Shown here one piece after another: positions 1 through 64,000 of a stretch of DNA of 64,000 nt. Every line of letters starts with the position of its first letter. The stretch's first letter is position 1. Both the position numbers and the translations under genes were made by a program. The notes under the pieces are model-generated. The model searched no databases. It had not been told where the DNA came from and worked only from the letters and a program-made list of their open reading frames with translations. This DNA comes from an uncultured Acidobacteriota bacterium (GTDB lineage Bacteria; Acidobacteriota; JAQAZP01). The stretch lies in assembly GCA_963836075.1 (NCBI GenBank), contig CAWIIB010000001.1, positions 64,001 through 128,000 on the forward strand, read 5' to 3'.

Positions 1-35
1 TTGTCCGGTGAATGAGAACGAGGCCGCGACGCATC

Positions 36-64
36 TTGACTCGGTCCCGGGGACTCCTTATAAT
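36..64 (+). promoter_or_regulatory. sigma70-type promoter of HEAT-repeat gene
   Basis: TTGACT-17 bp-TATAAT. Confidence 0.7.
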
Positions 65-142
65 CGCCCATCTTGTAATTTATCAGTATCTTAATCGGCA
101 TTTGGGTGGTCCTGCCCGATACATTCCCCTGAGGTGTTGTCC

Positions 143-2359
143 ATGAAAACCGATACGCCCGTCAGAACCGTATTCCTTCGGAACTGTCGTACCGTGACCA
201 CTGCGCTCCTGCTCCTGTTGCTCCTGGCGGCGGTCCCGGCCATGGCGGCCGACGGAGAACCGACCGCCGACGAGATCAGCGGAATCCTCGACCTTCTGGT
301 GCAGAAGAACTGGGAGATCCGCGAGAAGCTGATCAAGGAGATCAAGGTTTTGCCCCGGGAGGGCCTGTACCAGTATCTGCAACCGGTGATCATCGGGACG
401 GAGACCGACCGCAAGCGCCGCCTGGCGGCCATGGCGGTGGCTGCGGCCCGCAGCCTGCCGGCGGCGGAAAATGACTTCCTGGACCTGGCCCGGAACCCCG
501 ACGAAGAGCTGCGGCTGATGGCGGTTCTCTGCCTCGGCTGGCTGGAGAACCCGGGGCTGGTTCCCGAGCTGGAGCGGATTGCCAAAGAGGATGCGGCCAC
601 CGATATCCGGGTGGCGGCCATCGAGTCCCTCGACCGGATCGGTGCGGCCGGCGCCCTGGAGACCCTGTACCTGCTGATCGGTCCGGGAGAGCGGAATGTC
701 CGCATCTCGGCGCTCTATGTCCTCGGCCAGCTGGCCGATCCGGGGTCGCTGCAGCGGATCAAACCGCTGCTGGACGATTCCGATGCCCAGGTGCGGCGCT
801 ACACCATGTCCATCCTGCGCAAGTTCGACACCGGCCAGGTCATGGAACTGTTGCGCGAAACCTGGCCCGATCTCTCCGCCAGTGCCCGTCAGGATGCGGT
901 GCGCACCATCGGCCAGCTGAAGGACGCCGGCGCCGTGGCGCTGCTCGATGAATTCGGCAAGGATGCCCCGCTGGACCTCCAGGTCCAGATCGCTTCTTCC
1001 CTGGGTCAGATCGGCGGGCCGGAAGCGGTGGCCATGCTGAGGAGCATGTACGAGGGCAGTGCAGACAAGCTGATGGTCCAGGTGATCCGGTCCCTCGGCG
1101 CGTTGAAAGATTCCGGCTCGGTGGCCATGCTGCTGGACACGCTGGACAGCGGCGACCCCCGGGCCCGCGGCGTGGTGATCGAGGCCCTGGTCCAGATCGG
1201 CGACACCGGCGCGCTGCCCGACCTGATCGAACTGCTCACCGCTGACGATTCGGACCCCGAGCTGCGGGCGGCGCTGATCGGCGCGCTGGGCCGCTTCGGT
1301 GACGCTTCGGTGAACCCCTACCTGCTGGAGATGCTGGAGCAGGAGTCGACCGACGACCAGACCCGGATCAACCTCCTGCTCTCCCTGGGCAACCTGCCGC
1401 AGCCTGGTCTGTGGAAGAAGCTGGCGCCCTGGCTGGAGGACGACAATCCCCAGGTGGCCAATGCCGCCATCTATGCCATCAGCCTGCTGGAGGACCCGGA
1501 GGCGCTGGATGCGCTCTACCCGCTGCTGGAGTCCGACGACATGAACCTGCAGATCTCGGTGCTGACCCTGCTGGCGGAAATGAACGCGCAGGGGTCCGCT
1601 TCCCGGGTGCTCTCCCTGCTGGACAGTGAGAACACCGCGGTGAAGAGCACCGCGATTCAGGTGCTGGGCGTGCTGGAAGACCGGTCGGTGCTCGGCCGTA
1701 TCCGCCGTGAGCTGGAGGAGGCCACCGATCCCAACGTGCGGGTGGCCTCGGTGATGACCCTCGGCGAGCTGAAGGACACGAAATCGGCTGACCGGCTGGC
1801 CGTGCTGCTGGAGAGCGGCGGCCTGGATATGAAGATGGCCTCCATGGAGGCGCTGGGCAAGATCGGCGGCCCGGTGGCCCGCAAGGCGCTGCGCAAGCAG
1901 ATGGAGGAGGGCGAGTTCTGGATCGCCTACGCGGCACGGATCTCGCTGGCCCGGCAGGGCGACCGCCAGGTTCTTGACGGTATCCTCGAAGGGCTGGAGA
2001 ACCCCAACCCGGATGAGCGGGCGGAAACGGTGCGCATGCTCGGCGAGGTGGGCGGCAAGGAAGTGATCGAACCGCTGCTCGGGATGCTGGACGACAGTGC
2101 GGGCATCGGGGTTCCCTCGATCCTGGTTCGCGACTTCATGGTCGGTTCCACGTTCTATTCAGGGAGCGGCGACCGGACCCAGGGAGTGCGCGATGCGGCG
2201 GTGGAGGCGTTGAAGATGGCCACCGGCACGTCGTTCGACTGGTCGGTGTTCGGGACCGACGAGGAGAAAAAGGCCGCCGCCCAGCGCTGGCGCACCTGGT
2301 GGGCCGAAGAAGGCGACACCTTCGAACTGCCGGCCGAACCGCAGTACCCGCAGCAGTGA
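143..2359 (+). CDS. secreted HEAT/PBS-lyase-like repeat protein
   Basis: Signal peptide (LLLLLLLAAVPAMA). Many ~31-aa repeats of type VR.AA..ALG.IG. C-terminal cap ALKMATGTSF...WRTWW. ORF track start is 134. Confidence 0.85.
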   Translation: MKTDTPVRTVFLRNCRTVTTALLLLLLLAAVPAMAADGEPTADEISGILDLLVQKNWEIREKLIKEIKVLPREGLYQYLQPVIIGTETDRKRRLAAMAVAAARSLPAAENDFLDLARNPDEELRLMAVLCLGWLENPGLVPELERIAKEDAATDIRVAAIESLDRIGAAGALETLYLLIGPGERNVRISALYVLGQLADPGSLQRIKPLLDDSDAQVRRYTMSILRKFDTGQVMELLRETWPDLSASARQDAVRTIGQLKDAGAVALLDEFGKDAPLDLQVQIASSLGQIGGPEAVAMLRSMYEGSADKLMVQVIRSLGALKDSGSVAMLLDTLDSGDPRARGVVIEALVQIGDTGALPDLIELLTADDSDPELRAALIGALGRFGDASVNPYLLEMLEQESTDDQTRINLLLSLGNLPQPGLWKKLAPWLEDDNPQVANAAIYAISLLEDPEALDALYPLLESDDMNLQISVLTLLAEMNAQGSASRVLSLLDSENTAVKSTAIQVLGVLEDRSVLGRIRRELEEATDPNVRVASVMTLGELKDTKSADRLAVLLESGGLDMKMASMEALGKIGGPVARKALRKQMEEGEFWIAYAARISLARQGDRQVLDGILEGLENPNPDERAETVRMLGEVGGKEVIEPLLGMLDDSAGIGVPSILVRDFMVGSTFYSGSGDRTQGVRDAAVEALKMATGTSFDWSVFGTDEEKKAAAQRWRTWWAEEGDTFELPAEPQYPQQ

Positions 2360-2363
2360 GCGG

Positions 2364-3668
2364 TCAGACCAGCCGGCCGTCGTGCAGAACCACGCGGCCC
2401 TGCTTGACCACGGTTTCCGCGTGGGTCTTGCCGAAGTGGTAGCAGAGGGTCCGGTAGTCCGGGGCGTCGAGGATCACGGCGTCACCGGCGGCCCCGGGGC
2501 TCAACGATCCAATGGCCCCTTCCAGCCCCAGGGCGCCCGCGGCGTATCGCGTAGCGCCCAGCAGCGCCTCTGCCGGAGTCATGCGCATCATGGTGCAGGC
2601 CATGGTCAGCACCAGGGGCAGTGACTGGGTCATGCACGACCCGGGATTGAAGTCGGTGGCCAGGGCCACCGGCAGGCCCATGGTGATCATCCGCCTGGCA
2701 TCCGGCAAGGGCCCGGCGCCGAGAAAGAAGACGCAGCCGGGCAGCAGTACGGCGCTGACGCCGGCCCGGGCCATGGAATCCATCCCCCCCTCGTTGGTGA
2801 ACTCCAGGTGGTCGGCGGATACCGCCCCCACGTCAGCGGCCAGAGCGGCGCCGCCGGTGTCGGACAACTGGTCGGCGTGGACCTTGGGCCGCAGGCCGTG
2901 GTCCAGGCCGGCCCGCAGCACCCGTTCGGCCTCGGCGCGGGTGTAGACGCCGGTTTCGCAAAACACGTCACAGAAGGACGCCAGTTTTCTCCGGCCCACC
3001 TCGGGAATCATCTCTCCGATCACCAGGTCGAGGTAGCGCTGCTTGCCACCCTCCACGCGATATTCGGCCGGCACCTCGTGGGCGCCGAGAAAGGTGGCCA
3101 GCACATCCACCGGGTGGCGTCGTCCGATTTCCGCGGCCACCTCCAGCATCTTGATCTCGGTGGCGGTCTCCAGGCCATAGCCGCTCTTCACCTCCACCGT
3201 GGTCACCCCCTGGCGCAGGCATTCGTCCAGACGCTGCAGGCCGCTGGCCACCAGTTCTTCAGCCGTCGCCGCCCGGGTGGAGGCCACCGTGCTGAGAATG
3301 CCCCCGCCCTCGCGGGCGATCTCGGCATAGCTGCGGCCCTGGATCCGCCACTCGAACTCCCGCTCCCGGGAGCCGCCGTGCACCAGGTGGGTGTGGCAGT
3401 CCACCAGTCCGGGGATCACCGCCCGGCCGCCGGCGTCGATCCACGTGCCCTGGAACTGGCCCGGCGGCTGCGGAGGCAGATCATCGGACGGACCGGCCCA
3501 GGAGACCGCTCCACCGCTGATCACCAGGGCGCCGCCTTCCACCAGACCCAGACGTTCTTCGGCCGGGGCGCCGTGGGGAACATCCAGCGGTACGGTGAGC
3601 AACTGCGATGCGTTGCTGATCACCAGCTCGGCGTGTGAAAGATCTGGAATGGCATTGCCGGTATTCAT
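2364..3668 (-). CDS. hutI: imidazolonepropionase
   Basis: PGLVDCHTHLV, GGGILSTV, GVTTVEVKSGYGL, TFLGAH, DVFCE, HADQL, SADHLE, ATDFNPGS motifs; GAGGAG RBS before ATG 3668. Confidence 0.93.
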   Translation of the reverse strand: MNTGNAIPDLSHAELVISNASQLLTVPLDVPHGAPAEERLGLVEGGALVISGGAVSWAGPSDDLPPQPPGQFQGTWIDAGGRAVIPGLVDCHTHLVHGGSREREFEWRIQGRSYAEIAREGGGILSTVASTRAATAEELVASGLQRLDECLRQGVTTVEVKSGYGLETATEIKMLEVAAEIGRRHPVDVLATFLGAHEVPAEYRVEGGKQRYLDLVIGEMIPEVGRRKLASFCDVFCETGVYTRAEAERVLRAGLDHGLRPKVHADQLSDTGGAALAADVGAVSADHLEFTNEGGMDSMARAGVSAVLLPGCVFFLGAGPLPDARRMITMGLPVALATDFNPGSCMTQSLPLVLTMACTMMRMTPAEALLGATRYAAGALGLEGAIGSLSPGAAGDAVILDAPDYRTLCYHFGKTHAETVVKQGRVVLHDGRLV

Positions 3669-3736
3669 GGTCGTCTCCTCTGGCGGAGTATAGCGGAAGG
3701 GCTCCGGGCCGATCAACGCGGCACGGACCGGGTCGC

Positions 3737-3765
3737 TTGACCCGTCATTACGCGGCGAATACTAT
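3737..3765 (+). promoter_or_regulatory. sigma70-type promoter, 6 nt before the ATG of the ABC exporter
   Basis: TTGACC-17 bp-TACTAT, ATG at 3772. Confidence 0.6.
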
Positions 3766-3771
3766 GTGCGG

Positions 3772-5596
3772 ATGAAGAAACTCATCCGCATCTTCAGTTA
3801 CGCCCGACCATACAAGGGCCGGATGGCGGTGATGCTGGCCTGCATGCTGGGCGCGCACCCTGATCTCCCTGATGCCGGTGGCCATTTCCGCGCGATTTCA
3901 TCAACGTGCTGACCGGGGAGTCGGAGTCGGTTTCCAAGCTGCCCGAACAGCTGGGCGGTGCTTATCTCAATCGGATCATTGCCACCGGCGATACGCTGGC
4001 TGATGATCGAACTGCTCATCGCCGTGATGATCGCGGTGGCCCTGATCCGGCACCGGGCTCTCCCTGCTCCAGGCCTGGCTCTTCGGCAAGGTCGGAGCAC
4101 TGCTGATCTTCGATGTGCGCAAACAGCTCTTCGACCACCTGCAGCAACTCTCTCTCAAGTTTTACCAGCGCCGGGAGACCGGTGAGCTGATGTCCCGGAT
4201 CCTCAATGACGTGGGCACCATCCAGAGCATGCTCACCTCCACCTTCCTCAGCTTTATCACCAACATTTTCGCCGTGATCGTCTTCTTCGGGCTCTGATGC
4301 ACATGAACTGGCGGCTGACCCTCTTCTCCATGCTGATCCTGCCGCCGATGGTGCTCAACGTCCGGCTGTTCAACTTCCGTATCCGCCGGATCAGCCGTCT
4401 GGGAATGGAGAAGATGGCCGAGGTCTCCTCCTACCTCCAGGAATCGTTCACCGGCATCCGGGTGGTGCAGTCGTTCACCGGTGAGGAGCGGCGGAAGAAA
4501 GGGATTCCGTCAGCTGGCCCGGCAGCTGGTCTCCCTCGGCGTGCGGGCCGTGATGCTGGGAACGTTCCAGGCCCAGGTGGCCTCGCTGGTGATCACCGCC
4601 GGGACGGTGGGCATCCTCTGGTACGGGGCGCGGCTCCAGGCCCAGGGACTGATGGACTGGGGCAGCATCTTCGCCTTCTTCGTCCTGCTGATGATGTTCA
4701 TCGGGCCGATGACCGGGCTGATCCAGATCAACGTCCAGATTCAGGGCGCCCTGGCCGCCTTCGACCGGATCTTCGATCTGCTGGATCGCCGGCCCGAGGT
4801 GACCGACCGCCCCGGCGCCGTTGATATCGAAGGTGTGGCGCGGGGGATCGATTTTGATGGAGTGACCTTTGCCTACGAGGAAGGACGGCCGGTGCTGCAC
4901 GGGGTGACATTCAAGGTTGGCCGGGGGGAGACGGTGGCCCTGGTGGGGCCGTCCGGCGCGGGCAAGACCACCATGGTCAACCTGCTCTGCCGCTTCTACG
5001 ACCCCCAGGAGGGGCGGATCGAGATCGACGGCCGCGACCTGCGGGACGTCACCATCGACTCCCTGCGCCGGCGGATCGGCATCGTCGACCAGGAGACCTT
5101 TCTGTTCAACGACAGCCTGCTGGAGAACATCCGTTTCGGCCGGGACGTCAGCCTGGATGAAGTGACTGCCGCCACCAGGGCGGCCTATATCCACGACTAC
5201 ATCGAAGGGCTGCCCGAAGGGTACGAGACCGTGGTGGGGGAGCGGGGGGTGAGCCTTTCCGGCGGGCAGCGGCAGCGCATCGCCATCGCCCGGGCGATCC
5301 TCAAGAACCCGCCGGTTCTCATCCTTGACGAAGCCACCTCCTCGCTCGACTCGCAGTCCGAACGGTATATCCAGCTGGCCCTGGAAAAACTGATGACCGA
5401 CCGCACGGCGTTCATCATCGCCCACCGGCTCTCCACGGTGCAGCAGGCCGACCTGGTGCTGGTGCTCGAGGAGGGACGGGTGGTGCAGGCCGGGACCTAC
5501 AGCGAACTGCTGGCCGCCGATGGCCTGTTCCGCCGCCTCCACGACGAGCAGTTCAGAGGTTCGGCAGGGCCGGCGGCGGAAGATGCCCTCTCCTGA
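3772..5596 (+). CDS. MsbA/Sav1866-type ABC exporter (permease + ATPase), multiply frameshifted in its 5' half
   Basis: Fragments join: MKKLIRIFSYARPYKG..., RKQLFDHLQQLSLKFYQRRETGELMSR, MNWRLTLFS...YLQESFTGIRVVQSF. Intact NBD with GPSGAGKT, LSGGQRQR, ILDEATSSLD, IIAHRLST. Confidence 0.85.
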
Positions 5597-5630
5597 CCGC
5601 TGGACAGTTGAGCGGAAGAGGAGTGATGAG

Positions 5631-7169
5631 GTGCCCGAGGTGTTCAACCCCTCCTCGATGAAGCAGGCCATCTGCGTCAGCCTTCCCGGCGGCCGGGTCC
5701 ACGGCCTGCAGCCGCTGAGGGCCGCGCTCTCCACCGCCGCTGACCTGGTGGAGGTGCGCCTGGACCTGTTGCAGGAACCGGGCCGGCTGGAGGCCTGGGT
5801 CTCCGGCTGGAACCTGCCGGTGGTGGTGGCCTGCCGGCGGCAGGAGGACGGTGGCCGGTTCAGCGGATCGGAAGAGGAACGATTGGAGCTGCTGCAGCGG
5901 GCGGCACGGTCCGGGGCTGCCCTGGTGGACCTGGAGGACCACGCCGCATCGCTGATCCAGCGGACCGGATGGCCCTCCCGCACGCGGTTCATGCTCTCGA
6001 AGCACGACAGCTCCGGTCCGTTTTCGCGGCCGCTGACCGAGCTCTACCGCGAGCTGGCCTCCCTGGCCCCCGCGGCGGTGAAGCTGGTGCCCACGGCCCG
6101 CTGCCTGGAGGACGGGTTCCGCTTCCTCGAACAGCTGGAGGAACTCTCCGGGCGTATCGGTCCGGGAGATCCCCCACTCTCCGCTTTTTGCATGGGCGGC
6201 CCCGGTATCTTTACCCGCATCCTCGCCTTTTCCCGTGGTTCAGCCCTGGTCTATGCGTCCACGGCCCAGGATACCCCGGTGGCTCCGGGCCAGCTCACCG
6301 TGGACCAGCTGCTCGGCATCTACCGCTCCAGGGACCTGGGCCGGGATACCTGCTGCACCGGCATCCTCGGTGACCGGGTTGCCGGTTCCCTGTCACCGCT
6401 GATCCACAACCGGCTCTACCGTCGTCTCGGTCTGGACCGCTGCTACCTGCCCCTTCCGGCCGCCTCTTCCGAACTGCGTGGTCTGCTGCACCGGTTCAGT
6501 GCCGGGGACCTTCCCCTGGACCTGGGCGGGCTCAGCGTCACCGCCCCGTTCAAGATGGCCGTGATTCCGCTGGTGCACCAGCTCTCCTCCTGCGCCGGCC
6601 GGGCCGGGGCGGTGAACACCCTGGTCCGGCGCCGTTCCGGAGAACTGCGGGGCTACAACACCGACGTGCACGGGGTGCTGGCCACCCTGCGCCGCTCCGG
6701 TGCCGGTCCGTTCCAGGGGAAGAAGGCCCTGGTGATCGGCGCCGGGGGTGCTGCCCGGGCCGCGGCCCTGGCTCTTGACCGGCTGGGCATGCGGCTGGCT
6801 GTGGCCAACCGCACCGTCTCCCGGGCCACGAAGCTGGCCGGGGAGTGGGGCGGTGAGGGCGGTGGTCTGGACGATTTTCACGGTGCGGGTTTCCACCTGG
6901 TGGTCAACACCACCGCTGTATCCGCGGATGACCGCTTGCCCTCGTTCCAGCTGGTGGACAACAGCACCACCATTTTCGATCTCAACTACCACCCGCCGCT
7001 GACCCCGCTGCTGGCTGCCGGGAGACGTCTGGGCTGCCCCACGCTGGACGGGCTGGAGATGCTGGCCTGCCAGGGTGAGCGGCAGTTCCGGCTGTTCACC
7101 GGGGTCAAGCCTCCCCCGGGGGCGATGCTCGACATTCTGCGGGCCGTGGGCGGTGGGGGAGGAGAGTGA
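5631..7169 (+). CDS. aroDE: bifunctional type I 3-dehydroquinate dehydratase / shikimate dehydrogenase
   Basis: DHQase motifs VEVRLD, SKHD, VKLV, MG..G..TR, APGQ; SDH motifs SLSPLIHN, SVTAPFK, AVNT, NTD, GAGGAARA, DGLEML. Start uncertain (5583/5631/5658). Confidence 0.88.
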   Translation: MPEVFNPSSMKQAICVSLPGGRVHGLQPLRAALSTAADLVEVRLDLLQEPGRLEAWVSGWNLPVVVACRRQEDGGRFSGSEEERLELLQRAARSGAALVDLEDHAASLIQRTGWPSRTRFMLSKHDSSGPFSRPLTELYRELASLAPAAVKLVPTARCLEDGFRFLEQLEELSGRIGPGDPPLSAFCMGGPGIFTRILAFSRGSALVYASTAQDTPVAPGQLTVDQLLGIYRSRDLGRDTCCTGILGDRVAGSLSPLIHNRLYRRLGLDRCYLPLPAASSELRGLLHRFSAGDLPLDLGGLSVTAPFKMAVIPLVHQLSSCAGRAGAVNTLVRRRSGELRGYNTDVHGVLATLRRSGAGPFQGKKALVIGAGGAARAAALALDRLGMRLAVANRTVSRATKLAGEWGGEGGGLDDFHGAGFHLVVNTTAVSADDRLPSFQLVDNSTTIFDLNYHPPLTPLLAAGRRLGCPTLDGLEMLACQGERQFRLFTGVKPPPGAMLDILRAVGGGGGE

Positions 7170-8494
7170 TGACCGGAACAGCCGGGTCGCAAAAAAGCCT
7201 GGTCATGCCAGCCGTTCTGGATGGCATTCGGGGTGAGGTGCGGCTGCCCGGCTCGAAGAGCATCACCCACCGGGGGCTGGTGCTCGGTGCCCTGGCGGAC
7301 GGCACCACCCGGCTCAGCGGTGCGTCACTCTCCGGAGACTGTGGCCGGACCGTGGATGCCCTCCGCCGGCTGGGAACGGCCGTGACCATGGTGGGGGAGC
7401 AAGGGGAATTCCAGGTGCGTGGATGGGGGGATGATCCGCCCCACAGCTCAGGGCCGCTGGATGCCGGTGAATCCGGAACCACGGCCCGGTTCATGCTGCC
7501 GCTGCTGGCCCTGGGCAACGGCCGCCGTGAACTCCACGGGGGCCCACGGCTCTCCCGGCGCCCCATGGGGGCGCTGGTGGAGGCGCTGCAACTCCTGGGG
7601 GTCGATATTCAGCGCCCGGTCCCTGGCGCCGATCTGCCCCTGGTGCTGCAGGCCTGCGGAGTGGAGGGCGGGGCCGTCACCCTGGACGCCGGCCTCAGCA
7701 GCCAGTTCGCCAGTGCCCTGCTGCTGGCCGCCCCGAGGTTCCGGCACGGGCTGGCCCTCACCCTGGCCGGCGGACGGACGGCCTCCCGTCCCTACCTGGA
7801 GATGACCTGTTCCCTGATGGCCCGTTTTGGCGTCACCGTTGAACTGGAAGGGGAGGGGGTGTTCCGGGTCCCCGCCGGGTCCCGCTACCGCTCCCGGGAG
7901 CTGGTGGTGGAGGGGGACGCTTCCGCGGCCTCCTACTTCTGGGCCGCGGCGGCCGTCTGCGGAGGCGTGGTCCGCTGCACGCCGCTCTCGCCGGATGATT
8001 CGCTGCAGGGCGACATGGACTTTGTCCGCTTGCTGGAGCGCATGGGCTGTGCGGTGCGCAGCGGCCCCGGCTGGGTGGAGGTGCGGGGCGGCGCCCGGCC
8101 GCTCCGGCCGCTGGAGGTCTCCATGAACCGCATGCCCGACCTGGTGCCCACCCTGGCCGTGGCCGCCCTCTTCGCCCGTGGCCGGACCCGGATCACCGGC
8201 GCCGCCCACCTGCGGTGGAAGGAGTCCGACCGGCTGGGCGACCTGGCTCGCGAATTGCGGCGGCTGGGCGGCCTGGTGCAGGAGACGGAGGACGGGCTGG
8301 TGATCGAGGGGGACGGCGGAACGCGGCTGGCCGGGACGGCGGTGGAGACATACAATGACCACCGGATGGCGATGAGCCTTGCCGTGGCCGGCCTGCGCCT
8401 GCCCGGTACGCGTATCAAGGATCCGGACTGCGTGGCCAAGTCGTACCCGGATTTTTTTAACGACCTCTTCAGCCTGGTCGGGGATTCGGGGTAG
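7166..8494 (+). CDS. aroA: EPSP synthase (3-phosphoshikimate 1-carboxyvinyltransferase)
   Basis: LPGSKSITHR, GESGTTARF, SSQFASALL, EGDASAASY, HLRWKESDR, DHRMAMS, CVAKSYPDF. Confidence 0.96.
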   Translation: MMTGTAGSQKSLVMPAVLDGIRGEVRLPGSKSITHRGLVLGALADGTTRLSGASLSGDCGRTVDALRRLGTAVTMVGEQGEFQVRGWGDDPPHSSGPLDAGESGTTARFMLPLLALGNGRRELHGGPRLSRRPMGALVEALQLLGVDIQRPVPGADLPLVLQACGVEGGAVTLDAGLSSQFASALLLAAPRFRHGLALTLAGGRTASRPYLEMTCSLMARFGVTVELEGEGVFRVPAGSRYRSRELVVEGDASAASYFWAAAAVCGGVVRCTPLSPDDSLQGDMDFVRLLERMGCAVRSGPGWVEVRGGARPLRPLEVSMNRMPDLVPTLAVAALFARGRTRITGAAHLRWKESDRLGDLARELRRLGGLVQETEDGLVIEGDGGTRLAGTAVETYNDHRMAMSLAVAGLRLPGTRIKDPDCVAKSYPDFFNDLFSLVGDSG

Positions 8495-8582
8495 AATGGC
8501 GCCCGCGGCGGGGAAGGAGCCCGCACCGCGAGTTCGACTGAAGATTCAATTGCCGGAAACCGAGGGATAACAGGTACCATTC

Positions 8583-9824
8583 ATGGACGAGATCACCAGA
8601 CGCGTGCAGCAGATGTACACCGCGTTTCCGCTGCCCAACTTCGAAATGCCCGAGATGCCCAGCGAGGCCCAACTGGCGGCCATGGGCCCGATGCACCGGC
8701 TGGAATACAACTTCTATGTCTGTCACCCGCACTACAAGTCGTTTGCCGGGGGCAAGGCCCTGGACGGCGGCTGCGGCACCGGCAACAGCACCTACCGCTA
8801 CGCGGTGCGCAACCCCGAGGTGGAAATCCTCGGGGTGGACCTCAGCGAAAAGTCGGTTTTTCTCGCCGAATCACGGGCGCGAAAGCGCGGGGCGACCAAC
8901 GCTCGTTTTCGCCAGGTGGACCTGATGGACCCCCAGGCCCTGGCCGACGAGGGCCCTTTCGACTACATCGCCAGCGAAGGCGTGGTGCACCACCTCTCCG
9001 ACCCGCTCACCGGCCTGCGGCACCTCGTTCAGCGTCTGACCCCCGACGGCCTGATCTTTCTGGCCTTCTACTCGCAAAAGGCCCGGGCCCGGGTGAGCCA
9101 TTTCCAGGAAGCGATTCAGCTGATCCTCGACGAGGAGGAGCGCAACGATTTCGGCAAGGGGCTGGCCGTGGCCAAACGGCTCTTCGGCAGCCTGGCCCAG
9201 GCCGGGCACCTGGAGCACGAGGTGGCCGGTCTGGTGAACACCGACCAGGAAATCGTCGACACCTTCCTCCACGCCAGCGAACGGTGCTACACCATTCCCC
9301 AGCTGCAGGACCTGACCCGTGACGCCGGGTTGCGGATCATCCGTTTCCACCCGTCCTACCTCTGGGACCCGGCCCACTGGCTCCCCGATCCCGAACTCCG
9401 GAACCGTGCCGCCAGGCTGTCGATGGAACAGCGCTGGCACCTGGCCGACCTGCTGATTCCGCACCACGTGCTCTACCAGTTCTTTGCCTGCCGGGAGGAC
9501 TACCGGCCCCGGGTCCCGCAGCGGAGCGGCGAGGAACTGCTGGGTGCCGTGCCCCGGTTCGTCCCCTTTGTGGAACTGGAGATGGTGGCCCCTGGTGACG
9601 GGGACGGCGGTTTCGGCAGCGCCAGCGGCGGCCGGCTGGTCTTTCGCGACGGCATGAAGCAGCTGGCGGATATCGACCTCAGTGAGAGCGGCCTGCGGCT
9701 GGTCCAGGCCTGTGACGGACGGCGCACCGTGGCCCAGGTGGCCGAAGAGGCGAACAGCGGCGGGGATGAGGCCGCGGCCCTCTACCGGGATCTGGAAGCC
9801 GCCAAGGCCGTCTACTTTGTGTGA
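8583..9824 (+). CDS. class I SAM-dependent methyltransferase with C-terminal PqqD-like winged-helix segment
   Basis: LDGGCGTG, GVDLS, FDYI...GVVHHL; N-terminal VQQMYTAFPLP; C-terminal LVQACDGRRTVAQVA. Confidence 0.82.
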   Translation: MDEITRRVQQMYTAFPLPNFEMPEMPSEAQLAAMGPMHRLEYNFYVCHPHYKSFAGGKALDGGCGTGNSTYRYAVRNPEVEILGVDLSEKSVFLAESRARKRGATNARFRQVDLMDPQALADEGPFDYIASEGVVHHLSDPLTGLRHLVQRLTPDGLIFLAFYSQKARARVSHFQEAIQLILDEEERNDFGKGLAVAKRLFGSLAQAGHLEHEVAGLVNTDQEIVDTFLHASERCYTIPQLQDLTRDAGLRIIRFHPSYLWDPAHWLPDPELRNRAARLSMEQRWHLADLLIPHHVLYQFFACREDYRPRVPQRSGEELLGAVPRFVPFVELEMVAPGDGDGGFGSASGGRLVFRDGMKQLADIDLSESGLRLVQACDGRRTVAQVAEEANSGGDEAAALYRDLEAAKAVYFV

Positions 9825-9833
9825 ACGCCACTC

Positions 9834-10766
9834 TCAGAGCGATCCGATAAGGCCGCGATCGTAGAGCATGGTGATATCCCGCACCCGGCCCTGCGCCGTC
9901 TCCAGGACGTGGCGGGTCTGGCGCAGGATGTCCAGCATCTCCATCTTCTGATCGGGCAGCCGGCCGAACAGACCGCTGTAGACCACCCGGCTCTCCAGCC
10001 AGATGTTGTTGGTGAAGTGGTCCGAGGCCAGTTCGCACGCCTCCAGATCCAGCCCGGTGATGAAACGCTCCACCTCTTCCAGCTTTTCCAGGGGCGACGT
10101 GGGCCGGTAGCTCCCGGCGGTCCGCGCCTCGTCCAGCGCCGACCCTTTCTGGGCCACCAGGGTCCGCAGGCGGATGAAGTGGGGCCGCGCCCGGTTGCAG
10201 ACCTCCGCGGTCTCCCGGGCATGCTCCTTCAGACGGTCCGTGCCGCCGGCGCCGATGAGCACGTAGTAGCAGAGTTCCAGCCCCGCCTCCCTGGCCGCCC
10301 GTCCACCGGCCACCATCTGCTCCGGCGTGGTCCCCTTGGCCAGGAACTTCAGCGTCACCGCATCCCCCGATTCCAGGCCCACGTGAACCCTGGTCAGCCC
10401 GGCCGCTCTCAGACGGCCCAGCTTGTCCGGCCCCAGCATCTTCAGCGTGCGGGCCCGGGCGTAGGAGGTGATCCGCCGGGCCTCGGGGAAGCGCTCTTTC
10501 ACCCGGGCGATCAACTGCTCCGCGTCCTTCAGCACCAGGCTGTCCGAGTCGGCGAGGAACACGGTGGCGGCGCCGGCAAAGATCTCCGCCGCCCGGTCGA
10601 TCTCGTCCAGCAGCTCCGCCGTGGGCCGGGCCTCGAAGCGGCTTTCCCGGTACATGGTGCAGAAGAGGCAGCGGTTCCAGGGGCAGCCCCGGGAGAGGCG
10701 GATCAGGGCCGAGCCGGCCTCGGAAGGGGGCCGGTAGGGCGGGAAGTCGTAGCTGCTGTTCTCCAT
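9834..10766 (-). CDS. radical SAM protein (RPPSE...GCPWNRCLFC family)
   Basis: CxxxxCxxC (CPWNRCLFC), FLADSDSL, GLESGD, SDHFTN. Confidence 0.88.
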   Translation of the reverse strand: MENSSYDFPPYRPPSEAGSALIRLSRGCPWNRCLFCTMYRESRFEARPTAELLDEIDRAAEIFAGAATVFLADSDSLVLKDAEQLIARVKERFPEARRITSYARARTLKMLGPDKLGRLRAAGLTRVHVGLESGDAVTLKFLAKGTTPEQMVAGGRAAREAGLELCYYVLIGAGGTDRLKEHARETAEVCNRARPHFIRLRTLVAQKGSALDEARTAGSYRPTSPLEKLEEVERFITGLDLEACELASDHFTNNIWLESRVVYSGLFGRLPDQKMEMLDILRQTRHVLETAQGRVRDITMLYDRGLIGSL

Positions 10767-10784
10767 CGGCAGGGCTCCGCGGCG

Positions 10785-12329
10785 TTAGGGTACCAGCGCC
10801 CAGGCCGGCACCTCGCCGAGGACGATACCGAAGAGGGGGATGGCGATGGTGTAGACCAGGGCGGTGATCAGCACCACGCCGATCAGGTTGAGCAGCAGGC
10901 CGGCCCGGGCCATCTGGGGGATGCGCACCAGGCGGCTGCCGAAGACGATGGCGTTGGGTGGTGTGGCCACCGGCAGCATGAAGGCGCAGGAGGCGGAGAA
11001 GGCGGCGGGCACCATCAGCAGCAGCGGTGAGACGCCGATGGAGACCGCGGTGGCGGCCAGCACCGGCATCATCAGGTTGCTCACCGCGGTGTTGGAGCTG
11101 ACCTCGGTGAGGAAGGTGATCAGCAGGCAGATGGCGGCCACCAGGATGACCACCGGCACTCCGCGCAGCACGCCCAGCTGGTTGCCGATCCACTGGTCGA
11201 GGCCGCTGGCCTGGAAGCCGGCGGAGAGGGCGAAACCGCCGCCGAAGAGGATCAGCACCCCCCAGGGAATGTTGGCGGCCCAGCGCCAGCGCATGACAAA
11301 GACACCCTTTTTCAGGTCCACCGGCAGGACGAAGAGCAGCACGGCCATGAAGATGGCCACCGTGGAGTCGTCCACCGCCGCGGGGTTGGGGAAGAGCTGG
11401 GACCAGCCGGGGAGGTGCAGCCGGCCGATGTCGATGGGGCTGCGAAAGATCCAGAGCAGGGCGGTGGTGACGAACACGGCCAGGGTCAGCCCCTCGCCGC
11501 GGCCCATGGGCCCCAGCTGGCGCTGCTGTTGCCGGATCACCTCGGGGTCGCAGTTCTCGCCGGCTGCTCCCGGGGGGTGCAGCAGACGGGTCAGCAGCAG
11601 CCAGACCAGCGGGATGAAAACCACCACCAGCGGCAGGCCCACCCCCATCCAGCGGACGAAGCCGATTTCCGGTGCGTCGGGGTAAATGGTTTTCAGCGCC
11701 CCGGCCAGCACCAGGTTGGGCGGCGTGCCGATCAGCGTGCCCAGGCCGCCGATGCTGGCCGAGTAGGCGATGGCCAGCATCAGGCAGGTGCCCAGCCGGT
11801 TGTTCCGGCCGCGTTCCTCGCCGTCCCCGGTGAGGCCGCCGGCCGCCGCCATGGCGATGGGCAGCATCATCAGGGTGGTGGCGGTGTTGGAGATCCACAT
11901 GGAGAGGAAGGCGGTGGCCAGCATGAACCCCAGCACCAGCCGTGAGGGAGTCTTGCCCAGTCGGCAGAGCACCGCCAGGGCGATGCGGCGGTGCAGGTTC
12001 CAGCGCTGCATGGCCACGGCGATGAGAAAACCGCCCAGCAGCAGGTAGATGTTCTTGTCGCCGTAGCAGACGGCGGTCTGCCGGGAGGGCAGGATGTCCA
12101 GCAGGGGATAGGCGGCCAGGGGGATCAGGGCCGCGGCGGCAAAGGGCACGGCCTCGGTGATCCACCAGGCGGCCATCAGCGCGGCCACCGCGGCCATGCG
12201 CATGGCCGCCGGGGGCATGCCCTGCGGCGGCGGCAGCAGAAGCAGGAGGAGGAAAAGCAGCAGCCCCAGGGGCAGGCCCACCAGTTTGGTGGGCGAGATC
12301 CGCTTGATTCTGCTGACGCCTTCAACCAT
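10785..12329 (-). CDS. DASS/SLC13 family sodium:dicarboxylate (anion) symporter
   Basis: LSMWISNTAT, GTLIGTPPN, TEVSSNTA, FMLPVATPPNAIV; many TM helices. Confidence 0.93.
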   Translation of the reverse strand: MVEGVSRIKRISPTKLVGLPLGLLLFLLLLLLPPPQGMPPAAMRMAAVAALMAAWWITEAVPFAAAALIPLAAYPLLDILPSRQTAVCYGDKNIYLLLGGFLIAVAMQRWNLHRRIALAVLCRLGKTPSRLVLGFMLATAFLSMWISNTATTLMMLPIAMAAAGGLTGDGEERGRNNRLGTCLMLAIAYSASIGGLGTLIGTPPNLVLAGALKTIYPDAPEIGFVRWMGVGLPLVVVFIPLVWLLLTRLLHPPGAAGENCDPEVIRQQQRQLGPMGRGEGLTLAVFVTTALLWIFRSPIDIGRLHLPGWSQLFPNPAAVDDSTVAIFMAVLLFVLPVDLKKGVFVMRWRWAANIPWGVLILFGGGFALSAGFQASGLDQWIGNQLGVLRGVPVVILVAAICLLITFLTEVSSNTAVSNLMMPVLAATAVSIGVSPLLLMVPAAFSASCAFMLPVATPPNAIVFGSRLVRIPQMARAGLLLNLIGVVLITALVYTIAIPLFGIVLGEVPAWALVP

Positions 12330-12753
12330 TCAGTGACCCGGCCCCCACGCTCCGTCCCCCCATTGCAGCACTTTAATCCTCACCCGGGCCACACCCTGGT
12401 CCATCATCTGCAGCTTTCTGGCCGCCTTTTTGGAGAGGTCGATGATCCGGCCCTCAACAAAGGGGCCACGATCGGTGATCCTCACCTTCACCGTGCGGCC
12501 GTTCTCCAGGTTGGTCACCCGCAACAGGGTGCCGAAGGGCAGCACCCGGTGGGCCGCGGTGAGCTTGCGCTGGTTGTAGCGGCTGCCGTCCGCGGCCGGT
12601 CTTGCCATGGAACCCCGGCCCGTACCACGAGGCCAGGCCCTCCTCCTCCTCGGGCCAGGAGTGCTTCTTGTTGGTCCCGCAGCCGGAGAGCCACAGCTGG
12701 GCGGCCAGCAGGAGCAGCAGGAGGACGGTGGATATGGTGCGGATGCGGTTCAC
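12330..12753 (-). CDS. rlpA: septal ring lytic transglycosylase RlpA family lipoprotein (one frameshift near 12598)
   Basis: Lipobox LSGC, GLASWYGPGFHG, then in next frame TAAHRVLPFGT, VRITDRGPFVEGRIIDLS. Confidence 0.88.
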
Positions 12754-12829
12754 TTGGGCTCCGCCCGGAGATGCCGGCGGCTGGGGGATCAGGGGAGCTT
12801 CAATGTCCCGGTGAGCTCGGTCACCGATG

Positions 12830-13729
12830 TCAATGCCCTGCTCGCTCGAGATAGGCGCTGATTCCCTCGCAGACCTTCACCGCCGCGTCCGGTTCGATGT
12901 AGTTGGCCGTGCCCACCTGCACCGCGTCGGCCCCGCAGATCAGGAACTGGATCGCGTCTTCGGCGGCGGCGATCCCGCCAATGCCGATCAGCGGCACGCC
13001 GAGGCCGGCCCGGTAGACCTGGTGCACCATCCGCAGGGCCACCGGCCGGATGGCCGGGCCGGAAAGCCCGCCCACCACGTTGCGCAGGTGGGGGGTGCGG
13101 GTCTCGATGTCCACGCTCATCCCCAGCAGGGTGTTGATCAGCGACAGCGCGTCGGACCCGCCCTCCACGGCGGCGCGGGCCAGCAGGACGATGTCGGTGA
13201 CATTGGGGGTCATCTTGGTGATCACCGGCAGGCTGGTGGCTTCCCGCACGGCCTGCACCACGCTCTTCAGCATCACCGGGTCGTTGCCGAAGGCGATGCC
13301 GCCCCTGGTCACATTGGGGCAGGAGACGTTGATCTCCACCGCGGCCACCCCTTCGGCCTTTTCCAGGGCGGCGGCAACGGCGGCGTATTCCTCCACCGTT
13401 TCACCAAAGATGTTGGCGATCACCGCGGTGTCGTACTCGCGGAGCCGGGGAAGATACTCGCTGATGAAGTAGGCCACCCCCACGTTCTGCAGGCCGATGG
13501 CGTTGAGCATCCCGGCCGGGGTCTCCATGATCCGCGGCGGCAGGTTCCCCGGACGGGGTTTGAGCGACAGCCCCTTGACGCAGACGCCGCCCAGGCGGTT
13601 GAGGTCCAGCTTGTCCGCAAACTCCAGCCCGTAGCCAAAGGTGCCGCTGGCGGTGAGCACCGGGTTCTTCAGGTGCAGCGCGCCGATGTCCACCCCGAGG
13701 TCCGGGCCGTGACTACTGGAAGAGGCCAA
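12830..13729 (-). CDS. pyrD: dihydroorotate dehydrogenase family 1B catalytic subunit
   Basis: ASGTFGYG, NAIGLQN, EINVSCPN, KMTPNV, INT, GGLSGPAI, GIGGI. True C-terminus probably continues in a shifted frame (...SVTELTGTLKLP*) to about 12790. Confidence 0.94.
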   Translation of the reverse strand: MASSSSHGPDLGVDIGALHLKNPVLTASGTFGYGLEFADKLDLNRLGGVCVKGLSLKPRPGNLPPRIMETPAGMLNAIGLQNVGVAYFISEYLPRLREYDTAVIANIFGETVEEYAAVAAALEKAEGVAAVEINVSCPNVTRGGIAFGNDPVMLKSVVQAVREATSLPVITKMTPNVTDIVLLARAAVEGGSDALSLINTLLGMSVDIETRTPHLRNVVGGLSGPAIRPVALRMVHQVYRAGLGVPLIGIGGIAAAEDAIQFLICGADAVQVGTANYIEPDAAVKVCEGISAYLERAGH

Positions 13730-14591
13730 GGTCCACCTCCTCCCCGTTGAACACCGGTCCCTCGGTGCAGACCCGGCTGTAGACCGCCGAGCCGTCGGGC
13801 GCCGGTGCGGACGCGGGAACCACGCAGCCGAGGCATACCCCGAGGCCGCAGCCCATGCGGGTCTCCAGCGAGATCTCCACCGGCAACCGGTGCTCGCGGC
13901 AGATATCCACCACCGCGGTCATCATCGGGTTGGGACCGCAGGCGTAGACCACCGTTTTGCCGGTGGGCATCTGCGGGATGTCCCGGGTCAGGGGCGCGGT
14001 GACGAATCCCTTCTCGCCGCAGCTGCCGTCCTCGGTGGCCAGGACGGATTCCACGCCCCGTGACACGAAGGCGTCCAGTTCCACCAGATCCTGTTCGCTG
14101 CGGCCGCCGAAATAGAGCCTCACCGGCACGTCGACACGCTGCAGGGCGTCCACCAGCATGGGGAAGGGGGCCACACCGATGCCGCCGGCCACGATAACCG
14201 CCAGTTCCGGGTTGCGGAAGCGTGGCTCCGCTGCCGGTCCGGGGATGGTGAACCCCTCGCCGATGGGCCCCAGGCAGTCCAGCGGCTCGCCCGGTTGCAG
14301 GCGGGCCATGATCGCCGTGCCGCTGCCCACCACCTTGTAGAGAAAGGTCAGTCTGATCATCGGGTTGTTGCCCGCATCGTTGATGCCCATGCGCATGGTG
14401 CAGACGCTGATCGGGCGCCGGAGCAGGGGGGCGGTGCCGTGGCCCAGGCGGACCATGTAGAACTGCCCCGGCCGCGGCGGGGGTGCGGTGTCGGCTCTGG
14501 TCTCCACCAGCAGACGTCCGCAGTCGCCGCCCAGCAGGCGGTTTTCCCTCACGGTCCAGATCTGGCTGGTCATGCTCTGCTCCACGATCAT
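13713..14591 (-). CDS. pyrK: dihydroorotate dehydrogenase electron transfer subunit
   Basis: PGQF, LRRPIS, GGIGVAP, YACGP, MGCGLGVCLGC...VCTEGPVF. Confidence 0.92.
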   Translation of the reverse strand: MIVEQSMTSQIWTVRENRLLGGDCGRLLVETRADTAPPPRPGQFYMVRLGHGTAPLLRRPISVCTMRMGINDAGNNPMIRLTFLYKVVGSGTAIMARLQPGEPLDCLGPIGEGFTIPGPAAEPRFRNPELAVIVAGGIGVAPFPMLVDALQRVDVPVRLYFGGRSEQDLVELDAFVSRGVESVLATEDGSCGEKGFVTAPLTRDIPQMPTGKTVVYACGPNPMMTAVVDICREHRLPVEISLETRMGCGLGVCLGCVVPASAPAPDGSAVYSRVCTEGPVFNGEEVDLGLFQ

Positions 14592-14671
14592 CTCGAGAAT
14601 TCTCCCGCTGTCCGTCCGCAGGGAGATGGTAGCAGAACGCCGGTGATCGAGTAAACAGCGTCGGCTTTTTC

Positions 14672-14700
14672 TTGCTTTCCGCAGGCGCGGTGTGTACCAT
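14672..14700 (+). promoter_or_regulatory. sigma70-type promoter of pyrR-pyrB-pyrC
   Basis: TTGCTT-17 bp-TACCAT, preceded by a T-rich tract. Confidence 0.55.
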
Positions 14701-14889
14701 GAAACACCCTGAACGGGCACGCGGATCGGGCTGCAGGACCGGTTCGTTCCGGGTATCACGAACTTACAGACACAGCGACGAGATGCTGCCGCTCGCGGTC
14801 CGGGTCAATCACCCGGGCCACAGGCCACCGGGTTTCCTTGTGTCCGGGTGGCGGCGGCCTTGCGTCTGGGGAAAGGACATCACGCGATC

Positions 14890-15441
14890 ATGGCCAGGAT
14901 AGAACTGAAGTCAAAACTGATGGACCAGTCGGAAATCGACCGGGCCCTGGACCGTATCGCACTGGAGATCCTCGAGGCCAACCACGGGACCGAGGACCTG
15001 GTGCTGGTGGGGATCCGGACCCGCGGTGTCTACCTGGCCCAGCGGCTGGCGGAAAAGATACAGCAGCGGGAGGGGATCGAGATCCCGGTGGGCATCCTCG
15101 ACATCACCCTCTACCGCGACGATCTCACCGCGGTGGGGCCGCAGCCGATCATTCGCAAGACCGAGATCCCGTTCCGCATCACCTCGATGAAGGTGGTGCT
15201 GGTGGACGATGTGCTCTACACCGGGCGCACCATCAGGGCCGCCCTCGATGCGCTGATCGATTTTGGCCGGCCCAAGACGATCCAGCTGGCCGTGCTGGTG
15301 GACCGCGGGCTGCGCGAGCTGCCGATCCGGGAGGACTACGTGGGGCTGAAGTTGACCACCACCGCCGACGAGTCGGTGAAGGTGATGCTGGAGGAAGTGG
15401 ACGGGGCGGAAGAAGTTCAGTTGCGTACAGTGGAGGAGTGA
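14890..15441 (+). CDS. pyrR: PyrR bifunctional regulator / uracil phosphoribosyltransferase
   Basis: [45 protein letters not shown]. Confidence 0.95.
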
Positions 15442-15447
15442 GCCCGA

Positions 15448-16392
15448 ATGCCTGCGAAAATCAATCACCTCTTGGGCATCGAGCCCATGGACCGTGAGCA
15501 GATCGAAATGATCCTCGACACGGCCGAGTCCTTCAAGGAGATCTCCACCAGGTCGATCAAGAAAGTGCCCACCCTGCGGGGCAAGACGGTGATCAACCTC
15601 TTCTTCGAGCCGTCCACCAGAACGAGGAGTTCTTTCGAGATTGCAGAAAAACGGCTCAGCGCCGACTCACTGAATTTCTCAGCTTCCACCAGCGCGGTGC
15701 TCAAGGGCGAGACCCTGCTGGACACCGTGCGCAACCTCGAGGCGATGAACCCCGACGTGTTCGTCATCCGGCACGCCTGCGCCGGAGCGGCGGCAATGAT
15801 TACCGGCGCCACCGGTGCTTCGGTGATCAACGCCGGGGACGGGGCCCACGAGCACCCGACCCAGGCCCTGCTGGATGCCTTCACCATCCGCGAGCACAAG
15901 AAGAAGATCGACGGGTTGCGGGTGGCCATCGTCGGCGACATCGCGCACAGCCGCGTGGTCCGCTCCAACATCTTCCTGCTCAACAAGCTGGGGGCCAGCG
16001 TGATCCTCTGCGGGCCGTCCACCCTGCTGCCGCCGTACGCCGCCGTCCTGGGGGTGGAGACCACCACCAGCATCGATCAGGCGCTGGACGGGGCCGATGT
16101 GGTGATGATGCTGCGGGTGCAGCTGGAGCGGATGAAACTCTCGCTCTTCCCGTCGGCCAAGGAGTATTTCCGCCTCTTCGCCCTGACTGCGGAACGGGTC
16201 CAGCTGGCCAGGGACGATGTGATCATCATGCACCCCGGGCCGATGAACCGCGGCGTGGAGATTGCCTCCGAGGTGGCCGACGGCCCCTACTCGGTGATTC
16301 TCGAGCAAGTGACCAACGGGGTGGCGGTGCGCATGGCCGCCCTCTATCTGCTGATCGGAGGGGGAGAGGAAGAAGATGAAGTTGAGAATTAA
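15448..16392 (+). CDS. pyrB: aspartate carbamoyltransferase catalytic subunit
   Basis: [39 protein letters not shown]. Confidence 0.97.
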
Positions 16393-17656
16393 CAACGGCC
16401 GGGTGATCGATCCCGCCAACGGCGTTGACGGTCCATTCGACGTGCTGGTGGAGGATGGCAAGGTGCAGGCGGTGGCCGCGGACCTGGGCGACACCCCGGG
16501 GGCCACGGTGATCGACGCCACGGGCAAGGTGGTCTGTCCCGGGTTCATCGACATCCACACCCACCTGCGCCAGCCCGGTTACGAATACAAGGAGACCATC
16601 CACAGCGGGTCGCTGGCTGCGGCTGCCGGGGGGTTCACCTCCATCGCCTGCATGCCCAACACCAATCCGCCCATCGACAACCAGTCGGTGGTGGAGTTCG
16701 TGGTCTCCACGGCGCTCAGCGAAGCGGTGGTCAATATCTTTCCGGTGGGGGCGGTGAGCAAGGGGCTCAAGGGCAAGGAACTGGCCGAGATGGGCGAGAT
16801 GCAGGAGGCGGGCATCGTCGCCGTTTCCGACGACGGCCTGCCGGTGGTCTCCAGCCACATGATGCGCCGGGCCCTGGAATACGCCTCCATGCTGGGCATG
16901 CCGGTGGTCAACCACGCCGAAGACCCCACCCTGGTCCCCCGGTGGTCGATGCACGAGGGTGAGATCTCCACCCGCCTGGGCCTGGCCGGTCTGCCCGGTG
17001 CCGGCGAGGAGATCATGATCGCCCGGGACATCATCCTCGCCGAGATGACCGGGGGCCTGCTGCACATTCCGCATCTCAGCACCCGCGGCGCCCTGGCCCT
17101 GGTGCGCGAGGCAAAGAAACGCGGTGTGCGGGTCACCGCCGAAGTCTCTCCCCACCACTTCAGCCTCACCGACGAGGCGGTGCTGGGGTTTGATCCCAAC
17201 ACCAAGATGAGCCCGCCGCTGCGGTGCAAGGCTGACCGGGAGGCGATGCTGGAGGGGCTGGCCGACGGCACCCTCGACTGTATCGCCACCGATCACGCGC
17301 CGCACCACCCGGACGAGAAGGCACTGGAATACGACAACGCACCCTGCGGCATCATCGGGCTGGAAACAGCGGTGAGCCTCTCCCTGGACCGCCTGGTCCA
17401 CGGCGGGGTGCTGGAACTGCCGGCCATGGTCCGCTGTTTCACCACCGCCCCGGCGGCGATCTTCAACCTGGACAAGGGCACGCTCTCCAGCGGGGCCGAT
17501 GCCGACATCACCATCATCGACCTTCAGCGGCCGGCGGTGGTGGATGCGCAAACCTCGAAGTCGCTGAGCCGCAACACACCGTTCCAGGGCATGGAACTCA
17601 CCGGGGGGCCGGTGACCACCATCGTCGGGGGCGACGTGGTCTGGCAACTGGACTGA
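16376..17656 (+). CDS. pyrC: dihydroorotase
   Basis: [31 protein letters not shown]. Confidence 0.95.
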
Positions 17657-17707
17657 CCTCGCTGCCCGATCACCATCTCGATAGAAAATCACGGAAAGGA
17701 ACCGACC

Positions 17708-18190
17708 GTGGCGAAAATGATCGACGAGCTGACGGCCAGGCTCGACAAGGAATTCAAGGAAGCCGAACACGAGCTGAAGGTCATCCTGCCCAAGGAGATC
17801 CGGAAAGCAACCGACATGGGCGACCTCTCGGAGAATGCCGAATACAAGGCCGCCCTGGAGCGCCAGGAGTTTCTCAAGGCCCGTCTGGAGCAGCTGCTCA
17901 AACGGCTCCAGGAGCTCTCCATGCTCAACGTCAACCGCCTGCCCCGCGACCGCGTGGCTTTTGGCACCTGGATGAACGTCTTCGACGTGGAGAAGGACGA
18001 AGAGCATGAGTTCACCCTGGTGATGCCCGAGGACGCCGACCTGAAAAAGGGGCTGATCTCCACCAGCTCGCCGCTGGGCCGCGGGTTCATCGGCAAGTCC
18101 GAAGGCGACGAGGTGCGGATCGACACCCCCGGCGGGACCCGTAATTTCGAGATCCTCGAACTGAAGACGATCCACGACCAGGAAGACTGA
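17708..18190 (+). CDS. greA: transcription elongation factor GreA
   Basis: GDLSENAEYKAA, ISTSSPLGR. Confidence 0.93.
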   Translation: MAKMIDELTARLDKEFKEAEHELKVILPKEIRKATDMGDLSENAEYKAALERQEFLKARLEQLLKRLQELSMLNVNRLPRDRVAFGTWMNVFDVEKDEEHEFTLVMPEDADLKKGLISTSSPLGRGFIGKSEGDEVRIDTPGGTRNFEILELKTIHDQED

Positions 18191-18215
18191 TCCCGATTGC
18201 GGCGGGGGACCAAGG

Positions 18216-18917
18216 GTGACCGAGGACGGCAGCACGCGGCTCCAACCGCCCCGTTCCCGCGGGGCGCGGATCTTTTTCCACCTGCTGGCCAGCGTGGCCG
18301 TGGCCTGTCTGTATGGTTACTACGTGCAGCGGGACTTCAGGACCGTACTCGACATACTGGGCTGGCCCCTGGCCGCGGGCTGGCAGGAGAAAATCGCCCA
18401 GCCCGGCCTGCTCAGCATCCTGCTGCTGCTGGTGCGCAACAGCCTGCTGACCTTCTTCTTCCTCTCCCGCAAGCTGAGCAAGGAGACCTCGAGCGAGTTC
18501 CTGCCCTGGGCGGCGGCGGTGGGCGGCACACTGATCGGCTACGTCTTTACTACCACCACCGGCGGCTCACCGTTGCTGATCCAGATTGGGAGCTGGGTGA
18601 TGGTGGCCGGGGTGCTCCTCGCCGTCATCGCCGTCTCCTCCCTGGGCCGCAGTTTCGGCATCGTCCCCTCCAACCGCGGCATCCGCACCGGAGGCATGTA
18701 TCGGCTGGTGCGCCACCCGGCCTACGGCACCTACTTCATCATCGACCTCGGGTTCGTGATGGTCCACCCTTCGTTGCGCAACCTGCTGGTTTTCGCCGCC
18801 TTTATCCTGCTCAGCTACTACCGCTCGGTCTACGAGGAGCAGCTGCTGATGGGCGACCCCGAATACCAGGCCTACCGTCAGACCGTTCCCTGGCGCTTCA
18901 TCCCCGGTATCTGGTAG
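18216..18917 (+). CDS. isoprenylcysteine carboxylmethyltransferase/PEMT family membrane protein
   Basis: LGRSFGIVP.NRGI...G.YRLVRHP.Y, EEQLL..DPEY..Y...VPWRFIPG; TM helices. Confidence 0.85.
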   Translation: MTEDGSTRLQPPRSRGARIFFHLLASVAVACLYGYYVQRDFRTVLDILGWPLAAGWQEKIAQPGLLSILLLLVRNSLLTFFFLSRKLSKETSSEFLPWAAAVGGTLIGYVFTTTTGGSPLLIQIGSWVMVAGVLLAVIAVSSLGRSFGIVPSNRGIRTGGMYRLVRHPAYGTYFIIDLGFVMVHPSLRNLLVFAAFILLSYYRSVYEEQLLMGDPEYQAYRQTVPWRFIPGIW

Positions 18918-18922
18918 GCGGT

Positions 18923-19399
18923 TCAGACCCGGCCCACCTGGCGCAAGGCCTCGTAGACGATCACCGAGACGGCGTTGGAGAGGTTGATGCTGCGCACCGG
19001 GCCGAAGATGGGGATGGCGTAGGTCCGTTCGCGGTTGGCCTCCAGCAGCTCCCCGGGCAGGCCCACCGATTCTTTGCCAAAAACCAGATAGTCGCCTTCG
19101 CGGTAGCTGGCCGAGGTGTAGGAGCGGTCCGCCTTGGAGGAGAAGAAGAAGACCCGCTGGGGGTCGGCGGGGGAGAGGGCCTCTTCCACGGTGTCGTGGT
19201 ATTCCACCCGGATGTGCGGCCAGTAATCCAGCTGGGCCCGCTTGAGGTGCTTGTCGTCGGTGGAGAAGCCGAGCTTGCCCACCAGGTGGAGCATGGCGTG
19301 GGTGGCGGCGCAGACCCGGCCGATGGTCCCGGTGTTCTGGGGGATCTCCGGCTCCACCAGCACCACGTGCAGCAGGGTGGGGGTGGCCTCGCCGCTCAT
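18923..19399 (-). CDS. trmL: tRNA (cytidine/uridine-34-2'-O)-methyltransferase
   Basis: LVEPEIPQNTGTIGR, LGF, RAQLDYW, FGKESVGLP, RSINLSNA. Confidence 0.92.
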   Translation of the reverse strand: MSGEATPTLLHVVLVEPEIPQNTGTIGRVCAATHAMLHLVGKLGFSTDDKHLKRAQLDYWPHIRVEYHDTVEEALSPADPQRVFFFSSKADRSYTSASYREGDYLVFGKESVGLPGELLEANRERTYAIPIFGPVRSINLSNAVSVIVYEALRQVGRV

Positions 19400-20370
19400 C
19401 AGTCGTCGCCGTCCGGGGGGAAGAGTTTGCTCAGGTAGCGTGAGGCGCCGTCAGGGAAGATGGTGACGATCCGTTTCGGCTGCTCGAGGGATCGGGCCAG
19501 TTTCATCACGCCCCAGATGGCGGCGCCGCTCGATCCGCCGGCCATGATCCCTTCCTCGCGGACCAGCCTGCGGGTCCAGTCAAAGGCCTCCTCGTCGCGG
19601 ACCTGGTAGATGTCGTCGATGACGTCGAAATTGATGGTGCCGATGATGAACTCGTCCCCCAGGCCCTCCACCTGGTAGGGCCGGGAGGGCACCAGCTTCC
19701 CGGTGTGGAAGTAGTCGTGGAACACCGAGCCCAGCGGGTCGACGGCGATGACCCGGATCTTCGGGTCCTGTTCCTTGAGAAAGCGGGCCGCCCCGCAGAG
19801 GGTGCCTCCGGTGCCGATGCCGGCCACCAGGTAGTCGATCCGCCCCTCCATCTGGGACCAGATCTCGGGCCCGGTGGTGTGGTAGTGGGCGTCGTTGTTC
19901 TCCCGGTTGTTGTGCTGGTCGGGGAAATAGCAGCCCGGCGTGTCGGCCACCAGGTGCGGGGTGATGTTGTTGTAACTGTCCGGTTCATCGGGGTGGATGG
20001 TGCTGTCCACCTGGTGGACCTCCACCCCCAGGGCGCGGAGCTGGCTGATTTTTTCCGGGCTGATGCTGTCCCGCACCACCACTTTCAGCCGGTAGCCCTT
20101 CTGGATGGCCACCATGGCCAGGCCCAGGGCGGTGTTTCCCGAGGAATTTTCGATGATCAACTGGCCGTCCCGCAGCCGCCCGTCCTCCTCGGCCTTCTCG
20201 ATCATGTATTTGGCCACCCGGTCCTTGACGCTGCCCATGGGGTTGAGGAATTCGAGCTTGGCGTAGACCGGGGAGGCCAGGTCACCGGTGATCCGGTTCA
20301 ACCGGACCAGGGGCGTACGGCCCACCGCGTCGAGGATGCTCTCCAGTTTTCCTGCGCTACGCTGGTCCAT
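19399..20370 (-). CDS. PLP-dependent cysteine synthase / cystathionine beta-synthase family protein
   Basis: GRTPLVRL, KLEFLNPMGSVKDR, SSGNT, HYHTTGPEI, GTGGT, GGSSG. Confidence 0.9.
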   Translation of the reverse strand: MDQRSAGKLESILDAVGRTPLVRLNRITGDLASPVYAKLEFLNPMGSVKDRVAKYMIEKAEEDGRLRDGQLIIENSSGNTALGLAMVAIQKGYRLKVVVRDSISPEKISQLRALGVEVHQVDSTIHPDEPDSYNNITPHLVADTPGCYFPDQHNNRENNDAHYHTTGPEIWSQMEGRIDYLVAGIGTGGTLCGAARFLKEQDPKIRVIAVDPLGSVFHDYFHTGKLVPSRPYQVEGLGDEFIIGTINFDVIDDIYQVRDEEAFDWTRRLVREEGIMAGGSSGAAIWGVMKLARSLEQPKRIVTIFPDGASRYLSKLFPPDGDD

Positions 20371-20443
20371 TGTCGTCTTGTTCACCGGGAGATCTTGGAA
20401 AATCGGCAGTGAAATGTTAGGATCTTTCGCGGTCAAATCCCTG

Positions 20444-20782
20444 TCAGTCGGCAGCCTTCTCCGGCGAGGTGACGGTCTGGACGATCCAGTCGAGGTATTC
20501 GGGGCAGCCGTTTTCGAGATCGAGGGCGATGCACTCCGGCAGATCGTAGGAGTGCAGTTCGCGAATAACGGCGTGGATTTCCTCGAATTTATCGGGTATG
20601 GACTTGATGACCAGCAGCAGTTCCTCGTCGTCACAGACCTCATCCTTCCAGAAATAGATGGAACGGATGGCGGGGATGATGTTTACACAGGCGGATAGTT
20701 TCTTGTGAACGAGTTCTTCGGCGATGGAGATGGCCTGCTCTTCGGAGCCGACCGTGGTCAGGATGATGCAGGCGTTGCTCAT
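20444..20782 (-). CDS. cutA: divalent-cation tolerance protein CutA
   Basis: LVHKKLSACVNI, SIYFWK, LHSYDLPE, YLDWI. Confidence 0.92.
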   Translation of the reverse strand: MSNACIILTTVGSEEQAISIAEELVHKKLSACVNIIPAIRSIYFWKDEVCDDEELLLVIKSIPDKFEEIHAVIRELHSYDLPECIALDLENGCPEYLDWIVQTVTSPEKAAD

Positions 20783-20815
20783 GCAATCCTCGTGAAGCGA
20801 AGGAAAACGAAATGG

Positions 20816-20844
20816 AGTATAGGAAACGGTTGGTAGGTTGTCAA
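20816..20844 (-). promoter_or_regulatory. sigma70-type promoter of cutA-cysK-trmL
   Basis: TTGACA-17 bp-TATACT on the minus strand. Confidence 0.7.
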
Positions 20845-20871
20845 GAAAGCCCGTATTCACCCCGTCAGGCA

Positions 20872-22728
20872 GTGGGTGGTTCCCGGCACGTCACGGAGGG
20901 GGCGCTGCGGGCCGCTCTGCTCAGTGTGATTTTTGTGCTGTGCTGCTTCCCCGCTGTCCTGGCCCAGGACTTCGATGTCGATCCGGTGGCCATCACCGGC
21001 GTGGCATCGCCTGAGCGGCTCGCTCCCGGAGACAGCCTGCAGCTGGTCTTCACCGTGAAGATCGAGAACGATTACTACCTCTACCAGGACAAGGTTACCC
21101 TGGCCCTCAAGGAGGCCGAGGGCTTCATCGCCGGCGAACCGGTCTTGCCCGAAGCGGACACCAAGTTCGACAAGATCATGGAGCAGGAGGTCTCGATCTA
21201 CCAGGGCCAGGTGATTTTTCGGCTGCCGGTGGCCGCCGGGTCCGGCGTGGCTGACGGGCCGGTGACCCTCACCGGGGTGCTGGGGTTCCAGACCTGCACC
21301 GAATCCTACTGCCTGATGCCCACCACCGTGGACGTCCCGGTGGAGATCACCATTGACCCCGCCGCCACAGCGGCGCTGCAAACCGCGGCCGGCAGCGGCG
21401 CGGCCGATCTGGCCGCACCCGAAGATAACGCGGAGGGCCTGCAGGGCGCCCTGGACCAGGACAACCTCTTCCTGGCCCTGCTCTTCTGTTTCCTCGGCGG
21501 CATCGCCGCCTCGCTCACCCCCTGCGTCTATCCCATGATCCCGATCACCATCAGCGTCATCGGGGCCAAGTCCGCCGGCGGCAAGCTCAAGGGCTTCATC
21601 CTCTCGCTTTTTTATGTCCTGGGAATCGCCATCACCTACGCGGTGGCCGGCATGGCCGCCGCCAAAACCGGCGCTGTGTTCGGCACCATCCTGCAGAACC
21701 CCTGGGTTGTGGGCGGCATCGCCGCCGTCTTCGTCGTGATGGCCTTTGCCATGTTCGGCGCCTTCGAGCTCCAGGTGCCCACCTCGGTCTCCACCAAGCT
21801 GGGGGGCTACCAGGGCAAGGGTGTCTTTGGCGTGCTGGTGATGGGGGCGATCACCGGTCTGGTGGCCTCGCCCTGCGTGGGGCCGGTGCTGGTGGTGCTG
21901 CTGACCTACGTGGCCCAGAGCCAGTCGATGCTCCTCGGCTTCCTGCTGCTCTTCACCTTTGCCATCGGCATGGGGCTGCTGTTCATCGTCATCGGGACGT
22001 TCAGCGGGATTCTGGTCAACCTGCCCAAGTCGGGCACCTGGATGGTCGCGGTGCGCAACATCTTCGGGGTGCTGATGATCCTGGTGGCCTTCTACTACAT
22101 CCGCCCGCTGACCCCGGACGGGGTCTTTGCCCCGCTGCTGGGGCTGTTCCTGCTGCTCACCGGTCTGGTCACCGGCTGGCCCGGCAGCGCTGCTGAGCCG
22201 CCCATGGGGATCGGGCAGGTCTGGGCCAGGGGCTTTCGCAAGACCATCGGCGTCCTGGGAGTGCTGGTGGGCGCCTACCTGATCATCGGGACCCTGCTGG
22301 TCCACGGCTTTATTTTGCCGCCGATGAACCTTTCCGGGCCTGGTCTCTCAGCGGCCGGGGCCGCGGAGGCTGCGGACCAGGGGGTGGACTGGCTGCACGG
22401 CGAGGCCGAGGCGCTGGAGCGGGCCGCCGAAGAGGGCAAGCCGCTGATCATCGATTTCACCGCCGACTGGTGCGCCGCCTGCAAGGAACTGGAGGCCTTC
22501 ACCTTCTCCACGCCCGAAGTGCAGGCGGAGCTGGAGCGCTTCGTCAGCGCCAAGATCGACTTCACCACCAGCACCGACGAGGTCAAGCGGTTGTCCGCGA
22601 AATACAATATCAGGGGGCTGCCCCTGATCGTGTTCTACGACAGTTCGGGGAACCTGGTGCAGGAGCAGCGGGTCATCGGGTTTATCGACAAGGACCGGAT
22701 GCTGGAGATTCTCCAGGGAATACAGTAA
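20872..22728 (+). CDS. dsbD: thiol:disulfide interchange protein DsbD
   Basis: N-domain QTCTESYCLMP; TM domain SLTPCVYPMIP and SPCVGP; thioredoxin DFTADWCAACK. Start uncertain (ORF track 20812). Confidence 0.93.
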   Translation: MGGSRHVTEGALRAALLSVIFVLCCFPAVLAQDFDVDPVAITGVASPERLAPGDSLQLVFTVKIENDYYLYQDKVTLALKEAEGFIAGEPVLPEADTKFDKIMEQEVSIYQGQVIFRLPVAAGSGVADGPVTLTGVLGFQTCTESYCLMPTTVDVPVEITIDPAATAALQTAAGSGAADLAAPEDNAEGLQGALDQDNLFLALLFCFLGGIAASLTPCVYPMIPITISVIGAKSAGGKLKGFILSLFYVLGIAITYAVAGMAAAKTGAVFGTILQNPWVVGGIAAVFVVMAFAMFGAFELQVPTSVSTKLGGYQGKGVFGVLVMGAITGLVASPCVGPVLVVLLTYVAQSQSMLLGFLLLFTFAIGMGLLFIVIGTFSGILVNLPKSGTWMVAVRNIFGVLMILVAFYYIRPLTPDGVFAPLLGLFLLLTGLVTGWPGSAAEPPMGIGQVWARGFRKTIGVLGVLVGAYLIIGTLLVHGFILPPMNLSGPGLSAAGAAEAADQGVDWLHGEAEALERAAEEGKPLIIDFTADWCAACKELEAFTFSTPEVQAELERFVSAKIDFTTSTDEVKRLSAKYNIRGLPLIVFYDSSGNLVQEQRVIGFIDKDRMLEILQGIQ

Positions 22729-22759
22729 CGAACCCCGGCGGTCCGGCGAGGCAGTTCCC

Positions 22760-24175
22760 ATGAACGAACCGATCACTTTCGGCACATCGGGGTGGCGCGG
22801 CGTCATCGGCCGGGACTTCACCTTCCGCAACGTGCGGCTGGTGGTCCAGGCCATCGCCAACCTGATGGAGAAGAACGGAGACGGCGGTTCGGGGGTGGTC
22901 ATCGGCTATGACACCCGCTTCCTCTCCGAGCACTTCGCCCGTGAGGCGTCAAGTGTTTTCTCGCACAACAAGGTCCACTCGTTTCTCTGCGAGCGGGACA
23001 CCCCTTCGCCGGTGATCTCCTTTGAAACGCTGCGCCGCCGGGCCCACGGGGCGGTGAATTTCACCGCCAGCCACAACCCGCCGCAGTACCAGGGTCTGCG
23101 ATTTTCCGGCGCCGACGGCGCACCGGCCCTGCCCGAGATCACCGAGGCCGTGGAGCGGGAACTCCGCGTGCTGGAGAAATTCCTGCAGTTCGACGGCTAC
23201 TACCCCGAGCTGGAGTACGTCAAACTGGTGGACCCCCACCTCCACTACATCGAATCGATTTCCAGCCTGGTGGACTTGCCGCTGATCGCACAGAGCGGCC
23301 TGACCTTTGCCGTGGACCCGATGTTCGGTACCGCCCGGGACTACCTGGACCACATCCTGCTGGATAAACAGTGCCGGGTGACGGTGATCCACAACTACCG
23401 CGACCCGTACCTCGGAGGGTATCTCTCGGGCACCAAGGCGGGAAACCTCAAGGAACTGCGCCAGCTGGTCAAGGAGCAATCGATCGACCTGGGGCTGGCC
23501 ACCGACGTCGACGCCGACCGCTTCGGTATCGTCGATCGCGGGGGCCGCTTCGTCACGGCCAACCAGATTCTGGCCCTGCTGCTGGACTACCTGCTGGAAA
23601 CGCGGCAGTGGAAGGGGGAGGTGGCCCGCACCGTGGCCACTTCGCACCTGCTGGACCGGGTGGCGGCCAAGCACGGCTGCACGGTGACCGAAACACCGGT
23701 GGGTTTCAAGTATATCGGCAGCCTGTTTCACAGCCACAAGCTCGTCTTTGGCGGTGAGGAGAGTTCGGGGTTGACCATCCGCGGGCACCTTCCGGAAAAG
23801 GACGGTATTCTGGCCTGCCTGCTGGTGGCCGAAATGATGGCTGCCCGGGGTGGGCAGAGCCTGACCAGCATGCTCAAAACGCTGCACCAGGAAGTGGGGC
23901 CGCTGCACAGCGTGCGCACCCATTTCAACCTCACCGCGCGGCTGAAGGAACGGCTGGTGCGCAAGCTGCGCCGCCCGCCCCGAACCTTCAACGGCCGCAA
24001 GGTGGCCGGGGTGGTGGACCTTGACGGGATCAAACTGCTGCTGGACGACGGCAGCTGGTTCCTGATGCGGTTTTCGGGTACCGAACCGCTGGTGCGCTGT
24101 TATGGCGAAGCGGCCAGCCGCGGTGAACTGCGAACGCTGATGAACTGGGGCCGCGAGTACATTTTCAAATCCTGA
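22760..24175 (+). CDS. phosphoglucomutase/phosphomannomutase family protein
   Basis: FGTSGWRG, TASHNP, DVDADR, GGEESSG, RFSGTEP. Confidence 0.92.
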   Translation: MNEPITFGTSGWRGVIGRDFTFRNVRLVVQAIANLMEKNGDGGSGVVIGYDTRFLSEHFAREASSVFSHNKVHSFLCERDTPSPVISFETLRRRAHGAVNFTASHNPPQYQGLRFSGADGAPALPEITEAVERELRVLEKFLQFDGYYPELEYVKLVDPHLHYIESISSLVDLPLIAQSGLTFAVDPMFGTARDYLDHILLDKQCRVTVIHNYRDPYLGGYLSGTKAGNLKELRQLVKEQSIDLGLATDVDADRFGIVDRGGRFVTANQILALLLDYLLETRQWKGEVARTVATSHLLDRVAAKHGCTVTETPVGFKYIGSLFHSHKLVFGGEESSGLTIRGHLPEKDGILACLLVAEMMAARGGQSLTSMLKTLHQEVGPLHSVRTHFNLTARLKERLVRKLRRPPRTFNGRKVAGVVDLDGIKLLLDDGSWFLMRFSGTEPLVRCYGEAASRGELRTLMNWGREYIFKS

Positions 24176-25519
<1,344 letters not shown>

Positions 25520-25546
25520 CAGGTCCCGTTGATGGAGGTGCTACGG

Positions 25547-25957
25547 ATGGCGCGACGCGGACAGGTGACGCTGAAGCGAAAACCGCAGAAGCTGCCCGTC
25601 TGGTTCAAGCTGCTCCTGGTGACCATCGGCCTGGCTTCGGTATCCCTGCTGGTCACCGCGGTGGTGGGCCGGGACGGCCTGCTGGATCTGCAGCGGCAGC
25701 AGGAGCGCCACCAGCGTTTGCGGCTGGAGGTGCTGGAACAGCAGGACCGTCTGGACCGACTGGAGGCGGAGGCCCGGGCCGGCCAGGACGATCAGCCGCT
25801 GCAGGAGAAGATCGCCCGCGAGGAGCTGGACCTGGTCCGCGAAGGCGAAATCGTCTACCGTCTGCACACCGCAGAGCCCACTCCGCCGGACCTCGAGGCC
25901 CGGGGGCCGGCCGATGTTGCGGGGGCAGCCCCCCCGGTGGCCGGTCCTGTTGACTGA
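25547..25957 (+). CDS. ftsB: FtsB/DivIC septum formation initiator family protein
   Basis: Single TM, G.DG, coiled coil, EKIAREELDLVREGEIVY; typical position after eno. Confidence 0.8.
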   Translation: MARRGQVTLKRKPQKLPVWFKLLLVTIGLASVSLLVTAVVGRDGLLDLQRQQERHQRLRLEVLEQQDRLDRLEAEARAGQDDQPLQEKIAREELDLVREGEIVYRLHTAEPTPPDLEARGPADVAGAAPPVAGPVD

Positions 25958-25978
25958 CCGGGGCGAAGGTGGTAAAGT
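25950..25978 (+). promoter_or_regulatory. tRNA promoter
   Basis: TTGACT-17 bp-TAAAGT with extended TG. Confidence 0.6.
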
Positions 25979-26036
25979 CTGGCCTCGATCGTCGGAAAAC
26001 GGTCGAAAAACGGCGCCACGGAGGCGCTGTTCCTGA

Positions 26037-26113
<77 letters not shown>

Positions 26114-26123
26114 CGCATTGATC

Positions 26124-26160
26124 ATCGGCTCCCGGTTTCGGCCGGGAGCCGATTTTTTTT
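26124..26160 (+). terminator. Rho-independent terminator of tRNA
   Basis: 12-bp stem ATCGGCTCCCGG/CCGGGAGCCGAT followed by a T-run. Confidence 0.9.
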
Positions 26161-26286
26161 GGCCCGGAGCGGCTCGTGATATAATTGCGGGGTCCGAATG
26201 AGCACTGGATGATGAACGGGCCGGCCGGGAGGAAACCGGGCCGGCCTTTCCAGGTATATGACGCCGGCGGGGCGAGGGGGGAGCAG

Positions 26287-27366
26287 ATGAACCAGGTTAC
26301 TGAAAAGAAGCAGATCTTCTTTCCTGGACGGGCGATGTTCGAAGTGACCAAGCGCTGTGCCCAGCGCTGTGTCCACTGTTACATCGACGATTTCTCCGGG
26401 GAGGGGGAGCTGAACACCGCGGAGGCGAAGAGCGTCCTGCGGCAACTCTTCGAACTGAACTGCCTCGAAGTGACCTTCACCGGCGGCGAAGTGTTCATGC
26501 GCAAAGACTTCATGGAACTGCTGAACTACGCCCGTGAACTGCACTTCTCCATCGTCATCTATACCGAAGCCAACCTGATCAACGAGGAGATCGCTGACCA
26601 GCTCAAGGCGGTGAGCCCCTGGCGGGTGGAGGTGACCCTGCTGGGACACGACGCCGAATTGCACGACAAGCTGACCCAGGTCAAGGGGTCGTTCGCCCGT
26701 TCGTTGAAGGGGATCCGGCTGATGCTGGAACGGGGCATCAACGTCAAGGGCAAGACCATCCTGATGAAGGACAACATCGAGAGCTACCCCAGGATCCGGG
26801 AGCTCTTCGAGGAGCTGGGCGTGACCCATTTCGCCGATCCGCTGGTGACGCCGAAGACCGGGGGGGACTGCAGCGTGACCGACCGGCGAATCGAGAAGGA
26901 CGACATGAAAGCGCTGCTGGGTGACGAGAGCATCGCCCCGGGCACGATCATGCTCGGCACCTCGATGTACTCCGACGCCATGAACCAGTCGCGGGACATG
27001 CCGATGTGCAAGGCCGGTCTGAGTTTCGTGCACATCGACGCCGACGGCAGCGTCCTGCCCTGCGTGGCCCTGCCGGTGTCGGCGGGGAACATCCGCCAGC
27101 AGCCGCTGCGCGAGATCTGGGACAACTCCGAGCTGTTTCAGAAGCTGCGCAAGACCACGATGAAGGACCTGGACACCTGTTCGGACTGCGACCTCTACGT
27201 GCTCTGCTACCGCTGCCCGGGGTTGGCCCTGCTGGAAGACGGCGACATGTTCGGGCCCTCGCGCTCGGGGTGCCAGAACGCCGAAATCAAACGTGAGCTT
27301 CAACTGGAGCGGAAAGCCCGCGAAGAAGAGTCGGGGCCCAAGGGGGGCGAAGCTGCCGGCGAGTGA
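26287..27366 (+). CDS. radical SAM/SPASM domain protein
   Basis: CAQRCVHC, FTGGE; SPASM CKAG...PC...CSDCxxxxxCxxC...C; own extended -10 TGATATAAT at 26177-26185. Confidence 0.92.
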   Translation: MNQVTEKKQIFFPGRAMFEVTKRCAQRCVHCYIDDFSGEGELNTAEAKSVLRQLFELNCLEVTFTGGEVFMRKDFMELLNYARELHFSIVIYTEANLINEEIADQLKAVSPWRVEVTLLGHDAELHDKLTQVKGSFARSLKGIRLMLERGINVKGKTILMKDNIESYPRIRELFEELGVTHFADPLVTPKTGGDCSVTDRRIEKDDMKALLGDESIAPGTIMLGTSMYSDAMNQSRDMPMCKAGLSFVHIDADGSVLPCVALPVSAGNIRQQPLREIWDNSELFQKLRKTTMKDLDTCSDCDLYVLCYRCPGLALLEDGDMFGPSRSGCQNAEIKRELQLERKAREEESGPKGGEAAGE

Positions 27367-27368
27367 GT

Positions 27369-30314
27369 TCAGCTTGTGGTGCCGGGCGTTGCGGAGCGGT
27401 GGATCGATTCCGCCACCAGATTGAGCACTTCCTTGAGCTGGAACGGTTTGCGGATCACCTTGTCGATTCCGGCGGCATTCATTTCATCGGGGTCCATTTC
27501 CAGCCCCCAGCCGGTGATCAGGATCGCCGGCATATCCGGTTTTTCCTTTTTCACCTGTTTCAACACTTCCAGGCCGCTGATCCCGGGCATGCTCAGGTCG
27601 GAAATCACCATGTCAAAGCGCTCCTGGCGCATCAGCTCCAGCCCTTTCATTCCGTCCGCGGCCGTCTTCACCTGGTGGTTGCCGATCTTGAGGATGTCAG
27701 CCAGCGCGTTGCGCATCACCTCTTCGTCATCGATGACCAGGATCGAGGAGGGCCCCTGCTCGGCCAGGGGGCGCTGCACCTGAGACGGGCCGGCTTCCGC
27801 CGCCGGCCCTTCCCGCACCGGCAGGTGGACGACGATGGTGGTTCCCGCATCCGGGCTGCTGCTGACCTGGATCTCACCCTTGTGCCGCGAGATGATCCCG
27901 TAGACCATGCTCATTCCCAGGCCGCTGCCCTGGGGGCCCTTGGTGGTGAAGAACGGCTCGAAGATCCGCTGGCGGACCTCTTCGGGCATGCCGCAGCCAT
28001 TGTCCCGGAAGGTCAGGGTGATGGATGAGCGGTCGGTCTCGCTCTTCACGGTGAGCTTGCCGTTCTCCGGCATGGCGTCGATGGAGTTGATCAGGATGTT
28101 GAAGAAGCCTTCGCGCAACTCGGCGGCATTGCCCTGGACCGGCGGCAGTTTCCGGCGGTCGCGGGTCAGCTCAATCTTGATGTTCTGGGTCTGGGCCCGG
28201 GAGTTGATCAGCTCCAGTGCTTCGGCCAGCACCGGCTCCACGTCGATCATCTCCAGGCTGCGGTCGCGCCTGATGCGGGTGAACTCCTGCAGACGTTTGA
28301 CCTTTTCCGCCCCTTCAACGGTCAACCGTTCGATAATCGTGAGTTTGCCGGCAATGGCCTTGTTTTCCTCCTGGCTCAGCAGCAGCTGGACGTTGCCCAG
28401 AATGGCCCCGAGGAGATTGTTGAAGTCGTGGGCCACGCTGCCCGCCATCTCGCCCAGGGCGCGCAGGCGTTCGATCTGGATCAGGTTCTGCTCCAGCTTC
28501 TTGCGCAGGGTGATGTCTTCCACGATGCCGATCAGGCCGGTGGTCTCCTTGCCTTCCTGGGGCACGATCTGGACCCGCAGGACGTAGTCCCGGCCCGACG
28601 GCGATACGTAGCTCAGCCCGGTGAGCTCGAACGGTTTGCCGGTGCGCAGGCTGGTCAGCAGTTCCTTGTCCAGTCCACTTCTGGTCACCGAGGGCAGTTG
28701 GAGGACGTTGACCACCCGGGGGTCTTCCACCTCGCGGAGTTCGGCGATGGAGAGGAAGACCGGGTTTGCGCTGGTCAGATATCCTTCCATGTCGATGGAG
28801 AAGAGGCCGATGGGCGCCTTCTTCAGGATCTCCTGGCTGAAATCAGTGCGCTCCTCGGCGCGGGAACTGGTGGTGCGCTGCTGTTCGATCTGCAGGCTGG
28901 CCCGGGCCAGCTCGTCCCGGAACCGCTCGTCCTGAATGATCCGTTCCAGGGTGCGCCGGCAGAGACCCAGCAGTTGCCCCCGCAGCTTGCTGCGCTCCAG
29001 TTCGAGGCTGGCCGGAACCGGTGCTGCAGCGTCATCGGTATCCCACAGCGCCAGGGTCACGGCGGGAAACCCGTCGATGGCCAGGGCGTCGGCGTGCCGG
29101 AAACGCAGACCGGGCCGGTGGAGCCTGAGCTCACCTCCGCCGGGCCGGACCACCATCTCTCCATCGTCGGTACGGCGTGCCTCCAGGTCGGGTGCGCCAT
29201 CGTCTTCCGGGGATGATGTGACCGCGACTCGCGCGTATTTCAGCGAACGGATCAGGTATCCGCTGACCAGGCGCAGGGTCTCTTCGGCTTCCCGGCAGCC
29301 GGCCAGTTCCGCGGCCAGTTCCAGGAGGTCGGTGCGGATGCCGGGGTCGGCCACGGTTCGCCGCTGCCGCCGGGCCGCAGAGGTGTTGATTCGACCCAGT
29401 TCGAAGTTGGCCTGTTGCAGCACCTCGAGCGTGACTTCCCTGGAGGGGCTGATGTCGGTGACCGTGACCATCCGCTCCATCGATTGGCGCCAGCGCTGGA
29501 GCGCGGTGCGCCCCTCATCCAGCGAAAGCCCGATGATGGAAAAGTCCTGCTCGGTGAGTGCCGGCCGGGGGTCCACGGCGACACAGCCCATGTCGAACTG
29601 GTAGGAAATGCGATTGGCCAGGTAGACGATCCTGCTGATCGAACTGACCGGGCTGCCCGGTTCGTCGTCGAACCCGGTGTGGTGCCGGGCCACGCTCTGC
29701 ACGATGGTGGCCGGCAGGTGGCAGGTGGAGAGCAACCGGGCCCCCAGTTCGGCGTGGTCCACGCCCAGGGACTTGCGCTCACCGATGACCTCGGCCAGGC
29801 GGTCGCCCTGCAACCGCGCACCGCCTTCGGCATTGCGGTTGGGGTAGCGGAAGCGGATCACCAGCTTGCCCACATCGTGGAACAGACCGGCCAGATAGGC
29901 CGGCCCGGCCAGTTCCGGCGCGTTCTCGCCGCAGAGCATGGAGGCCAGACGGGCCACCGCCTGGCTGTGGTTCCAGAAACGGATCAGGTCCAGCCGGCGG
30001 CCAAAGATGCCCGCGCTGTCCGAGGGGATGAAGGGCAGCCCCAGCAGCAGCGGGCGCAGGCTTTTGATTCCCAGCAGATTGGCTGCTTCCTTGAGGTTGT
30101 CCACCTGCCCCGACCGGCCGTACGCTCTGGAATTGGCTTCGCGGAGCACCAGCAGGGCGGCGGCCGGATCGCGGGAGACCAGGCTGCGCAGCGATTCCAT
30201 GGTGCAGTCGCCGGAGAGCGAGTGCTCCTTGATCGCCATGCCGAGGGAAGGGAGGGTGGGCAGGTCCTCTGAACTGCTGATGACCCAGTTTTTCATGGTA
30301 GAACTGCGAGACAT
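27369..30314 (-). CDS. HDOD-PAS-histidine kinase-receiver hybrid
   Basis: HDOD: LPTLP, RDPA, FWNHS, AGLFHDVGK, GVDHAELG. PAS segment, then AHDFNNLL, NSIDAM, DNGCGM, PFFTTK, GSGLG. REC: IDDE, DLSMPG, KPF. Confidence 0.92.
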   Translation of the reverse strand: MSRSSTMKNWVISSSEDLPTLPSLGMAIKEHSLSGDCTMESLRSLVSRDPAAALLVLREANSRAYGRSGQVDNLKEAANLLGIKSLRPLLLGLPFIPSDSAGIFGRRLDLIRFWNHSQAVARLASMLCGENAPELAGPAYLAGLFHDVGKLVIRFRYPNRNAEGGARLQGDRLAEVIGERKSLGVDHAELGARLLSTCHLPATIVQSVARHHTGFDDEPGSPVSSISRIVYLANRISYQFDMGCVAVDPRPALTEQDFSIIGLSLDEGRTALQRWRQSMERMVTVTDISPSREVTLEVLQQANFELGRINTSAARRQRRTVADPGIRTDLLELAAELAGCREAEETLRLVSGYLIRSLKYARVAVTSSPEDDGAPDLEARRTDDGEMVVRPGGGELRLHRPGLRFRHADALAIDGFPAVTLALWDTDDAAAPVPASLELERSKLRGQLLGLCRRTLERIIQDERFRDELARASLQIEQQRTTSSRAEERTDFSQEILKKAPIGLFSIDMEGYLTSANPVFLSIAELREVEDPRVVNVLQLPSVTRSGLDKELLTSLRTGKPFELTGLSYVSPSGRDYVLRVQIVPQEGKETTGLIGIVEDITLRKKLEQNLIQIERLRALGEMAGSVAHDFNNLLGAILGNVQLLLSQEENKAIAGKLTIIERLTVEGAEKVKRLQEFTRIRRDRSLEMIDVEPVLAEALELINSRAQTQNIKIELTRDRRKLPPVQGNAAELREGFFNILINSIDAMPENGKLTVKSETDRSSITLTFRDNGCGMPEEVRQRIFEPFFTTKGPQGSGLGMSMVYGIISRHKGEIQVSSSPDAGTTIVVHLPVREGPAAEAGPSQVQRPLAEQGPSSILVIDDEEVMRNALADILKIGNHQVKTAADGMKGLELMRQERFDMVISDLSMPGISGLEVLKQVKKEKPDMPAILITGWGLEMDPDEMNAAGIDKVIRKPFQLKEVLNLVAESIHRSATPGTTS

Positions 30315-30429
30315 CCGCTCCGAGACGGTTTCAGCGCTACGCCCGAAAACCGGCAGACGGTGGCGGTGTGGTGGGCAGCCTCAGCTAATTCCTTTACCAT
30401 CAATCGGCTGCCGCAATTGCACTTTCTGA

Positions 30430-30458
30430 AATTTAACACCTCGAGCCACAAAAGGCAA
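30430..30458 (-). promoter_or_regulatory. sigma70-type promoter of HDOD kinase
   Basis: TTGCCT-17 bp-TAAATT with TG extension, minus strand. Confidence 0.5.
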
Positions 30459-30737
30459 GTCCGCGGTTGTTCTTTTCCGCCGGACAAAAGCGGCCGGAAA
30501 GGACGGCTGTATACCTTCAGCTGGGTCGATGTGATCATGATCTGTGAGCAGTACCCGTGAATAAAATCCCGGTATCCGGGTGAGTCTCAGCGCTTGAATC
30601 TGTGTGAATGAACCGCCCCTTCCAGCCAGGTAAGGTATCGGCACCATGGAACGTGTTCTTGAGTCGGTGGGAATGCCGGCGGAGGTGCGGGGGCAGGGGA
30701 GTGGGGCCCGGTATTCACCGGGCCGTTACCGGCCGCG

Positions 30738-31004
30738 TCAGCTTTTGTCCAGATTCTTCATAAAGCTGTCGATCATTTCATTCTCGTAGGTCACCGAGTT
30801 GAGAAACAGGGCCTCCACCAGGTAGGCCCGGCGGTCCTCGTCGCTCATCTGCTGCACCAGATTCTCGATTTCGCTCTTCATGTCGTGGTAGGTGTGCTCG
30901 AACTCCTTGCGCACCGCCACCTCCCGGAACAGCGATTCCACGATCTGGAGCAGGTCACCGTCGAGGTCTATTTCGAATCCGTTTTTCATCTTTATCGATC
31001 GCAT
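30738..31004 (-). CDS. small acidic hypothetical protein
   Basis: 88-aa ORF with coding-like codon usage, co-oriented with STAS gene; downstream hairpin GGCCCGGT-ATTC-ACCGGGCC (30705-30724). Confidence 0.75.
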   Translation of the reverse strand: MRSIKMKNGFEIDLDGDLLQIVESLFREVAVRKEFEHTYHDMKSEIENLVQQMSDEDRRAYLVEALFLNSVTYENEMIDSFMKNLDKS

Positions 31005-31060
31005 GGGGCACCGTATGTTTACTGTCCTGCGGCGCCGACGGGAGGGGCGCCGCCCACTGT

Positions 31061-31405
31061 TCAGCTGCTGAAACTCTCGATCGCCTGCAGGTCGGTTTCG
31101 AAGATCTCCAGAACCAGATCGAGATTGGTTATCGAGACCATCTTCGCCACCCGGTCCTGCAGACCGCTCAGTTTGAGCGTGCCGCCGAGAGAGCGAAGCC
31201 GACGGTGGATCTCCATGATTACACCCACGCCGAAGCTGTCGAGGTAGACCACCTGCTTCATGTCCAGCAGGACGTTCAATTCGCCGTTGTCCACGATTTC
31301 GAGCAGATCCGACCTGAACTGGTCGAGCATATCGTGGGTCATCCGGTCAGTGCGAATCCGTATTATCTGAATCTCTCCCTGTTTCTCGGCGGCAAATACA
31401 TCCAT
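31061..31405 (-). CDS. STAS domain anti-sigma factor antagonist (RsbV/SpoIIAA-like)
   Basis: VLLDMKQVVYLDSFGVG with phospho-acceptor Ser; ITNLDLVLEIF. Confidence 0.9.
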   Translation of the reverse strand: MDVFAAEKQGEIQIIRIRTDRMTHDMLDQFRSDLLEIVDNGELNVLLDMKQVVYLDSFGVGVIMEIHRRLRSLGGTLKLSGLQDRVAKMVSITNLDLVLEIFETDLQAIESFSS

Positions 31406-31765
31406 CCTGGACCCCTTGGTTCACTGGTGCGGATACGGCAGACCCCAGTTGTCTGTCGACGTTCCGTCCGGGTTTCTCCGGCCCGCGGTCGGGCGATACG
31501 GGTGACCTCCGGCGGTATCGGTACTGCAAGGCTGCCGGATGAGCCATATCTACCACACGCCTGCGGGGAGAAGCAAACCACTTCGTCCGCCCGGGGCCGG
31601 GAGATTCTGATGGACCCCGTGCGGCTTCCCCGTGTTGACCGGTCACAGCATGTAACGGGGAATCGACGGGAAAGTTCTCTGCCGCGGAAGGATTCTCAGG
31701 GCATGGCCTCTGGCCGCGGGGGTTCGGGGAGGCTATAATCCAGCTTCGCCGACGGAGGGTATGGA

Positions 31766-32221
31766 ATGAAGGCTGTGGAACACGGTGCTCTTTCGCTGGT
31801 TGCCGGGGGATCGCTGTGGCTGCTGTCGGACAGCCTCGCCGCCGGAGCCTCCTGCTTCCTCACCGGGCTGCTGCTGGATCTGGACCACCTGGTGGACTAC
31901 CTCCTGCACCACCCGCGGGCCAACACCCTGGCCGATCTGGTGGATGTCTGTGAGAACTGCCGCCTCCTGCGGGTGGTCCTGCCGCTGCACAGCTGGGAGC
32001 TCCTGCTGCTGGTCCCGCCGGCCCTTGGCCTGTTCCCGGGGCAGCAGGTGCTGGTGGCTGGAACCGCTCTGGGCCTGGGTACGCATTTGCTGGCCGACCA
32101 GCTGTCCAACCCGGTCACCGGCCGGGCGTACTTCCTGATCCACCGCTGGCGAAACGGGTTCCGGCGTTCGGCATTCTTTGATCCCGCGGCCCTGGAACGG
32201 CGCCGCCGGCGGCCGGTTTGA
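31766..32221 (+). CDS. small membrane protein, putative metal-dependent hydrolase (YdjM-like)
   Basis: H near N-terminus, DLDHLVDY, LHSWE, HLLAD in TM context; TATAAT at 31734-31739. Confidence 0.72.
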   Translation: MKAVEHGALSLVAGGSLWLLSDSLAAGASCFLTGLLLDLDHLVDYLLHHPRANTLADLVDVCENCRLLRVVLPLHSWELLLLVPPALGLFPGQQVLVAGTALGLGTHLLADQLSNPVTGRAYFLIHRWRNGFRRSAFFDPAALERRRRRPV

Positions 32222-32246
32222 CACCCCCCGGCCCGCCCGCTAAAAT
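32218..32246 (+). promoter_or_regulatory. sigma70 promoter of dnaB
   Basis: TTGACA-17 bp-TAAAAT. Confidence 0.75.
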
Positions 32247-32313
32247 CCACTTTTCACGGAATCCACTATCCATCGTCCGCAGTGCGGAATCGCCCAGACA
32301 TCGGAGTAGGCCC

Positions 32314-33681
32314 ATGCCAGCACCCCCCCCGGGCAGCCAGAGATCCATGCCGCGCAACCTGGAAGCCGAGCAATCCGTGCTCGGGGCCATCATTCTTGAC
32401 GAGCAGTGCCTGGACAGCGTTCTCGATATCCTCTCCGTCGAGGACTTCTACCAGGAGGGGCACCGCATCGTCTTCGACACCATGTGCCGCATGGTGGACC
32501 GGGCGAGGCCCATCGACCTGGTGACCCTCAACGAGGAGCTGGAGCGGTCGGGTCAGCTGGAGAAGGCCGGCGGCACGCCCTATGTGGCCCAGCTGGCGGA
32601 CGGGATGCCCCGCACGGTGAACGTGGAGCACTACGCCACCATCGTCAGGGAGCGGGCCACGCTGCGAGCGCTGATCCGGGGCAGCGAGCAGATCATCGAA
32701 AGCTGCTTCGGTTCCGACGATGAGCCGGCCGAGATCCTCGACCGGGCGGAAAATGCCATCTTCGAGATCTCGGAAGGCCGGCAGCGCACCGGGTTCAGCG
32801 AACTGAGCGGGTTGGTGCAGGAGGGCCTGCGCAAGCTGGAGGAGGCCCAGCAGGAGGGGTCGGGATACGGGGGCCTGGCCACCGGTTTCGAGCGGCTGGA
32901 CGAACTGACCAACGGCCTGCAGGCCGGTGAGCTGATCATCATTGCCGCCCGCCCCAGCATGGGCAAGACCGCCATGGCGCTGAACATCGCTCAGCACGCC
33001 GCGCTGCGGCTGGGGAAGAATGCCGCCATCTTCAGCCTCGAGATGTCGGCGGCCCAGCTGGCCCAGCGGCTGCTCTGCACCCGGGCTCGCGTGGATTCTC
33101 AAAAAGTGCGGCGGAAAATGCTGCGGCCCGAGGATTGGCAGAAGCTGGCCGAGGCCGCGGGGCGGCTCTCCACCGCGGGCATCTTCATCGATGACTCTCC
33201 GGGCATCAACGCCCTGGAAATCCGGACCAAGGCCCGCCGGCTGAAAATGGAGAAGGGCCTCGACCTGGTGATCGTCGACTACCTGCAGCTGATGCAGGGG
33301 GTGGGGCGCTTTGAAAACCGCAACCTCGAGGTCTCGGCCATCTCACGGTCGCTGAAGGGGCTGGCCAAGGAACTGAACGTGCCGCTGATCGCCCTCTCCC
33401 AGTTGAGCCGTGCTCCGGAAAGCAGGAGCAACCGCCGGCCCCAGCTGTCCGATCTCCGCGAGTCGGGGTCCCTGGAGCAGGACGCCGATGTGGTGGCCTT
33501 TATCTACCGTGAAGAGCAACACAACCCCACCGATGAAAACGAGGGCCAGGCGGAGCTGATCCTCTCCAAGCAGAGAAACGGTCCCACCGATAATGTGGAA
33601 CTGGTGTTCATAAAAGAGTACACTTGTTTCGAGAATAAATCATATCGGCAGGATTTCATCGGACCGGAATCCCCCCTCTGA
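32314..33681 (+). CDS. dnaB: replicative DNA helicase
   Basis: EAEQSVLG, AARPSMGKT, FSLEMS, VDYLQLM, LSQLSR, DLRESGSLEQDAD, KQRNGP; no intein. Confidence 0.97.
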   Translation: MPAPPPGSQRSMPRNLEAEQSVLGAIILDEQCLDSVLDILSVEDFYQEGHRIVFDTMCRMVDRARPIDLVTLNEELERSGQLEKAGGTPYVAQLADGMPRTVNVEHYATIVRERATLRALIRGSEQIIESCFGSDDEPAEILDRAENAIFEISEGRQRTGFSELSGLVQEGLRKLEEAQQEGSGYGGLATGFERLDELTNGLQAGELIIIAARPSMGKTAMALNIAQHAALRLGKNAAIFSLEMSAAQLAQRLLCTRARVDSQKVRRKMLRPEDWQKLAEAAGRLSTAGIFIDDSPGINALEIRTKARRLKMEKGLDLVIVDYLQLMQGVGRFENRNLEVSAISRSLKGLAKELNVPLIALSQLSRAPESRSNRRPQLSDLRESGSLEQDADVVAFIYREEQHNPTDENEGQAELILSKQRNGPTDNVELVFIKEYTCFENKSYRQDFIGPESPL

Positions 33682-33789
33682 TCGCATCTGTTCAGATTTT
33701 CCAGCCACAGTGCGGCGTTCAGGCGTTCACGGGGCCGGTCCCGGGTGAAGGCACCGGTCCGGCCCCTAAGCAAGGAGTTTCATATCAAG

Positions 33790-34869
33790 ATGAATTTCAT
33801 AGTTGCCCGCACGGTTTTTTTCATACTCTGCTGTCTTATCGGCGCGTTCATCCGCCCCTTCGGGCTTGAGCCGATCTTCGGTGCCCTGGTGGGGGCGGCG
33901 GTGGCCGGGGCGATGGTCAGCATCGAGTTCCGGGTCCGCACCATGCCGTTCCAGATCCTCGCCGGATCGTTTCTCGGCTTTCTCTCCGGTTTCGGAGTGG
34001 GGGTCCTGCTCAGCTACTCACTGGAGCGGCTCTCCTTCTTTCCCGCCGGCCCGATGCTCTTCGCGTTCCAGGTGCTGCTGCTCACCACCCTGAGCTACAT
34101 GGGGTTTGCCGTGGGCGCCCGCAAGGGGGAGGAATTGAGCCTCCGCGACCTGCAGGTGCTGTTCAAGGACGGCGAGGGCCCGGGGAGCCACAAGATCCTC
34201 GACACCAGCGTGATCATCGACGGCCGGATTGCCGATCTCTGCGAGACCGGTTTTCTGGAGGGCGTCCTGGTCCTGCCCCAGTTCATCCTCCGCGAGCTCC
34301 AGTCGGTGGCCGACTCCTCCGATTCGCTCAAGCGCAACCGCGGCCGACGCGGTCTGGACATCCTGCACCGCATCCAGAAGATCAGCTCCGTCGAGGTCCA
34401 GATCACCGAGGAGGAATACACCCAGATCAAGGAGGTGGACCTCAAACTGATCGAACAGGCCCTGGACACCGGGGCCAAGATCGTGACCAACGATTTCAAT
34501 CTGAACAAGGTGTGCCAGCTGCGCGGGGTGGCGGTGCTCAACATCAACGAGCTGGCCAATGCCTTGAAACCGGTGGTGCTCCCCGGCGAGGGGATGAAGG
34601 TTTTCATCCTCAAGGAGGGCAAGGACGCCTCCCAGGGGGTGGCCTATCTCGACGACGGCACCATGGTGGTGGTGGATCACGCCCGGAAGTATATCGGCAA
34701 GACCATCGACATCACGGTCACCAGCGTGCTGCAGACCACGGCGGGCAAGATGATTTTCGGCCGTTACGAATCGGTGGTGGAAGAACCGGCTTCCGGACAG
34801 AACGATGGACCGGCGGACCGCCGTCCGCGGCGGAACAACGGCGCCCCACGCAGCGTGAAATCAGCTTGA
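33790..34869 (+). CDS. membrane-anchored PIN/TRAM domain protein (YacL-like)
   Basis: 4 TMs, KILDTSVIIDGRI, RGRRGLDIL, TNDFNLNKV, YLDDGTMVVV, LQTTAGKMIF. Confidence 0.92.
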   Translation: MNFIVARTVFFILCCLIGAFIRPFGLEPIFGALVGAAVAGAMVSIEFRVRTMPFQILAGSFLGFLSGFGVGVLLSYSLERLSFFPAGPMLFAFQVLLLTTLSYMGFAVGARKGEELSLRDLQVLFKDGEGPGSHKILDTSVIIDGRIADLCETGFLEGVLVLPQFILRELQSVADSSDSLKRNRGRRGLDILHRIQKISSVEVQITEEEYTQIKEVDLKLIEQALDTGAKIVTNDFNLNKVCQLRGVAVLNINELANALKPVVLPGEGMKVFILKEGKDASQGVAYLDDGTMVVVDHARKYIGKTIDITVTSVLQTTAGKMIFGRYESVVEEPASGQNDGPADRRPRRNNGAPRSVKSA

Positions 34870-35844
34870 GGACAAGGTGAAGGTCAGCTCCGCCGGGCCC
34901 AGGCTGATCCGGCCGCCGGGCTGAAGCTCGGAGCGCTGTATCCGCTTGCCGTCAAGTTTCGTCCCGTTGGCGCTGCCCAGGTCCTCCAGCACGAACTTTC
35001 CCTTCTCGAAGCGGATCTGCGCGTGGTAGCGCGAGATCTCCTCCGACTTCAGCGACAGGGTGTTCTTGGTCGAGCGCCCGATGGTGAAGGGGTAGCCCTC
35101 GATGGGCACCTCCCGGGACTGGTCGAGGTAGTTGAGGGTCACGGCGGCCGGGGGCGCATCCTTGCCGCCCACGGTGACGTGGCTGGCGCCGCCGCCGGTC
35201 TCCATGCCCGCCGGGTCGCCGAACAGCGCCATGGGATTGGCATCGCCGGCAGCGGCAGCGGTGGAGGAGAGTTCGTCGGCGCTGCGAATGTCCAAGGTCT
35301 CGTCCAGCGCCGGAGCGGCGGTGGGGTGGGTCCCGTCCCCCGGGGGCGCGATGGCGGCGGGCAGGGGCTGGGTGTCGGTGATCACCGGCGGGCGCTGGCC
35401 CGAGCCGGCCACGGTGCTGTTGCCGAGGATCGTTTCGGCGCCGGCAACCTGTGAGCGCACCTCTTCCAGGCGAGTCCCGATCTCCTGCCGTTTTTCCTTT
35501 TCACCGGCCATCTGCGCGGCGAAGTCCTCCTCCGATTCGAATTCACCGATGTAGCGGCGAAGTTCCAGTTCCTCGATGGACTGGTCGGCCAGCTCTGCAT
35601 CGCCGGTCAGCCGGAGCAGTTCCGACTTCAGCGAGGCCAGGTCACTGCGCAGCGATTCAGCGGCGGCATCCAGGGCGTGCTCCGCGTCGCGAATTTTTCC
35701 GTCGTATTCCGCGGTGAGTTTGGCGTAGGTCTCGCTGCGCACCTGGTCCTTGCGTTCCTCGATCTTCTCCCGCCGGTCCCGCAGCTGGTCCAGTTCGGCA
35801 GTGAGGCGATCCAGTGATTCCAGAACCGTGCGGAATTCGTTCAT
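34861..35844 (-). CDS. coiled-coil + FHA domain protein
   Basis: N-terminal heptad repeats; C-terminal FHA TIGR...ISRYHA...DLGSANGT. Confidence 0.88.
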   Translation of the reverse strand: MNEFRTVLESLDRLTAELDQLRDRREKIEERKDQVRSETYAKLTAEYDGKIRDAEHALDAAAESLRSDLASLKSELLRLTGDAELADQSIEELELRRYIGEFESEEDFAAQMAGEKEKRQEIGTRLEEVRSQVAGAETILGNSTVAGSGQRPPVITDTQPLPAAIAPPGDGTHPTAAPALDETLDIRSADELSSTAAAAGDANPMALFGDPAGMETGGGASHVTVGGKDAPPAAVTLNYLDQSREVPIEGYPFTIGRSTKNTLSLKSEEISRYHAQIRFEKGKFVLEDLGSANGTKLDGKRIQRSELQPGGRISLGPAELTFTLSSS

Positions 35845-35951
35845 CCCTCTTGCTCCCTTGCCGGCCCGGGGCGCCAGGGCCCGGACCACCGGGGCCGGCG
35901 GGGTGAGTGGCCTCCTCCCGCCGGTTCCGGCTGGTCAGATCAGTGAGCTGT

Positions 35952-36824
35952 TCAGCGTCCCAGCGCCTCCAGCACCCGGTCGCCCAGGTCAGCGGGGCTC
36001 TCGCAGACCGTGATGCCGGCCTCGCGCAGAGCGGCCATCTTTTCCGCCGCGGTGCCCTTGCCCCCGGAGATGATGGCGCCGGCGTGGCCCATCCGTTTCC
36101 CCGGAGGGGCCGTGGCGCCGGCGATGAAGGCCACCACCGGCTTGGTCACGTGCTCCTTGACGTAGGCCGCGGCTTCCTCTTCGGCGGTGCCGCCGATCTC
36201 GCCGATCATCACCACCGCTTTGGTCTCGTCGTCCTTCTGGAACAGTTCGAGGCAGTCGATGAAGTTGGTGCCGTTCACCGGGTCACCGCCGATGCCGATG
36301 CAGGTGGACTGGCCCAGGCCGCGGGTGGTCACCTGGTGCACCGCTTCGTAGGTCAGGGTGCCGCTGCGCGAGATCACGCCAACCTCGCCCTCGCGGTGGA
36401 CGAATCCGGGCATGATCCCGATTTTCGCCTTGCCCGGGGAGATGACGCCGGGGCAGTTGGGGCCCACCAGGCGGGTTTTCTTGCCCTCCATGTAGCGGCG
36501 GACGGTGACCATGTCGATGGTGGGAATCCCCTCGGTGATACAGATCACCAGGTCCAGCCCGGCGTCCACCGCCTCCATGATCGCGTCGGCGGCAAAGGGC
36601 GGGGGAACGAAGATCACCGAGGCGTTGGCTCCCTGGGCTGCTACGGCCTCGGCCACCGTGTCATAGACCGGACGGTCCAGCACGGTCTGGCCGCCCTTGC
36701 CCGGGGTGACCCCGGCCACCACCTTGGTGCCGTACTCGATCATCTGCTCGGCGTGGAACATGCCTTCCTTGCCGGTGAACCCCTGGACCACCAGCCGTGT
36801 ATTCGAATCAACAAGAATGCTCAT
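35952..36824 (-). CDS. sucD: succinyl-CoA synthetase alpha subunit
   Basis: [35 protein letters not shown]. Confidence 0.97.
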
Positions 36825-36859
36825 TGCTCTTACCTTCTCCTCCAAGAGGAATTTCCGCG

Positions 36860-38023
36860 TCAGGCGGAAACCTTGACCACCATCTCTGCGGCTTCAGCCA
36901 GGCTGCTCGCCACCTCGAAGCTGAGGTCCGACTCCTCGAGGATCTTCTTCGCCTCGACGGCGTTGGTCCCCTCCAGCCGGATCACCATCGGCGGCAGGTC
37001 GCCTTCCATGCTGCTCAGCCCCTCGATCACGCCCCGGGCCACCCGGTCGCAGCGGACGATGCCGCCGAAGATATTGATCAGCACCGCCTTGACGTTGGGG
37101 TCGGCGGTGATGATGCGGAAGGCGCTGCTCACCGTCTCCGCATTGGCCGTGCCGCCCACGTCGAGGAAGTTGGCCGGGCTGCCGCCGGCCAGCTTGATGA
37201 TGTCCATGGTGGCCATGGCCAGGCCGGCGCCGTTGACCATGCAGCCCACGGTGCCGTCAAGCTTGATGTAGTTCAGGTTGTATTTCGAAGCCTCGATCTC
37301 CAGCGGCTCCTCTTCCTCCAGGTCGCGGTATTCGAGGATATCCTTGTGCCGGAACAGTGCGTTGTCGTCAAAGCTCAGCTTGGCGTCCAGGGCTACGACC
37401 TCGTTGTCGCCGGTGATCACCAGCGGGTTGATCTCCACCATCGAGGCGTCGGTGGCGGTGAACACCTTGTAGAGCTTGAGGATCGCTTTGGCCAGGTTAC
37501 CCGCGGCCTTCTTGTCCAGGTCGAGGGCAAAGGCCAGTTTGCGGGCCTGGAAGGGCAGCAGGCCGGTGGCCGGGTCCACGTGCTCCTTGATGATCGCCTC
37601 CGGCGTCTCGGCGGCCACCTTTTCGATCTCCATGCCGCCGGCGGCACTGAGCATCACCAGCGGGCGGGAGGCGGCGCGGTCCACCAGGATGCCGAGGTAG
37701 AGTTCCTGGGCGATGTCCAGGCCTTCCTCCACCAGCAGCCGTTTGACTTCCTTGCCCTCCGGGCCGGTCTGGTGGGTCACCAGGGTCATGCCCAGAATCT
37801 CACCGGCCAGCTGCTTCGCTTCCTCGACACTGTCGGCCAGCTTCACGCCGCCGCCCTTGCCGCGGCCGCCGGCGTGGATCTGTGCCTTGACCACCACCTT
37901 GTCGCTGCCCAGCTCCCGGGCCACCTTTTCGGCCTCTTCAACGCTGAACGCCGCCTCGCCCCGGGGCACGGGGACCCCGAACTTTCTCAGAACGGCCTTG
38001 GCCTGGTACTCGTGAATCTTCAT
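36860..38023 (-). CDS. sucC: succinyl-CoA synthetase beta subunit
   Basis: [44 protein letters not shown]. Confidence 0.97.
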
Positions 38024-38190
38024 CAATGCACTCCTGGATGGAAACGGTTGGTACATCCGGAGTCCGGCCGGTTCCGCGGGTGGCGGAAATCCGGTTCGGC
38101 ACCGGATGCCGGATATTTATAAACCTATCATATGCTTAGGCTTACAATCGTCTCGACGGCGGAAACCATAGCAGAAGCAGCAGGTTGTTG

Positions 38191-39557
38191 TCAAGATTTC
38201 GGGCCGGCCTTGCGCTTGCGGCGGCGGATTTCCTCCCAGCGGTCACGAAATCGCTGCTCCATCCCCTCGCTGGTGGGGCGGTAGTAGCGGCGGCCGGCCA
38301 GGTTTTCCGGCAGGCAGTCCATGTCCGCCACCCCCTCCTCGAGGTCGTGGGCGTACTGGTAGCCCCGGCCGTAGCCGGCGGATTTCATCAGCCTGGTGGG
38401 GGCGTTTCTGATGTGCAGCGGCACGGGCAGTGCCGGGTGGCGCTGGATGTCCTTGCGCACCCTGGACCAGGCGGTGTAGATGGCGTTGCTCTTGGGGGTC
38501 AGGGCGAGGTAGACCGCCGCTTCGGCCAGGGCCAGTTCGCCCTCCGGCAGGCCGATGAAGTGCACGGCGTCACGGGCGCTGAGGACCACCCGCAGGGCAT
38601 TGGGGTCGGCCAGCCCCACGTCTTCGGAGGCGAAGCGGACCAGCCGGCGGGCGATGTAGAGCGGGTCCTCCCCGCCGTCCAGCATCCGTCCCAGCCAGTA
38701 GAGCGCTGCGTCGGGGTCGCTGTTGCGCAGGCTCTTGTGCAGGGCGGAGATGATGTTGAAGTGCTCATCGCCGCCCTTGTCGTAATAGAGCGTTTTGCGT
38801 GCGGCCACGCCGGCAACCGTCTCCTGGTCGATGACCAGCTCCCCCCCGGGACCGGGGTCGCGGCTCTCGGCCAGACGGGCGGAGGCCTCGAGCAGGTTCA
38901 GGGCACGGCGGGCGTCACCGTCGGCCAGGGCGGCGATCCGCTCCAGGGCCGCCCCGCCGGCCGAGAGGGGAAGGCGAGCCCAGCCCCTGTTCCTTGTCCA
39001 GCAGGGCCCGGGAGAGGACCTGCTTCATCTCCTCCACGTCCAGCGGCTGGAGTATGTGCACTGCCAGGCGTGAGAGCAGCGGGCCGATCACCTCGAACGA
39101 CGGGTTTTCCGTGGTGGCGCCGATGAGCACGATATCGCCCGATTCCACCCGGGGCAGGAAGGCGTCCTGCTGGGCCTTGTTGAAACGGTGGATCTCGTCG
39201 ACGAAGAGGATGGTCCTGGAGCCGTCCATCCTCCGTTTTCCGGCGGCCTCCTCCATCACCTGCCGCACCTCGCTGGATGCCGGCAAGGACCGCGCTGAAC
39301 TCCACGAAGCGGCTGCGGGTGGTGGCGGCGATCAGCCGGGCCAGGGTGGTCTTTCCCGAGCCGGGCGGGCCCCAGAAGATGCAGGACTGCGGGTCGTCGC
39401 GCTCCACGGCCAGGCGCAGCGGCGTTCCGGGACCGAAGACCTCGCCCTGGCCGACGAAATCGGCCAGGGTGGACGGGCGCATCCGGTCGGCCAGGGGCCG
39501 GTCCGCCGCAGCGCCGCCCTCGAGATTTATCAGATCCCGCTGGCCCGGGGGTTTCAT
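38191..39557 (-). CDS. rarA: replication-associated recombination protein A (two frameshifts, near 39280 and 38970)
   Basis: PLADRMRP, WGPPGSGKTTLA; DEIHRFNKAQQD, GATTENPSF; DGDARR, ISALHKSLRNSDPDA, ASEDVGLADP. Confidence 0.92.
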
Positions 39558-40414
39558 CGGTGCGGCCCTCCCGCCGGCGGGAAGCGGTAGCCGCGCTGCC
39601 GGGCAGCCTCGTAGAGCAGCACGGCGGCGGCCGACCCGACGTTGAGCGAATCGGCTCCGTGGCGCATCGGTATGCTCACCGTCAGATCGGCGGCGGCGAT
39701 ATCGGTGGCGGTCAGGCCTTCGCCTTCGCGGCCCATGAGCAGGGCGAAGGGGCTGCGCAGGTCGCACTCCTGGAGCGGGGTGCCCTCCAGGTGGGCGGCC
39801 ACAACCCTCATCCCCCTGGAGCGGCAGAACGCCAAGGCCAGCTCCAGTGAACCGGCCACCGACACCGGGACCCGGAAGAGGGAACCCATGGCGGTCCGCA
39901 CGGTCTTGGGGTTGAAGGGGTCCACCGTCTCCGGCGTGGTGATCACCCCGTCCGCTCCCGAGGCGTCGGTGGAACGAAAAATCGCCCCGAGGTTTCCCGG
40001 GTCCTGGACCCGGTGGGCCACTACCACCGACCGTGCCGCCCAGGGCGGGAATTCACCCAGCGGGACGTCGTGCCTGGCGGCCACGGCCACCACTCCCTGG
40101 TGCGTCCTGGTTTCGTGGAGCGCGGCCATCAGACTGTCCGGGACGGCGGCCACCCGATCGGCCCGGCCGCCCAGTGTCTCGGCCAGACGCCTGCCGCGCG
40201 GGCTGCGGAACAGCCGCGGGCTGACCAGGGCAACGGGCAGGTCAACACCGGCCGCGGCGGCGTCCTCGACCAGCCGGACCCCTTCGGCGGGGTAGAGCCC
40301 CGACGAACGGCGGAACTTGGCATGTCGCAGGGCGCGCACCCGGCGGACCAGCGGGTTGTCCCTGCTCCTGATCCTTGCCATTCCCTGGGGAATCGCGGCC
40401 TCTCCGTCACCCAT
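39554..40414 (-). CDS. TrmH/SpoU family RNA methyltransferase
   Basis: EGVRLV, QDPGNLGAIFRS, GREGEGL, SLNVGSAAAVLLYE. Confidence 0.92.
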   Translation of the reverse strand: MGDGEAAIPQGMARIRSRDNPLVRRVRALRHAKFRRSSGLYPAEGVRLVEDAAAAGVDLPVALVSPRLFRSPRGRRLAETLGGRADRVAAVPDSLMAALHETRTHQGVVAVAARHDVPLGEFPPWAARSVVVAHRVQDPGNLGAIFRSTDASGADGVITTPETVDPFNPKTVRTAMGSLFRVPVSVAGSLELALAFCRSRGMRVVAAHLEGTPLQECDLRSPFALLMGREGEGLTATDIAAADLTVSIPMRHGADSLNVGSAAAVLLYEAARQRGYRFPPAGGPHR

Positions 40415-40572
40415 GGCTGCCGCCTCCTTCACGGCTCGACGTCCGGCCCCGGGCCGGACGTCACTAGCATATGTGCACCGCCTGCGGTCCGCAAGGCCGC
40501 CGGTGGACTCAACTGGTTGACTGTGATATCTTGTTCTGCTTGAACTGGTTGAGTTATAGAGGGTTGACTGCC

Positions 40573-41271
40573 GTGAGCGAGGATGTGCTGCTCAGTCTGG
40601 CACCCCTTCCGGGGACGGAATGGGAAATGGCGCTGGAACGGGCGGCCGCGGTGCTGCACGAGGGCGGTGTCGTCTCTTTTGCCACCGACACCTACTATGC
40701 CCTGGGCGCCGATCCGCTCAACGACACGGCGGTGGATCGCGTATTCAGGATCAAGCGCCGCCGCCGCACGGCGCCGCTTCCGGTGCTGGTGAGCGGATTG
40801 GACCAGGCGGAGACACTGCTGGGCGGTGCGCTCCCCCGGGCGGTGACGCCGCTGCTGGAGGCCTGCTGGCCCGGTCCCCTGACCCTGGTCCTGCCGGCCC
40901 GCCGGCCCCTGCCCCATGGGGTGGCCGGGCCGGACGGGACGGTGGGTCTGCGCTGGCCCGACTGGCCGGTGGCCCAGGCCCTGCTCCGGCGGTTCGGCGG
41001 GGCGATCACCGGCAGCAGCGCCAACCGGTCCGGTGACCACGGCCAGCATCGCGGTTCCGCCGTTCCGGCGGGCCTCGGCGGGGAAGTGGACCTGGTACTG
41101 GACACCGGCCCCTCGCCGGGCGGTCCGGGATCGACGGTGGTGGGTTTTATCGAGCACGGTGGCCGGGCGCGGCTGCGCTTGTTCCGCGCCGGCCGGATCC
41201 CTTTGGAGCGGCTGGCCGAGCTTTCCGGCCTGGAGACGGATACGTCGCCGGCCGGCAGTGACGGCAATTGA
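40573..41271 (+). CDS. tsaC: L-threonylcarbamoyladenylate synthase (Sua5/TsaC)
   Basis: TDTYYALG, IKRR, WPGPLTLV, VGLRWP, SSANRSG, STVV. Confidence 0.88.
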   Translation: MSEDVLLSLAPLPGTEWEMALERAAAVLHEGGVVSFATDTYYALGADPLNDTAVDRVFRIKRRRRTAPLPVLVSGLDQAETLLGGALPRAVTPLLEACWPGPLTLVLPARRPLPHGVAGPDGTVGLRWPDWPVAQALLRRFGGAITGSSANRSGDHGQHRGSAVPAGLGGEVDLVLDTGPSPGGPGSTVVGFIEHGGRARLRLFRAGRIPLERLAELSGLETDTSPAGSDGN

Positions 41272-41324
41272 TTGGTGGCCGGACGGATGTTCCGGTGATA
41301 CTGAAACAACGAAGGAGATCAGCA

Positions 41325-42590
41325 GTGGGCAAGCGGACCGAATCGGCAGTCAGACTGAGCATCGCATTCATCCTCCTCCTCGCCGTGGCAGGCAGCTACG
41401 GCTGCGGGCCGAAAAAGGCAGCGGCGGCACCTGCGGCGCCGGAATCCGCGGAGGAGACCGCCAGTGTCGCTGAACCGGACGCGGAACCTGTTGCGGAGAG
41501 CAGCACCGATGTGCAGCCGGTGGCGCAGCCCGCGGCGGTTGAAGCGTCGCTGAGCGAGGAGGAGGTCTCGGCCCTCTTCCAGGAGGGCAAAAACCTCTAC
41601 CAGCTGGGCCAGGAAACCATCACCAGCGGCGGAGACCCGGTGGAGGGGCGGAGTATCCTCCAGCAGGCGGCCGATCTCTACCTGCAGATCATCGAGGGCG
41701 GAGCCGAGTCCTCCATGCGCTCCGAAGCCCTGCTGGACTACATCACGGTCAAGGACTACTTTGCCCGGAACTACCGGGATGTGGAAGGGGACATCCCGGG
41801 AGCCGTCGGGCAGTACACCGAAATTCTCTCGGCCATCGGTGACAACATCAACTCCCAGAAACAGTTCTACTACCTGGTGACCGCCGAGCTCTACCGCTTC
41901 GAGCTGGATGACCCGGTGACCGCCCGGGGACTGTACCAGCAGGCGCTGGACTACTGCGGGACCATCGAGCCGGGCAATTTCAGCAGCTGCTCCGAGTGGG
42001 AGATGCTGCAGATCCGTTACGCCCTGGATGTTCTGGGCCGTGAGTTGGACGGGGAACAGTGGCAGGGCTTCAGCAACCAGAGCCTCTCGCTGCCCAACCG
42101 GGATTTCGAAAACTACTACCTGCTGGCGGCCGGCCTGCTCGATTCGGCGGAAATGGATCCCGTCACCTGGAACAAGGAGAACGGGTACACCGACGAATTC
42201 TACGACAGCGTGACCAATCCCAAGACCCTGCTCGACGTGATCCTGATCAACTGTTTCCACGGTGAAACCCTGGCCGCCGGAGACCCGGTGCTGGGGGACA
42301 GCCTGGTGGAGAAGAACTTCCAGCGGCTGCTGGAGCAGTTCCCCGATCACCCGGCGACGATGATCATGCTGGTCAAGCAGTCGATCCACTCCAGGAAGAT
42401 GCTGCGCCCCGAGGAGGCTGACGTCTACGCCGGCATGGCCGAAGACCTGGCGGAACGGATGAACATCACGCTCATCGTCGACCAGGACGCTCCGCCGGTC
42501 CAGGACTTCCTGCGGCGGGAATACCCCTCCGCTCCGGGTGCTGAGGACGGTTCAGCCGAGGCGTTGCCGGAGACGGCTCCTTCCAACTGA
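41325..42590 (+). CDS. acidic lipoprotein, TPR-like helical, unknown function
   Basis: AAGGAG RBS; signal peptide ending SYG-C; Ala/Glu/Pro linker; helical body. Confidence 0.75.
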   Translation: MGKRTESAVRLSIAFILLLAVAGSYGCGPKKAAAAPAAPESAEETASVAEPDAEPVAESSTDVQPVAQPAAVEASLSEEEVSALFQEGKNLYQLGQETITSGGDPVEGRSILQQAADLYLQIIEGGAESSMRSEALLDYITVKDYFARNYRDVEGDIPGAVGQYTEILSAIGDNINSQKQFYYLVTAELYRFELDDPVTARGLYQQALDYCGTIEPGNFSSCSEWEMLQIRYALDVLGRELDGEQWQGFSNQSLSLPNRDFENYYLLAAGLLDSAEMDPVTWNKENGYTDEFYDSVTNPKTLLDVILINCFHGETLAAGDPVLGDSLVEKNFQRLLEQFPDHPATMIMLVKQSIHSRKMLRPEEADVYAGMAEDLAERMNITLIVDQDAPPVQDFLRREYPSAPGAEDGSAEALPETAPSN

Positions 42591-42660
42591 CCGCTGCCCG
42601 GCAGCGCCGCCGGACCGCAGGGATCCGCCGCGGTCCGCTGCAGACCAATGGAGCGTCGAG

Positions 42661-44463
42661 ATGGGTGAAATCCGCCTGCTCCCCGACAACCTGATCAACA
42701 AGATCGCCGCGGGAGAGGTGGTCGAGCGACCGGCGTCGGTGGTCAAGGAACTGGTGGAGAACGCTCTGGATGCCGGCGCGTCGGCGGTGACCGTGGTGCT
42801 GGAGGAGGGCGGCCGGCGAAAGGTGCTGGTGGAGGACGACGGCCGGGGGATGGCGCGGGATGACGCGTTGCTGGCCTTCCAGCGTCATGCCACCAGCAAG
42901 CTGGAAGGGGAGGAGGACCTGGAGCGGATCCGCTTCCTCGGCTTCCGCGGTGAGGCCCTGCCCAGCATGGCGTCGGTCTCCCGCATGCTGCTGCGGACCA
43001 GGTCGGCGGCGGCCGGTTCAGGAGTGCAGATCCGTATCGAGGGCGGCGGGGAGGCCGAAGTTCGCGATATCGGTTTCCCGCGGGGAACCTCCGTGGAGGT
43101 GGCCGACCTCTTCTACAACGTTCCGGCCCGGCGAAAATTCCTCCGCACGCCGGGCACCGAACTCTCCCACGCGTCGGCGGTGGTCACCCGCACCGCGCTG
43201 GCCCACCCCGGAGTGATCTTCGAACTGCGCCACGACGGCCGGCAGCTGCTGCAGTGGTCCGCCGTGGCCACCCTCCGCGAACGCCTGCACCAGGTCTATG
43301 GCGAGGAGCGGATCGGGCAGCTGCTGGAGTTCGATGAGCAGCGGGGGGGAGGCCGGGTGCGTGTGGCCGGAGTGCTCTCACCGGTGGACCCCACCTCGTC
43401 CAGGCGGAAGAGCGCGGGCAGCCTGGTCTATGTCAACAACCGGCCGGTCACCGATCGCAAGGTGATCCAGGCGGTGCGGGTGGCCTACCGCGACGTCTCG
43501 GTCACCGGCGCCAACCCCTTCTATGTTGTCTTCCTCACCCTGCCTCCGGAGGAGGTGGACGTCAATGTCCACCCCACCAAGAACGAGGTCCGCTTCCGGA
43601 ATTCCGGAGCGGTTTTCCAGGCGGTATCCGGGGCGGTGCGCCGGGCGCTGCAGGGGGGCGGCGGCAGCGAGGGGCTGCCGGAGCCGTCCGGCAGCGGGCC
43701 CACCGTTGCCGCGGCCGGCAACTGGCCGCAGCGGCCCCCGGCCACCCCGGTGGCTGCTGAACAGCTGCCGTTCCGGAGGGCCGGTGGAGAGCCGTCCTGG
43801 AACCTGCCCCCCTCCTCCGGGTCGGCCCCGGCGGTGCACGAGCCGGGCCCCCAACCGCTGGCCCGGGCCGAGGTGGTCCCCGGAAGCTGGCGCCTGCTGG
43901 GGCAGCTGCACAACAGCTACCTGCTGGTGGAAGACCACCGGGGGCTGCTGGTGGTGGACCAGCACGTGGCCCACGAGCGGGTGCTCTACGAACGGTATCT
44001 GGCGGGCGTGCGGCAGGACAAGATCACCGTTCAGGGGCTGCTGGTGCCGGCGGTGATCGAAACCGAGCCGGCCAGCGGGGCCATCCTGGAGCAACTGCTC
44101 CCCCAGCTGGCTGAACTGGGCATCGAGCTGGAGCATTTCGGCGGCAGCACCTTCCTGCACAAGGGGCACCCCGACTTTCTCGAACAGTTCGAAGTCGAGC
44201 CGTTTCTCCACGAGGTGGTGGCCGCCGTCCGCGACCGGGACGGGACGGCAGGCGAACTGGCCCGGGAGATCCGCCAGCGGCTGCTCATCTCGGCGGCCTG
44301 TCACGCGGCGATCAAGATCAACACCCCGCTGGTCCGGGAGAAAATGGAACAGCTGCTGGCCGACCTGCTGCAGACGGAAAACCCGCTGTTCTGCCCCCAC
44401 GGTCGGCCCATCGTGCTGCGCTTTCCGCTGGCCGGCATCGAAAAGTCGTTTTTGAGGAGCTGA
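42661..44463 (+). CDS. mutL: DNA mismatch repair endonuclease MutL
   Basis: KIAAGEVVERP, LGFRGEAL, DVNVHPTK, DQHVAHER, ACH, CPHGRP. Confidence 0.97.
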   Translation: MGEIRLLPDNLINKIAAGEVVERPASVVKELVENALDAGASAVTVVLEEGGRRKVLVEDDGRGMARDDALLAFQRHATSKLEGEEDLERIRFLGFRGEALPSMASVSRMLLRTRSAAAGSGVQIRIEGGGEAEVRDIGFPRGTSVEVADLFYNVPARRKFLRTPGTELSHASAVVTRTALAHPGVIFELRHDGRQLLQWSAVATLRERLHQVYGEERIGQLLEFDEQRGGGRVRVAGVLSPVDPTSSRRKSAGSLVYVNNRPVTDRKVIQAVRVAYRDVSVTGANPFYVVFLTLPPEEVDVNVHPTKNEVRFRNSGAVFQAVSGAVRRALQGGGGSEGLPEPSGSGPTVAAAGNWPQRPPATPVAAEQLPFRRAGGEPSWNLPPSSGSAPAVHEPGPQPLARAEVVPGSWRLLGQLHNSYLLVEDHRGLLVVDQHVAHERVLYERYLAGVRQDKITVQGLLVPAVIETEPASGAILEQLLPQLAELGIELEHFGGSTFLHKGHPDFLEQFEVEPFLHEVVAAVRDRDGTAGELAREIRQRLLISAACHAAIKINTPLVREKMEQLLADLLQTENPLFCPHGRPIVLRFPLAGIEKSFLRS

Positions 44464-44466
44464 AGG

Positions 44467-45153
44467 GTGACCAGGCGCTTCAAGGGCAACGACCTGCTGG
44501 TCCCGGTGCTGGCTCTCCTCCTGCTGGCGAGCGCCGTGCTGCCGGCAGGGGAGACCGTGCATTTTCGCAACGGCCGCAGGATGCGGGTGAGCTCCAGCGA
44601 GCACGAGGGAGCGCTCTACGTTCTGCGCCTGGACAATGGCGGCGTGATCCGGGTGCCGGAGGACCAGGTGGACCGGATCGAGGCCGATGCCGAAGCGGAT
44701 GAGCAGCCGGGGCCGTCAGGGGGAGGAGCCAGGTTGGATCAGTTCATCGCCAGCAAGGAGGCCGGGGCCCTGCGCCAGCTGATCCGCCGGGCGGCGCTGG
44801 ACCACCGCCTGGAGGAGGAGCTGCTGGTGGCGGTGATTTTTGCCGAATCGGCCTTCGATCCCCTGGCCGTTTCGCCCAAGGGCGCCATGGGGTTGATGCA
44901 GCTGATGCCGGACACCGCCGCCCGCTTCGGCGTGGATCAGCCCTTCGATCCCTGGCAAAACCTCAATGGCGGTGCGGCCTACCTCCGGCAGCTCTTCGAC
45001 AAATACGGCGGGGACCTGAAACTGGCCCTGGCGGCGTACAATGCGGGTGAGGGGCGGGTCCGGACCTACCAGGGGGTGCCGCCGTTCAGTGAAACGGTCA
45101 GCTATATCAGCCGGGTGATCACCCTCTACCAGTCATTCCGGCAGGGCGGCTGA
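44467..45153 (+). CDS. lytic transglycosylase (SLT domain)
   Basis: AESAFDP.AVSPKGAMGLMQLMP, ALAAYNAG; signal peptide. Confidence 0.92.
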   Translation: MTRRFKGNDLLVPVLALLLLASAVLPAGETVHFRNGRRMRVSSSEHEGALYVLRLDNGGVIRVPEDQVDRIEADAEADEQPGPSGGGARLDQFIASKEAGALRQLIRRAALDHRLEEELLVAVIFAESAFDPLAVSPKGAMGLMQLMPDTAARFGVDQPFDPWQNLNGGAAYLRQLFDKYGGDLKLALAAYNAGEGRVRTYQGVPPFSETVSYISRVITLYQSFRQGG

Positions 45154-45167
45154 ACCGGCGGCGCCGA

Positions 45168-45195
45168 TTGACAAGCCAGTGGCCGTGGCTATAAT
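45168..45195 (+). promoter_or_regulatory. consensus sigma70 promoter of yceD-rpmF-plsX
   Basis: TTGACA-16 bp-TATAAT. Confidence 0.8.
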
Positions 45196-45250
45196 GAACC
45201 CGTTTAAAACAAAGGCGATAGAACCTTGGGCATGGCCGGGGGGGCGGTTG

Positions 45251-45811
45251 ATGAAGATCGACTTGAAAGAGATCGGTGCCTCGGGCATCTCCATCCAGCG
45301 CACCATACCCGCTGAGCGGTTCCATCAGGATGATGAAACCGGCCGCGGGATACTGCGGCTGCGTCACGATGCGTTGCTGAACCTGTCCGTCAAAAGGGCC
45401 GGCGAGCGGTTCCACCTCCGCGGGACCCTGGAGGCGGAGGTGGAGGCGGAGTGCGGGCGATGTCTGGCCCCTTTTTCGTTTGCGGTTCGTCCCCAGTTCG
45501 ATTATTATCTCGTGCCCCGGCGGCACGTTGAGGAGTGGGCCGAGGTGGAGATGGACGAAGCGGCCAAGCAGGAGGTGGAGGTGGACAGCATGGAGCTGGA
45601 CCTCCTGCACCTGGCGCGGGAACAGGTGCGGCTTGGTCTGCCGATGAAGCTGCTCTGCTCCGAGGCATGCCAGGGACTCTGTCTCGGATGCGGCGGCGAT
45701 CTGAACCGGGAGCAGTGCGCCTGCACCGGCGATGACCGGGACGATGATTCAGGCCTGGCGGTCCTGTCCGGCCTGCTGGAACGGTTGAAGAACGATTCCT
45801 CCGGTAACTGA
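45251..45811 (+). CDS. yceD: DUF177/YceD family protein
   Basis: CGRCL, LPMKLLCSEACQGLCLGCG.DLN...CAC; position before rpmF. Confidence 0.9.
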   Translation: MKIDLKEIGASGISIQRTIPAERFHQDDETGRGILRLRHDALLNLSVKRAGERFHLRGTLEAEVEAECGRCLAPFSFAVRPQFDYYLVPRRHVEEWAEVEMDEAAKQEVEVDSMELDLLHLAREQVRLGLPMKLLCSEACQGLCLGCGGDLNREQCACTGDDRDDDSGLAVLSGLLERLKNDSSGN

Positions 45812-45882
45812 CCCGCTGGTTCCGTGTTGCGGGCGCTTCAGCCGGGGAACAGAACGAGACGTGACAAAGGAGATGGGAAAAG

Positions 45883-46065
45883 ATGGCCAATCCGAAGCGC
45901 AGACATTCCAAGGCCCGGCGGGACAAAAGACGGACCCATGACAGTCTCACGCCCCCCAGCCTGTCGGTGTGCCCCAACTGCAACGAGCCGAAGCAACCTC
46001 ACCGGGTGTGCCCGCACTGCGGGTTCTACAAAGGTAAGGAAGTCGTTGAGATCAAAATGGCCTGA
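45883..46065 (+). CDS. rpmF: 50S ribosomal protein L32 (Zn-binding type)
   Basis: [21 protein letters not shown]...[10 protein letters not shown]. Confidence 0.97.
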
Positions 46066-46090
46066 TCTGGGGCCGGCAGCCGGGTGAAAA

Positions 46091-47107
46091 ATGAAAATCG
46101 CCGTCGACGCCATGGGCGGAGACTTTGCCCCCCGAAACGCGGTGGAAGGTGCGGTGGATGCCTGCCGCGAGTTCCAGCTGCCGGTGATTCTGGTGGGCCG
46201 GGAAGGGGAGATCCAGCAGGAACTGGATCGTCTCGGAGCCCGCGGCCTGCCCATCGACGTGGTTCATGCCGAAGAAGTGGTGGGCATGGACGAACCGGCG
46301 ATAACCGCGATCCGCAAGAAAAAGAAATCGTCCATCCGTATCGGCGCACGACTGGTCAAGGACGGTGACGCCCAGGGCTTCGTCAGCGCCGGCAATACCG
46401 GCGCGGTGATGGCCACCTCCAAGATCGTGATGAAATCACTGGAGGGGGTGCAGCGTCCGGCGCTGGCCACCGTGATGCCCACCAAGACCGGCTCCTCGAT
46501 CCTGCTCGACGTGGGCGCCAACGTGGATTGCCGGGCCAGGCACCTGATGCAGTTCGCGGTGATGGGCAGTTTCTACGCCGAGGCGATCCTCGGCCGCCGC
46601 AAGCCGAAGGTCGGCCTGCTGAGCATCGGTGAAGAGGACTCCAAGGGCAATGAGCAGACGAGGCAGGTGTTCGACATCCTGCGCCAGACGAGCATCAATT
46701 TCGTGGGCAACGTCGAGGGGCGGGATGTCTTCAACGGATCGGTGGACGTGATTGTCTGCGACGGCTTTGTGGGCAACATCACCCTCAAGGTGAGCGAGAG
46801 CCTGGCCGAGACCATGGAGCACCTGATCCGCTCCGAGATCGAGCGCAGTCTGCTTGCCCGGGTTGGCTACCTCTTCATGAAGCCGGCGTTCAACAAGTTC
46901 AAGAAGCGGGTCGATTATTCGGAATATGGAGGTGCCCCCCTGCTGGGCATCGGCGGGGTCTGCATCATCTGTCACGGACGGTCCTCGCCCAAGGCGATCA
47001 AGAATGCCGTGCGGGTGGCCGGGGATTTCTGTGCCAAGGACGTGAACGGCCAGATCTCCCGGGGCCTGGCCGAACTGGTTCGGCAGGAGGACAATGTCCT
47101 GGCCTGA
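46091..47107 (+). CDS. plsX: phosphate acyltransferase PlsX
   Basis: IAVDAMGGDFAP, SAGNTGA, LDVGAN, IGEE..KG, CDGFVGN, YGGAPLLG, HGRS. Confidence 0.97.
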   Translation: MKIAVDAMGGDFAPRNAVEGAVDACREFQLPVILVGREGEIQQELDRLGARGLPIDVVHAEEVVGMDEPAITAIRKKKKSSIRIGARLVKDGDAQGFVSAGNTGAVMATSKIVMKSLEGVQRPALATVMPTKTGSSILLDVGANVDCRARHLMQFAVMGSFYAEAILGRRKPKVGLLSIGEEDSKGNEQTRQVFDILRQTSINFVGNVEGRDVFNGSVDVIVCDGFVGNITLKVSESLAETMEHLIRSEIERSLLARVGYLFMKPAFNKFKKRVDYSEYGGAPLLGIGGVCIICHGRSSPKAIKNAVRVAGDFCAKDVNGQISRGLAELVRQEDNVLA

Positions 47108-47125
47108 AGGCCCGCCCGGGCCGTC

Positions 47126-47153
47126 TTGACTCGGGGGGGCAATCGGCTAGAAT
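47126..47153 (+). promoter_or_regulatory. internal sigma70 promoter upstream of acyl-CoA dehydrogenase-fabG
   Basis: TTGACT-16 bp-TAGAAT. Confidence 0.65.
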
Positions 47154-47303
47154 GATTGTTCGAATTTTCCGAATTTCAGAAACAGTTGAGGATCAGTCAT
47201 CCCGGGTTCGTGCCCGGACGGGACGCGGACCGGGCTGTTCGGCCTGCGCACGCGGCTGGTTCACAGGTTATCGCAGATCGACTTAAGGAGTGAGCCCCGA
47301 CCC

Positions 47304-48470
47304 ATGGAGTGGATGCTGAACGAAGAGCAGCGTGAAATCCAGGCCCTGACCCGCAAGATCGTGGACGAGAAGGTGGTCCCGGTCCGGATGGAGCTGGACA
47401 GGGCCGAGACGTTCCCCTGGGAACAGATCAACCTTTTCGCCGATGCCGGGCTGTTCGGCGTGTTCGTCGAGGAGAAATACGGCGGGTTCGGCGGAGCGAT
47501 GACCGACTGGTGCCTGGTGACCGACGAGATCAGCCGCGGCTGTATGGGCGTCTCCACCGCTTTTGCCGGCGTGGGGCTGGGCGCCTTCCCGCTGATCCTC
47601 GATGGCAACGAGGAACTGAAGGAGAAATATCTGCCCGGCATCGCCACGGGCAAGAGCCTGGCCGCTTTCGCCCTCACCGAGGCTGACGCCGGCAGCGACG
47701 CCGGCGGGATCAGGACCACGGCGGTGCGCGACGGCGACCATTTCGTGATTAACGGGACCAAGCAGTGGATCACCAACGCCGAGGTGGCCCAGACCTACTG
47801 CGTGGTGGCGATGACCAACCCGGCCAAGGGCCCGCGGGGGGCCAGCGTGATCCTGGTGGAGAAGGGCACCCCGGGGTTCACCTTCGGCAAGCTGGAAAAA
47901 AAGATGGGCATCAATTGCTCGTCCACCCGTGAGCTGATCTTCGAGGACTGTCGCGTTCCGGTGGCCAACCTGGTGGGGCGCGAGGGGGCCGGTTTTATCG
48001 TCACCATGCGAACCCTGAGCCGGGCCCGGGTGGGTGTCGGCGCGCAGGCGGTGGGCCTGTGCCGCGGGGCGTTGGAGCTGACGGTGGACTACTCGCGGCA
48101 GCGCAAGCAGTTCGACCGTCCCATCTGCTCTTTCCAGGCCGTGCAGCACATCCTCGCCGACATGGCCACCCAGACCGAAGCCGCGCGCTCGCTGGTCTAC
48201 AACACCACCAGGATGATCGACTGCGGCGCGAAGAATTTCGCCAAACGGGCGGCGATGGTCAAACTCTTCGCCTCCGACGTGGCGATGAAGGTGACCACCG
48301 ATGCGGTCCAGGTCTTCGGCGGGTACGGCTACATGAGGGAATACCCGGTGGAAAAGATGATGCGTGACGCCAAGATCCTGCAGATCTACGAGGGGACGAA
48401 CCAGATTCAGCGAAACGAGATCGGCGCCGCGCTGATCAAGGAGTCTGCATCCCGCAAGAGGAACAAATGA
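47304..48470 (+). CDS. acyl-CoA dehydrogenase family protein
   Basis: FALTEADAGSDA, NGTKQWITN, KMG, RKQF, FQAVQ, VQVFGGYGY, IYEGTNQIQR; stop overlaps fabG start. Confidence 0.96.
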   Translation: MEWMLNEEQREIQALTRKIVDEKVVPVRMELDRAETFPWEQINLFADAGLFGVFVEEKYGGFGGAMTDWCLVTDEISRGCMGVSTAFAGVGLGAFPLILDGNEELKEKYLPGIATGKSLAAFALTEADAGSDAGGIRTTAVRDGDHFVINGTKQWITNAEVAQTYCVVAMTNPAKGPRGASVILVEKGTPGFTFGKLEKKMGINCSSTRELIFEDCRVPVANLVGREGAGFIVTMRTLSRARVGVGAQAVGLCRGALELTVDYSRQRKQFDRPICSFQAVQHILADMATQTEAARSLVYNTTRMIDCGAKNFAKRAAMVKLFASDVAMKVTTDAVQVFGGYGYMREYPVEKMMRDAKILQIYEGTNQIQRNEIGAALIKESASRKRNK

Positions 48471-49228
48471 CCGTCATGGGCAGCGGGACACGCTTTGCAG
48501 GGAAACGGGCCATCGTCACCGGTGCCGCCCGGGGCATCGGTCTCTCCATCAGCCGGCTGCTGGCCGCGGAGGGGGCGCGGGTGGCCCTGGTGGACCTGGA
48601 TCAGGATGCCCTGTCCGCCGCCGCCAACCTGCTGTCCGGGGAGGGTGGCCAGTGCGTGGCCCACTGTCTCGACGTTGCCGACTCCGCAGCGGTGAAGGAA
48701 GCGGTGGCTGCGGTGAGCGGGGAATGGGGCGGCGTGGATTTCCTGGTCAACAATGCCGGGATCACCCGTGACAGCCTGATGCTGCGGATGAAAAAAGCCG
48801 ACTGGGACCTGGTGCTGCGGGTCAACCTGGACAGCGTGTTCCACTTCTCCCAGGCGGTGCTCAAACCGATGATCAAGGCCCGGCAGGGCCGGATCATCAG
48901 CATCAGTTCCGTGGTGGGGGTGATGGGCAATCCGGGGCAGGCAAACTACGCGGCCTCAAAAGCGGGCATCATCGGCTTCTCGCGCTCGCTGGCCCGGGAA
49001 GTGGCTCCGCGGGGAATCACGGTGAACGTCGTGGCCCCCGGGTTTATCGACACCGAGATGACCTCCGGGCTGCCCGAGGGGGTGCGCGAGGACCTGCTGT
49101 CCAGGGTTCCCCTGGGCCGGCTGGGGACGGTGGAGGACATCGCCCGCAGTGTGGCCTTTCTGCTGGGAGACGACTCCGCCTACATCACCGGGCAGGTGCT
49201 CGGTGTCAATGGCGGAATGTATATGTAG
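48467..49228 (+). CDS. fabG: 3-oxoacyl-ACP reductase
   Basis: TGAARGIG, NNAGITRD, GNPGQANYAASKAG, PGFIDTEMT, VNGGMYM. Confidence 0.95.
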   Translation: MTVMGSGTRFAGKRAIVTGAARGIGLSISRLLAAEGARVALVDLDQDALSAAANLLSGEGGQCVAHCLDVADSAAVKEAVAAVSGEWGGVDFLVNNAGITRDSLMLRMKKADWDLVLRVNLDSVFHFSQAVLKPMIKARQGRIISISSVVGVMGNPGQANYAASKAGIIGFSRSLAREVAPRGITVNVVAPGFIDTEMTSGLPEGVREDLLSRVPLGRLGTVEDIARSVAFLLGDDSAYITGQVLGVNGGMYM

Positions 49229-49328
49229 CCGGGCCGGCGGCCGGTCCGGACCGTTGATGCCGCCGGAAGCGATTTGATCACATCAGCCCTCTGATCTTTC
49301 ACTTAAACGTACTTTGGGAGGTTTTCGG

Positions 49329-49574
49329 ATGGACGAGAAAAAAATCGAGGCGAAGGTCAAGGAAATCGTCATGGAGCAGCTGGGTGTGGACGAGGAGGAA
49401 GTGACCCAGGAGGCCTCTTTTGTCGACGACCTCGGCGCCGATTCCCTGGATACCGTGGAACTGGTGATGGCCTTCGAGGAAGAGTTCGACATCGAAATTC
49501 CCGACACCGACGCTGAAAAAATCAGCCGGGTCAAGGAAGCCGTCGAATACATCAAGGGCCACATCGACAGCTGA
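49329..49574 (+). CDS. acpP: acyl carrier protein
   Basis: [21 protein letters not shown]. Confidence 0.97.
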
Positions 49575-49731
49575 CCGGCTTCCCGGTCCCCACGGCGGGC
49601 AGACCGCTGGCGGCGTCACCGCCGCCGGGGACTCTTTCGCCCCCGGCGAGGGCACCGTGGAGCCCGGCTGTCTCTGGTCACCTGCCGAACCTCGCCCGGT
49701 GAGCGGCCTGATCGGAGGAGGTGCTGAAGAG

Positions 49732-50975
49732 ATGACGAAAAGACGAGTGGTCATCACCGGTCTCGGATTGGTCACCCCGCTGGGCCTGGGCAACGACGCC
49801 AACTGGGAGGCCCTGCGGTCCGCCAGGAGCGGCGTCGGGCTGATCACCCACTTCGACACCACCGACTACCCGGTGAAAATCGCCGCTGAAGTCCGGGACT
49901 TCGACCCGCTGCAGTTCATCGACAAGAAAGAACTGAAGAAGATGGACCGCTTCATCCACTTCGCCATTGCCGCGGCCCAGTTCGCGGTGGAGGACAGCGG
50001 CCTCGACCTCGCGGCCCTCGATTCCGATCGGGCCGGGGTGAGCATCGGCAGCGGCATCGGCGGCCTGGAGTCCATCGAGCGGCAGCACAAGGTGGTGCTG
50101 GAGCGCGGCCCAAAACGGATATCGCCTTTCTTCATCCCCGGCCTGATCGTCAACCTGGCGGCGGGTCACGTCTCGATCCGTTTCCGGGCCCGGGGGCCCA
50201 ACCTCGCCCATTGCACCGCCTGTTCCACCGGGACCCATGCCGTGGGGGAAGCCTTCCGCGCCATCCAGTACGGACATGCCGATCGGATGATCTGCCGGCG
50301 GCACCGAGGCGGTCATCTGCCCGCTGGCCGTGGGCGGGTTCGCGGCGATGAAGGCCCTCTCCACCCGCAACGACGACCCGGCCACGGCCAGCCGGCCCTT
50401 CGACGCCACCCGCGACGGCTTCGTGATGGGCGAGGGCGCCGGGGTGCTGATCCTCGAGGAGCGGGAGGCCGCGGTGGCCCGCGGAGCGCGGATCTATGCC
50501 GAGCTGAGCGGCTTCGGGATGGCGGCGGACGCCTTCCATATCACTGCGCCCAGCGAGGACGGTGACGGGGCGTTGCGGGTGATGAAGGCCGCCATCGAGG
50601 ATGCCGGCTGTCGCCCTTGCGGACGTGGACTACATCAACGCCCACGGCACGGCCACGCCACCCGGCGATCGTACCGAGACCCTGGCGATCAAGAATCTCT
50701 TCGGTGATCACGCCCGCAAGCTCGCCGTCAGCTCCACCAAGTCTTCCACCGGCCACCTGCTGGGTGCCGCCGGAGGCGTGGAAACGGCGATCACTGCCTG
50801 GGCGGTGCTCAACGACATTCTGCCGCCCACCATCAACCTGCAGCACCCGGACCCGGACTGCGACCTGGACTACGTGCCCAACGAGGCCCGTCCGTCCGAG
50901 GTGCGCATCGCCCTGACCAACTCCTTCGGCTTCGGGGGAACGAACGCGTCCCTGTTGCTGAGGAAGCACGAGTAG
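49732..50975 (+). CDS. fabF: beta-ketoacyl-ACP synthase II (two +1 frameshifts near 50293 and 50609)
   Basis: [15 protein letters not shown]; [16 protein letters not shown]; [27 protein letters not shown]. Confidence 0.93.
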
Positions 50976-51010
50976 CGGCCCCAAGCCTTCCACATCAATC
51001 GGAGAGAGAA

Positions 51011-51800
51011 ATGAACTCAATTGTCTGTCTGAAGCAGGTCCCGGACACCGAAGCGAGGATCAAGATCGCTCCCGACAAGGTGGGGATCGACGAGAGCGAC
51101 ATCCAGCTGGTGGTCAATCCCTTTGACGAATACGCCATCGAAGCCGCCCTGCTGCTCAAGGAGCAGGCGGGGCAGGGGACCGTGACCCTGGTCAGCCAGG
51201 GCGGGGAATCTGCCGCGACGGCGCTGCGCACCGGTCTGGCCATGGGGGCCGACAGCGCGGTGCTGCTCAAGGACCCGGCCTTCGACGGGCTCCGACTCCC
51301 TCGGTGTGGCGCGGATTCTCGCTTCGGCCATCTCCACCATGGAATTCGACGTGATCCTCCTCGGCAAGTACGGGGTGGGCGGGGACAACAACCAGGTGGG
51401 GCCGATGCTGGCCCAGTTGCTGGACCTGCCGCACGTCGGGGTGGCGATCCAGCTGGAGGTCGCCGAGGGGCAGGCCGTGGTGCACCGGTCGGTGGAGGGG
51501 GCGGTGGAAGTCGTGGAGACGTCCCTGCCCGCCGTGATCACCGCGGAGAAGGGGCTCAACGAACCGCGCTACGCCTCGCTCAAGGGAATCATGATGGCCA
51601 AACGCAAACCGATCGAGGAGCGTGACGCCGCCGCCCTGGGGCTGGATGCGGGTACCGTGGGAACTGCCGGGGCACTGCTGCAGCAGACCCGGCTGGAACT
51701 CCCGCAGCCCCGGCCCGAGGGGCGGATCATCGAAGGGGAGCCGGCCGAGGCGGCAAGGGAACTGGTCCGGCTGCTCCACGAAGAGGCCAAAGTCATCTGA
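51011..51800 (+). CDS. etfB: electron transfer flavoprotein beta subunit (one +1 frameshift near 51288)
   Basis: KQVPDT, NPFDEYAIE, LAMGAD; then LPAVIT, NEPRYASLKGIM. Confidence 0.93.
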
Positions 51801-51836
51801 GGCAACCATCTGGCCCAGCGACGAGGGACAACAATC

Positions 51837-52826
51837 ATGGCACATACATCGATACTGGTTTTTGCAGAACAGCGGGACGGCAGTCTGAAGAAGGCCGCCG
51901 TCGAAGCGGTGTCCGAAGGACGGCGAGTGGCCGACCAGCTGGGCGCCGAACTCCACGTGGCCCTGCTGGGCAGCGGGCTGGACAGTCTGGCCGGCGGCCT
52001 CGAGGGCTGGGGCATCGATCAGCTGCACACCGCCGACCACCCCGACCTGCGCTACTACAGCGCTGAAGGCTACAGCCTTGTGCTGGCGGCGATGATCGGT
52101 CAACTCTCACCGTCCGTGGTGCTCCTCCCCGCCACGGCCATGGGCAAGGACGTGGCTCCCCGGGTGGCGGCCATCTGCGGCGCCGGGCTGGCCACCGACT
52201 GCACCGCCCTCTCCGTGGAAGACGGAAGGCTCACGGCCCAGCGGCCGGTCTATGCCGGCAAGGCCATCGCCACCGTGCGCTGGGCCGGGGAGACGATGCA
52301 GATGGCCACCCTGCGGCCCAACGTTTTTGCCGCTTCGACGCGGGATGGTTCCGGCGCACCGGCGGCCGCTCCTTTCACCGTGGAGGGGCTGGAAGGAAAG
52401 ATCCGGGCCCGGGTGCGGGACGTGGAGGGCGGCGGCGGCGGGACAAAGGATGTCACCGAGGCCGACGTGATCGTGGCCGGCGGGCGCGGGATGAAGGGGG
52501 CGGAGCACTTCTCGCTGCTCGAGGACCTGGCCCGCCAGCTCGACGGGGCGGTGGGCGCCTCCCGGGCGGTGGTGGATTCGGGCTGGATCAGTCACCAGGC
52601 ACAGGTGGGTCAGACCGGCAAGACGGTTTCCCCGCAGCTCTACATCGCCTGCGGCATCTCCGGGGCGATCCAGCACCTGGCCGGCATGTCCTCCTCCAAG
52701 TGCATCGTGGCGGTGAACAAGGACCCCGAAGCGCCGATCTTCAAGGTGGCCGACTACGGCATCGTGGGCGACCTGTTCGAAGTGGTTCCGGTGCTCACCG
52801 AGGAGATCGCGCGGCTCAAGGAGTAG
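51837..52826 (+). CDS. etfA: electron transfer flavoprotein alpha subunit
   Basis: [43 protein letters not shown]. Confidence 0.96.
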
Positions 52827-52827
52827 G

Positions 52828-54063
52828 GTGCGATACGAACTCTTCATCGCCCTGCGCTACCTCAAGGCGAGGCGCAAGCAGACCTTCGTCTCTGTGATCA
52901 CCGGGATTTCCATGCTCGGTGTGATCGTCGGGGTCACCGCGCTGGTCATCGCCCTGGCCCTGGCTGCCGGGTTCCGCCAGGATTTCCGGGACAAGATTCT
53001 CGGCGCCGAAGCCCACATCTACATCTACGGGTTCTCTTCGGCCGGGGGCATCACCGACACCGCAGGACTGGTTCGCCGCGCCGAAGCGCAGGACAATGTC
53101 CACGCTGCCGCCCCGATGGCCTGGGGCGTGGGGCTGGTATCCAGCGGACTGGACAACCGTTTCGTCCGGATCAAGGGCGTGGATCCCGCCTCGAATATCC
53201 GCCAGGTGGTGGATTTCAGCAGCTACCTGGTGTCCGGAATGCTGGAAGACCTCCAGCCGGCGGCCGGCCGGCGGCCGGGGATCATCCTCGGCCAGGGGCT
53301 GGCCAGAGTGCTCGGTTCCGGCGTGGGGGACACGGTGCGGGTTCTGACCCAGAACGGGTCCCTCTCTCCGCTGGGTCTCCTGCCCCGCCCCCGCTCCTTC
53401 CGGGTGGCCGGCATCTTTTCTTCGGGTATGTCGGACTACGACGACCAGTGGGCCTTTGTCTCGCTGGCTGAGGCACGGCGGCTGCTGTCGCTGGAAGCCG
53501 GGGCCAGCGTGGTGCTGGTGCGGGTGGAGGACGTGGGCCGGCTGGAACAGACCCGGGAGGACCTTGCCGGGGAACTGGGACAGGGATACCTGGTCAAGGA
53601 CATCCTCACCGAGAACCGTCCGCTCTTTTCGGCGCTGAAAGTGGAGAAGTTGATGACCTTCATCACCATCGGCCTGATCGTGATGGTGGCCGCCCTCAAT
53701 ATTGTCTCCAGCCTGGTGATGATGGTGATGGAGAAGACGCGGGACATTGCCGTGCTGCGGTCCATGGGGGCCACCCGGGGGGCGATCACCAGGATCTTCA
53801 TCTACCAGGGCAGCATCGTCGGGATTGCGGGGACCCTGGTGGGCTGCGCCGCGGGGTTCGTCTCGGCCCGGCTGCTCGACAGTTGGCAATTGATCCGCCT
53901 CGATCCCCGGGTCTACTACATTGACTATGTGCCCTTCCGTATCATGCCCCTCGATTTCACCCTGGTGGCCGTCACGGCGGTGTTGATCAGTTTCCTGGCC
54001 ACCCTCTACCCGGCCTGGCAGGCGGCTCGCCTGGAACCGGCGGAGGCGCTGCGCTATGAGTGA
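52828..54063 (+). CDS. lolE: lipoprotein-releasing ABC transporter permease LolC/E
   Basis: IALRYL, ISMLGV, MVMEKTRDIAVLRSMGA, LATLYPA...P.EALRYE. Confidence 0.9.
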   Translation: MRYELFIALRYLKARRKQTFVSVITGISMLGVIVGVTALVIALALAAGFRQDFRDKILGAEAHIYIYGFSSAGGITDTAGLVRRAEAQDNVHAAAPMAWGVGLVSSGLDNRFVRIKGVDPASNIRQVVDFSSYLVSGMLEDLQPAAGRRPGIILGQGLARVLGSGVGDTVRVLTQNGSLSPLGLLPRPRSFRVAGIFSSGMSDYDDQWAFVSLAEARRLLSLEAGASVVLVRVEDVGRLEQTREDLAGELGQGYLVKDILTENRPLFSALKVEKLMTFITIGLIVMVAALNIVSSLVMMVMEKTRDIAVLRSMGATRGAITRIFIYQGSIVGIAGTLVGCAAGFVSARLLDSWQLIRLDPRVYYIDYVPFRIMPLDFTLVAVTAVLISFLATLYPAWQAARLEPAEALRYE

Positions 54064-54766
54064 TTCGGCGGACAGCCGGACGCCGCTGCTGGAGTGCCGC
54101 CGGCTGCACAAGTCGTTCACCCTCGGCTCCGGCGGGCGGGTGGACGTTCTCTGCGGCCTGGACCTGCAGGTGCCCCGGGGGGAGATCCTGGCCATCACCG
54201 GTGCTTCCGGGGTGGGCAAGAGCACCCTGCTCCACGTCCTGGGGGCGCTGGAGCCGCCCGATTCGGGAACTATCCATTTTCAGGGTGAAGACCTCTATGC
54301 CCGGGGGCGGAACGGCCTGGCCGGTTTTCGCAACCGGCGGATCGGTTTTATCTTCCAGTTCCACCACCTGCTGCCCGAGTTCTCCGCCCTGGAAAACGCG
54401 ATGATGCCCGCGCTGATCGCCGGGGAGCCGCGCGGCCGTGCCGCTGAACGGGCGCGGGAACTGCTGCAAGCCGTCGAGCTGGGCCACCGGCTGGGACAAC
54501 GGCCGGGCAAGCTGTCCGGCGGCGAACAGCAGCGGGTGGCCATCGCCCGGGCACTGGTGATGAACCCTGACCTGGTGCTGGCTGACGAGCCCACGGGAAA
54601 CCTCGACTCGGGCAGCAGCCGCAATGTTCACGGGATCTTCCACCGGCTCCAGGCGGACCGCGGATTCACGGCTGTCCTGGCCACCCACAACCCCGAATTG
54701 GCCGCGGCCGCCGACCGGGTGCTGCGCATGGAGGAGGGGCTGCTGCACCAACCGGCGGAGCCGTGA
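54056..54766 (+). CDS. lolD: lipoprotein-releasing ABC transporter ATPase
   Basis: [45 protein letters not shown]. Confidence 0.92.
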
Positions 54767-54807
54767 TCCGTCCTCTACCGGCCCGTTGTGTCCTCTGCTT
54801 GCCACAC

Positions 54808-54836
54808 TTGCTGAAACCCGCGTTTCGTTGCATAAT
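54808..54836 (+). promoter_or_regulatory. promoter of clpC-bamA operon
   Basis: TTGCTG-17 bp-CATAAT. Confidence 0.5.
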
Positions 54837-54886
54837 CAGGGAGTGGAATATGGTCAACGAACAGGAACCGGAAGTAGGAAGACCTG

Positions 54887-57334
54887 ATGTTCGAACGATA
54901 CACTGAAAGAGCGCGGCGGGTTCTGTTTTTCGCCCGTTACGAGGCGAGCCAGATGGGCAGCCGGAACATTGCTCCGGAACACCTGCTCCTCGGCCTGATC
55001 CGTGAGGGCGAGGAGATCACCCGCCAGCTGTTCCAGCGGGCCCGGGTGGAGATGGAAGCGGTGAAGAGCGAGATCGAATCGCGCTCGGAGATCCAGGAGA
55101 AGATCTCCACCTCGGTGGAAATACCGCTGAGCCAGGAGACGAAAAAGGTGCTGCACTATGCCTCGGAAGAGGCCGAAGCGCTGATGCACAAGTATGTGGG
55201 CAGCGAGCACCTGCTGCTGGGGCTGCTGCGGGAAAAGGGTTCTCTGGCCGGGCAGATCCTGGCCGAGAAGGGGATGAAGGTCTTTTCGGTGCGCGAGGAC
55301 GCGCTGCTGCTGCAGAAGGAGAAGGGCCAGACCATCCGCAAGAAGAAGAAGGAACTGCCCTTCCTTACCGAATTCTCCCGGGACCTCACCGCCCTGGCCG
55401 GGCAGGACGTGTTCGACCCGCTGATCGGCCGGGACAAGGAACTGGAGCGGATCGTCCAGATTCTCTGCCGCCGGCACAAGAACAACCCGATCCTGCTGGG
55501 CGAAGCCGGGGTGGGGAAGACGGCCATCGTCGAGGGGCTGGCCCAGCGGATCAACAAGAGCAAAGTTCCGGTCACCCTGAGCAACCGCCGGTTGTTCGCC
55601 CTCGACCTGTCGCTGATCGTGGCCGGCACCAAGTATCGCGGCCAGTTCGAGGAGCGGCTGAAATCCATACTCAACGAGCTGACGGAAAACAAGAACATCA
55701 TCATCTTCATCGATGAGATCCACACCCTGGTGGGGGCCGGGTCGGCCGAGGGCAGTCTCGACGCGGCGAACATTCTCAAGCCGGTGCTGGCCCGGGGCGA
55801 GGTGCAGTGCATCGGCTCCACCACCCCGCGGGAATACCGCCGCTACATCGAGAAGGACCGTTCCCTGCTGCGCCGTTTCCAGTCGGTGAACGTCTCCCAG
55901 CCCAACGAGGACGAAGCGCTGGACATCCTCCACGGCATCCGCGAGCGTTACGAGCAGTTCCACAATGTCCGCTACGAGGATGATGCGCTCCGCTCCTCGG
56001 TCTACCAGTCGAACCGCTACATCAGTGACCGCTTTCTTCCCGACAAGGCCATCGACGTGCTGGACGAGGCCGGGTCGCTGGTCAAACTGCGCGATGGCGA
56101 CAGCACCCTCGACGTGCGCGAGATGGAAGGCCGGATCTCCAAGTCCATCGAGCAGATGAAGGAGGCGATCTCCAAGAAGGATTTCGAGACGGCCGCCCGC
56201 TTCCGCGAAGAGGAACTGACGCTGCAGAAGCAGATGAAGGGGCTCAAGGAACGCTGGGCCGAGGAGGATCGCGGCGAACAGTTGCTGGTGACCAAGGAGG
56301 AGATCCTGGAGGTCATCTCCAACTGGACCGGCATTCCGGTCTCCTCCATCCGCAAGGAGGAGAGCGAGAAACTGCTCAACATGGAAGACGGCCTGCACGA
56401 GCGGATCGTGGGGCAGGACGAGGCGATCAGCGCCCTCTCCCGGGCGATCCGCCGGTCCCGCGCCGGCCTGAAGAGCCCGGCCCGGCCGGTGGGCTCCTTC
56501 ATCTTCCTCGGGCCCACCGGGGTGGGCAAGACCGAGGTGGCCCGCTCCCTGGCCGAGTTCCTCTTCGGCAGCGAGCGTTCGCTGATCCGCTTCGACATGT
56601 CGGAGTACATGGAACGGCACTCGGTGGCCAAGCTGATCGGATCGCCGCCCGGCTACGTGGGCTACGAAGAGGGCGGGTTGCTCACCGAACGGGTCAAGCG
56701 CAATCCGTATTCGGTGGTCTTGCTGGATGAGATCGAAAAGGCCCACCCGCAGGTCTACAATATCCTGCTCCAGGTCTTCGACGACGGCCAGATCACCGAC
56801 GCCTTCGGCAACCTGATTGATTTCAAGAACACCCTGGTGCTGATGACCTCCAACATCGGCGCGCGGATCATCCAGAAGCAGGGCCGGATGGGCTTCCGCT
56901 CAGCGGAGGCGGGGGCCGTATCCCGCGATATCCGCGAGCGGGTGATGGCCGAGGTGAAAAAGGAGTTCAATCCCGAGTTTCTCAACCGGCTGGACGACGT
57001 GATCGTTTTTGATCCGCTCACCGACGAAGACCTGCTGGCCATCTGCCGGATGATGATCCGTCTGTTGAACGAGACCATGGGGGAATCGAATATCACCCTC
57101 GCCATTTCCACCGAGGCCTGCCGCTGGCTGGTCAATGAGACCTGCCACGAAAAGATTTACGGGGCCCGTCCGCTGCGGCGGGGGATCCAGAAATTTATCG
57201 AGGACCCGCTGTCCGAGTGGATGCTCTCCCGGACGACCGACGACATCTCGGGAGAGATCACGGTTGACCTGAAGGACAACCGCATTGTTTTCCACCAGGC
57301 CCGGACCGGAGAAATGATCAACGTCACATCCTAA
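54887..57334 (+). CDS. clpC: ATP-dependent Clp protease ATP-binding subunit ClpC
   Basis: MFERYTERARR Clp-N; GEAGVGKT; UVR-like middle; GPTGVGKT; MGF ClpP-docking loop; GARPLRR. Confidence 0.93.
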   Translation: MFERYTERARRVLFFARYEASQMGSRNIAPEHLLLGLIREGEEITRQLFQRARVEMEAVKSEIESRSEIQEKISTSVEIPLSQETKKVLHYASEEAEALMHKYVGSEHLLLGLLREKGSLAGQILAEKGMKVFSVREDALLLQKEKGQTIRKKKKELPFLTEFSRDLTALAGQDVFDPLIGRDKELERIVQILCRRHKNNPILLGEAGVGKTAIVEGLAQRINKSKVPVTLSNRRLFALDLSLIVAGTKYRGQFEERLKSILNELTENKNIIIFIDEIHTLVGAGSAEGSLDAANILKPVLARGEVQCIGSTTPREYRRYIEKDRSLLRRFQSVNVSQPNEDEALDILHGIRERYEQFHNVRYEDDALRSSVYQSNRYISDRFLPDKAIDVLDEAGSLVKLRDGDSTLDVREMEGRISKSIEQMKEAISKKDFETAARFREEELTLQKQMKGLKERWAEEDRGEQLLVTKEEILEVISNWTGIPVSSIRKEESEKLLNMEDGLHERIVGQDEAISALSRAIRRSRAGLKSPARPVGSFIFLGPTGVGKTEVARSLAEFLFGSERSLIRFDMSEYMERHSVAKLIGSPPGYVGYEEGGLLTERVKRNPYSVVLLDEIEKAHPQVYNILLQVFDDGQITDAFGNLIDFKNTLVLMTSNIGARIIQKQGRMGFRSAEAGAVSRDIRERVMAEVKKEFNPEFLNRLDDVIVFDPLTDEDLLAICRMMIRLLNETMGESNITLAISTEACRWLVNETCHEKIYGARPLRRGIQKFIEDPLSEWMLSRTTDDISGEITVDLKDNRIVFHQARTGEMINVTS

Positions 57335-57346
57335 CGGGAATCCCCG

Positions 57347-59749
57347 ATGACCCTTTCCCAGTGTAGCGCCAAACGTTCCGACGGACGTCGTTTGTACCTG
57401 CCGGCTCTCCTGCTCCTCCAGCTGCTGCTCTTCCCGCTGCCCGTCCGGGCGCAGACCGATGGCCCGCTGATCGAGTCCATCGAGGTGCGCAACAACTACG
57501 AGGTCCAGGAGCAGGTGGTTACCTATCCCCTGCGGCTGAAGGTCGGCGACGCATACGACGAGCGGATCCTGCAGGAGGATTTCCGCAAAATCATGGATAC
57601 CGGCTTCTTCGATCGTGTGCGGCTCCACGTGCATGACGGCGAGACCGGGAAACGGCTGGTCTTCTGGGTCCAGGAGCGACCGGTGGTGAAGAGTGTCGAC
57701 TACCGCGGGTTCAAGAAGTCGCTCTCCAAGTCCAACATCGAGGAACAGCTGCAGGACGAAGGCCTCGAACTGAAGATCAACTCCCGTCTTGATTACAGCC
57801 TGATCGAGAAGATCCGCAGCGGCATCAAGGACCTGCTCTACGAGAAGGGATTTGAAAACGCCACGGTGGGCGTGGACATTCAAACGGTTTCACCGGTGGC
57901 CCGGGCGGTCTACTTCAACATCACCGAGGGGAGCAAGGTCAAGATTGGCGATGTGAAATTCACCGGCAACACGCTCTTTTCCCAGCGGCGGCTGCGCTGG
58001 AAGATGAAAAAGACATCGCGCACCTGGCTGTTTTCCTTCCTGACCCAGCACAACATCTACAGCCAGGCCAGCTACGACGAGGACATCCAGAACGTGCTCA
58101 ACCTCTACCGCGAGCGCGGATACGCCAAGGCCCGGGCCGGCGAGCCGGTGATCGAGAGCATCAACGTGGCCCGCGAGGGCAAGGACCCCAAGAACAGGCT
58201 CTTCATCACCATCCCCCTGGAGGAGGGTGAGCAGTACCGGATCAACTCCATCGCCGTGGAGGGCAACGAGCTGTTCACCGACGATGAGATCCTGTCCACC
58301 ATCAAACTGTTGCCGGGAGACGTCTTCAACCAGACCGAGATCCGGGAGGCCCTGGAGGGCATCGACACCGGGTACGGTGTCCGGGGTTTCATTTTTGCCT
58401 ACACCGACCCGATGGTCACCTACGACGACAACGCCCTGACCGCGGACCTGACCCTGCGGATCCGGGAGGGGGAGAAGTTCTTCCTCCGCCGGTTGGAGTT
58501 CGAAGGCAACAGCTCAACCCGGGACAAGGTGCTGCGCCGCGAGGTGCGGATGCGAGAGGGTGACGTGTTCAACGAGGAGGCGTTCAAGAACAGCCTGCTC
58601 AAGGTCAACCAGCTGGGCTATTTCACCCTGCTGGAAGAGCCGAACAACCCCGAGGTGATCCCCTCCATGGAGGGCAACGAGGTGGACGTGATCATCAAGG
58701 GGGAGGAGACCAACCGCAACCAGCTTGAAGTGGGCGGCGGGGTCAGCGGCCTGGAGGGCGCTTTCGGCCGGCTGATGTTCTCCACCCGCAACTTCCTCGG
58801 CCGTGGCGCCACCCTCAGCGCCGAAGCGCTGATCGGCACCAGGGCCGACCGTTATTCCATCAGTTACACCGAGCCGTATATCTTCGACCGGCCCTACATC
58901 TTCGGCGCCGAACTGTACAAGCGGAACTACATTTATTACGACCAGTATCAGGACCGGACCGGCGCCGGCACCCGCTTCGGTATGTCGTTGGGCTATTTCT
59001 CCCGAATCATGCTCCGTTATTCGTACGAACTGATCGACGTCGAGTACCGTCCGGGTCCACTGCTGCCCTGGGAACCGCCTCAGCTGGGTGAACCGCTGCC
59101 CCCATATTTTGACTACAGCTCCCTCTACGAAGAGGGGCGAACCGTCATTTCCAGCATCATGCCCTCCTATACCTACTCCACCATCGACAACCCGTTCCGG
59201 CCGTCCCGGGGCCGCGAGCTGCAACTCTCGCTGCAGATCGCCGGCGGGCCTTTCGGCGGTGAAAAGTCGTTCTACAAGCCGATTGCGCGGTTCGCCCAGT
59301 ATTTCAAGGCCTTCAAGCGGACCTTCTTCGCGTTCAATACCGCGGCGACCTACATCAAGGAATACAACAACAGCGACATCCCCGGCTTCGAGCGGCTGTT
59401 CCTCGGCGGAGAGATGACGATACGCGGCACGGAAATCCGTACCGTCGGCCCGGTCAGCCCCACCGGGGTGTTCATCGGCGGGACATCATCGATGCTCTTC
59501 AACCTCGAGTACCACATCCCGATCAAGGAAACGCCGGTGGAGGGGCTGCTCTTTTTTGATGCCGGCAACTCTTTTCTCGAGGAAGACGCGTTCGACTTCA
59601 AGAACCTGGTTTACTCCTACGGTGTGGAGGTTCGGGTCTACCTGCCCATTTTCCCCTACCCGCTCCGTTTCATCTACTCGTTCCTGCCCGATCCACCGCC
59701 GCGGAATTCCTCCACCGACTTCCAGTTTTCCATCGGGTCGACCTTTTGA
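57347..59749 (+). CDS. bamA: outer membrane protein assembly factor BamA
   Basis: POTRA repeats (GN..T.DKVLRRE), NFLGRG, ERLFLGG, C-terminal FQFSIGSTF. Confidence 0.94.
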   Translation: MTLSQCSAKRSDGRRLYLPALLLLQLLLFPLPVRAQTDGPLIESIEVRNNYEVQEQVVTYPLRLKVGDAYDERILQEDFRKIMDTGFFDRVRLHVHDGETGKRLVFWVQERPVVKSVDYRGFKKSLSKSNIEEQLQDEGLELKINSRLDYSLIEKIRSGIKDLLYEKGFENATVGVDIQTVSPVARAVYFNITEGSKVKIGDVKFTGNTLFSQRRLRWKMKKTSRTWLFSFLTQHNIYSQASYDEDIQNVLNLYRERGYAKARAGEPVIESINVAREGKDPKNRLFITIPLEEGEQYRINSIAVEGNELFTDDEILSTIKLLPGDVFNQTEIREALEGIDTGYGVRGFIFAYTDPMVTYDDNALTADLTLRIREGEKFFLRRLEFEGNSSTRDKVLRREVRMREGDVFNEEAFKNSLLKVNQLGYFTLLEEPNNPEVIPSMEGNEVDVIIKGEETNRNQLEVGGGVSGLEGAFGRLMFSTRNFLGRGATLSAEALIGTRADRYSISYTEPYIFDRPYIFGAELYKRNYIYYDQYQDRTGAGTRFGMSLGYFSRIMLRYSYELIDVEYRPGPLLPWEPPQLGEPLPPYFDYSSLYEEGRTVISSIMPSYTYSTIDNPFRPSRGRELQLSLQIAGGPFGGEKSFYKPIARFAQYFKAFKRTFFAFNTAATYIKEYNNSDIPGFERLFLGGEMTIRGTEIRTVGPVSPTGVFIGGTSSMLFNLEYHIPIKETPVEGLLFFDAGNSFLEEDAFDFKNLVYSYGVEVRVYLPIFPYPLRFIYSFLPDPPPRNSSTDFQFSIGSTF

Positions 59750-59867
59750 CCGCCGGCGCGCCGCGCATCGGATGGCCGGCCCGGGTCGGGGGGGGTGGAC
59801 GGATGAGGCGCATTTTGATAGAAAAGTCATTCCTCTTCATCAAACCGTCTTGCAAAGGAGAGTCTTC

Positions 59868-60446
59868 ATGGTCCACGCAGCAAAACATCTCAATCCCCTC
59901 CTGATCATCGGGCTTGCCCTTTGCCTGCTCTGGTCGATCTCTCCCGCCGCCGCCCAGGAGCAGGCTCCGGTAAAAATCGGTGTCCTCGACCTCCAGGGGG
60001 TGATGGAGAATTCGGTTCAGGGGAAGCGGTTCCAGGCGGAGATGGAAAAGCTCACTGCCGGGAAGCAGCAGGAAATCTCGTCTCGAGAAGAAAAGATCCA
60101 GGGCATCCAGCGCGAACTGGACGCCGGGGCCAACGTGCTCAGCGATCAGGCCAAGCGGGAAAAACAGGAAGAGGCCGAGCGGCTGATCATCGAACTGCGC
60201 CGTTATCGCGACGATGCCGAGCGGGAACTGGAGAGCCGCTACCGCCGGATGCTGGCCGACGTGGAAGAGAAGATCCTGCCCATCATCACCGCGTTCGGGG
60301 AGCAGAACAGCTACACCCTGATCCTGGCCCGGATGCAGAGCGGCCTGGTCTATGCATCGCGGACCACCGATGTCACCCCTGATATAGTCAAGCTCTTTGA
60401 CGAGGCGGTGACCGCGGCGGACGGGGCCGGACCGGTGGCCCAGTAA
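59868..60446 (+). CDS. skp: OmpH/Skp periplasmic chaperone
   Basis: Signal peptide, KIGVLD, coiled coil, YTLIL, DVT; between bamA and lpxD. Confidence 0.9.
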
Positions 60447-60487
60447 GGGAACAAGCCGTGAGGGCTGTTCCGCCACGAGGAGGCATT

Positions 60488-61543
60488 GTGTCCGAACAGC
60501 GCAGCCACGTACGGTTCACCCTGGGCCAGCTGGCGGAGCAGCTTGGCGGTCAGCTGGTGGGGGACAGCGAGCTGTGGCTCACCGGCATCCGGCCCCTGCA
60601 GGACGCCGGCCCCGGTGACCTCAGTTTCTTCACCAACCCCAAATACCGTCGACTGCTGGACAGCACGGCCGCGGGAGCGATCATCGTCCCTGAAGGTGTC
60701 CTGCCGCCGGGGAAAAACCTCATTGTCTGCGCCCACCCCTATTCGGCCTTTGCCCTGTCCCTCGAACTGTTCCACCCCCGTCCCGCCCCCGCGGAAACCG
60801 GCATTTCACCCCAGGCGCACGTGGCCGGCGACTGCCGGCTGGGGACGGGCGTCACGGTGATGCCCCTGGCCTTTGTCGGCCCCGGGTGCTCGCTGGGCGA
60901 CAGGGTGCTGATCATGCCCGGGGCCGTGCTGGCCGGCGAGGTGCAGGTGGGGGCTGAGACGGTGATCCACCCCAACGTCACCGTGGGCCAGGGAACGAAA
61001 ATCGGACGCCGGGTGGTGATCCACGGCGGGACGGTGCTGGGCAGCGACGGCTTCGGCTACGTGCCCGGCCCGGATGGGCGGCAACGTAAAATACCCCAGG
61101 TGGGGCGGGTGGTGGTGGAGGACGATGTCGAGATCGGCGCCAACGTCACCGTGGACCGCGCCACCCTGGGCGAGACACGGATCGGCCGGGGGACAAAAAT
61201 CGACAACCTGGTGCAGATCGCGCACAATGTCAGGGTGGGAGAGGACTCCATCCTGGTCTCCCAGGTGGGGATTTCGGGCAGCACACGACTGGGTGACCGG
61301 GTGACCATTGCCGGCCAGGCCGGGGTGGCCGGCCACATCGAGGTGGGCGACGGGGTCACCATCACGGCCCGGGCCGGGGTGACCAAGAGCGTTCGGGGGG
61401 CAGGTTTCTATTCCGGGTTTCCGCTGATGGAGCACCAACGGTGGCGCAAGGTTCACGCCGCCTACAGCAGGCTCCCCGAATTGCTGCAGAGACTGAAACG
61501 ACTGGAGAAGGCGGTGAAAAAATCCACCGGGACCGAGGAGTAG
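60488..61543 (+). CDS. lpxD: UDP-3-O-acylglucosamine N-acyltransferase
   Basis: Hexapeptide repeats, [34 protein letters not shown]. Confidence 0.96.
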
Positions 61544-61546
61544 CCA

Positions 61547-61984
61547 TTGATGACCATCGATTTTCGCGAAATACTGGAGATCATGCCGCACCGCTATCCG
61601 TTCCTCCTGGTGGACCGGATCCTGGAATGCGAGAAGGGGAAGCGGGTGGTGGGGATCAAGAACGTGACCTTCAACGAACCGTTCTTCCAGGGCCATTTCC
61701 CCGGGGCGCCGGTGATGCCCGGCGTGCTGATTCTCGAGGCCATGGGCCAGGTGGGGGCGGTGCTCCTGCTGCAGGCGGTGCCTGACCGGGAAAAGAAGTT
61801 GATCTACTTCGTCGGCATCGACGAGGCCCGGTTCCGGCAGCCGGTGGTGCCGGGCGACCAGCTCCGCTTCGAGCTTGAGGTGTTGCGGCAGAAACCGAAG
61901 ATCGCCAAGGTCAAGGGGCGCGCCTACGTCGAGGACAAGCTGGTGGCCGACGCGGTCCTGACATCCTTTATCGTCGACCGCTGA
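61547..61984 (+). CDS. fabZ: 3-hydroxyacyl-ACP dehydratase
   Basis: [30 protein letters not shown]. Confidence 0.97.
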
Positions 61985-61998
61985 GCGGAGGAGAGACA

Positions 61999-62772
61999 AT
62001 GATCATTCACCCCACGGCCGTCATCCACTCCACGGCGGAACTGGAAGAGGATGTCCGGGTCGGCCCGTATTGCGTGGTCGGCCAGAATGTGCACATCGGC
62101 TCCGGCAGCGAACTGGTCTCCCACGTGGTGGTGGGACGAGACACGCGGATCGGCGCCGGGAATCAGATCTACCCCTTCGCCTCCATCGGGTTTGCCCCGC
62201 AGGATCTCAAATACGACGGCGAGCCGACCAGGGTGGAGATGGGTGACCGCAACACCATCCGCGAGTATGTCACCGTCAACCGCGGCACCGCCGGCGGGGG
62301 CGGGGTCACCCGGCTGGGAGACGACAATTTCTTCATGGCTTACGCCCACGTGGCCCACGACAGCCTGGTGGGGAACCGGACCATTTTTGCCAATGCCGCG
62401 TCACTGGCCGGTCATGTGGAGGTCCAGGACGACGCCACGGTGGGTGCCTTTTCCGGGGTTCACCAGTTCTGCCGGGTGGGGGCCCACGGCTTCATCGGCG
62501 GCTATTCGGCGGCCAACAAGGACGTGCTGCCGTACTCGAGGACCGTGGGCAACCGGGCCAGGGCCTACGGCGCCAACACCATCGGCCTGCAGCGCAAGGG
62601 CATCAGCGAGGAGAGCATCGCCGCCATCACCAGGGCCTACCGCATTCTGCTCTCGTCCAAACTGAACACCTCGCAGGCTGTGGAGCGGATCAGGTCCGAG
62701 ATCACCGGGGTGCCCGAGGTGGACTACCTGGTGCGCTTTATCGAGGAATCGGAACGGGGCGTGGTCAAATAG
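61999..62772 (+). CDS. lpxA: acyl-ACP--UDP-N-acetylglucosamine O-acyltransferase
   Basis: IHPTA, PQDLKY, IREYVTVNRGT, HVAHD, LAGHV, VHQF. Confidence 0.96.
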   Translation: MIIHPTAVIHSTAELEEDVRVGPYCVVGQNVHIGSGSELVSHVVVGRDTRIGAGNQIYPFASIGFAPQDLKYDGEPTRVEMGDRNTIREYVTVNRGTAGGGGVTRLGDDNFFMAYAHVAHDSLVGNRTIFANAASLAGHVEVQDDATVGAFSGVHQFCRVGAHGFIGGYSAANKDVLPYSRTVGNRARAYGANTIGLQRKGISEESIAAITRAYRILLSSKLNTSQAVERIRSEITGVPEVDYLVRFIEESERGVVK

Positions 62773-62808
62773 GTGCCGACCCGCCAGGGGACGGCAGGGG
62801 AGGGACCG

Positions 62809-63783
62809 ATGAGCGGCAGCCGGTTGAAGGCCGGAGTGATCGGCGTGGGCCACCTGGGCCGGATTCACGCCCGGATTTACAACGAACTGACCGACGTGGA
62901 CCTGGTGGGTGTGGCGGACAGCGACGGTGACGCGGCCGGGACAGTGGCCGGGGAGCTGGGTGTTGCGGCCTGCGGATCGGCCGCGGAACTGCTGGACCGC
63001 GGCCTCGACCTGGTCAGCCTGGCCACTCCCACCGTGTCCCACGTCGAACTGGGCGAGCAGGTGCTGGGCCGGGGCTGCCACCTGCTGGTGGAAAAACCGC
63101 TGGCCGTCGACCTTGTCGAGGCCGACCGGTTGATCGCGGCCGCCGCTGCCGCCGGAAAAATCCTCCAGGTCGGGCACCTGGAGCGGTTCAACCCCGCCTA
63201 CAGTTCGCTGAGCAGAAAACTTGCACAGCCGATGTTCATCGAGGCCCACCGTCTGGGTGTTTTCACCGCCCGGAGCATCGATGTTGACGTGGTGCTCGAC
63301 CTGATGATCCACGATCTCGACCTGGTGCTCTCCATGGACCAGTCCGGCCTGCGGCAGGTGGACGCCTCCGGGGTGGCGATTCTGACCCCCAAGGTGGACA
63401 TCGCCAGCGCCCGGCTGACCTTCAATTCCGGCTGCGTGGCCAACATCACCGCCAGCCGGGTCAGCGCCGACCGGGTGCGGAAATTCAGGATCTTCCAGCG
63501 GGATGCCTACTTCTCCCTCGACCTGCAGGAACAGACCGTCCAGCACGTCTATCTCTCCCTCGGCGGCGGGCTGCCGCAGATCGTGCGGGAGAACCTGGAG
63601 GTGGAAGGCACCCAGCCCCTGCAGGCGGAGATCCGCGGGTTCCTCGGCGCCGTACGGCATGGCGGGGCACCGCTGGTCAGCGGTGCCGACGGCCGAAACG
63701 CGTTGGAACTGGCACTGGTGGTCCAGGAAAAAATCGAATCCCACCTGAAATCCGCTGAAACCGGAGCTGCCCCTGCATCGTAG
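62809..63783 (+). CDS. Gfo/Idh/MocA oxidoreductase (GnnA-like)
   Basis: GVGHLG, VEKP, VGHLERFNP, DVVLDLMIHD, TASRVS; directly after lpxA. Confidence 0.88.
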   Translation: MSGSRLKAGVIGVGHLGRIHARIYNELTDVDLVGVADSDGDAAGTVAGELGVAACGSAAELLDRGLDLVSLATPTVSHVELGEQVLGRGCHLLVEKPLAVDLVEADRLIAAAAAAGKILQVGHLERFNPAYSSLSRKLAQPMFIEAHRLGVFTARSIDVDVVLDLMIHDLDLVLSMDQSGLRQVDASGVAILTPKVDIASARLTFNSGCVANITASRVSADRVRKFRIFQRDAYFSLDLQEQTVQHVYLSLGGGLPQIVRENLEVEGTQPLQAEIRGFLGAVRHGGAPLVSGADGRNALELALVVQEKIESHLKSAETGAAPAS

Positions 63784-63859
63784 AACAGTATGTGATACCC
63801 CGCGGCGGGCTGGCGTCACGGTTCCGCCGTTTGTGCGTTGCTCGAAAAAAGGAGATCCC

Positions 63860-64000
63860 ATGATGTACTGCAGATCGAGGTCCCGCTCCATACCTTTCCT
63901 CTTCGCGCTCTCAGCCGCGGCGGTCCTGCTGCTCTTTCCGTGCGCGCTCCACGCCGATGACGACAACCCGAAGAACGACCTGGAACGCGACTACGTGGCG
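63860..64000 (+). CDS. secreted protein, 5' fragment running off the window
   Basis: AAGGAG RBS; signal peptide ending ALHA-DDD; open to window end. Confidence 0.7.
   Translation, partial: MMYCRSRSRSIPFLFALSAAAVLLLFPCALHADDDNPKNDLERDYVA

Follow-up and report, generated by a model that had tools for sequence, protein, structure and literature searches.

An acyl-CoA dehydrogenase homolog and an electron transfer flavoprotein encoded within the FAS II operon of an uncultured Acidobacteriota bacterium: a possible second enoyl-ACP reductase

The stretch of DNA analysed here (64,000 nucleotides, hereafter the window) comes from an uncultured Acidobacteriota bacterium, a sediment organism. It carries the gene order yceD-rpmF-plsX-ACAD-fabG-acpP-fabF-etfB-etfA, all on the + strand, in which a gene of the acyl-CoA dehydrogenase family (ACAD) and the genes for both subunits of an electron transfer flavoprotein (ETF) stand among those for type II fatty-acid synthesis (FAS II). 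The order from plsX to etfA is the one given in a first-pass annotation, and open reading frames and profile matches bear it out. The features are as follows:

45168-45195, at yceD: sigma-70-like site, 12/12, by consensus match only
45179-45811, + strand: yceD (DUF177), Pfam PF02620, 83 bits; opens the usual yceD-rpmF-plsX lead-in
45883-46065, + strand: rpmF (ribosomal protein L32), Pfam PF01783, 96.9 bits
46091-47107, + strand: plsX, phosphate acyltransferase, TIGR00182, 373 bits (cut-off 243)
47126-47153, + strand: promoter-like site, 10/12, in the 196-nt gap between plsX and ACAD, by consensus match only
47304-48470, + strand: ACAD, Bcd-like acyl-CoA dehydrogenase family flavoenzyme, 388 aa, Pfam ACAD N, M and C domains
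48467-49228, + strand: fabG, 3-oxoacyl-ACP reductase, NF004197 (337 bits) and TIGR01830 (323 bits), both above cut-off
49329-49574, + strand: acpP, acyl carrier protein, from its ATG, NF002149 (124 bits) and TIGR00517 (112 bits), above cut-off
49732-50975, + strand: fabF, beta-ketoacyl-ACP synthase II, housekeeping copy, TIGR03150 matches in three pieces
51011-51800, + strand: etfB, small ETF subunit, NCBIfam and Pfam ETF matches on both of its pieces
51837-52826, + strand: etfA, large ETF subunit, 329 aa, Pfam ETF and ETF_alpha
52828-54063, + strand: LolCE-like permease, Pfam MacB_PCD and FtsX
54056-54766, + strand: ABC ATPase of the LolCE-like permease, Pfam ABC_tran
61547-61984, + strand: fabZ, between lpxD and lpxA, Pfam PF07977, 132 bits

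The ACAD stop overlaps the fabG start (ATGA, 48467-48470) and 35 nt lie between the fabF stop at 50975 and the etfB start at 51011, both as first annotated, while the LolCE-like permease starts 1 nt past the etfA stop. A terminator scan found no terminator-like site from 45466 to 54327; promoter-like sites numbered three, against 1.0 +/- 1.0 in shuffles. The listed acpP reading frame begins at a TTG (49314), and the ATG lies at 49329. The ACAD occupies the position where relatives carry fabH and/or fabD; both are absent from this cluster, and FabD is encoded elsewhere in the genome (C9:2312462). Among the genes annotated from 42.5 to 62.8 kb there is no thiolase, hydratase or 3-hydroxyacyl-CoA dehydrogenase, in line with the earlier remark that the locus has no beta-oxidation context.

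The assembly breaks fabF into three frames (49657-50565, 50330-50707 and 50601-50975) and etfB into two (51011-51625 and 51306-51800), each break consisting of one extra base (+1), two in fabF and one in etfB. The fabF pieces align to positions 1-185, 197-292 and 291-407 of TIGR03150 and together score about 604 bits. In contigs from four independent public runs (X1, X2, X4 and X5), the fabF base near 50295 is absent in X2, X4 and X5, that at 50606/50608 is absent in X1, X4 and X5, and the etfB base near 51285/51286 is absent in all four. Since the contigs from independent runs do not have them, the extra bases are assembly errors; the two same-genus genomes (G001 and G002) both read through in one frame, and fabF and etfB are therefore intact in nature.

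The best PDB match of the ACAD is C. difficile Bcd (5OL2_C, 382 bits), with 4L1F at 365 bits. The catalytic glutamate of its IYEG motif (E363), the retention of which had been noted at first pass, is found in every one of 35 aligned FAS-context ACADs, and together with the 5OL2_C match this places the protein in the Bcd subfamily. The best NCBIfam match is AcrC, with 434 bits below the cut-off of 640, and none of the models for carrier-protein-dependent ACADs reaches its cut-off. Beyond the genus, 15 other genomes have an ortholog with 57-65% identity at this place in the operon. Homologs encoded by lone genes (many of them in Thermodesulfovibrionales) or with etfBA as their only relevant neighbours (in Bacillota) are 59-66% identical, and the tree interleaves them with the FAS-context ACADs. 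The basic C-terminal tail to which the first-pass annotation drew attention is present, but it is not special to this ACAD, because Bacillota homologs outside any FAS context have it too. Compared with the Bacillota clade, FAS-context ACADs have gained Lys/Arg at positions 17, 28, 142 and 272; beyond these few gains the comparison revealed no ACP-specific signature.

Both ETF subunits match PF01012, and EtfA also matches PF00766 (127 bits), as expected of ETFs in general. According to the accessible text of PMC8958531, the zipper D-G-D-T-A-Q of bifurcating ETFs holds the bifurcating FAD, every one of 216 bifurcating ETFs has the Thr, and the first Asp of the zipper is 100% conserved in both known ETF classes. 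In the window lineage the EtfB motif reads GGDNNQ. All 36 aligned fabF-linked EtfB sequences have a zipper of the G-x-D-x-x-Q type and none has DGDT; DGDT[AG]Q is found instead in all 33 EtfB sequences from other loci where etfB immediately follows an ACAD gene. The canonical pattern D-D-D-x-N-Q, which accompanies bound AMP in group 1 ETFs, is not found here either, the first Asp being Gly and the second position variable. By these alignments and the EtfB tree, the FAS-linked ETF is a separate clade with a zipper that is neither bifurcating (DGDTAQ) nor canonical. Its EtfA, which has no N-terminal ferredoxin domain, finds its best PDB matches in CarE (6FAH_A, 280 bits), 4KPU_A (245), 5OL2_A (232) and the human protein (204). 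In the EtfB tree, sequences from operons that include an ACAD are mixed with those from operons that do not. A second ETF of this genome belongs to a separate beta-oxidation-style module of an Fe-S/membrane protein, EtfB, EtfA and an ACAD.

The arrangement is not unique to this genome. Among 201 sampled genomes of the phylum, the layout plsX-[fabH]-ACAD-[fabD]-fabG-acpP-fabF-etfB-etfA occurs in 18, from six families (in two of them the contig ends before etfBA). Adjacency of fabF and etfB is more widespread: of 46 genomes examined, 37 (from 19 families) were confirmed to have it, and 21 of these 37 have no in-operon ACAD. In other phyla the association of ACAD and FAS genes recurs with different gene orders, 35 of 80 named loci having at least two FAS genes on the ACAD strand within 8 kb; the orthologous ACADs in these FAS operons adjoin a different ETF of the bifurcating type, the EtfA of which is 394-400 aa long and ferredoxin-fused. 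The operon link of ACAD/ETF with FAS II is not a matter of chance, and the view that the ACAD and EtfBA genes are conserved parts of a housekeeping FAS II operon is supported.

It had been observed earlier that the window holds fabG, fabF, fabZ and acpP without a known enoyl-ACP reductase. This is correct for the window, where fabG is the sole adh_short_C2 match; matches to FabL and to the FabK model fall outside it. Two genes elsewhere in the genome are relevant:

C1:1875453-1876289, outside the window: FabL, NCBIfam equivalog NF005975, 369.7 bits (cut-off 328)
C1:1581404-1582498, outside the window: FabX homolog, full-length match to 7E1Q/9LT5 with 247 bits, versus 108 bits to FabK (7L00)

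On control genomes, the FabL model found a match in B. subtilis only. As for FabI in the window genome, none of the ten adh_short_C2 genes is best matched by a FabI model, and NF005717 gave no match at E<=1e-50; for FabK, the TIGR03151 score was 150 bits, well below the cut-off of 453. A FabV search of this genome returned zero matches, which is a weak test, since the control genomes likewise gave no signal. The one FabA/FabZ-family match in the whole genome is fabZ, and FabA was not found. All FAS II steps in the genome have conventional candidates: FabL, FabZ, FabG, FabF, FabD, a FabH-like gene and the FabX homolog. Because FabL scores above its cut-off here, and because FabL and/or a FabK-like gene is present in 14 of the 18 genomes that share the ACAD layout, the ACAD/ETF system is not needed to close the elongation cycle in this organism. 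A reading of it as the sole enoyl-ACP reductase fails for this genome, and the earlier proposal of a non-canonical reductase closing the cycle is not supported in the form in which it was put.

In a census of genomes G000 to G040 without the unpublished G025, with a FabK-like threshold of at least 225 bits, the 17 genomes with a FAS-linked ETF included one with a FabI-like gene, five with FabL, six with a FabK-like gene and seven with none of these, while of the 23 genomes without a FAS-linked ETF 17 had a FabI-like gene and four had none. FabI and the FAS-linked ETF are nearly mutually exclusive (1/17 versus 17/23), the kind of anticorrelation with known reductases that the first-pass annotation had proposed to look for, though related genomes are not independent and the pattern may just reflect lineage and oxygen lifestyle. 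In five genomes without FabI, FabL or FabK (G006, G013, G014, G030 and G031), the fabF-linked ETF is the sole ETF pair; G006 (one contig) and G013 have one ACAD each, and in G013 a 3HCDH_N match is absent.

We suggest, with a probability of roughly 40%, that the ACAD and EtfBA form an ETF-coupled enoyl/acyl-thioester oxidoreductase that serves FAS II as a second reductase, a system for which we found no published description in the literature searched. The ACAD (47304-48470) and EtfBA (51011-52826) would be co-transcribed within the housekeeping FAS II operon, and in fatty-acid synthesis they would most likely work together to interconvert saturated acyl thioesters and their trans-2-enoyl forms, most probably as a second, pyridine-nucleotide-independent enoyl-ACP reductase beside FabL. 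In relatives that have no FabI, FabL or FabK, the pair may be the sole enoyl-ACP reductase. Here we infer the partnership of ACAD and ETF, ACP as the carrier, the reductive direction and the electron source of the ETF. Probably the ETF came to lie behind fabF in the phylum first, and the operon of the window lineage acquired its Bcd-like ACAD only afterwards.

What the analysis shows directly is the gene identities, the intactness of the genes, the conservation of the operon, the distinct ETF clade and the reductase census. The conservation and the census speak for the proposal, as do the operon structure (the ATGA overlap, the 35-nt gap and the terminator-free stretch) and the five genomes without FabI, FabL or FabK, and a reductive role would be in keeping with the nearest solved relatives of the ACAD, the enoyl-CoA-reducing Bcd of Bcd-EtfAB. 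The analogy with Bcd-EtfAB, drawn at first pass, is weakened because EtfB has no bifurcating-type zipper; without DGDTAQ, the donor may be something other than NADH, and no donor stands out. Against the proposal, accepting electrons is the more natural role of a non-bifurcating ETF, and this favours dehydrogenation; the close identity and interleaving of the ACAD with lone or etfBA-only homologs also count against it. The earlier reading as a whole is partly confirmed in its observations and partly supported in its interpretation.

A conserved ACAD/ETF link may point to a redox step in lipid synthesis that has yet to be described, in a genome that also has an ordinary enzyme for the step. We find it rather doubtful that a third kind of ETF, by its zipper neither canonical nor bifurcating, sits in the core FAS II operon of about half the phylum (mostly in FabI-less members) and feeds an ACAD-fold enoyl-ACP reductase. 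If so, enoyl-ACP reductases would have a fifth class, a flavoprotein relay with no relation to FabI, FabK, FabL and FabV; the window lineage would have captured the ACAD partner into the operon itself, and the forms with bifurcating ETFs known from other phyla would be variants of this enzyme that conserve energy.

The ACAD and ETF could instead be an ordinary Bcd-type pair acting on CoA esters, in short-chain or lipid turnover, co-located and co-regulated with lipid genes and outside the FAS II cycle. The 59-66% identity to homologs that are lone genes or belong to classical ACAD-etfBA clusters would fit this, as would the conventional candidate for every FAS II step and the fact that no ACP-specific feature of the ACAD has been demonstrated. 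We nonetheless consider it unlikely: insertion into the core operon, in the plsX/fabG gap and directly behind fabF, is kept across the phylum (fabF-etfB in 19 families) and recurs in other phyla with different gene orders, no thiolase, hydratase or 3-hydroxyacyl-CoA dehydrogenase is nearby, the genome has its separate beta-oxidation-style module, and G013 keeps a FAS-linked ETF and an ACAD without the 3HCDH_N match.

The reaction might also run oxidatively, with the ACAD converting saturated acyl-ACP (or acyl-CoA) into its trans-2-enoyl counterpart and electrons passing through a non-bifurcating ETF to the membrane, for example by way of the Fe-S/membrane protein whose gene adjoins those of the second ETF, and so feed an O2-independent modification such as unsaturation. 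The zipper and a recognition-loop stretch resembling that of the canonical Paracoccus ETF are both consistent with this, FabA is missing beside the single FabA/FabZ-family gene, a putative ETF-reoxidising membrane protein is encoded at C1:1280060-1282141, and H. pylori FabX is a precedent for "back-tracking" acyl-ACP dehydrogenation in the portion of PMC8626469 available. The same source describes FabX (and its PDB entries) as an NMO fold with a C-terminal [4Fe-4S] subdomain of four Cys (C300, C304, C308 and C320). All four align in the FabX homolog of this genome, which also keeps the His of the GGH stretch and is, by its sequence, already a candidate for the desaturation role, so that the FabX-like role first proposed for the ACAD is not supported in the form in which it was put. 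An isomerase partner was not identified, the ACAD orthologs of other phyla pair with ferredoxin-fused ETFs of the DGDT type (33/33), and their known relatives work reductively; we regard the oxidative direction as improbable.

The main client of the FAS-linked ETF could be another flavoenzyme of lipid synthesis, for instance the FabX homolog or FabK-like proteins, whose anaerobic electron partner it would be, with the ACAD a later add-on client in the window lineage. The wider spread of the ETF link compared with the ACAD insertion (21/37) and the interleaved EtfB tree would fit this, but it seems very improbable, as FabX-like or FabK-like matches at E<=1e-30 are missing from six of the 17 FAS-ETF genomes (G003, G006, G011, G013, G030 and G031), an ACAD is present in 40 of 41 genomes searched, and the known ETF partners are ACADs and a few other dehydrogenases, not proteins of the NMO/FabK fold.

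Among known systems, our proposed ETF-coupled reductase is closest to the bifurcating Bcd/EtfAB complexes (C. difficile 5OL2, A. fermentans 4KPU/4L1F) and CarCDE (A. woodii 6FAH), which have the same three components, the catalytic Glu that the ACAD of the window keeps, and the nearest solved relatives of the ACAD (5OL2_C, 4L1F) and of EtfA (CarE, 4KPU_A, 5OL2_A). Those complexes couple enoyl-CoA reduction to NADH and ferredoxin and have two FAD per ETF. It differs from them in that fabG-acpP-fabF separate the ACAD from etfBA, in the GGDNNQ zipper of EtfB where theirs is DGDTAQ, and in its FAS II context where theirs is fermentation; EtfA also lacks the ferredoxin domain of CarE and of the FAS-operon EtfA of other phyla. 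To canonical group 1 ETFs (human 1EFV/1T9G, Paracoccus 1EFP), which serve mitochondrial-type ACADs, EtfB is about as similar by score (148 bits to 1EFP_B, 151 to CarD), and in the alignment its recognition-loop stretch closely resembles that of Paracoccus. Unlike the Paracoccus protein, it has an N-terminal KQVPDT stretch like that of CarD and of the 33 DGDT-type EtfB; its zipper is not D-D-D-x-N-Q, the first Asp being Gly, and the operon has no gene for an ETF:quinone oxidoreductase. The carrier-protein-dependent ACADs MbtN and RedW/PigA are likewise of ACAD fold and use substrates bound to a carrier protein, but their models score low here (MbtN 82 bits, cut-off 700; RedW 250, cut-off 650; PigA 235, cut-off 500), compared with 434 for AcrC. 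With the acyl-ACP dehydrogenase/isomerase FabX of H. pylori (7E1Q) there is a functional analogy only, in the 2,3-dehydrogenation of acyl-ACP, as FabX is an FMN/[4Fe-4S] enzyme of NMO fold and not an ACAD. In the accessible text of a 2022 review of enoyl-ACP reductases (PMC9260719) the term "acyl-CoA dehydrogenase" has 0 occurrences. The reaction that we propose, reduction of trans-2-enoyl-ACP, is identical to that of FabI, FabL, FabK and FabV, and the ACAD/ETF genes lie in the FAS II operon with a distribution complementary to FabI; the enzyme would nevertheless be of a different kind, an ACAD fold with FAD working with an ETF, unrelated to the SDR or TIM-barrel FMN enzymes that use NAD(P)H.

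The housekeeping FAS II operon of this genome includes an intact gene of the Bcd-like acyl-CoA dehydrogenase family (ACAD) and, likewise intact, the genes of an ETF belonging to a clade of its own; the arrangement is kept over long evolutionary distances, and its distribution is complementary to that of FabI. The window (~65% G+C) is C1:64001-128000 of an assembly of 6.23 Mb in 10 contigs, with 94.7% completeness and 4.6% contamination. The genes of the region are as follows:

Upstream of yceD, + strand: mutL
Between mutL and yceD, + strand: ORF of 228 aa with no assignment
45179-45811, + strand: yceD
45883-46065, + strand: rpmF
46091-47107, + strand: plsX
47304-48470, + strand: ACAD
48467-49228, + strand: fabG
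49329-49574, + strand: acpP
End at 50975, + strand: fabF
51011-51800, + strand: etfB
51837-52826, + strand: etfA
Downstream of etfA, + strand: LolCE-like permease, then its ABC ATPase
Downstream of the ABC ATPase, + strand: Clp ATPase, bamA, then lpxD, fabZ and lpxA

The ATGA overlap of ACAD and fabG and the 35-nt spacing from fabF to etfB, both described in the first-pass annotation, are present in the sequence. By consensus scan only, no terminator-like site was seen from 45466 to 54327, and the plsX-ACAD gap holds a promoter-like site (10/12). The genes fabH and fabD are absent from the window's cluster, and relatives carry both flanking the ACAD; the genome encodes FabD on contig 9 and, elsewhere on C1, a FabH-like protein that scores below the cut-off. 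At C9:2942600-2946842 lies an accessory cluster that combines a FabD-like gene (164 bits) with two ketosynthase genes reaching 419 and 217 bits against the FabF model; it may be a second FAS/PKS-like system.

In the assembly, fabF is spread over three reading frames and etfB over two, and each of the three breaks, which had gone unnoticed in the first-pass annotation, is repaired by skipping one base. Over 49600-51900, we compared the window with Logan contigs from four public sediment-metagenome runs of four studies (X1, X2, X4 and X5; habitat labels freshwater, salt-marsh and marine sediment). Base 50295 is absent from X2, X4 and X5, one base at 50606/50608 from X1, X4 and X5, and one base at 51285/51286 from all four; apart from this, the two X1 contigs that span a break match the window exactly. 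In both same-genus genomes, fabF and etfB each occupy a single frame. Since the extra bases are missing from the four runs and from both congeners, the breaks are assembly errors; fabF and etfB are intact, and their pseudogenisation is ruled out. The joined fabF pieces (~604 bits in total) make up the sole FabF-grade ketosynthase of the genome. Long opposite-strand ORFs also overlap at 35900-38060 and 4475-7170, for example 35907-37271 (+) against a sucC-like ORF at 36860-38056 (-), which suggests further single-base errors; the assembly may contain many indels.

The synteny is not peculiar to this genome. With the window ACAD as query against 201 sampled genomes of the phylum, matches of at least 57% identity were found in 24, whose flanks were fetched; 18 of these, from six families, have the layout plsX-[fabH]-ACAD-[fabD]-fabG-acpP-fabF-etfB-etfA, although in two the contig ends before etfBA. 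In other phyla, 35 of 80 named loci (ACAD 59-66% identical) have at least two FAS genes on the ACAD strand within 8 kb; they come from Nitrospirota, Thermodesulfobacteriota, Actinomycetota, Margulisiibacteriota, Auribacterota and others. Here the gene order varies: plsX-fabH-ACAD-etfB-etfA-fabD-fabG-acpP-fabF, fabF-ACAD-etfB-etfA, or plsX-ACAD-(fabD)-fabG-acpP-fabF without a neighbouring ETF. In Bacillota, the loci hold ACAD-etfBA only, and in many Thermodesulfovibrionales the ortholog is a lone gene; the lone-gene contexts (Thermodesulfovibrionales L087 and L088, Kiritimatiellia L129) gave no functional clue. In the L065 and L103 loci, from Actinomycetota- and Margulisiibacteriota-labelled MAGs, a FabK-like gene (L065:13167-14147, L103:13197-14171) lies between acpP and fabF of an operon that also has ACAD-etfB-etfA with a ferredoxin-fused EtfA, so that a conventional-looking reductase and the ACAD/ETF trio share one operon; against the FabK model, the L065 copy reaches 196 bits, and its best PDB match is FabK 7L00.

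Unexpectedly, the link of the ETF to the FAS operon reaches much further than the ACAD insertion: fabF and etfB are verified neighbours in 37 of 46 examined genomes, covering 19 families. Homologs of the window EtfB (E ≤ 1e-45) occur in 110 of the 201 genomes, a tally that includes unpublished G025 and G151, and where the FAS cluster has no ACAD, etfB-etfA directly follows acpP-fabF in 21 of 28 genomes examined. (G025 also entered the raw tallies of the ACAD and FabX/FabK searches, G151 that of EtfB only; both are absent from the synteny lists and from the FabI/ETF census.) ACAD-bearing and ACAD-less operons are intermingled in the EtfB tree, and the ACAD tree places the window lineage, as a single clade (SH-aLRT 92), amid ACADs from other phyla. 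The simplest history would be that an operon already ending in etfBA later captured a Bcd-like ACAD. The ACAD of the same-phylum genome G029 nests among named Nitrospirota, which could reflect gene transfer. By three lines of comparison, the operon link is not due to chance. In two genomes with fabF-etfBA and no in-operon ACAD, plsX is preceded at a distance of 1.5-6 kb by same-strand ACAD genes that share 39-50% identity with the window ACAD (L166 in G045:C1, 2-2028; L056 in G030:C82, 6001-7137). In G030, a 367-aa ORF with a signal-like N-terminus separates the fabF-linked etfB from its etfA (L163, G030:C82, 9826-10929).

The first-pass annotation had seen no fabI, fabK, fabV or fabL in the window. 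The full genome does have a known enoyl-ACP reductase: one of its ten adh_short_C2 genes, C1:1875453-1876289, is a FabL equivalog (369.7 bits against a cut-off of 328) that stands alone beside feoAB-like genes. In the same genome, no FabI-like gene was found and the sole FabK-model match reached 150 bits against a cut-off of 453; FabV searches (PF12241, NF010177) gave no matches, with the control genomes equally silent. Among the 18 ACAD-layout genomes, FabI-like genes occur in none, FabL (at least 312 bits) in 11 and FabK-like genes (at least 225 bits) in 9, while four (G014, G031, G050 and G077) have none of the three. Six of the nine FabK-like genes are adjacent to FabL. Side-by-side pairs of a FabL equivalog and a FabK-like gene, the latter scoring 328-343 bits and so under the FabK cut-off, were seen in six relatives (G018:C2:3162922-3164648, G035:C7:188009-189756, G101:C174:13843-15586, G125:C68:20919-22662, G113:C7:12996-14698 and G137:C210:4180-5884); such a pairing of putative enoyl reductases is odd, and one gene of each pair may have another function.

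An anticorrelation with FabI appeared in a census of G000-G040 (without G025), in which related genomes are not independent. FabI occurs in 1 of 17 genomes with a fabF-linked ETF (FabL 5, FabK-like 6, none 7) vs 17 of 23 without (FabK-like 2, none 4); 17 of these 23 'without' calls rest on the lack of an EtfB match rather than on the fabF flank. Five of the 'none' genomes have no ETF pair other than the fabF-linked one. The one-contig G006 and the 100%-complete G013 each have a single ACAD, and G013 has no match to the 3-hydroxyacyl-CoA dehydrogenase domain.

We suggest, with a probability of roughly 40%, that the ACAD and the FAS-linked ETF are redox partners acting reductively on FAS-cycle thioesters as an alternative enoyl-ACP reductase. 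The pair would interconvert the enoyl and acyl thioesters of the cycle, with reduction as the physiological direction. In this genome it would be redundant to FabL; in relatives such as G006, G013, G030 and G031 it may be the sole reductase. Three points weaken this proposal: FabL or FabK is present in most ACAD-layout genomes, an ETF without the bifurcating signature has no evident electron donor, and ACP rather than CoA as the carrier is an assumption.

The ACAD has three ACAD domains. Among family models it matches AcrC, the clostridial acryloyl-CoA reductase subunit, best (434 bits, under the cut-off), and among solved structures it is closest to Bcd of bifurcating complexes (5OL2_C and 4L1F); carrier-protein-dependent ACAD models score much lower. 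An ordinary CoA-level Bcd/ETF merely co-located with FAS genes is a rival reading that we consider somewhat unlikely. Few columns discriminate 36 FAS-context ACADs from an 8-member Bacillota clade (R28, C70 and A180, with Lys/Arg gains at 17, 142 and 272). The basic C-terminal tail is common to Bacillota homologs and is ruled out as an ACP-docking feature, as tails of the ...SKKK type occur in Bacillota homologs without FAS context. A predicted complex of two ACAD copies with AcpP (alignments A1 and A2), run without controls, scored 0.00 and speaks neither for nor against binding. A second, separate ETF module of the genome (C1:1280060-1285116) comprises a 693-aa membrane/Fe-S-like ORF, EtfB (SGDDGSGH in the zipper region), EtfA, and an ACAD that shares only 37% identity with the window ACAD; the module resembles a putative electron path of anaerobic beta-oxidation.

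The window EtfA is closest to bifurcating EtfA (CarE 280 bits, 4KPU_A 245, human 204) and has no ferredoxin domain, unlike EtfA of FAS operons in other phyla. EtfB is a mosaic, scoring 151 bits with CarD vs 148 bits with canonical Paracoccus ETF; its N-terminal stretch KQVPDT is of the bifurcating type, and its nucleotide zipper reads GGDNNQ. According to the statistics quoted in PMC8958531, the zipper is D-G-D-T-A-Q in 216 bifurcating ETFs, with invariant Thr, and D-D-D-x-N-Q in 449 canonical ETFs, the first Asp being invariant in both classes; PMC6085437 gives no ETF motifs. In the examined loci, all 33 EtfB directly after an ACAD have DGDT[AG]Q and form one side of a branch with 100% support. 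The fabF-linked EtfB of the phylum have Gly at the first zipper position in 36/36 and Thr in 0/36, so the FAS-linked ETF is, by sequence, a separate clade, one that breaks the two-class rule of bifurcating vs canonical ETFs at the nucleotide-binding zipper.

The sole FabK-model match proved to be a homolog of H. pylori FabX (C1:1581404-1582498; locus L001:1468-2559, outside the window), with 247 bits over its full length to FabX structures vs 108 bits to FabK, an NMO fold, a C-terminal four-Cys motif and four of four [4Fe-4S] cysteines conserved. Its organism occurs in sediment metagenomes; oxygen is the only known electron acceptor reported for FabX in PMC8626469. The first-pass annotation had proposed that the ACAD/ETF is either a non-canonical enoyl-ACP reductase or an acyl-ACP dehydrogenase for O2-independent desaturation; with the FabL equivalog and the FabX homolog present, both roles have conventional candidates here. 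An oxidative direction, with the ACAD as an acyl-ACP dehydrogenase feeding a modification pathway, seems unlikely to us beside this FabX homolog. An ETF whose main client is a different flavoenzyme of lipid synthesis, for instance the FabX homolog, would suit an ETF link wider than the ACAD insertion and is quite improbable. Strict co-occurrence of FabX-like genes with FAS-linked ETF was sought in the genome census and not found.

Enoyl-ACP reduction is the most enzyme-diverse step of bacterial fatty-acid synthesis and a major antibacterial target, and to our knowledge many anaerobic lineages have no recognised enoyl-ACP reductase. The ACAD/ETF module, conserved within the core operon and distributed in a way complementary to FabI, offers a concrete and testable candidate to fill this gap, and it could explain how energy-limited sediment anaerobes tie lipid synthesis to the flavin/ferredoxin electron economy. 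Even if it turned over CoA esters only, annotation would be affected: in metabolic reconstructions of these phyla, a fab-operon gene called 'acyl-CoA dehydrogenase' or 'ETF' should not be assigned to beta-oxidation without a test.

Within the scope of our search, which most subscription journals lie beyond, no paper was found that links ACAD/ETF to FAS II enoyl reduction, and a term search of a 2022 review of enoyl-ACP reductases (PMC9260719) for 'acyl-CoA dehydrogenase' gave 0 occurrences. The system is unrelated in fold to FabI, FabK, FabL and FabV. It has the same parts as Bcd-EtfAB and CarCDE, but the window EtfB falls outside the defining test of the bifurcating family and lacks the zipper of canonical ETFs too. 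An ACAD with bifurcating-type EtfBA is already present in FAS operons of named loci, as seen in the locus flanks; what our analysis adds is the split layout, the phylum-wide link of fabF to etfBA in operons that have no ACAD, an ETF clade that is not of the bifurcating type, the presence of FabL and a FabX homolog in the same genome, and the near-exclusion of FabI.
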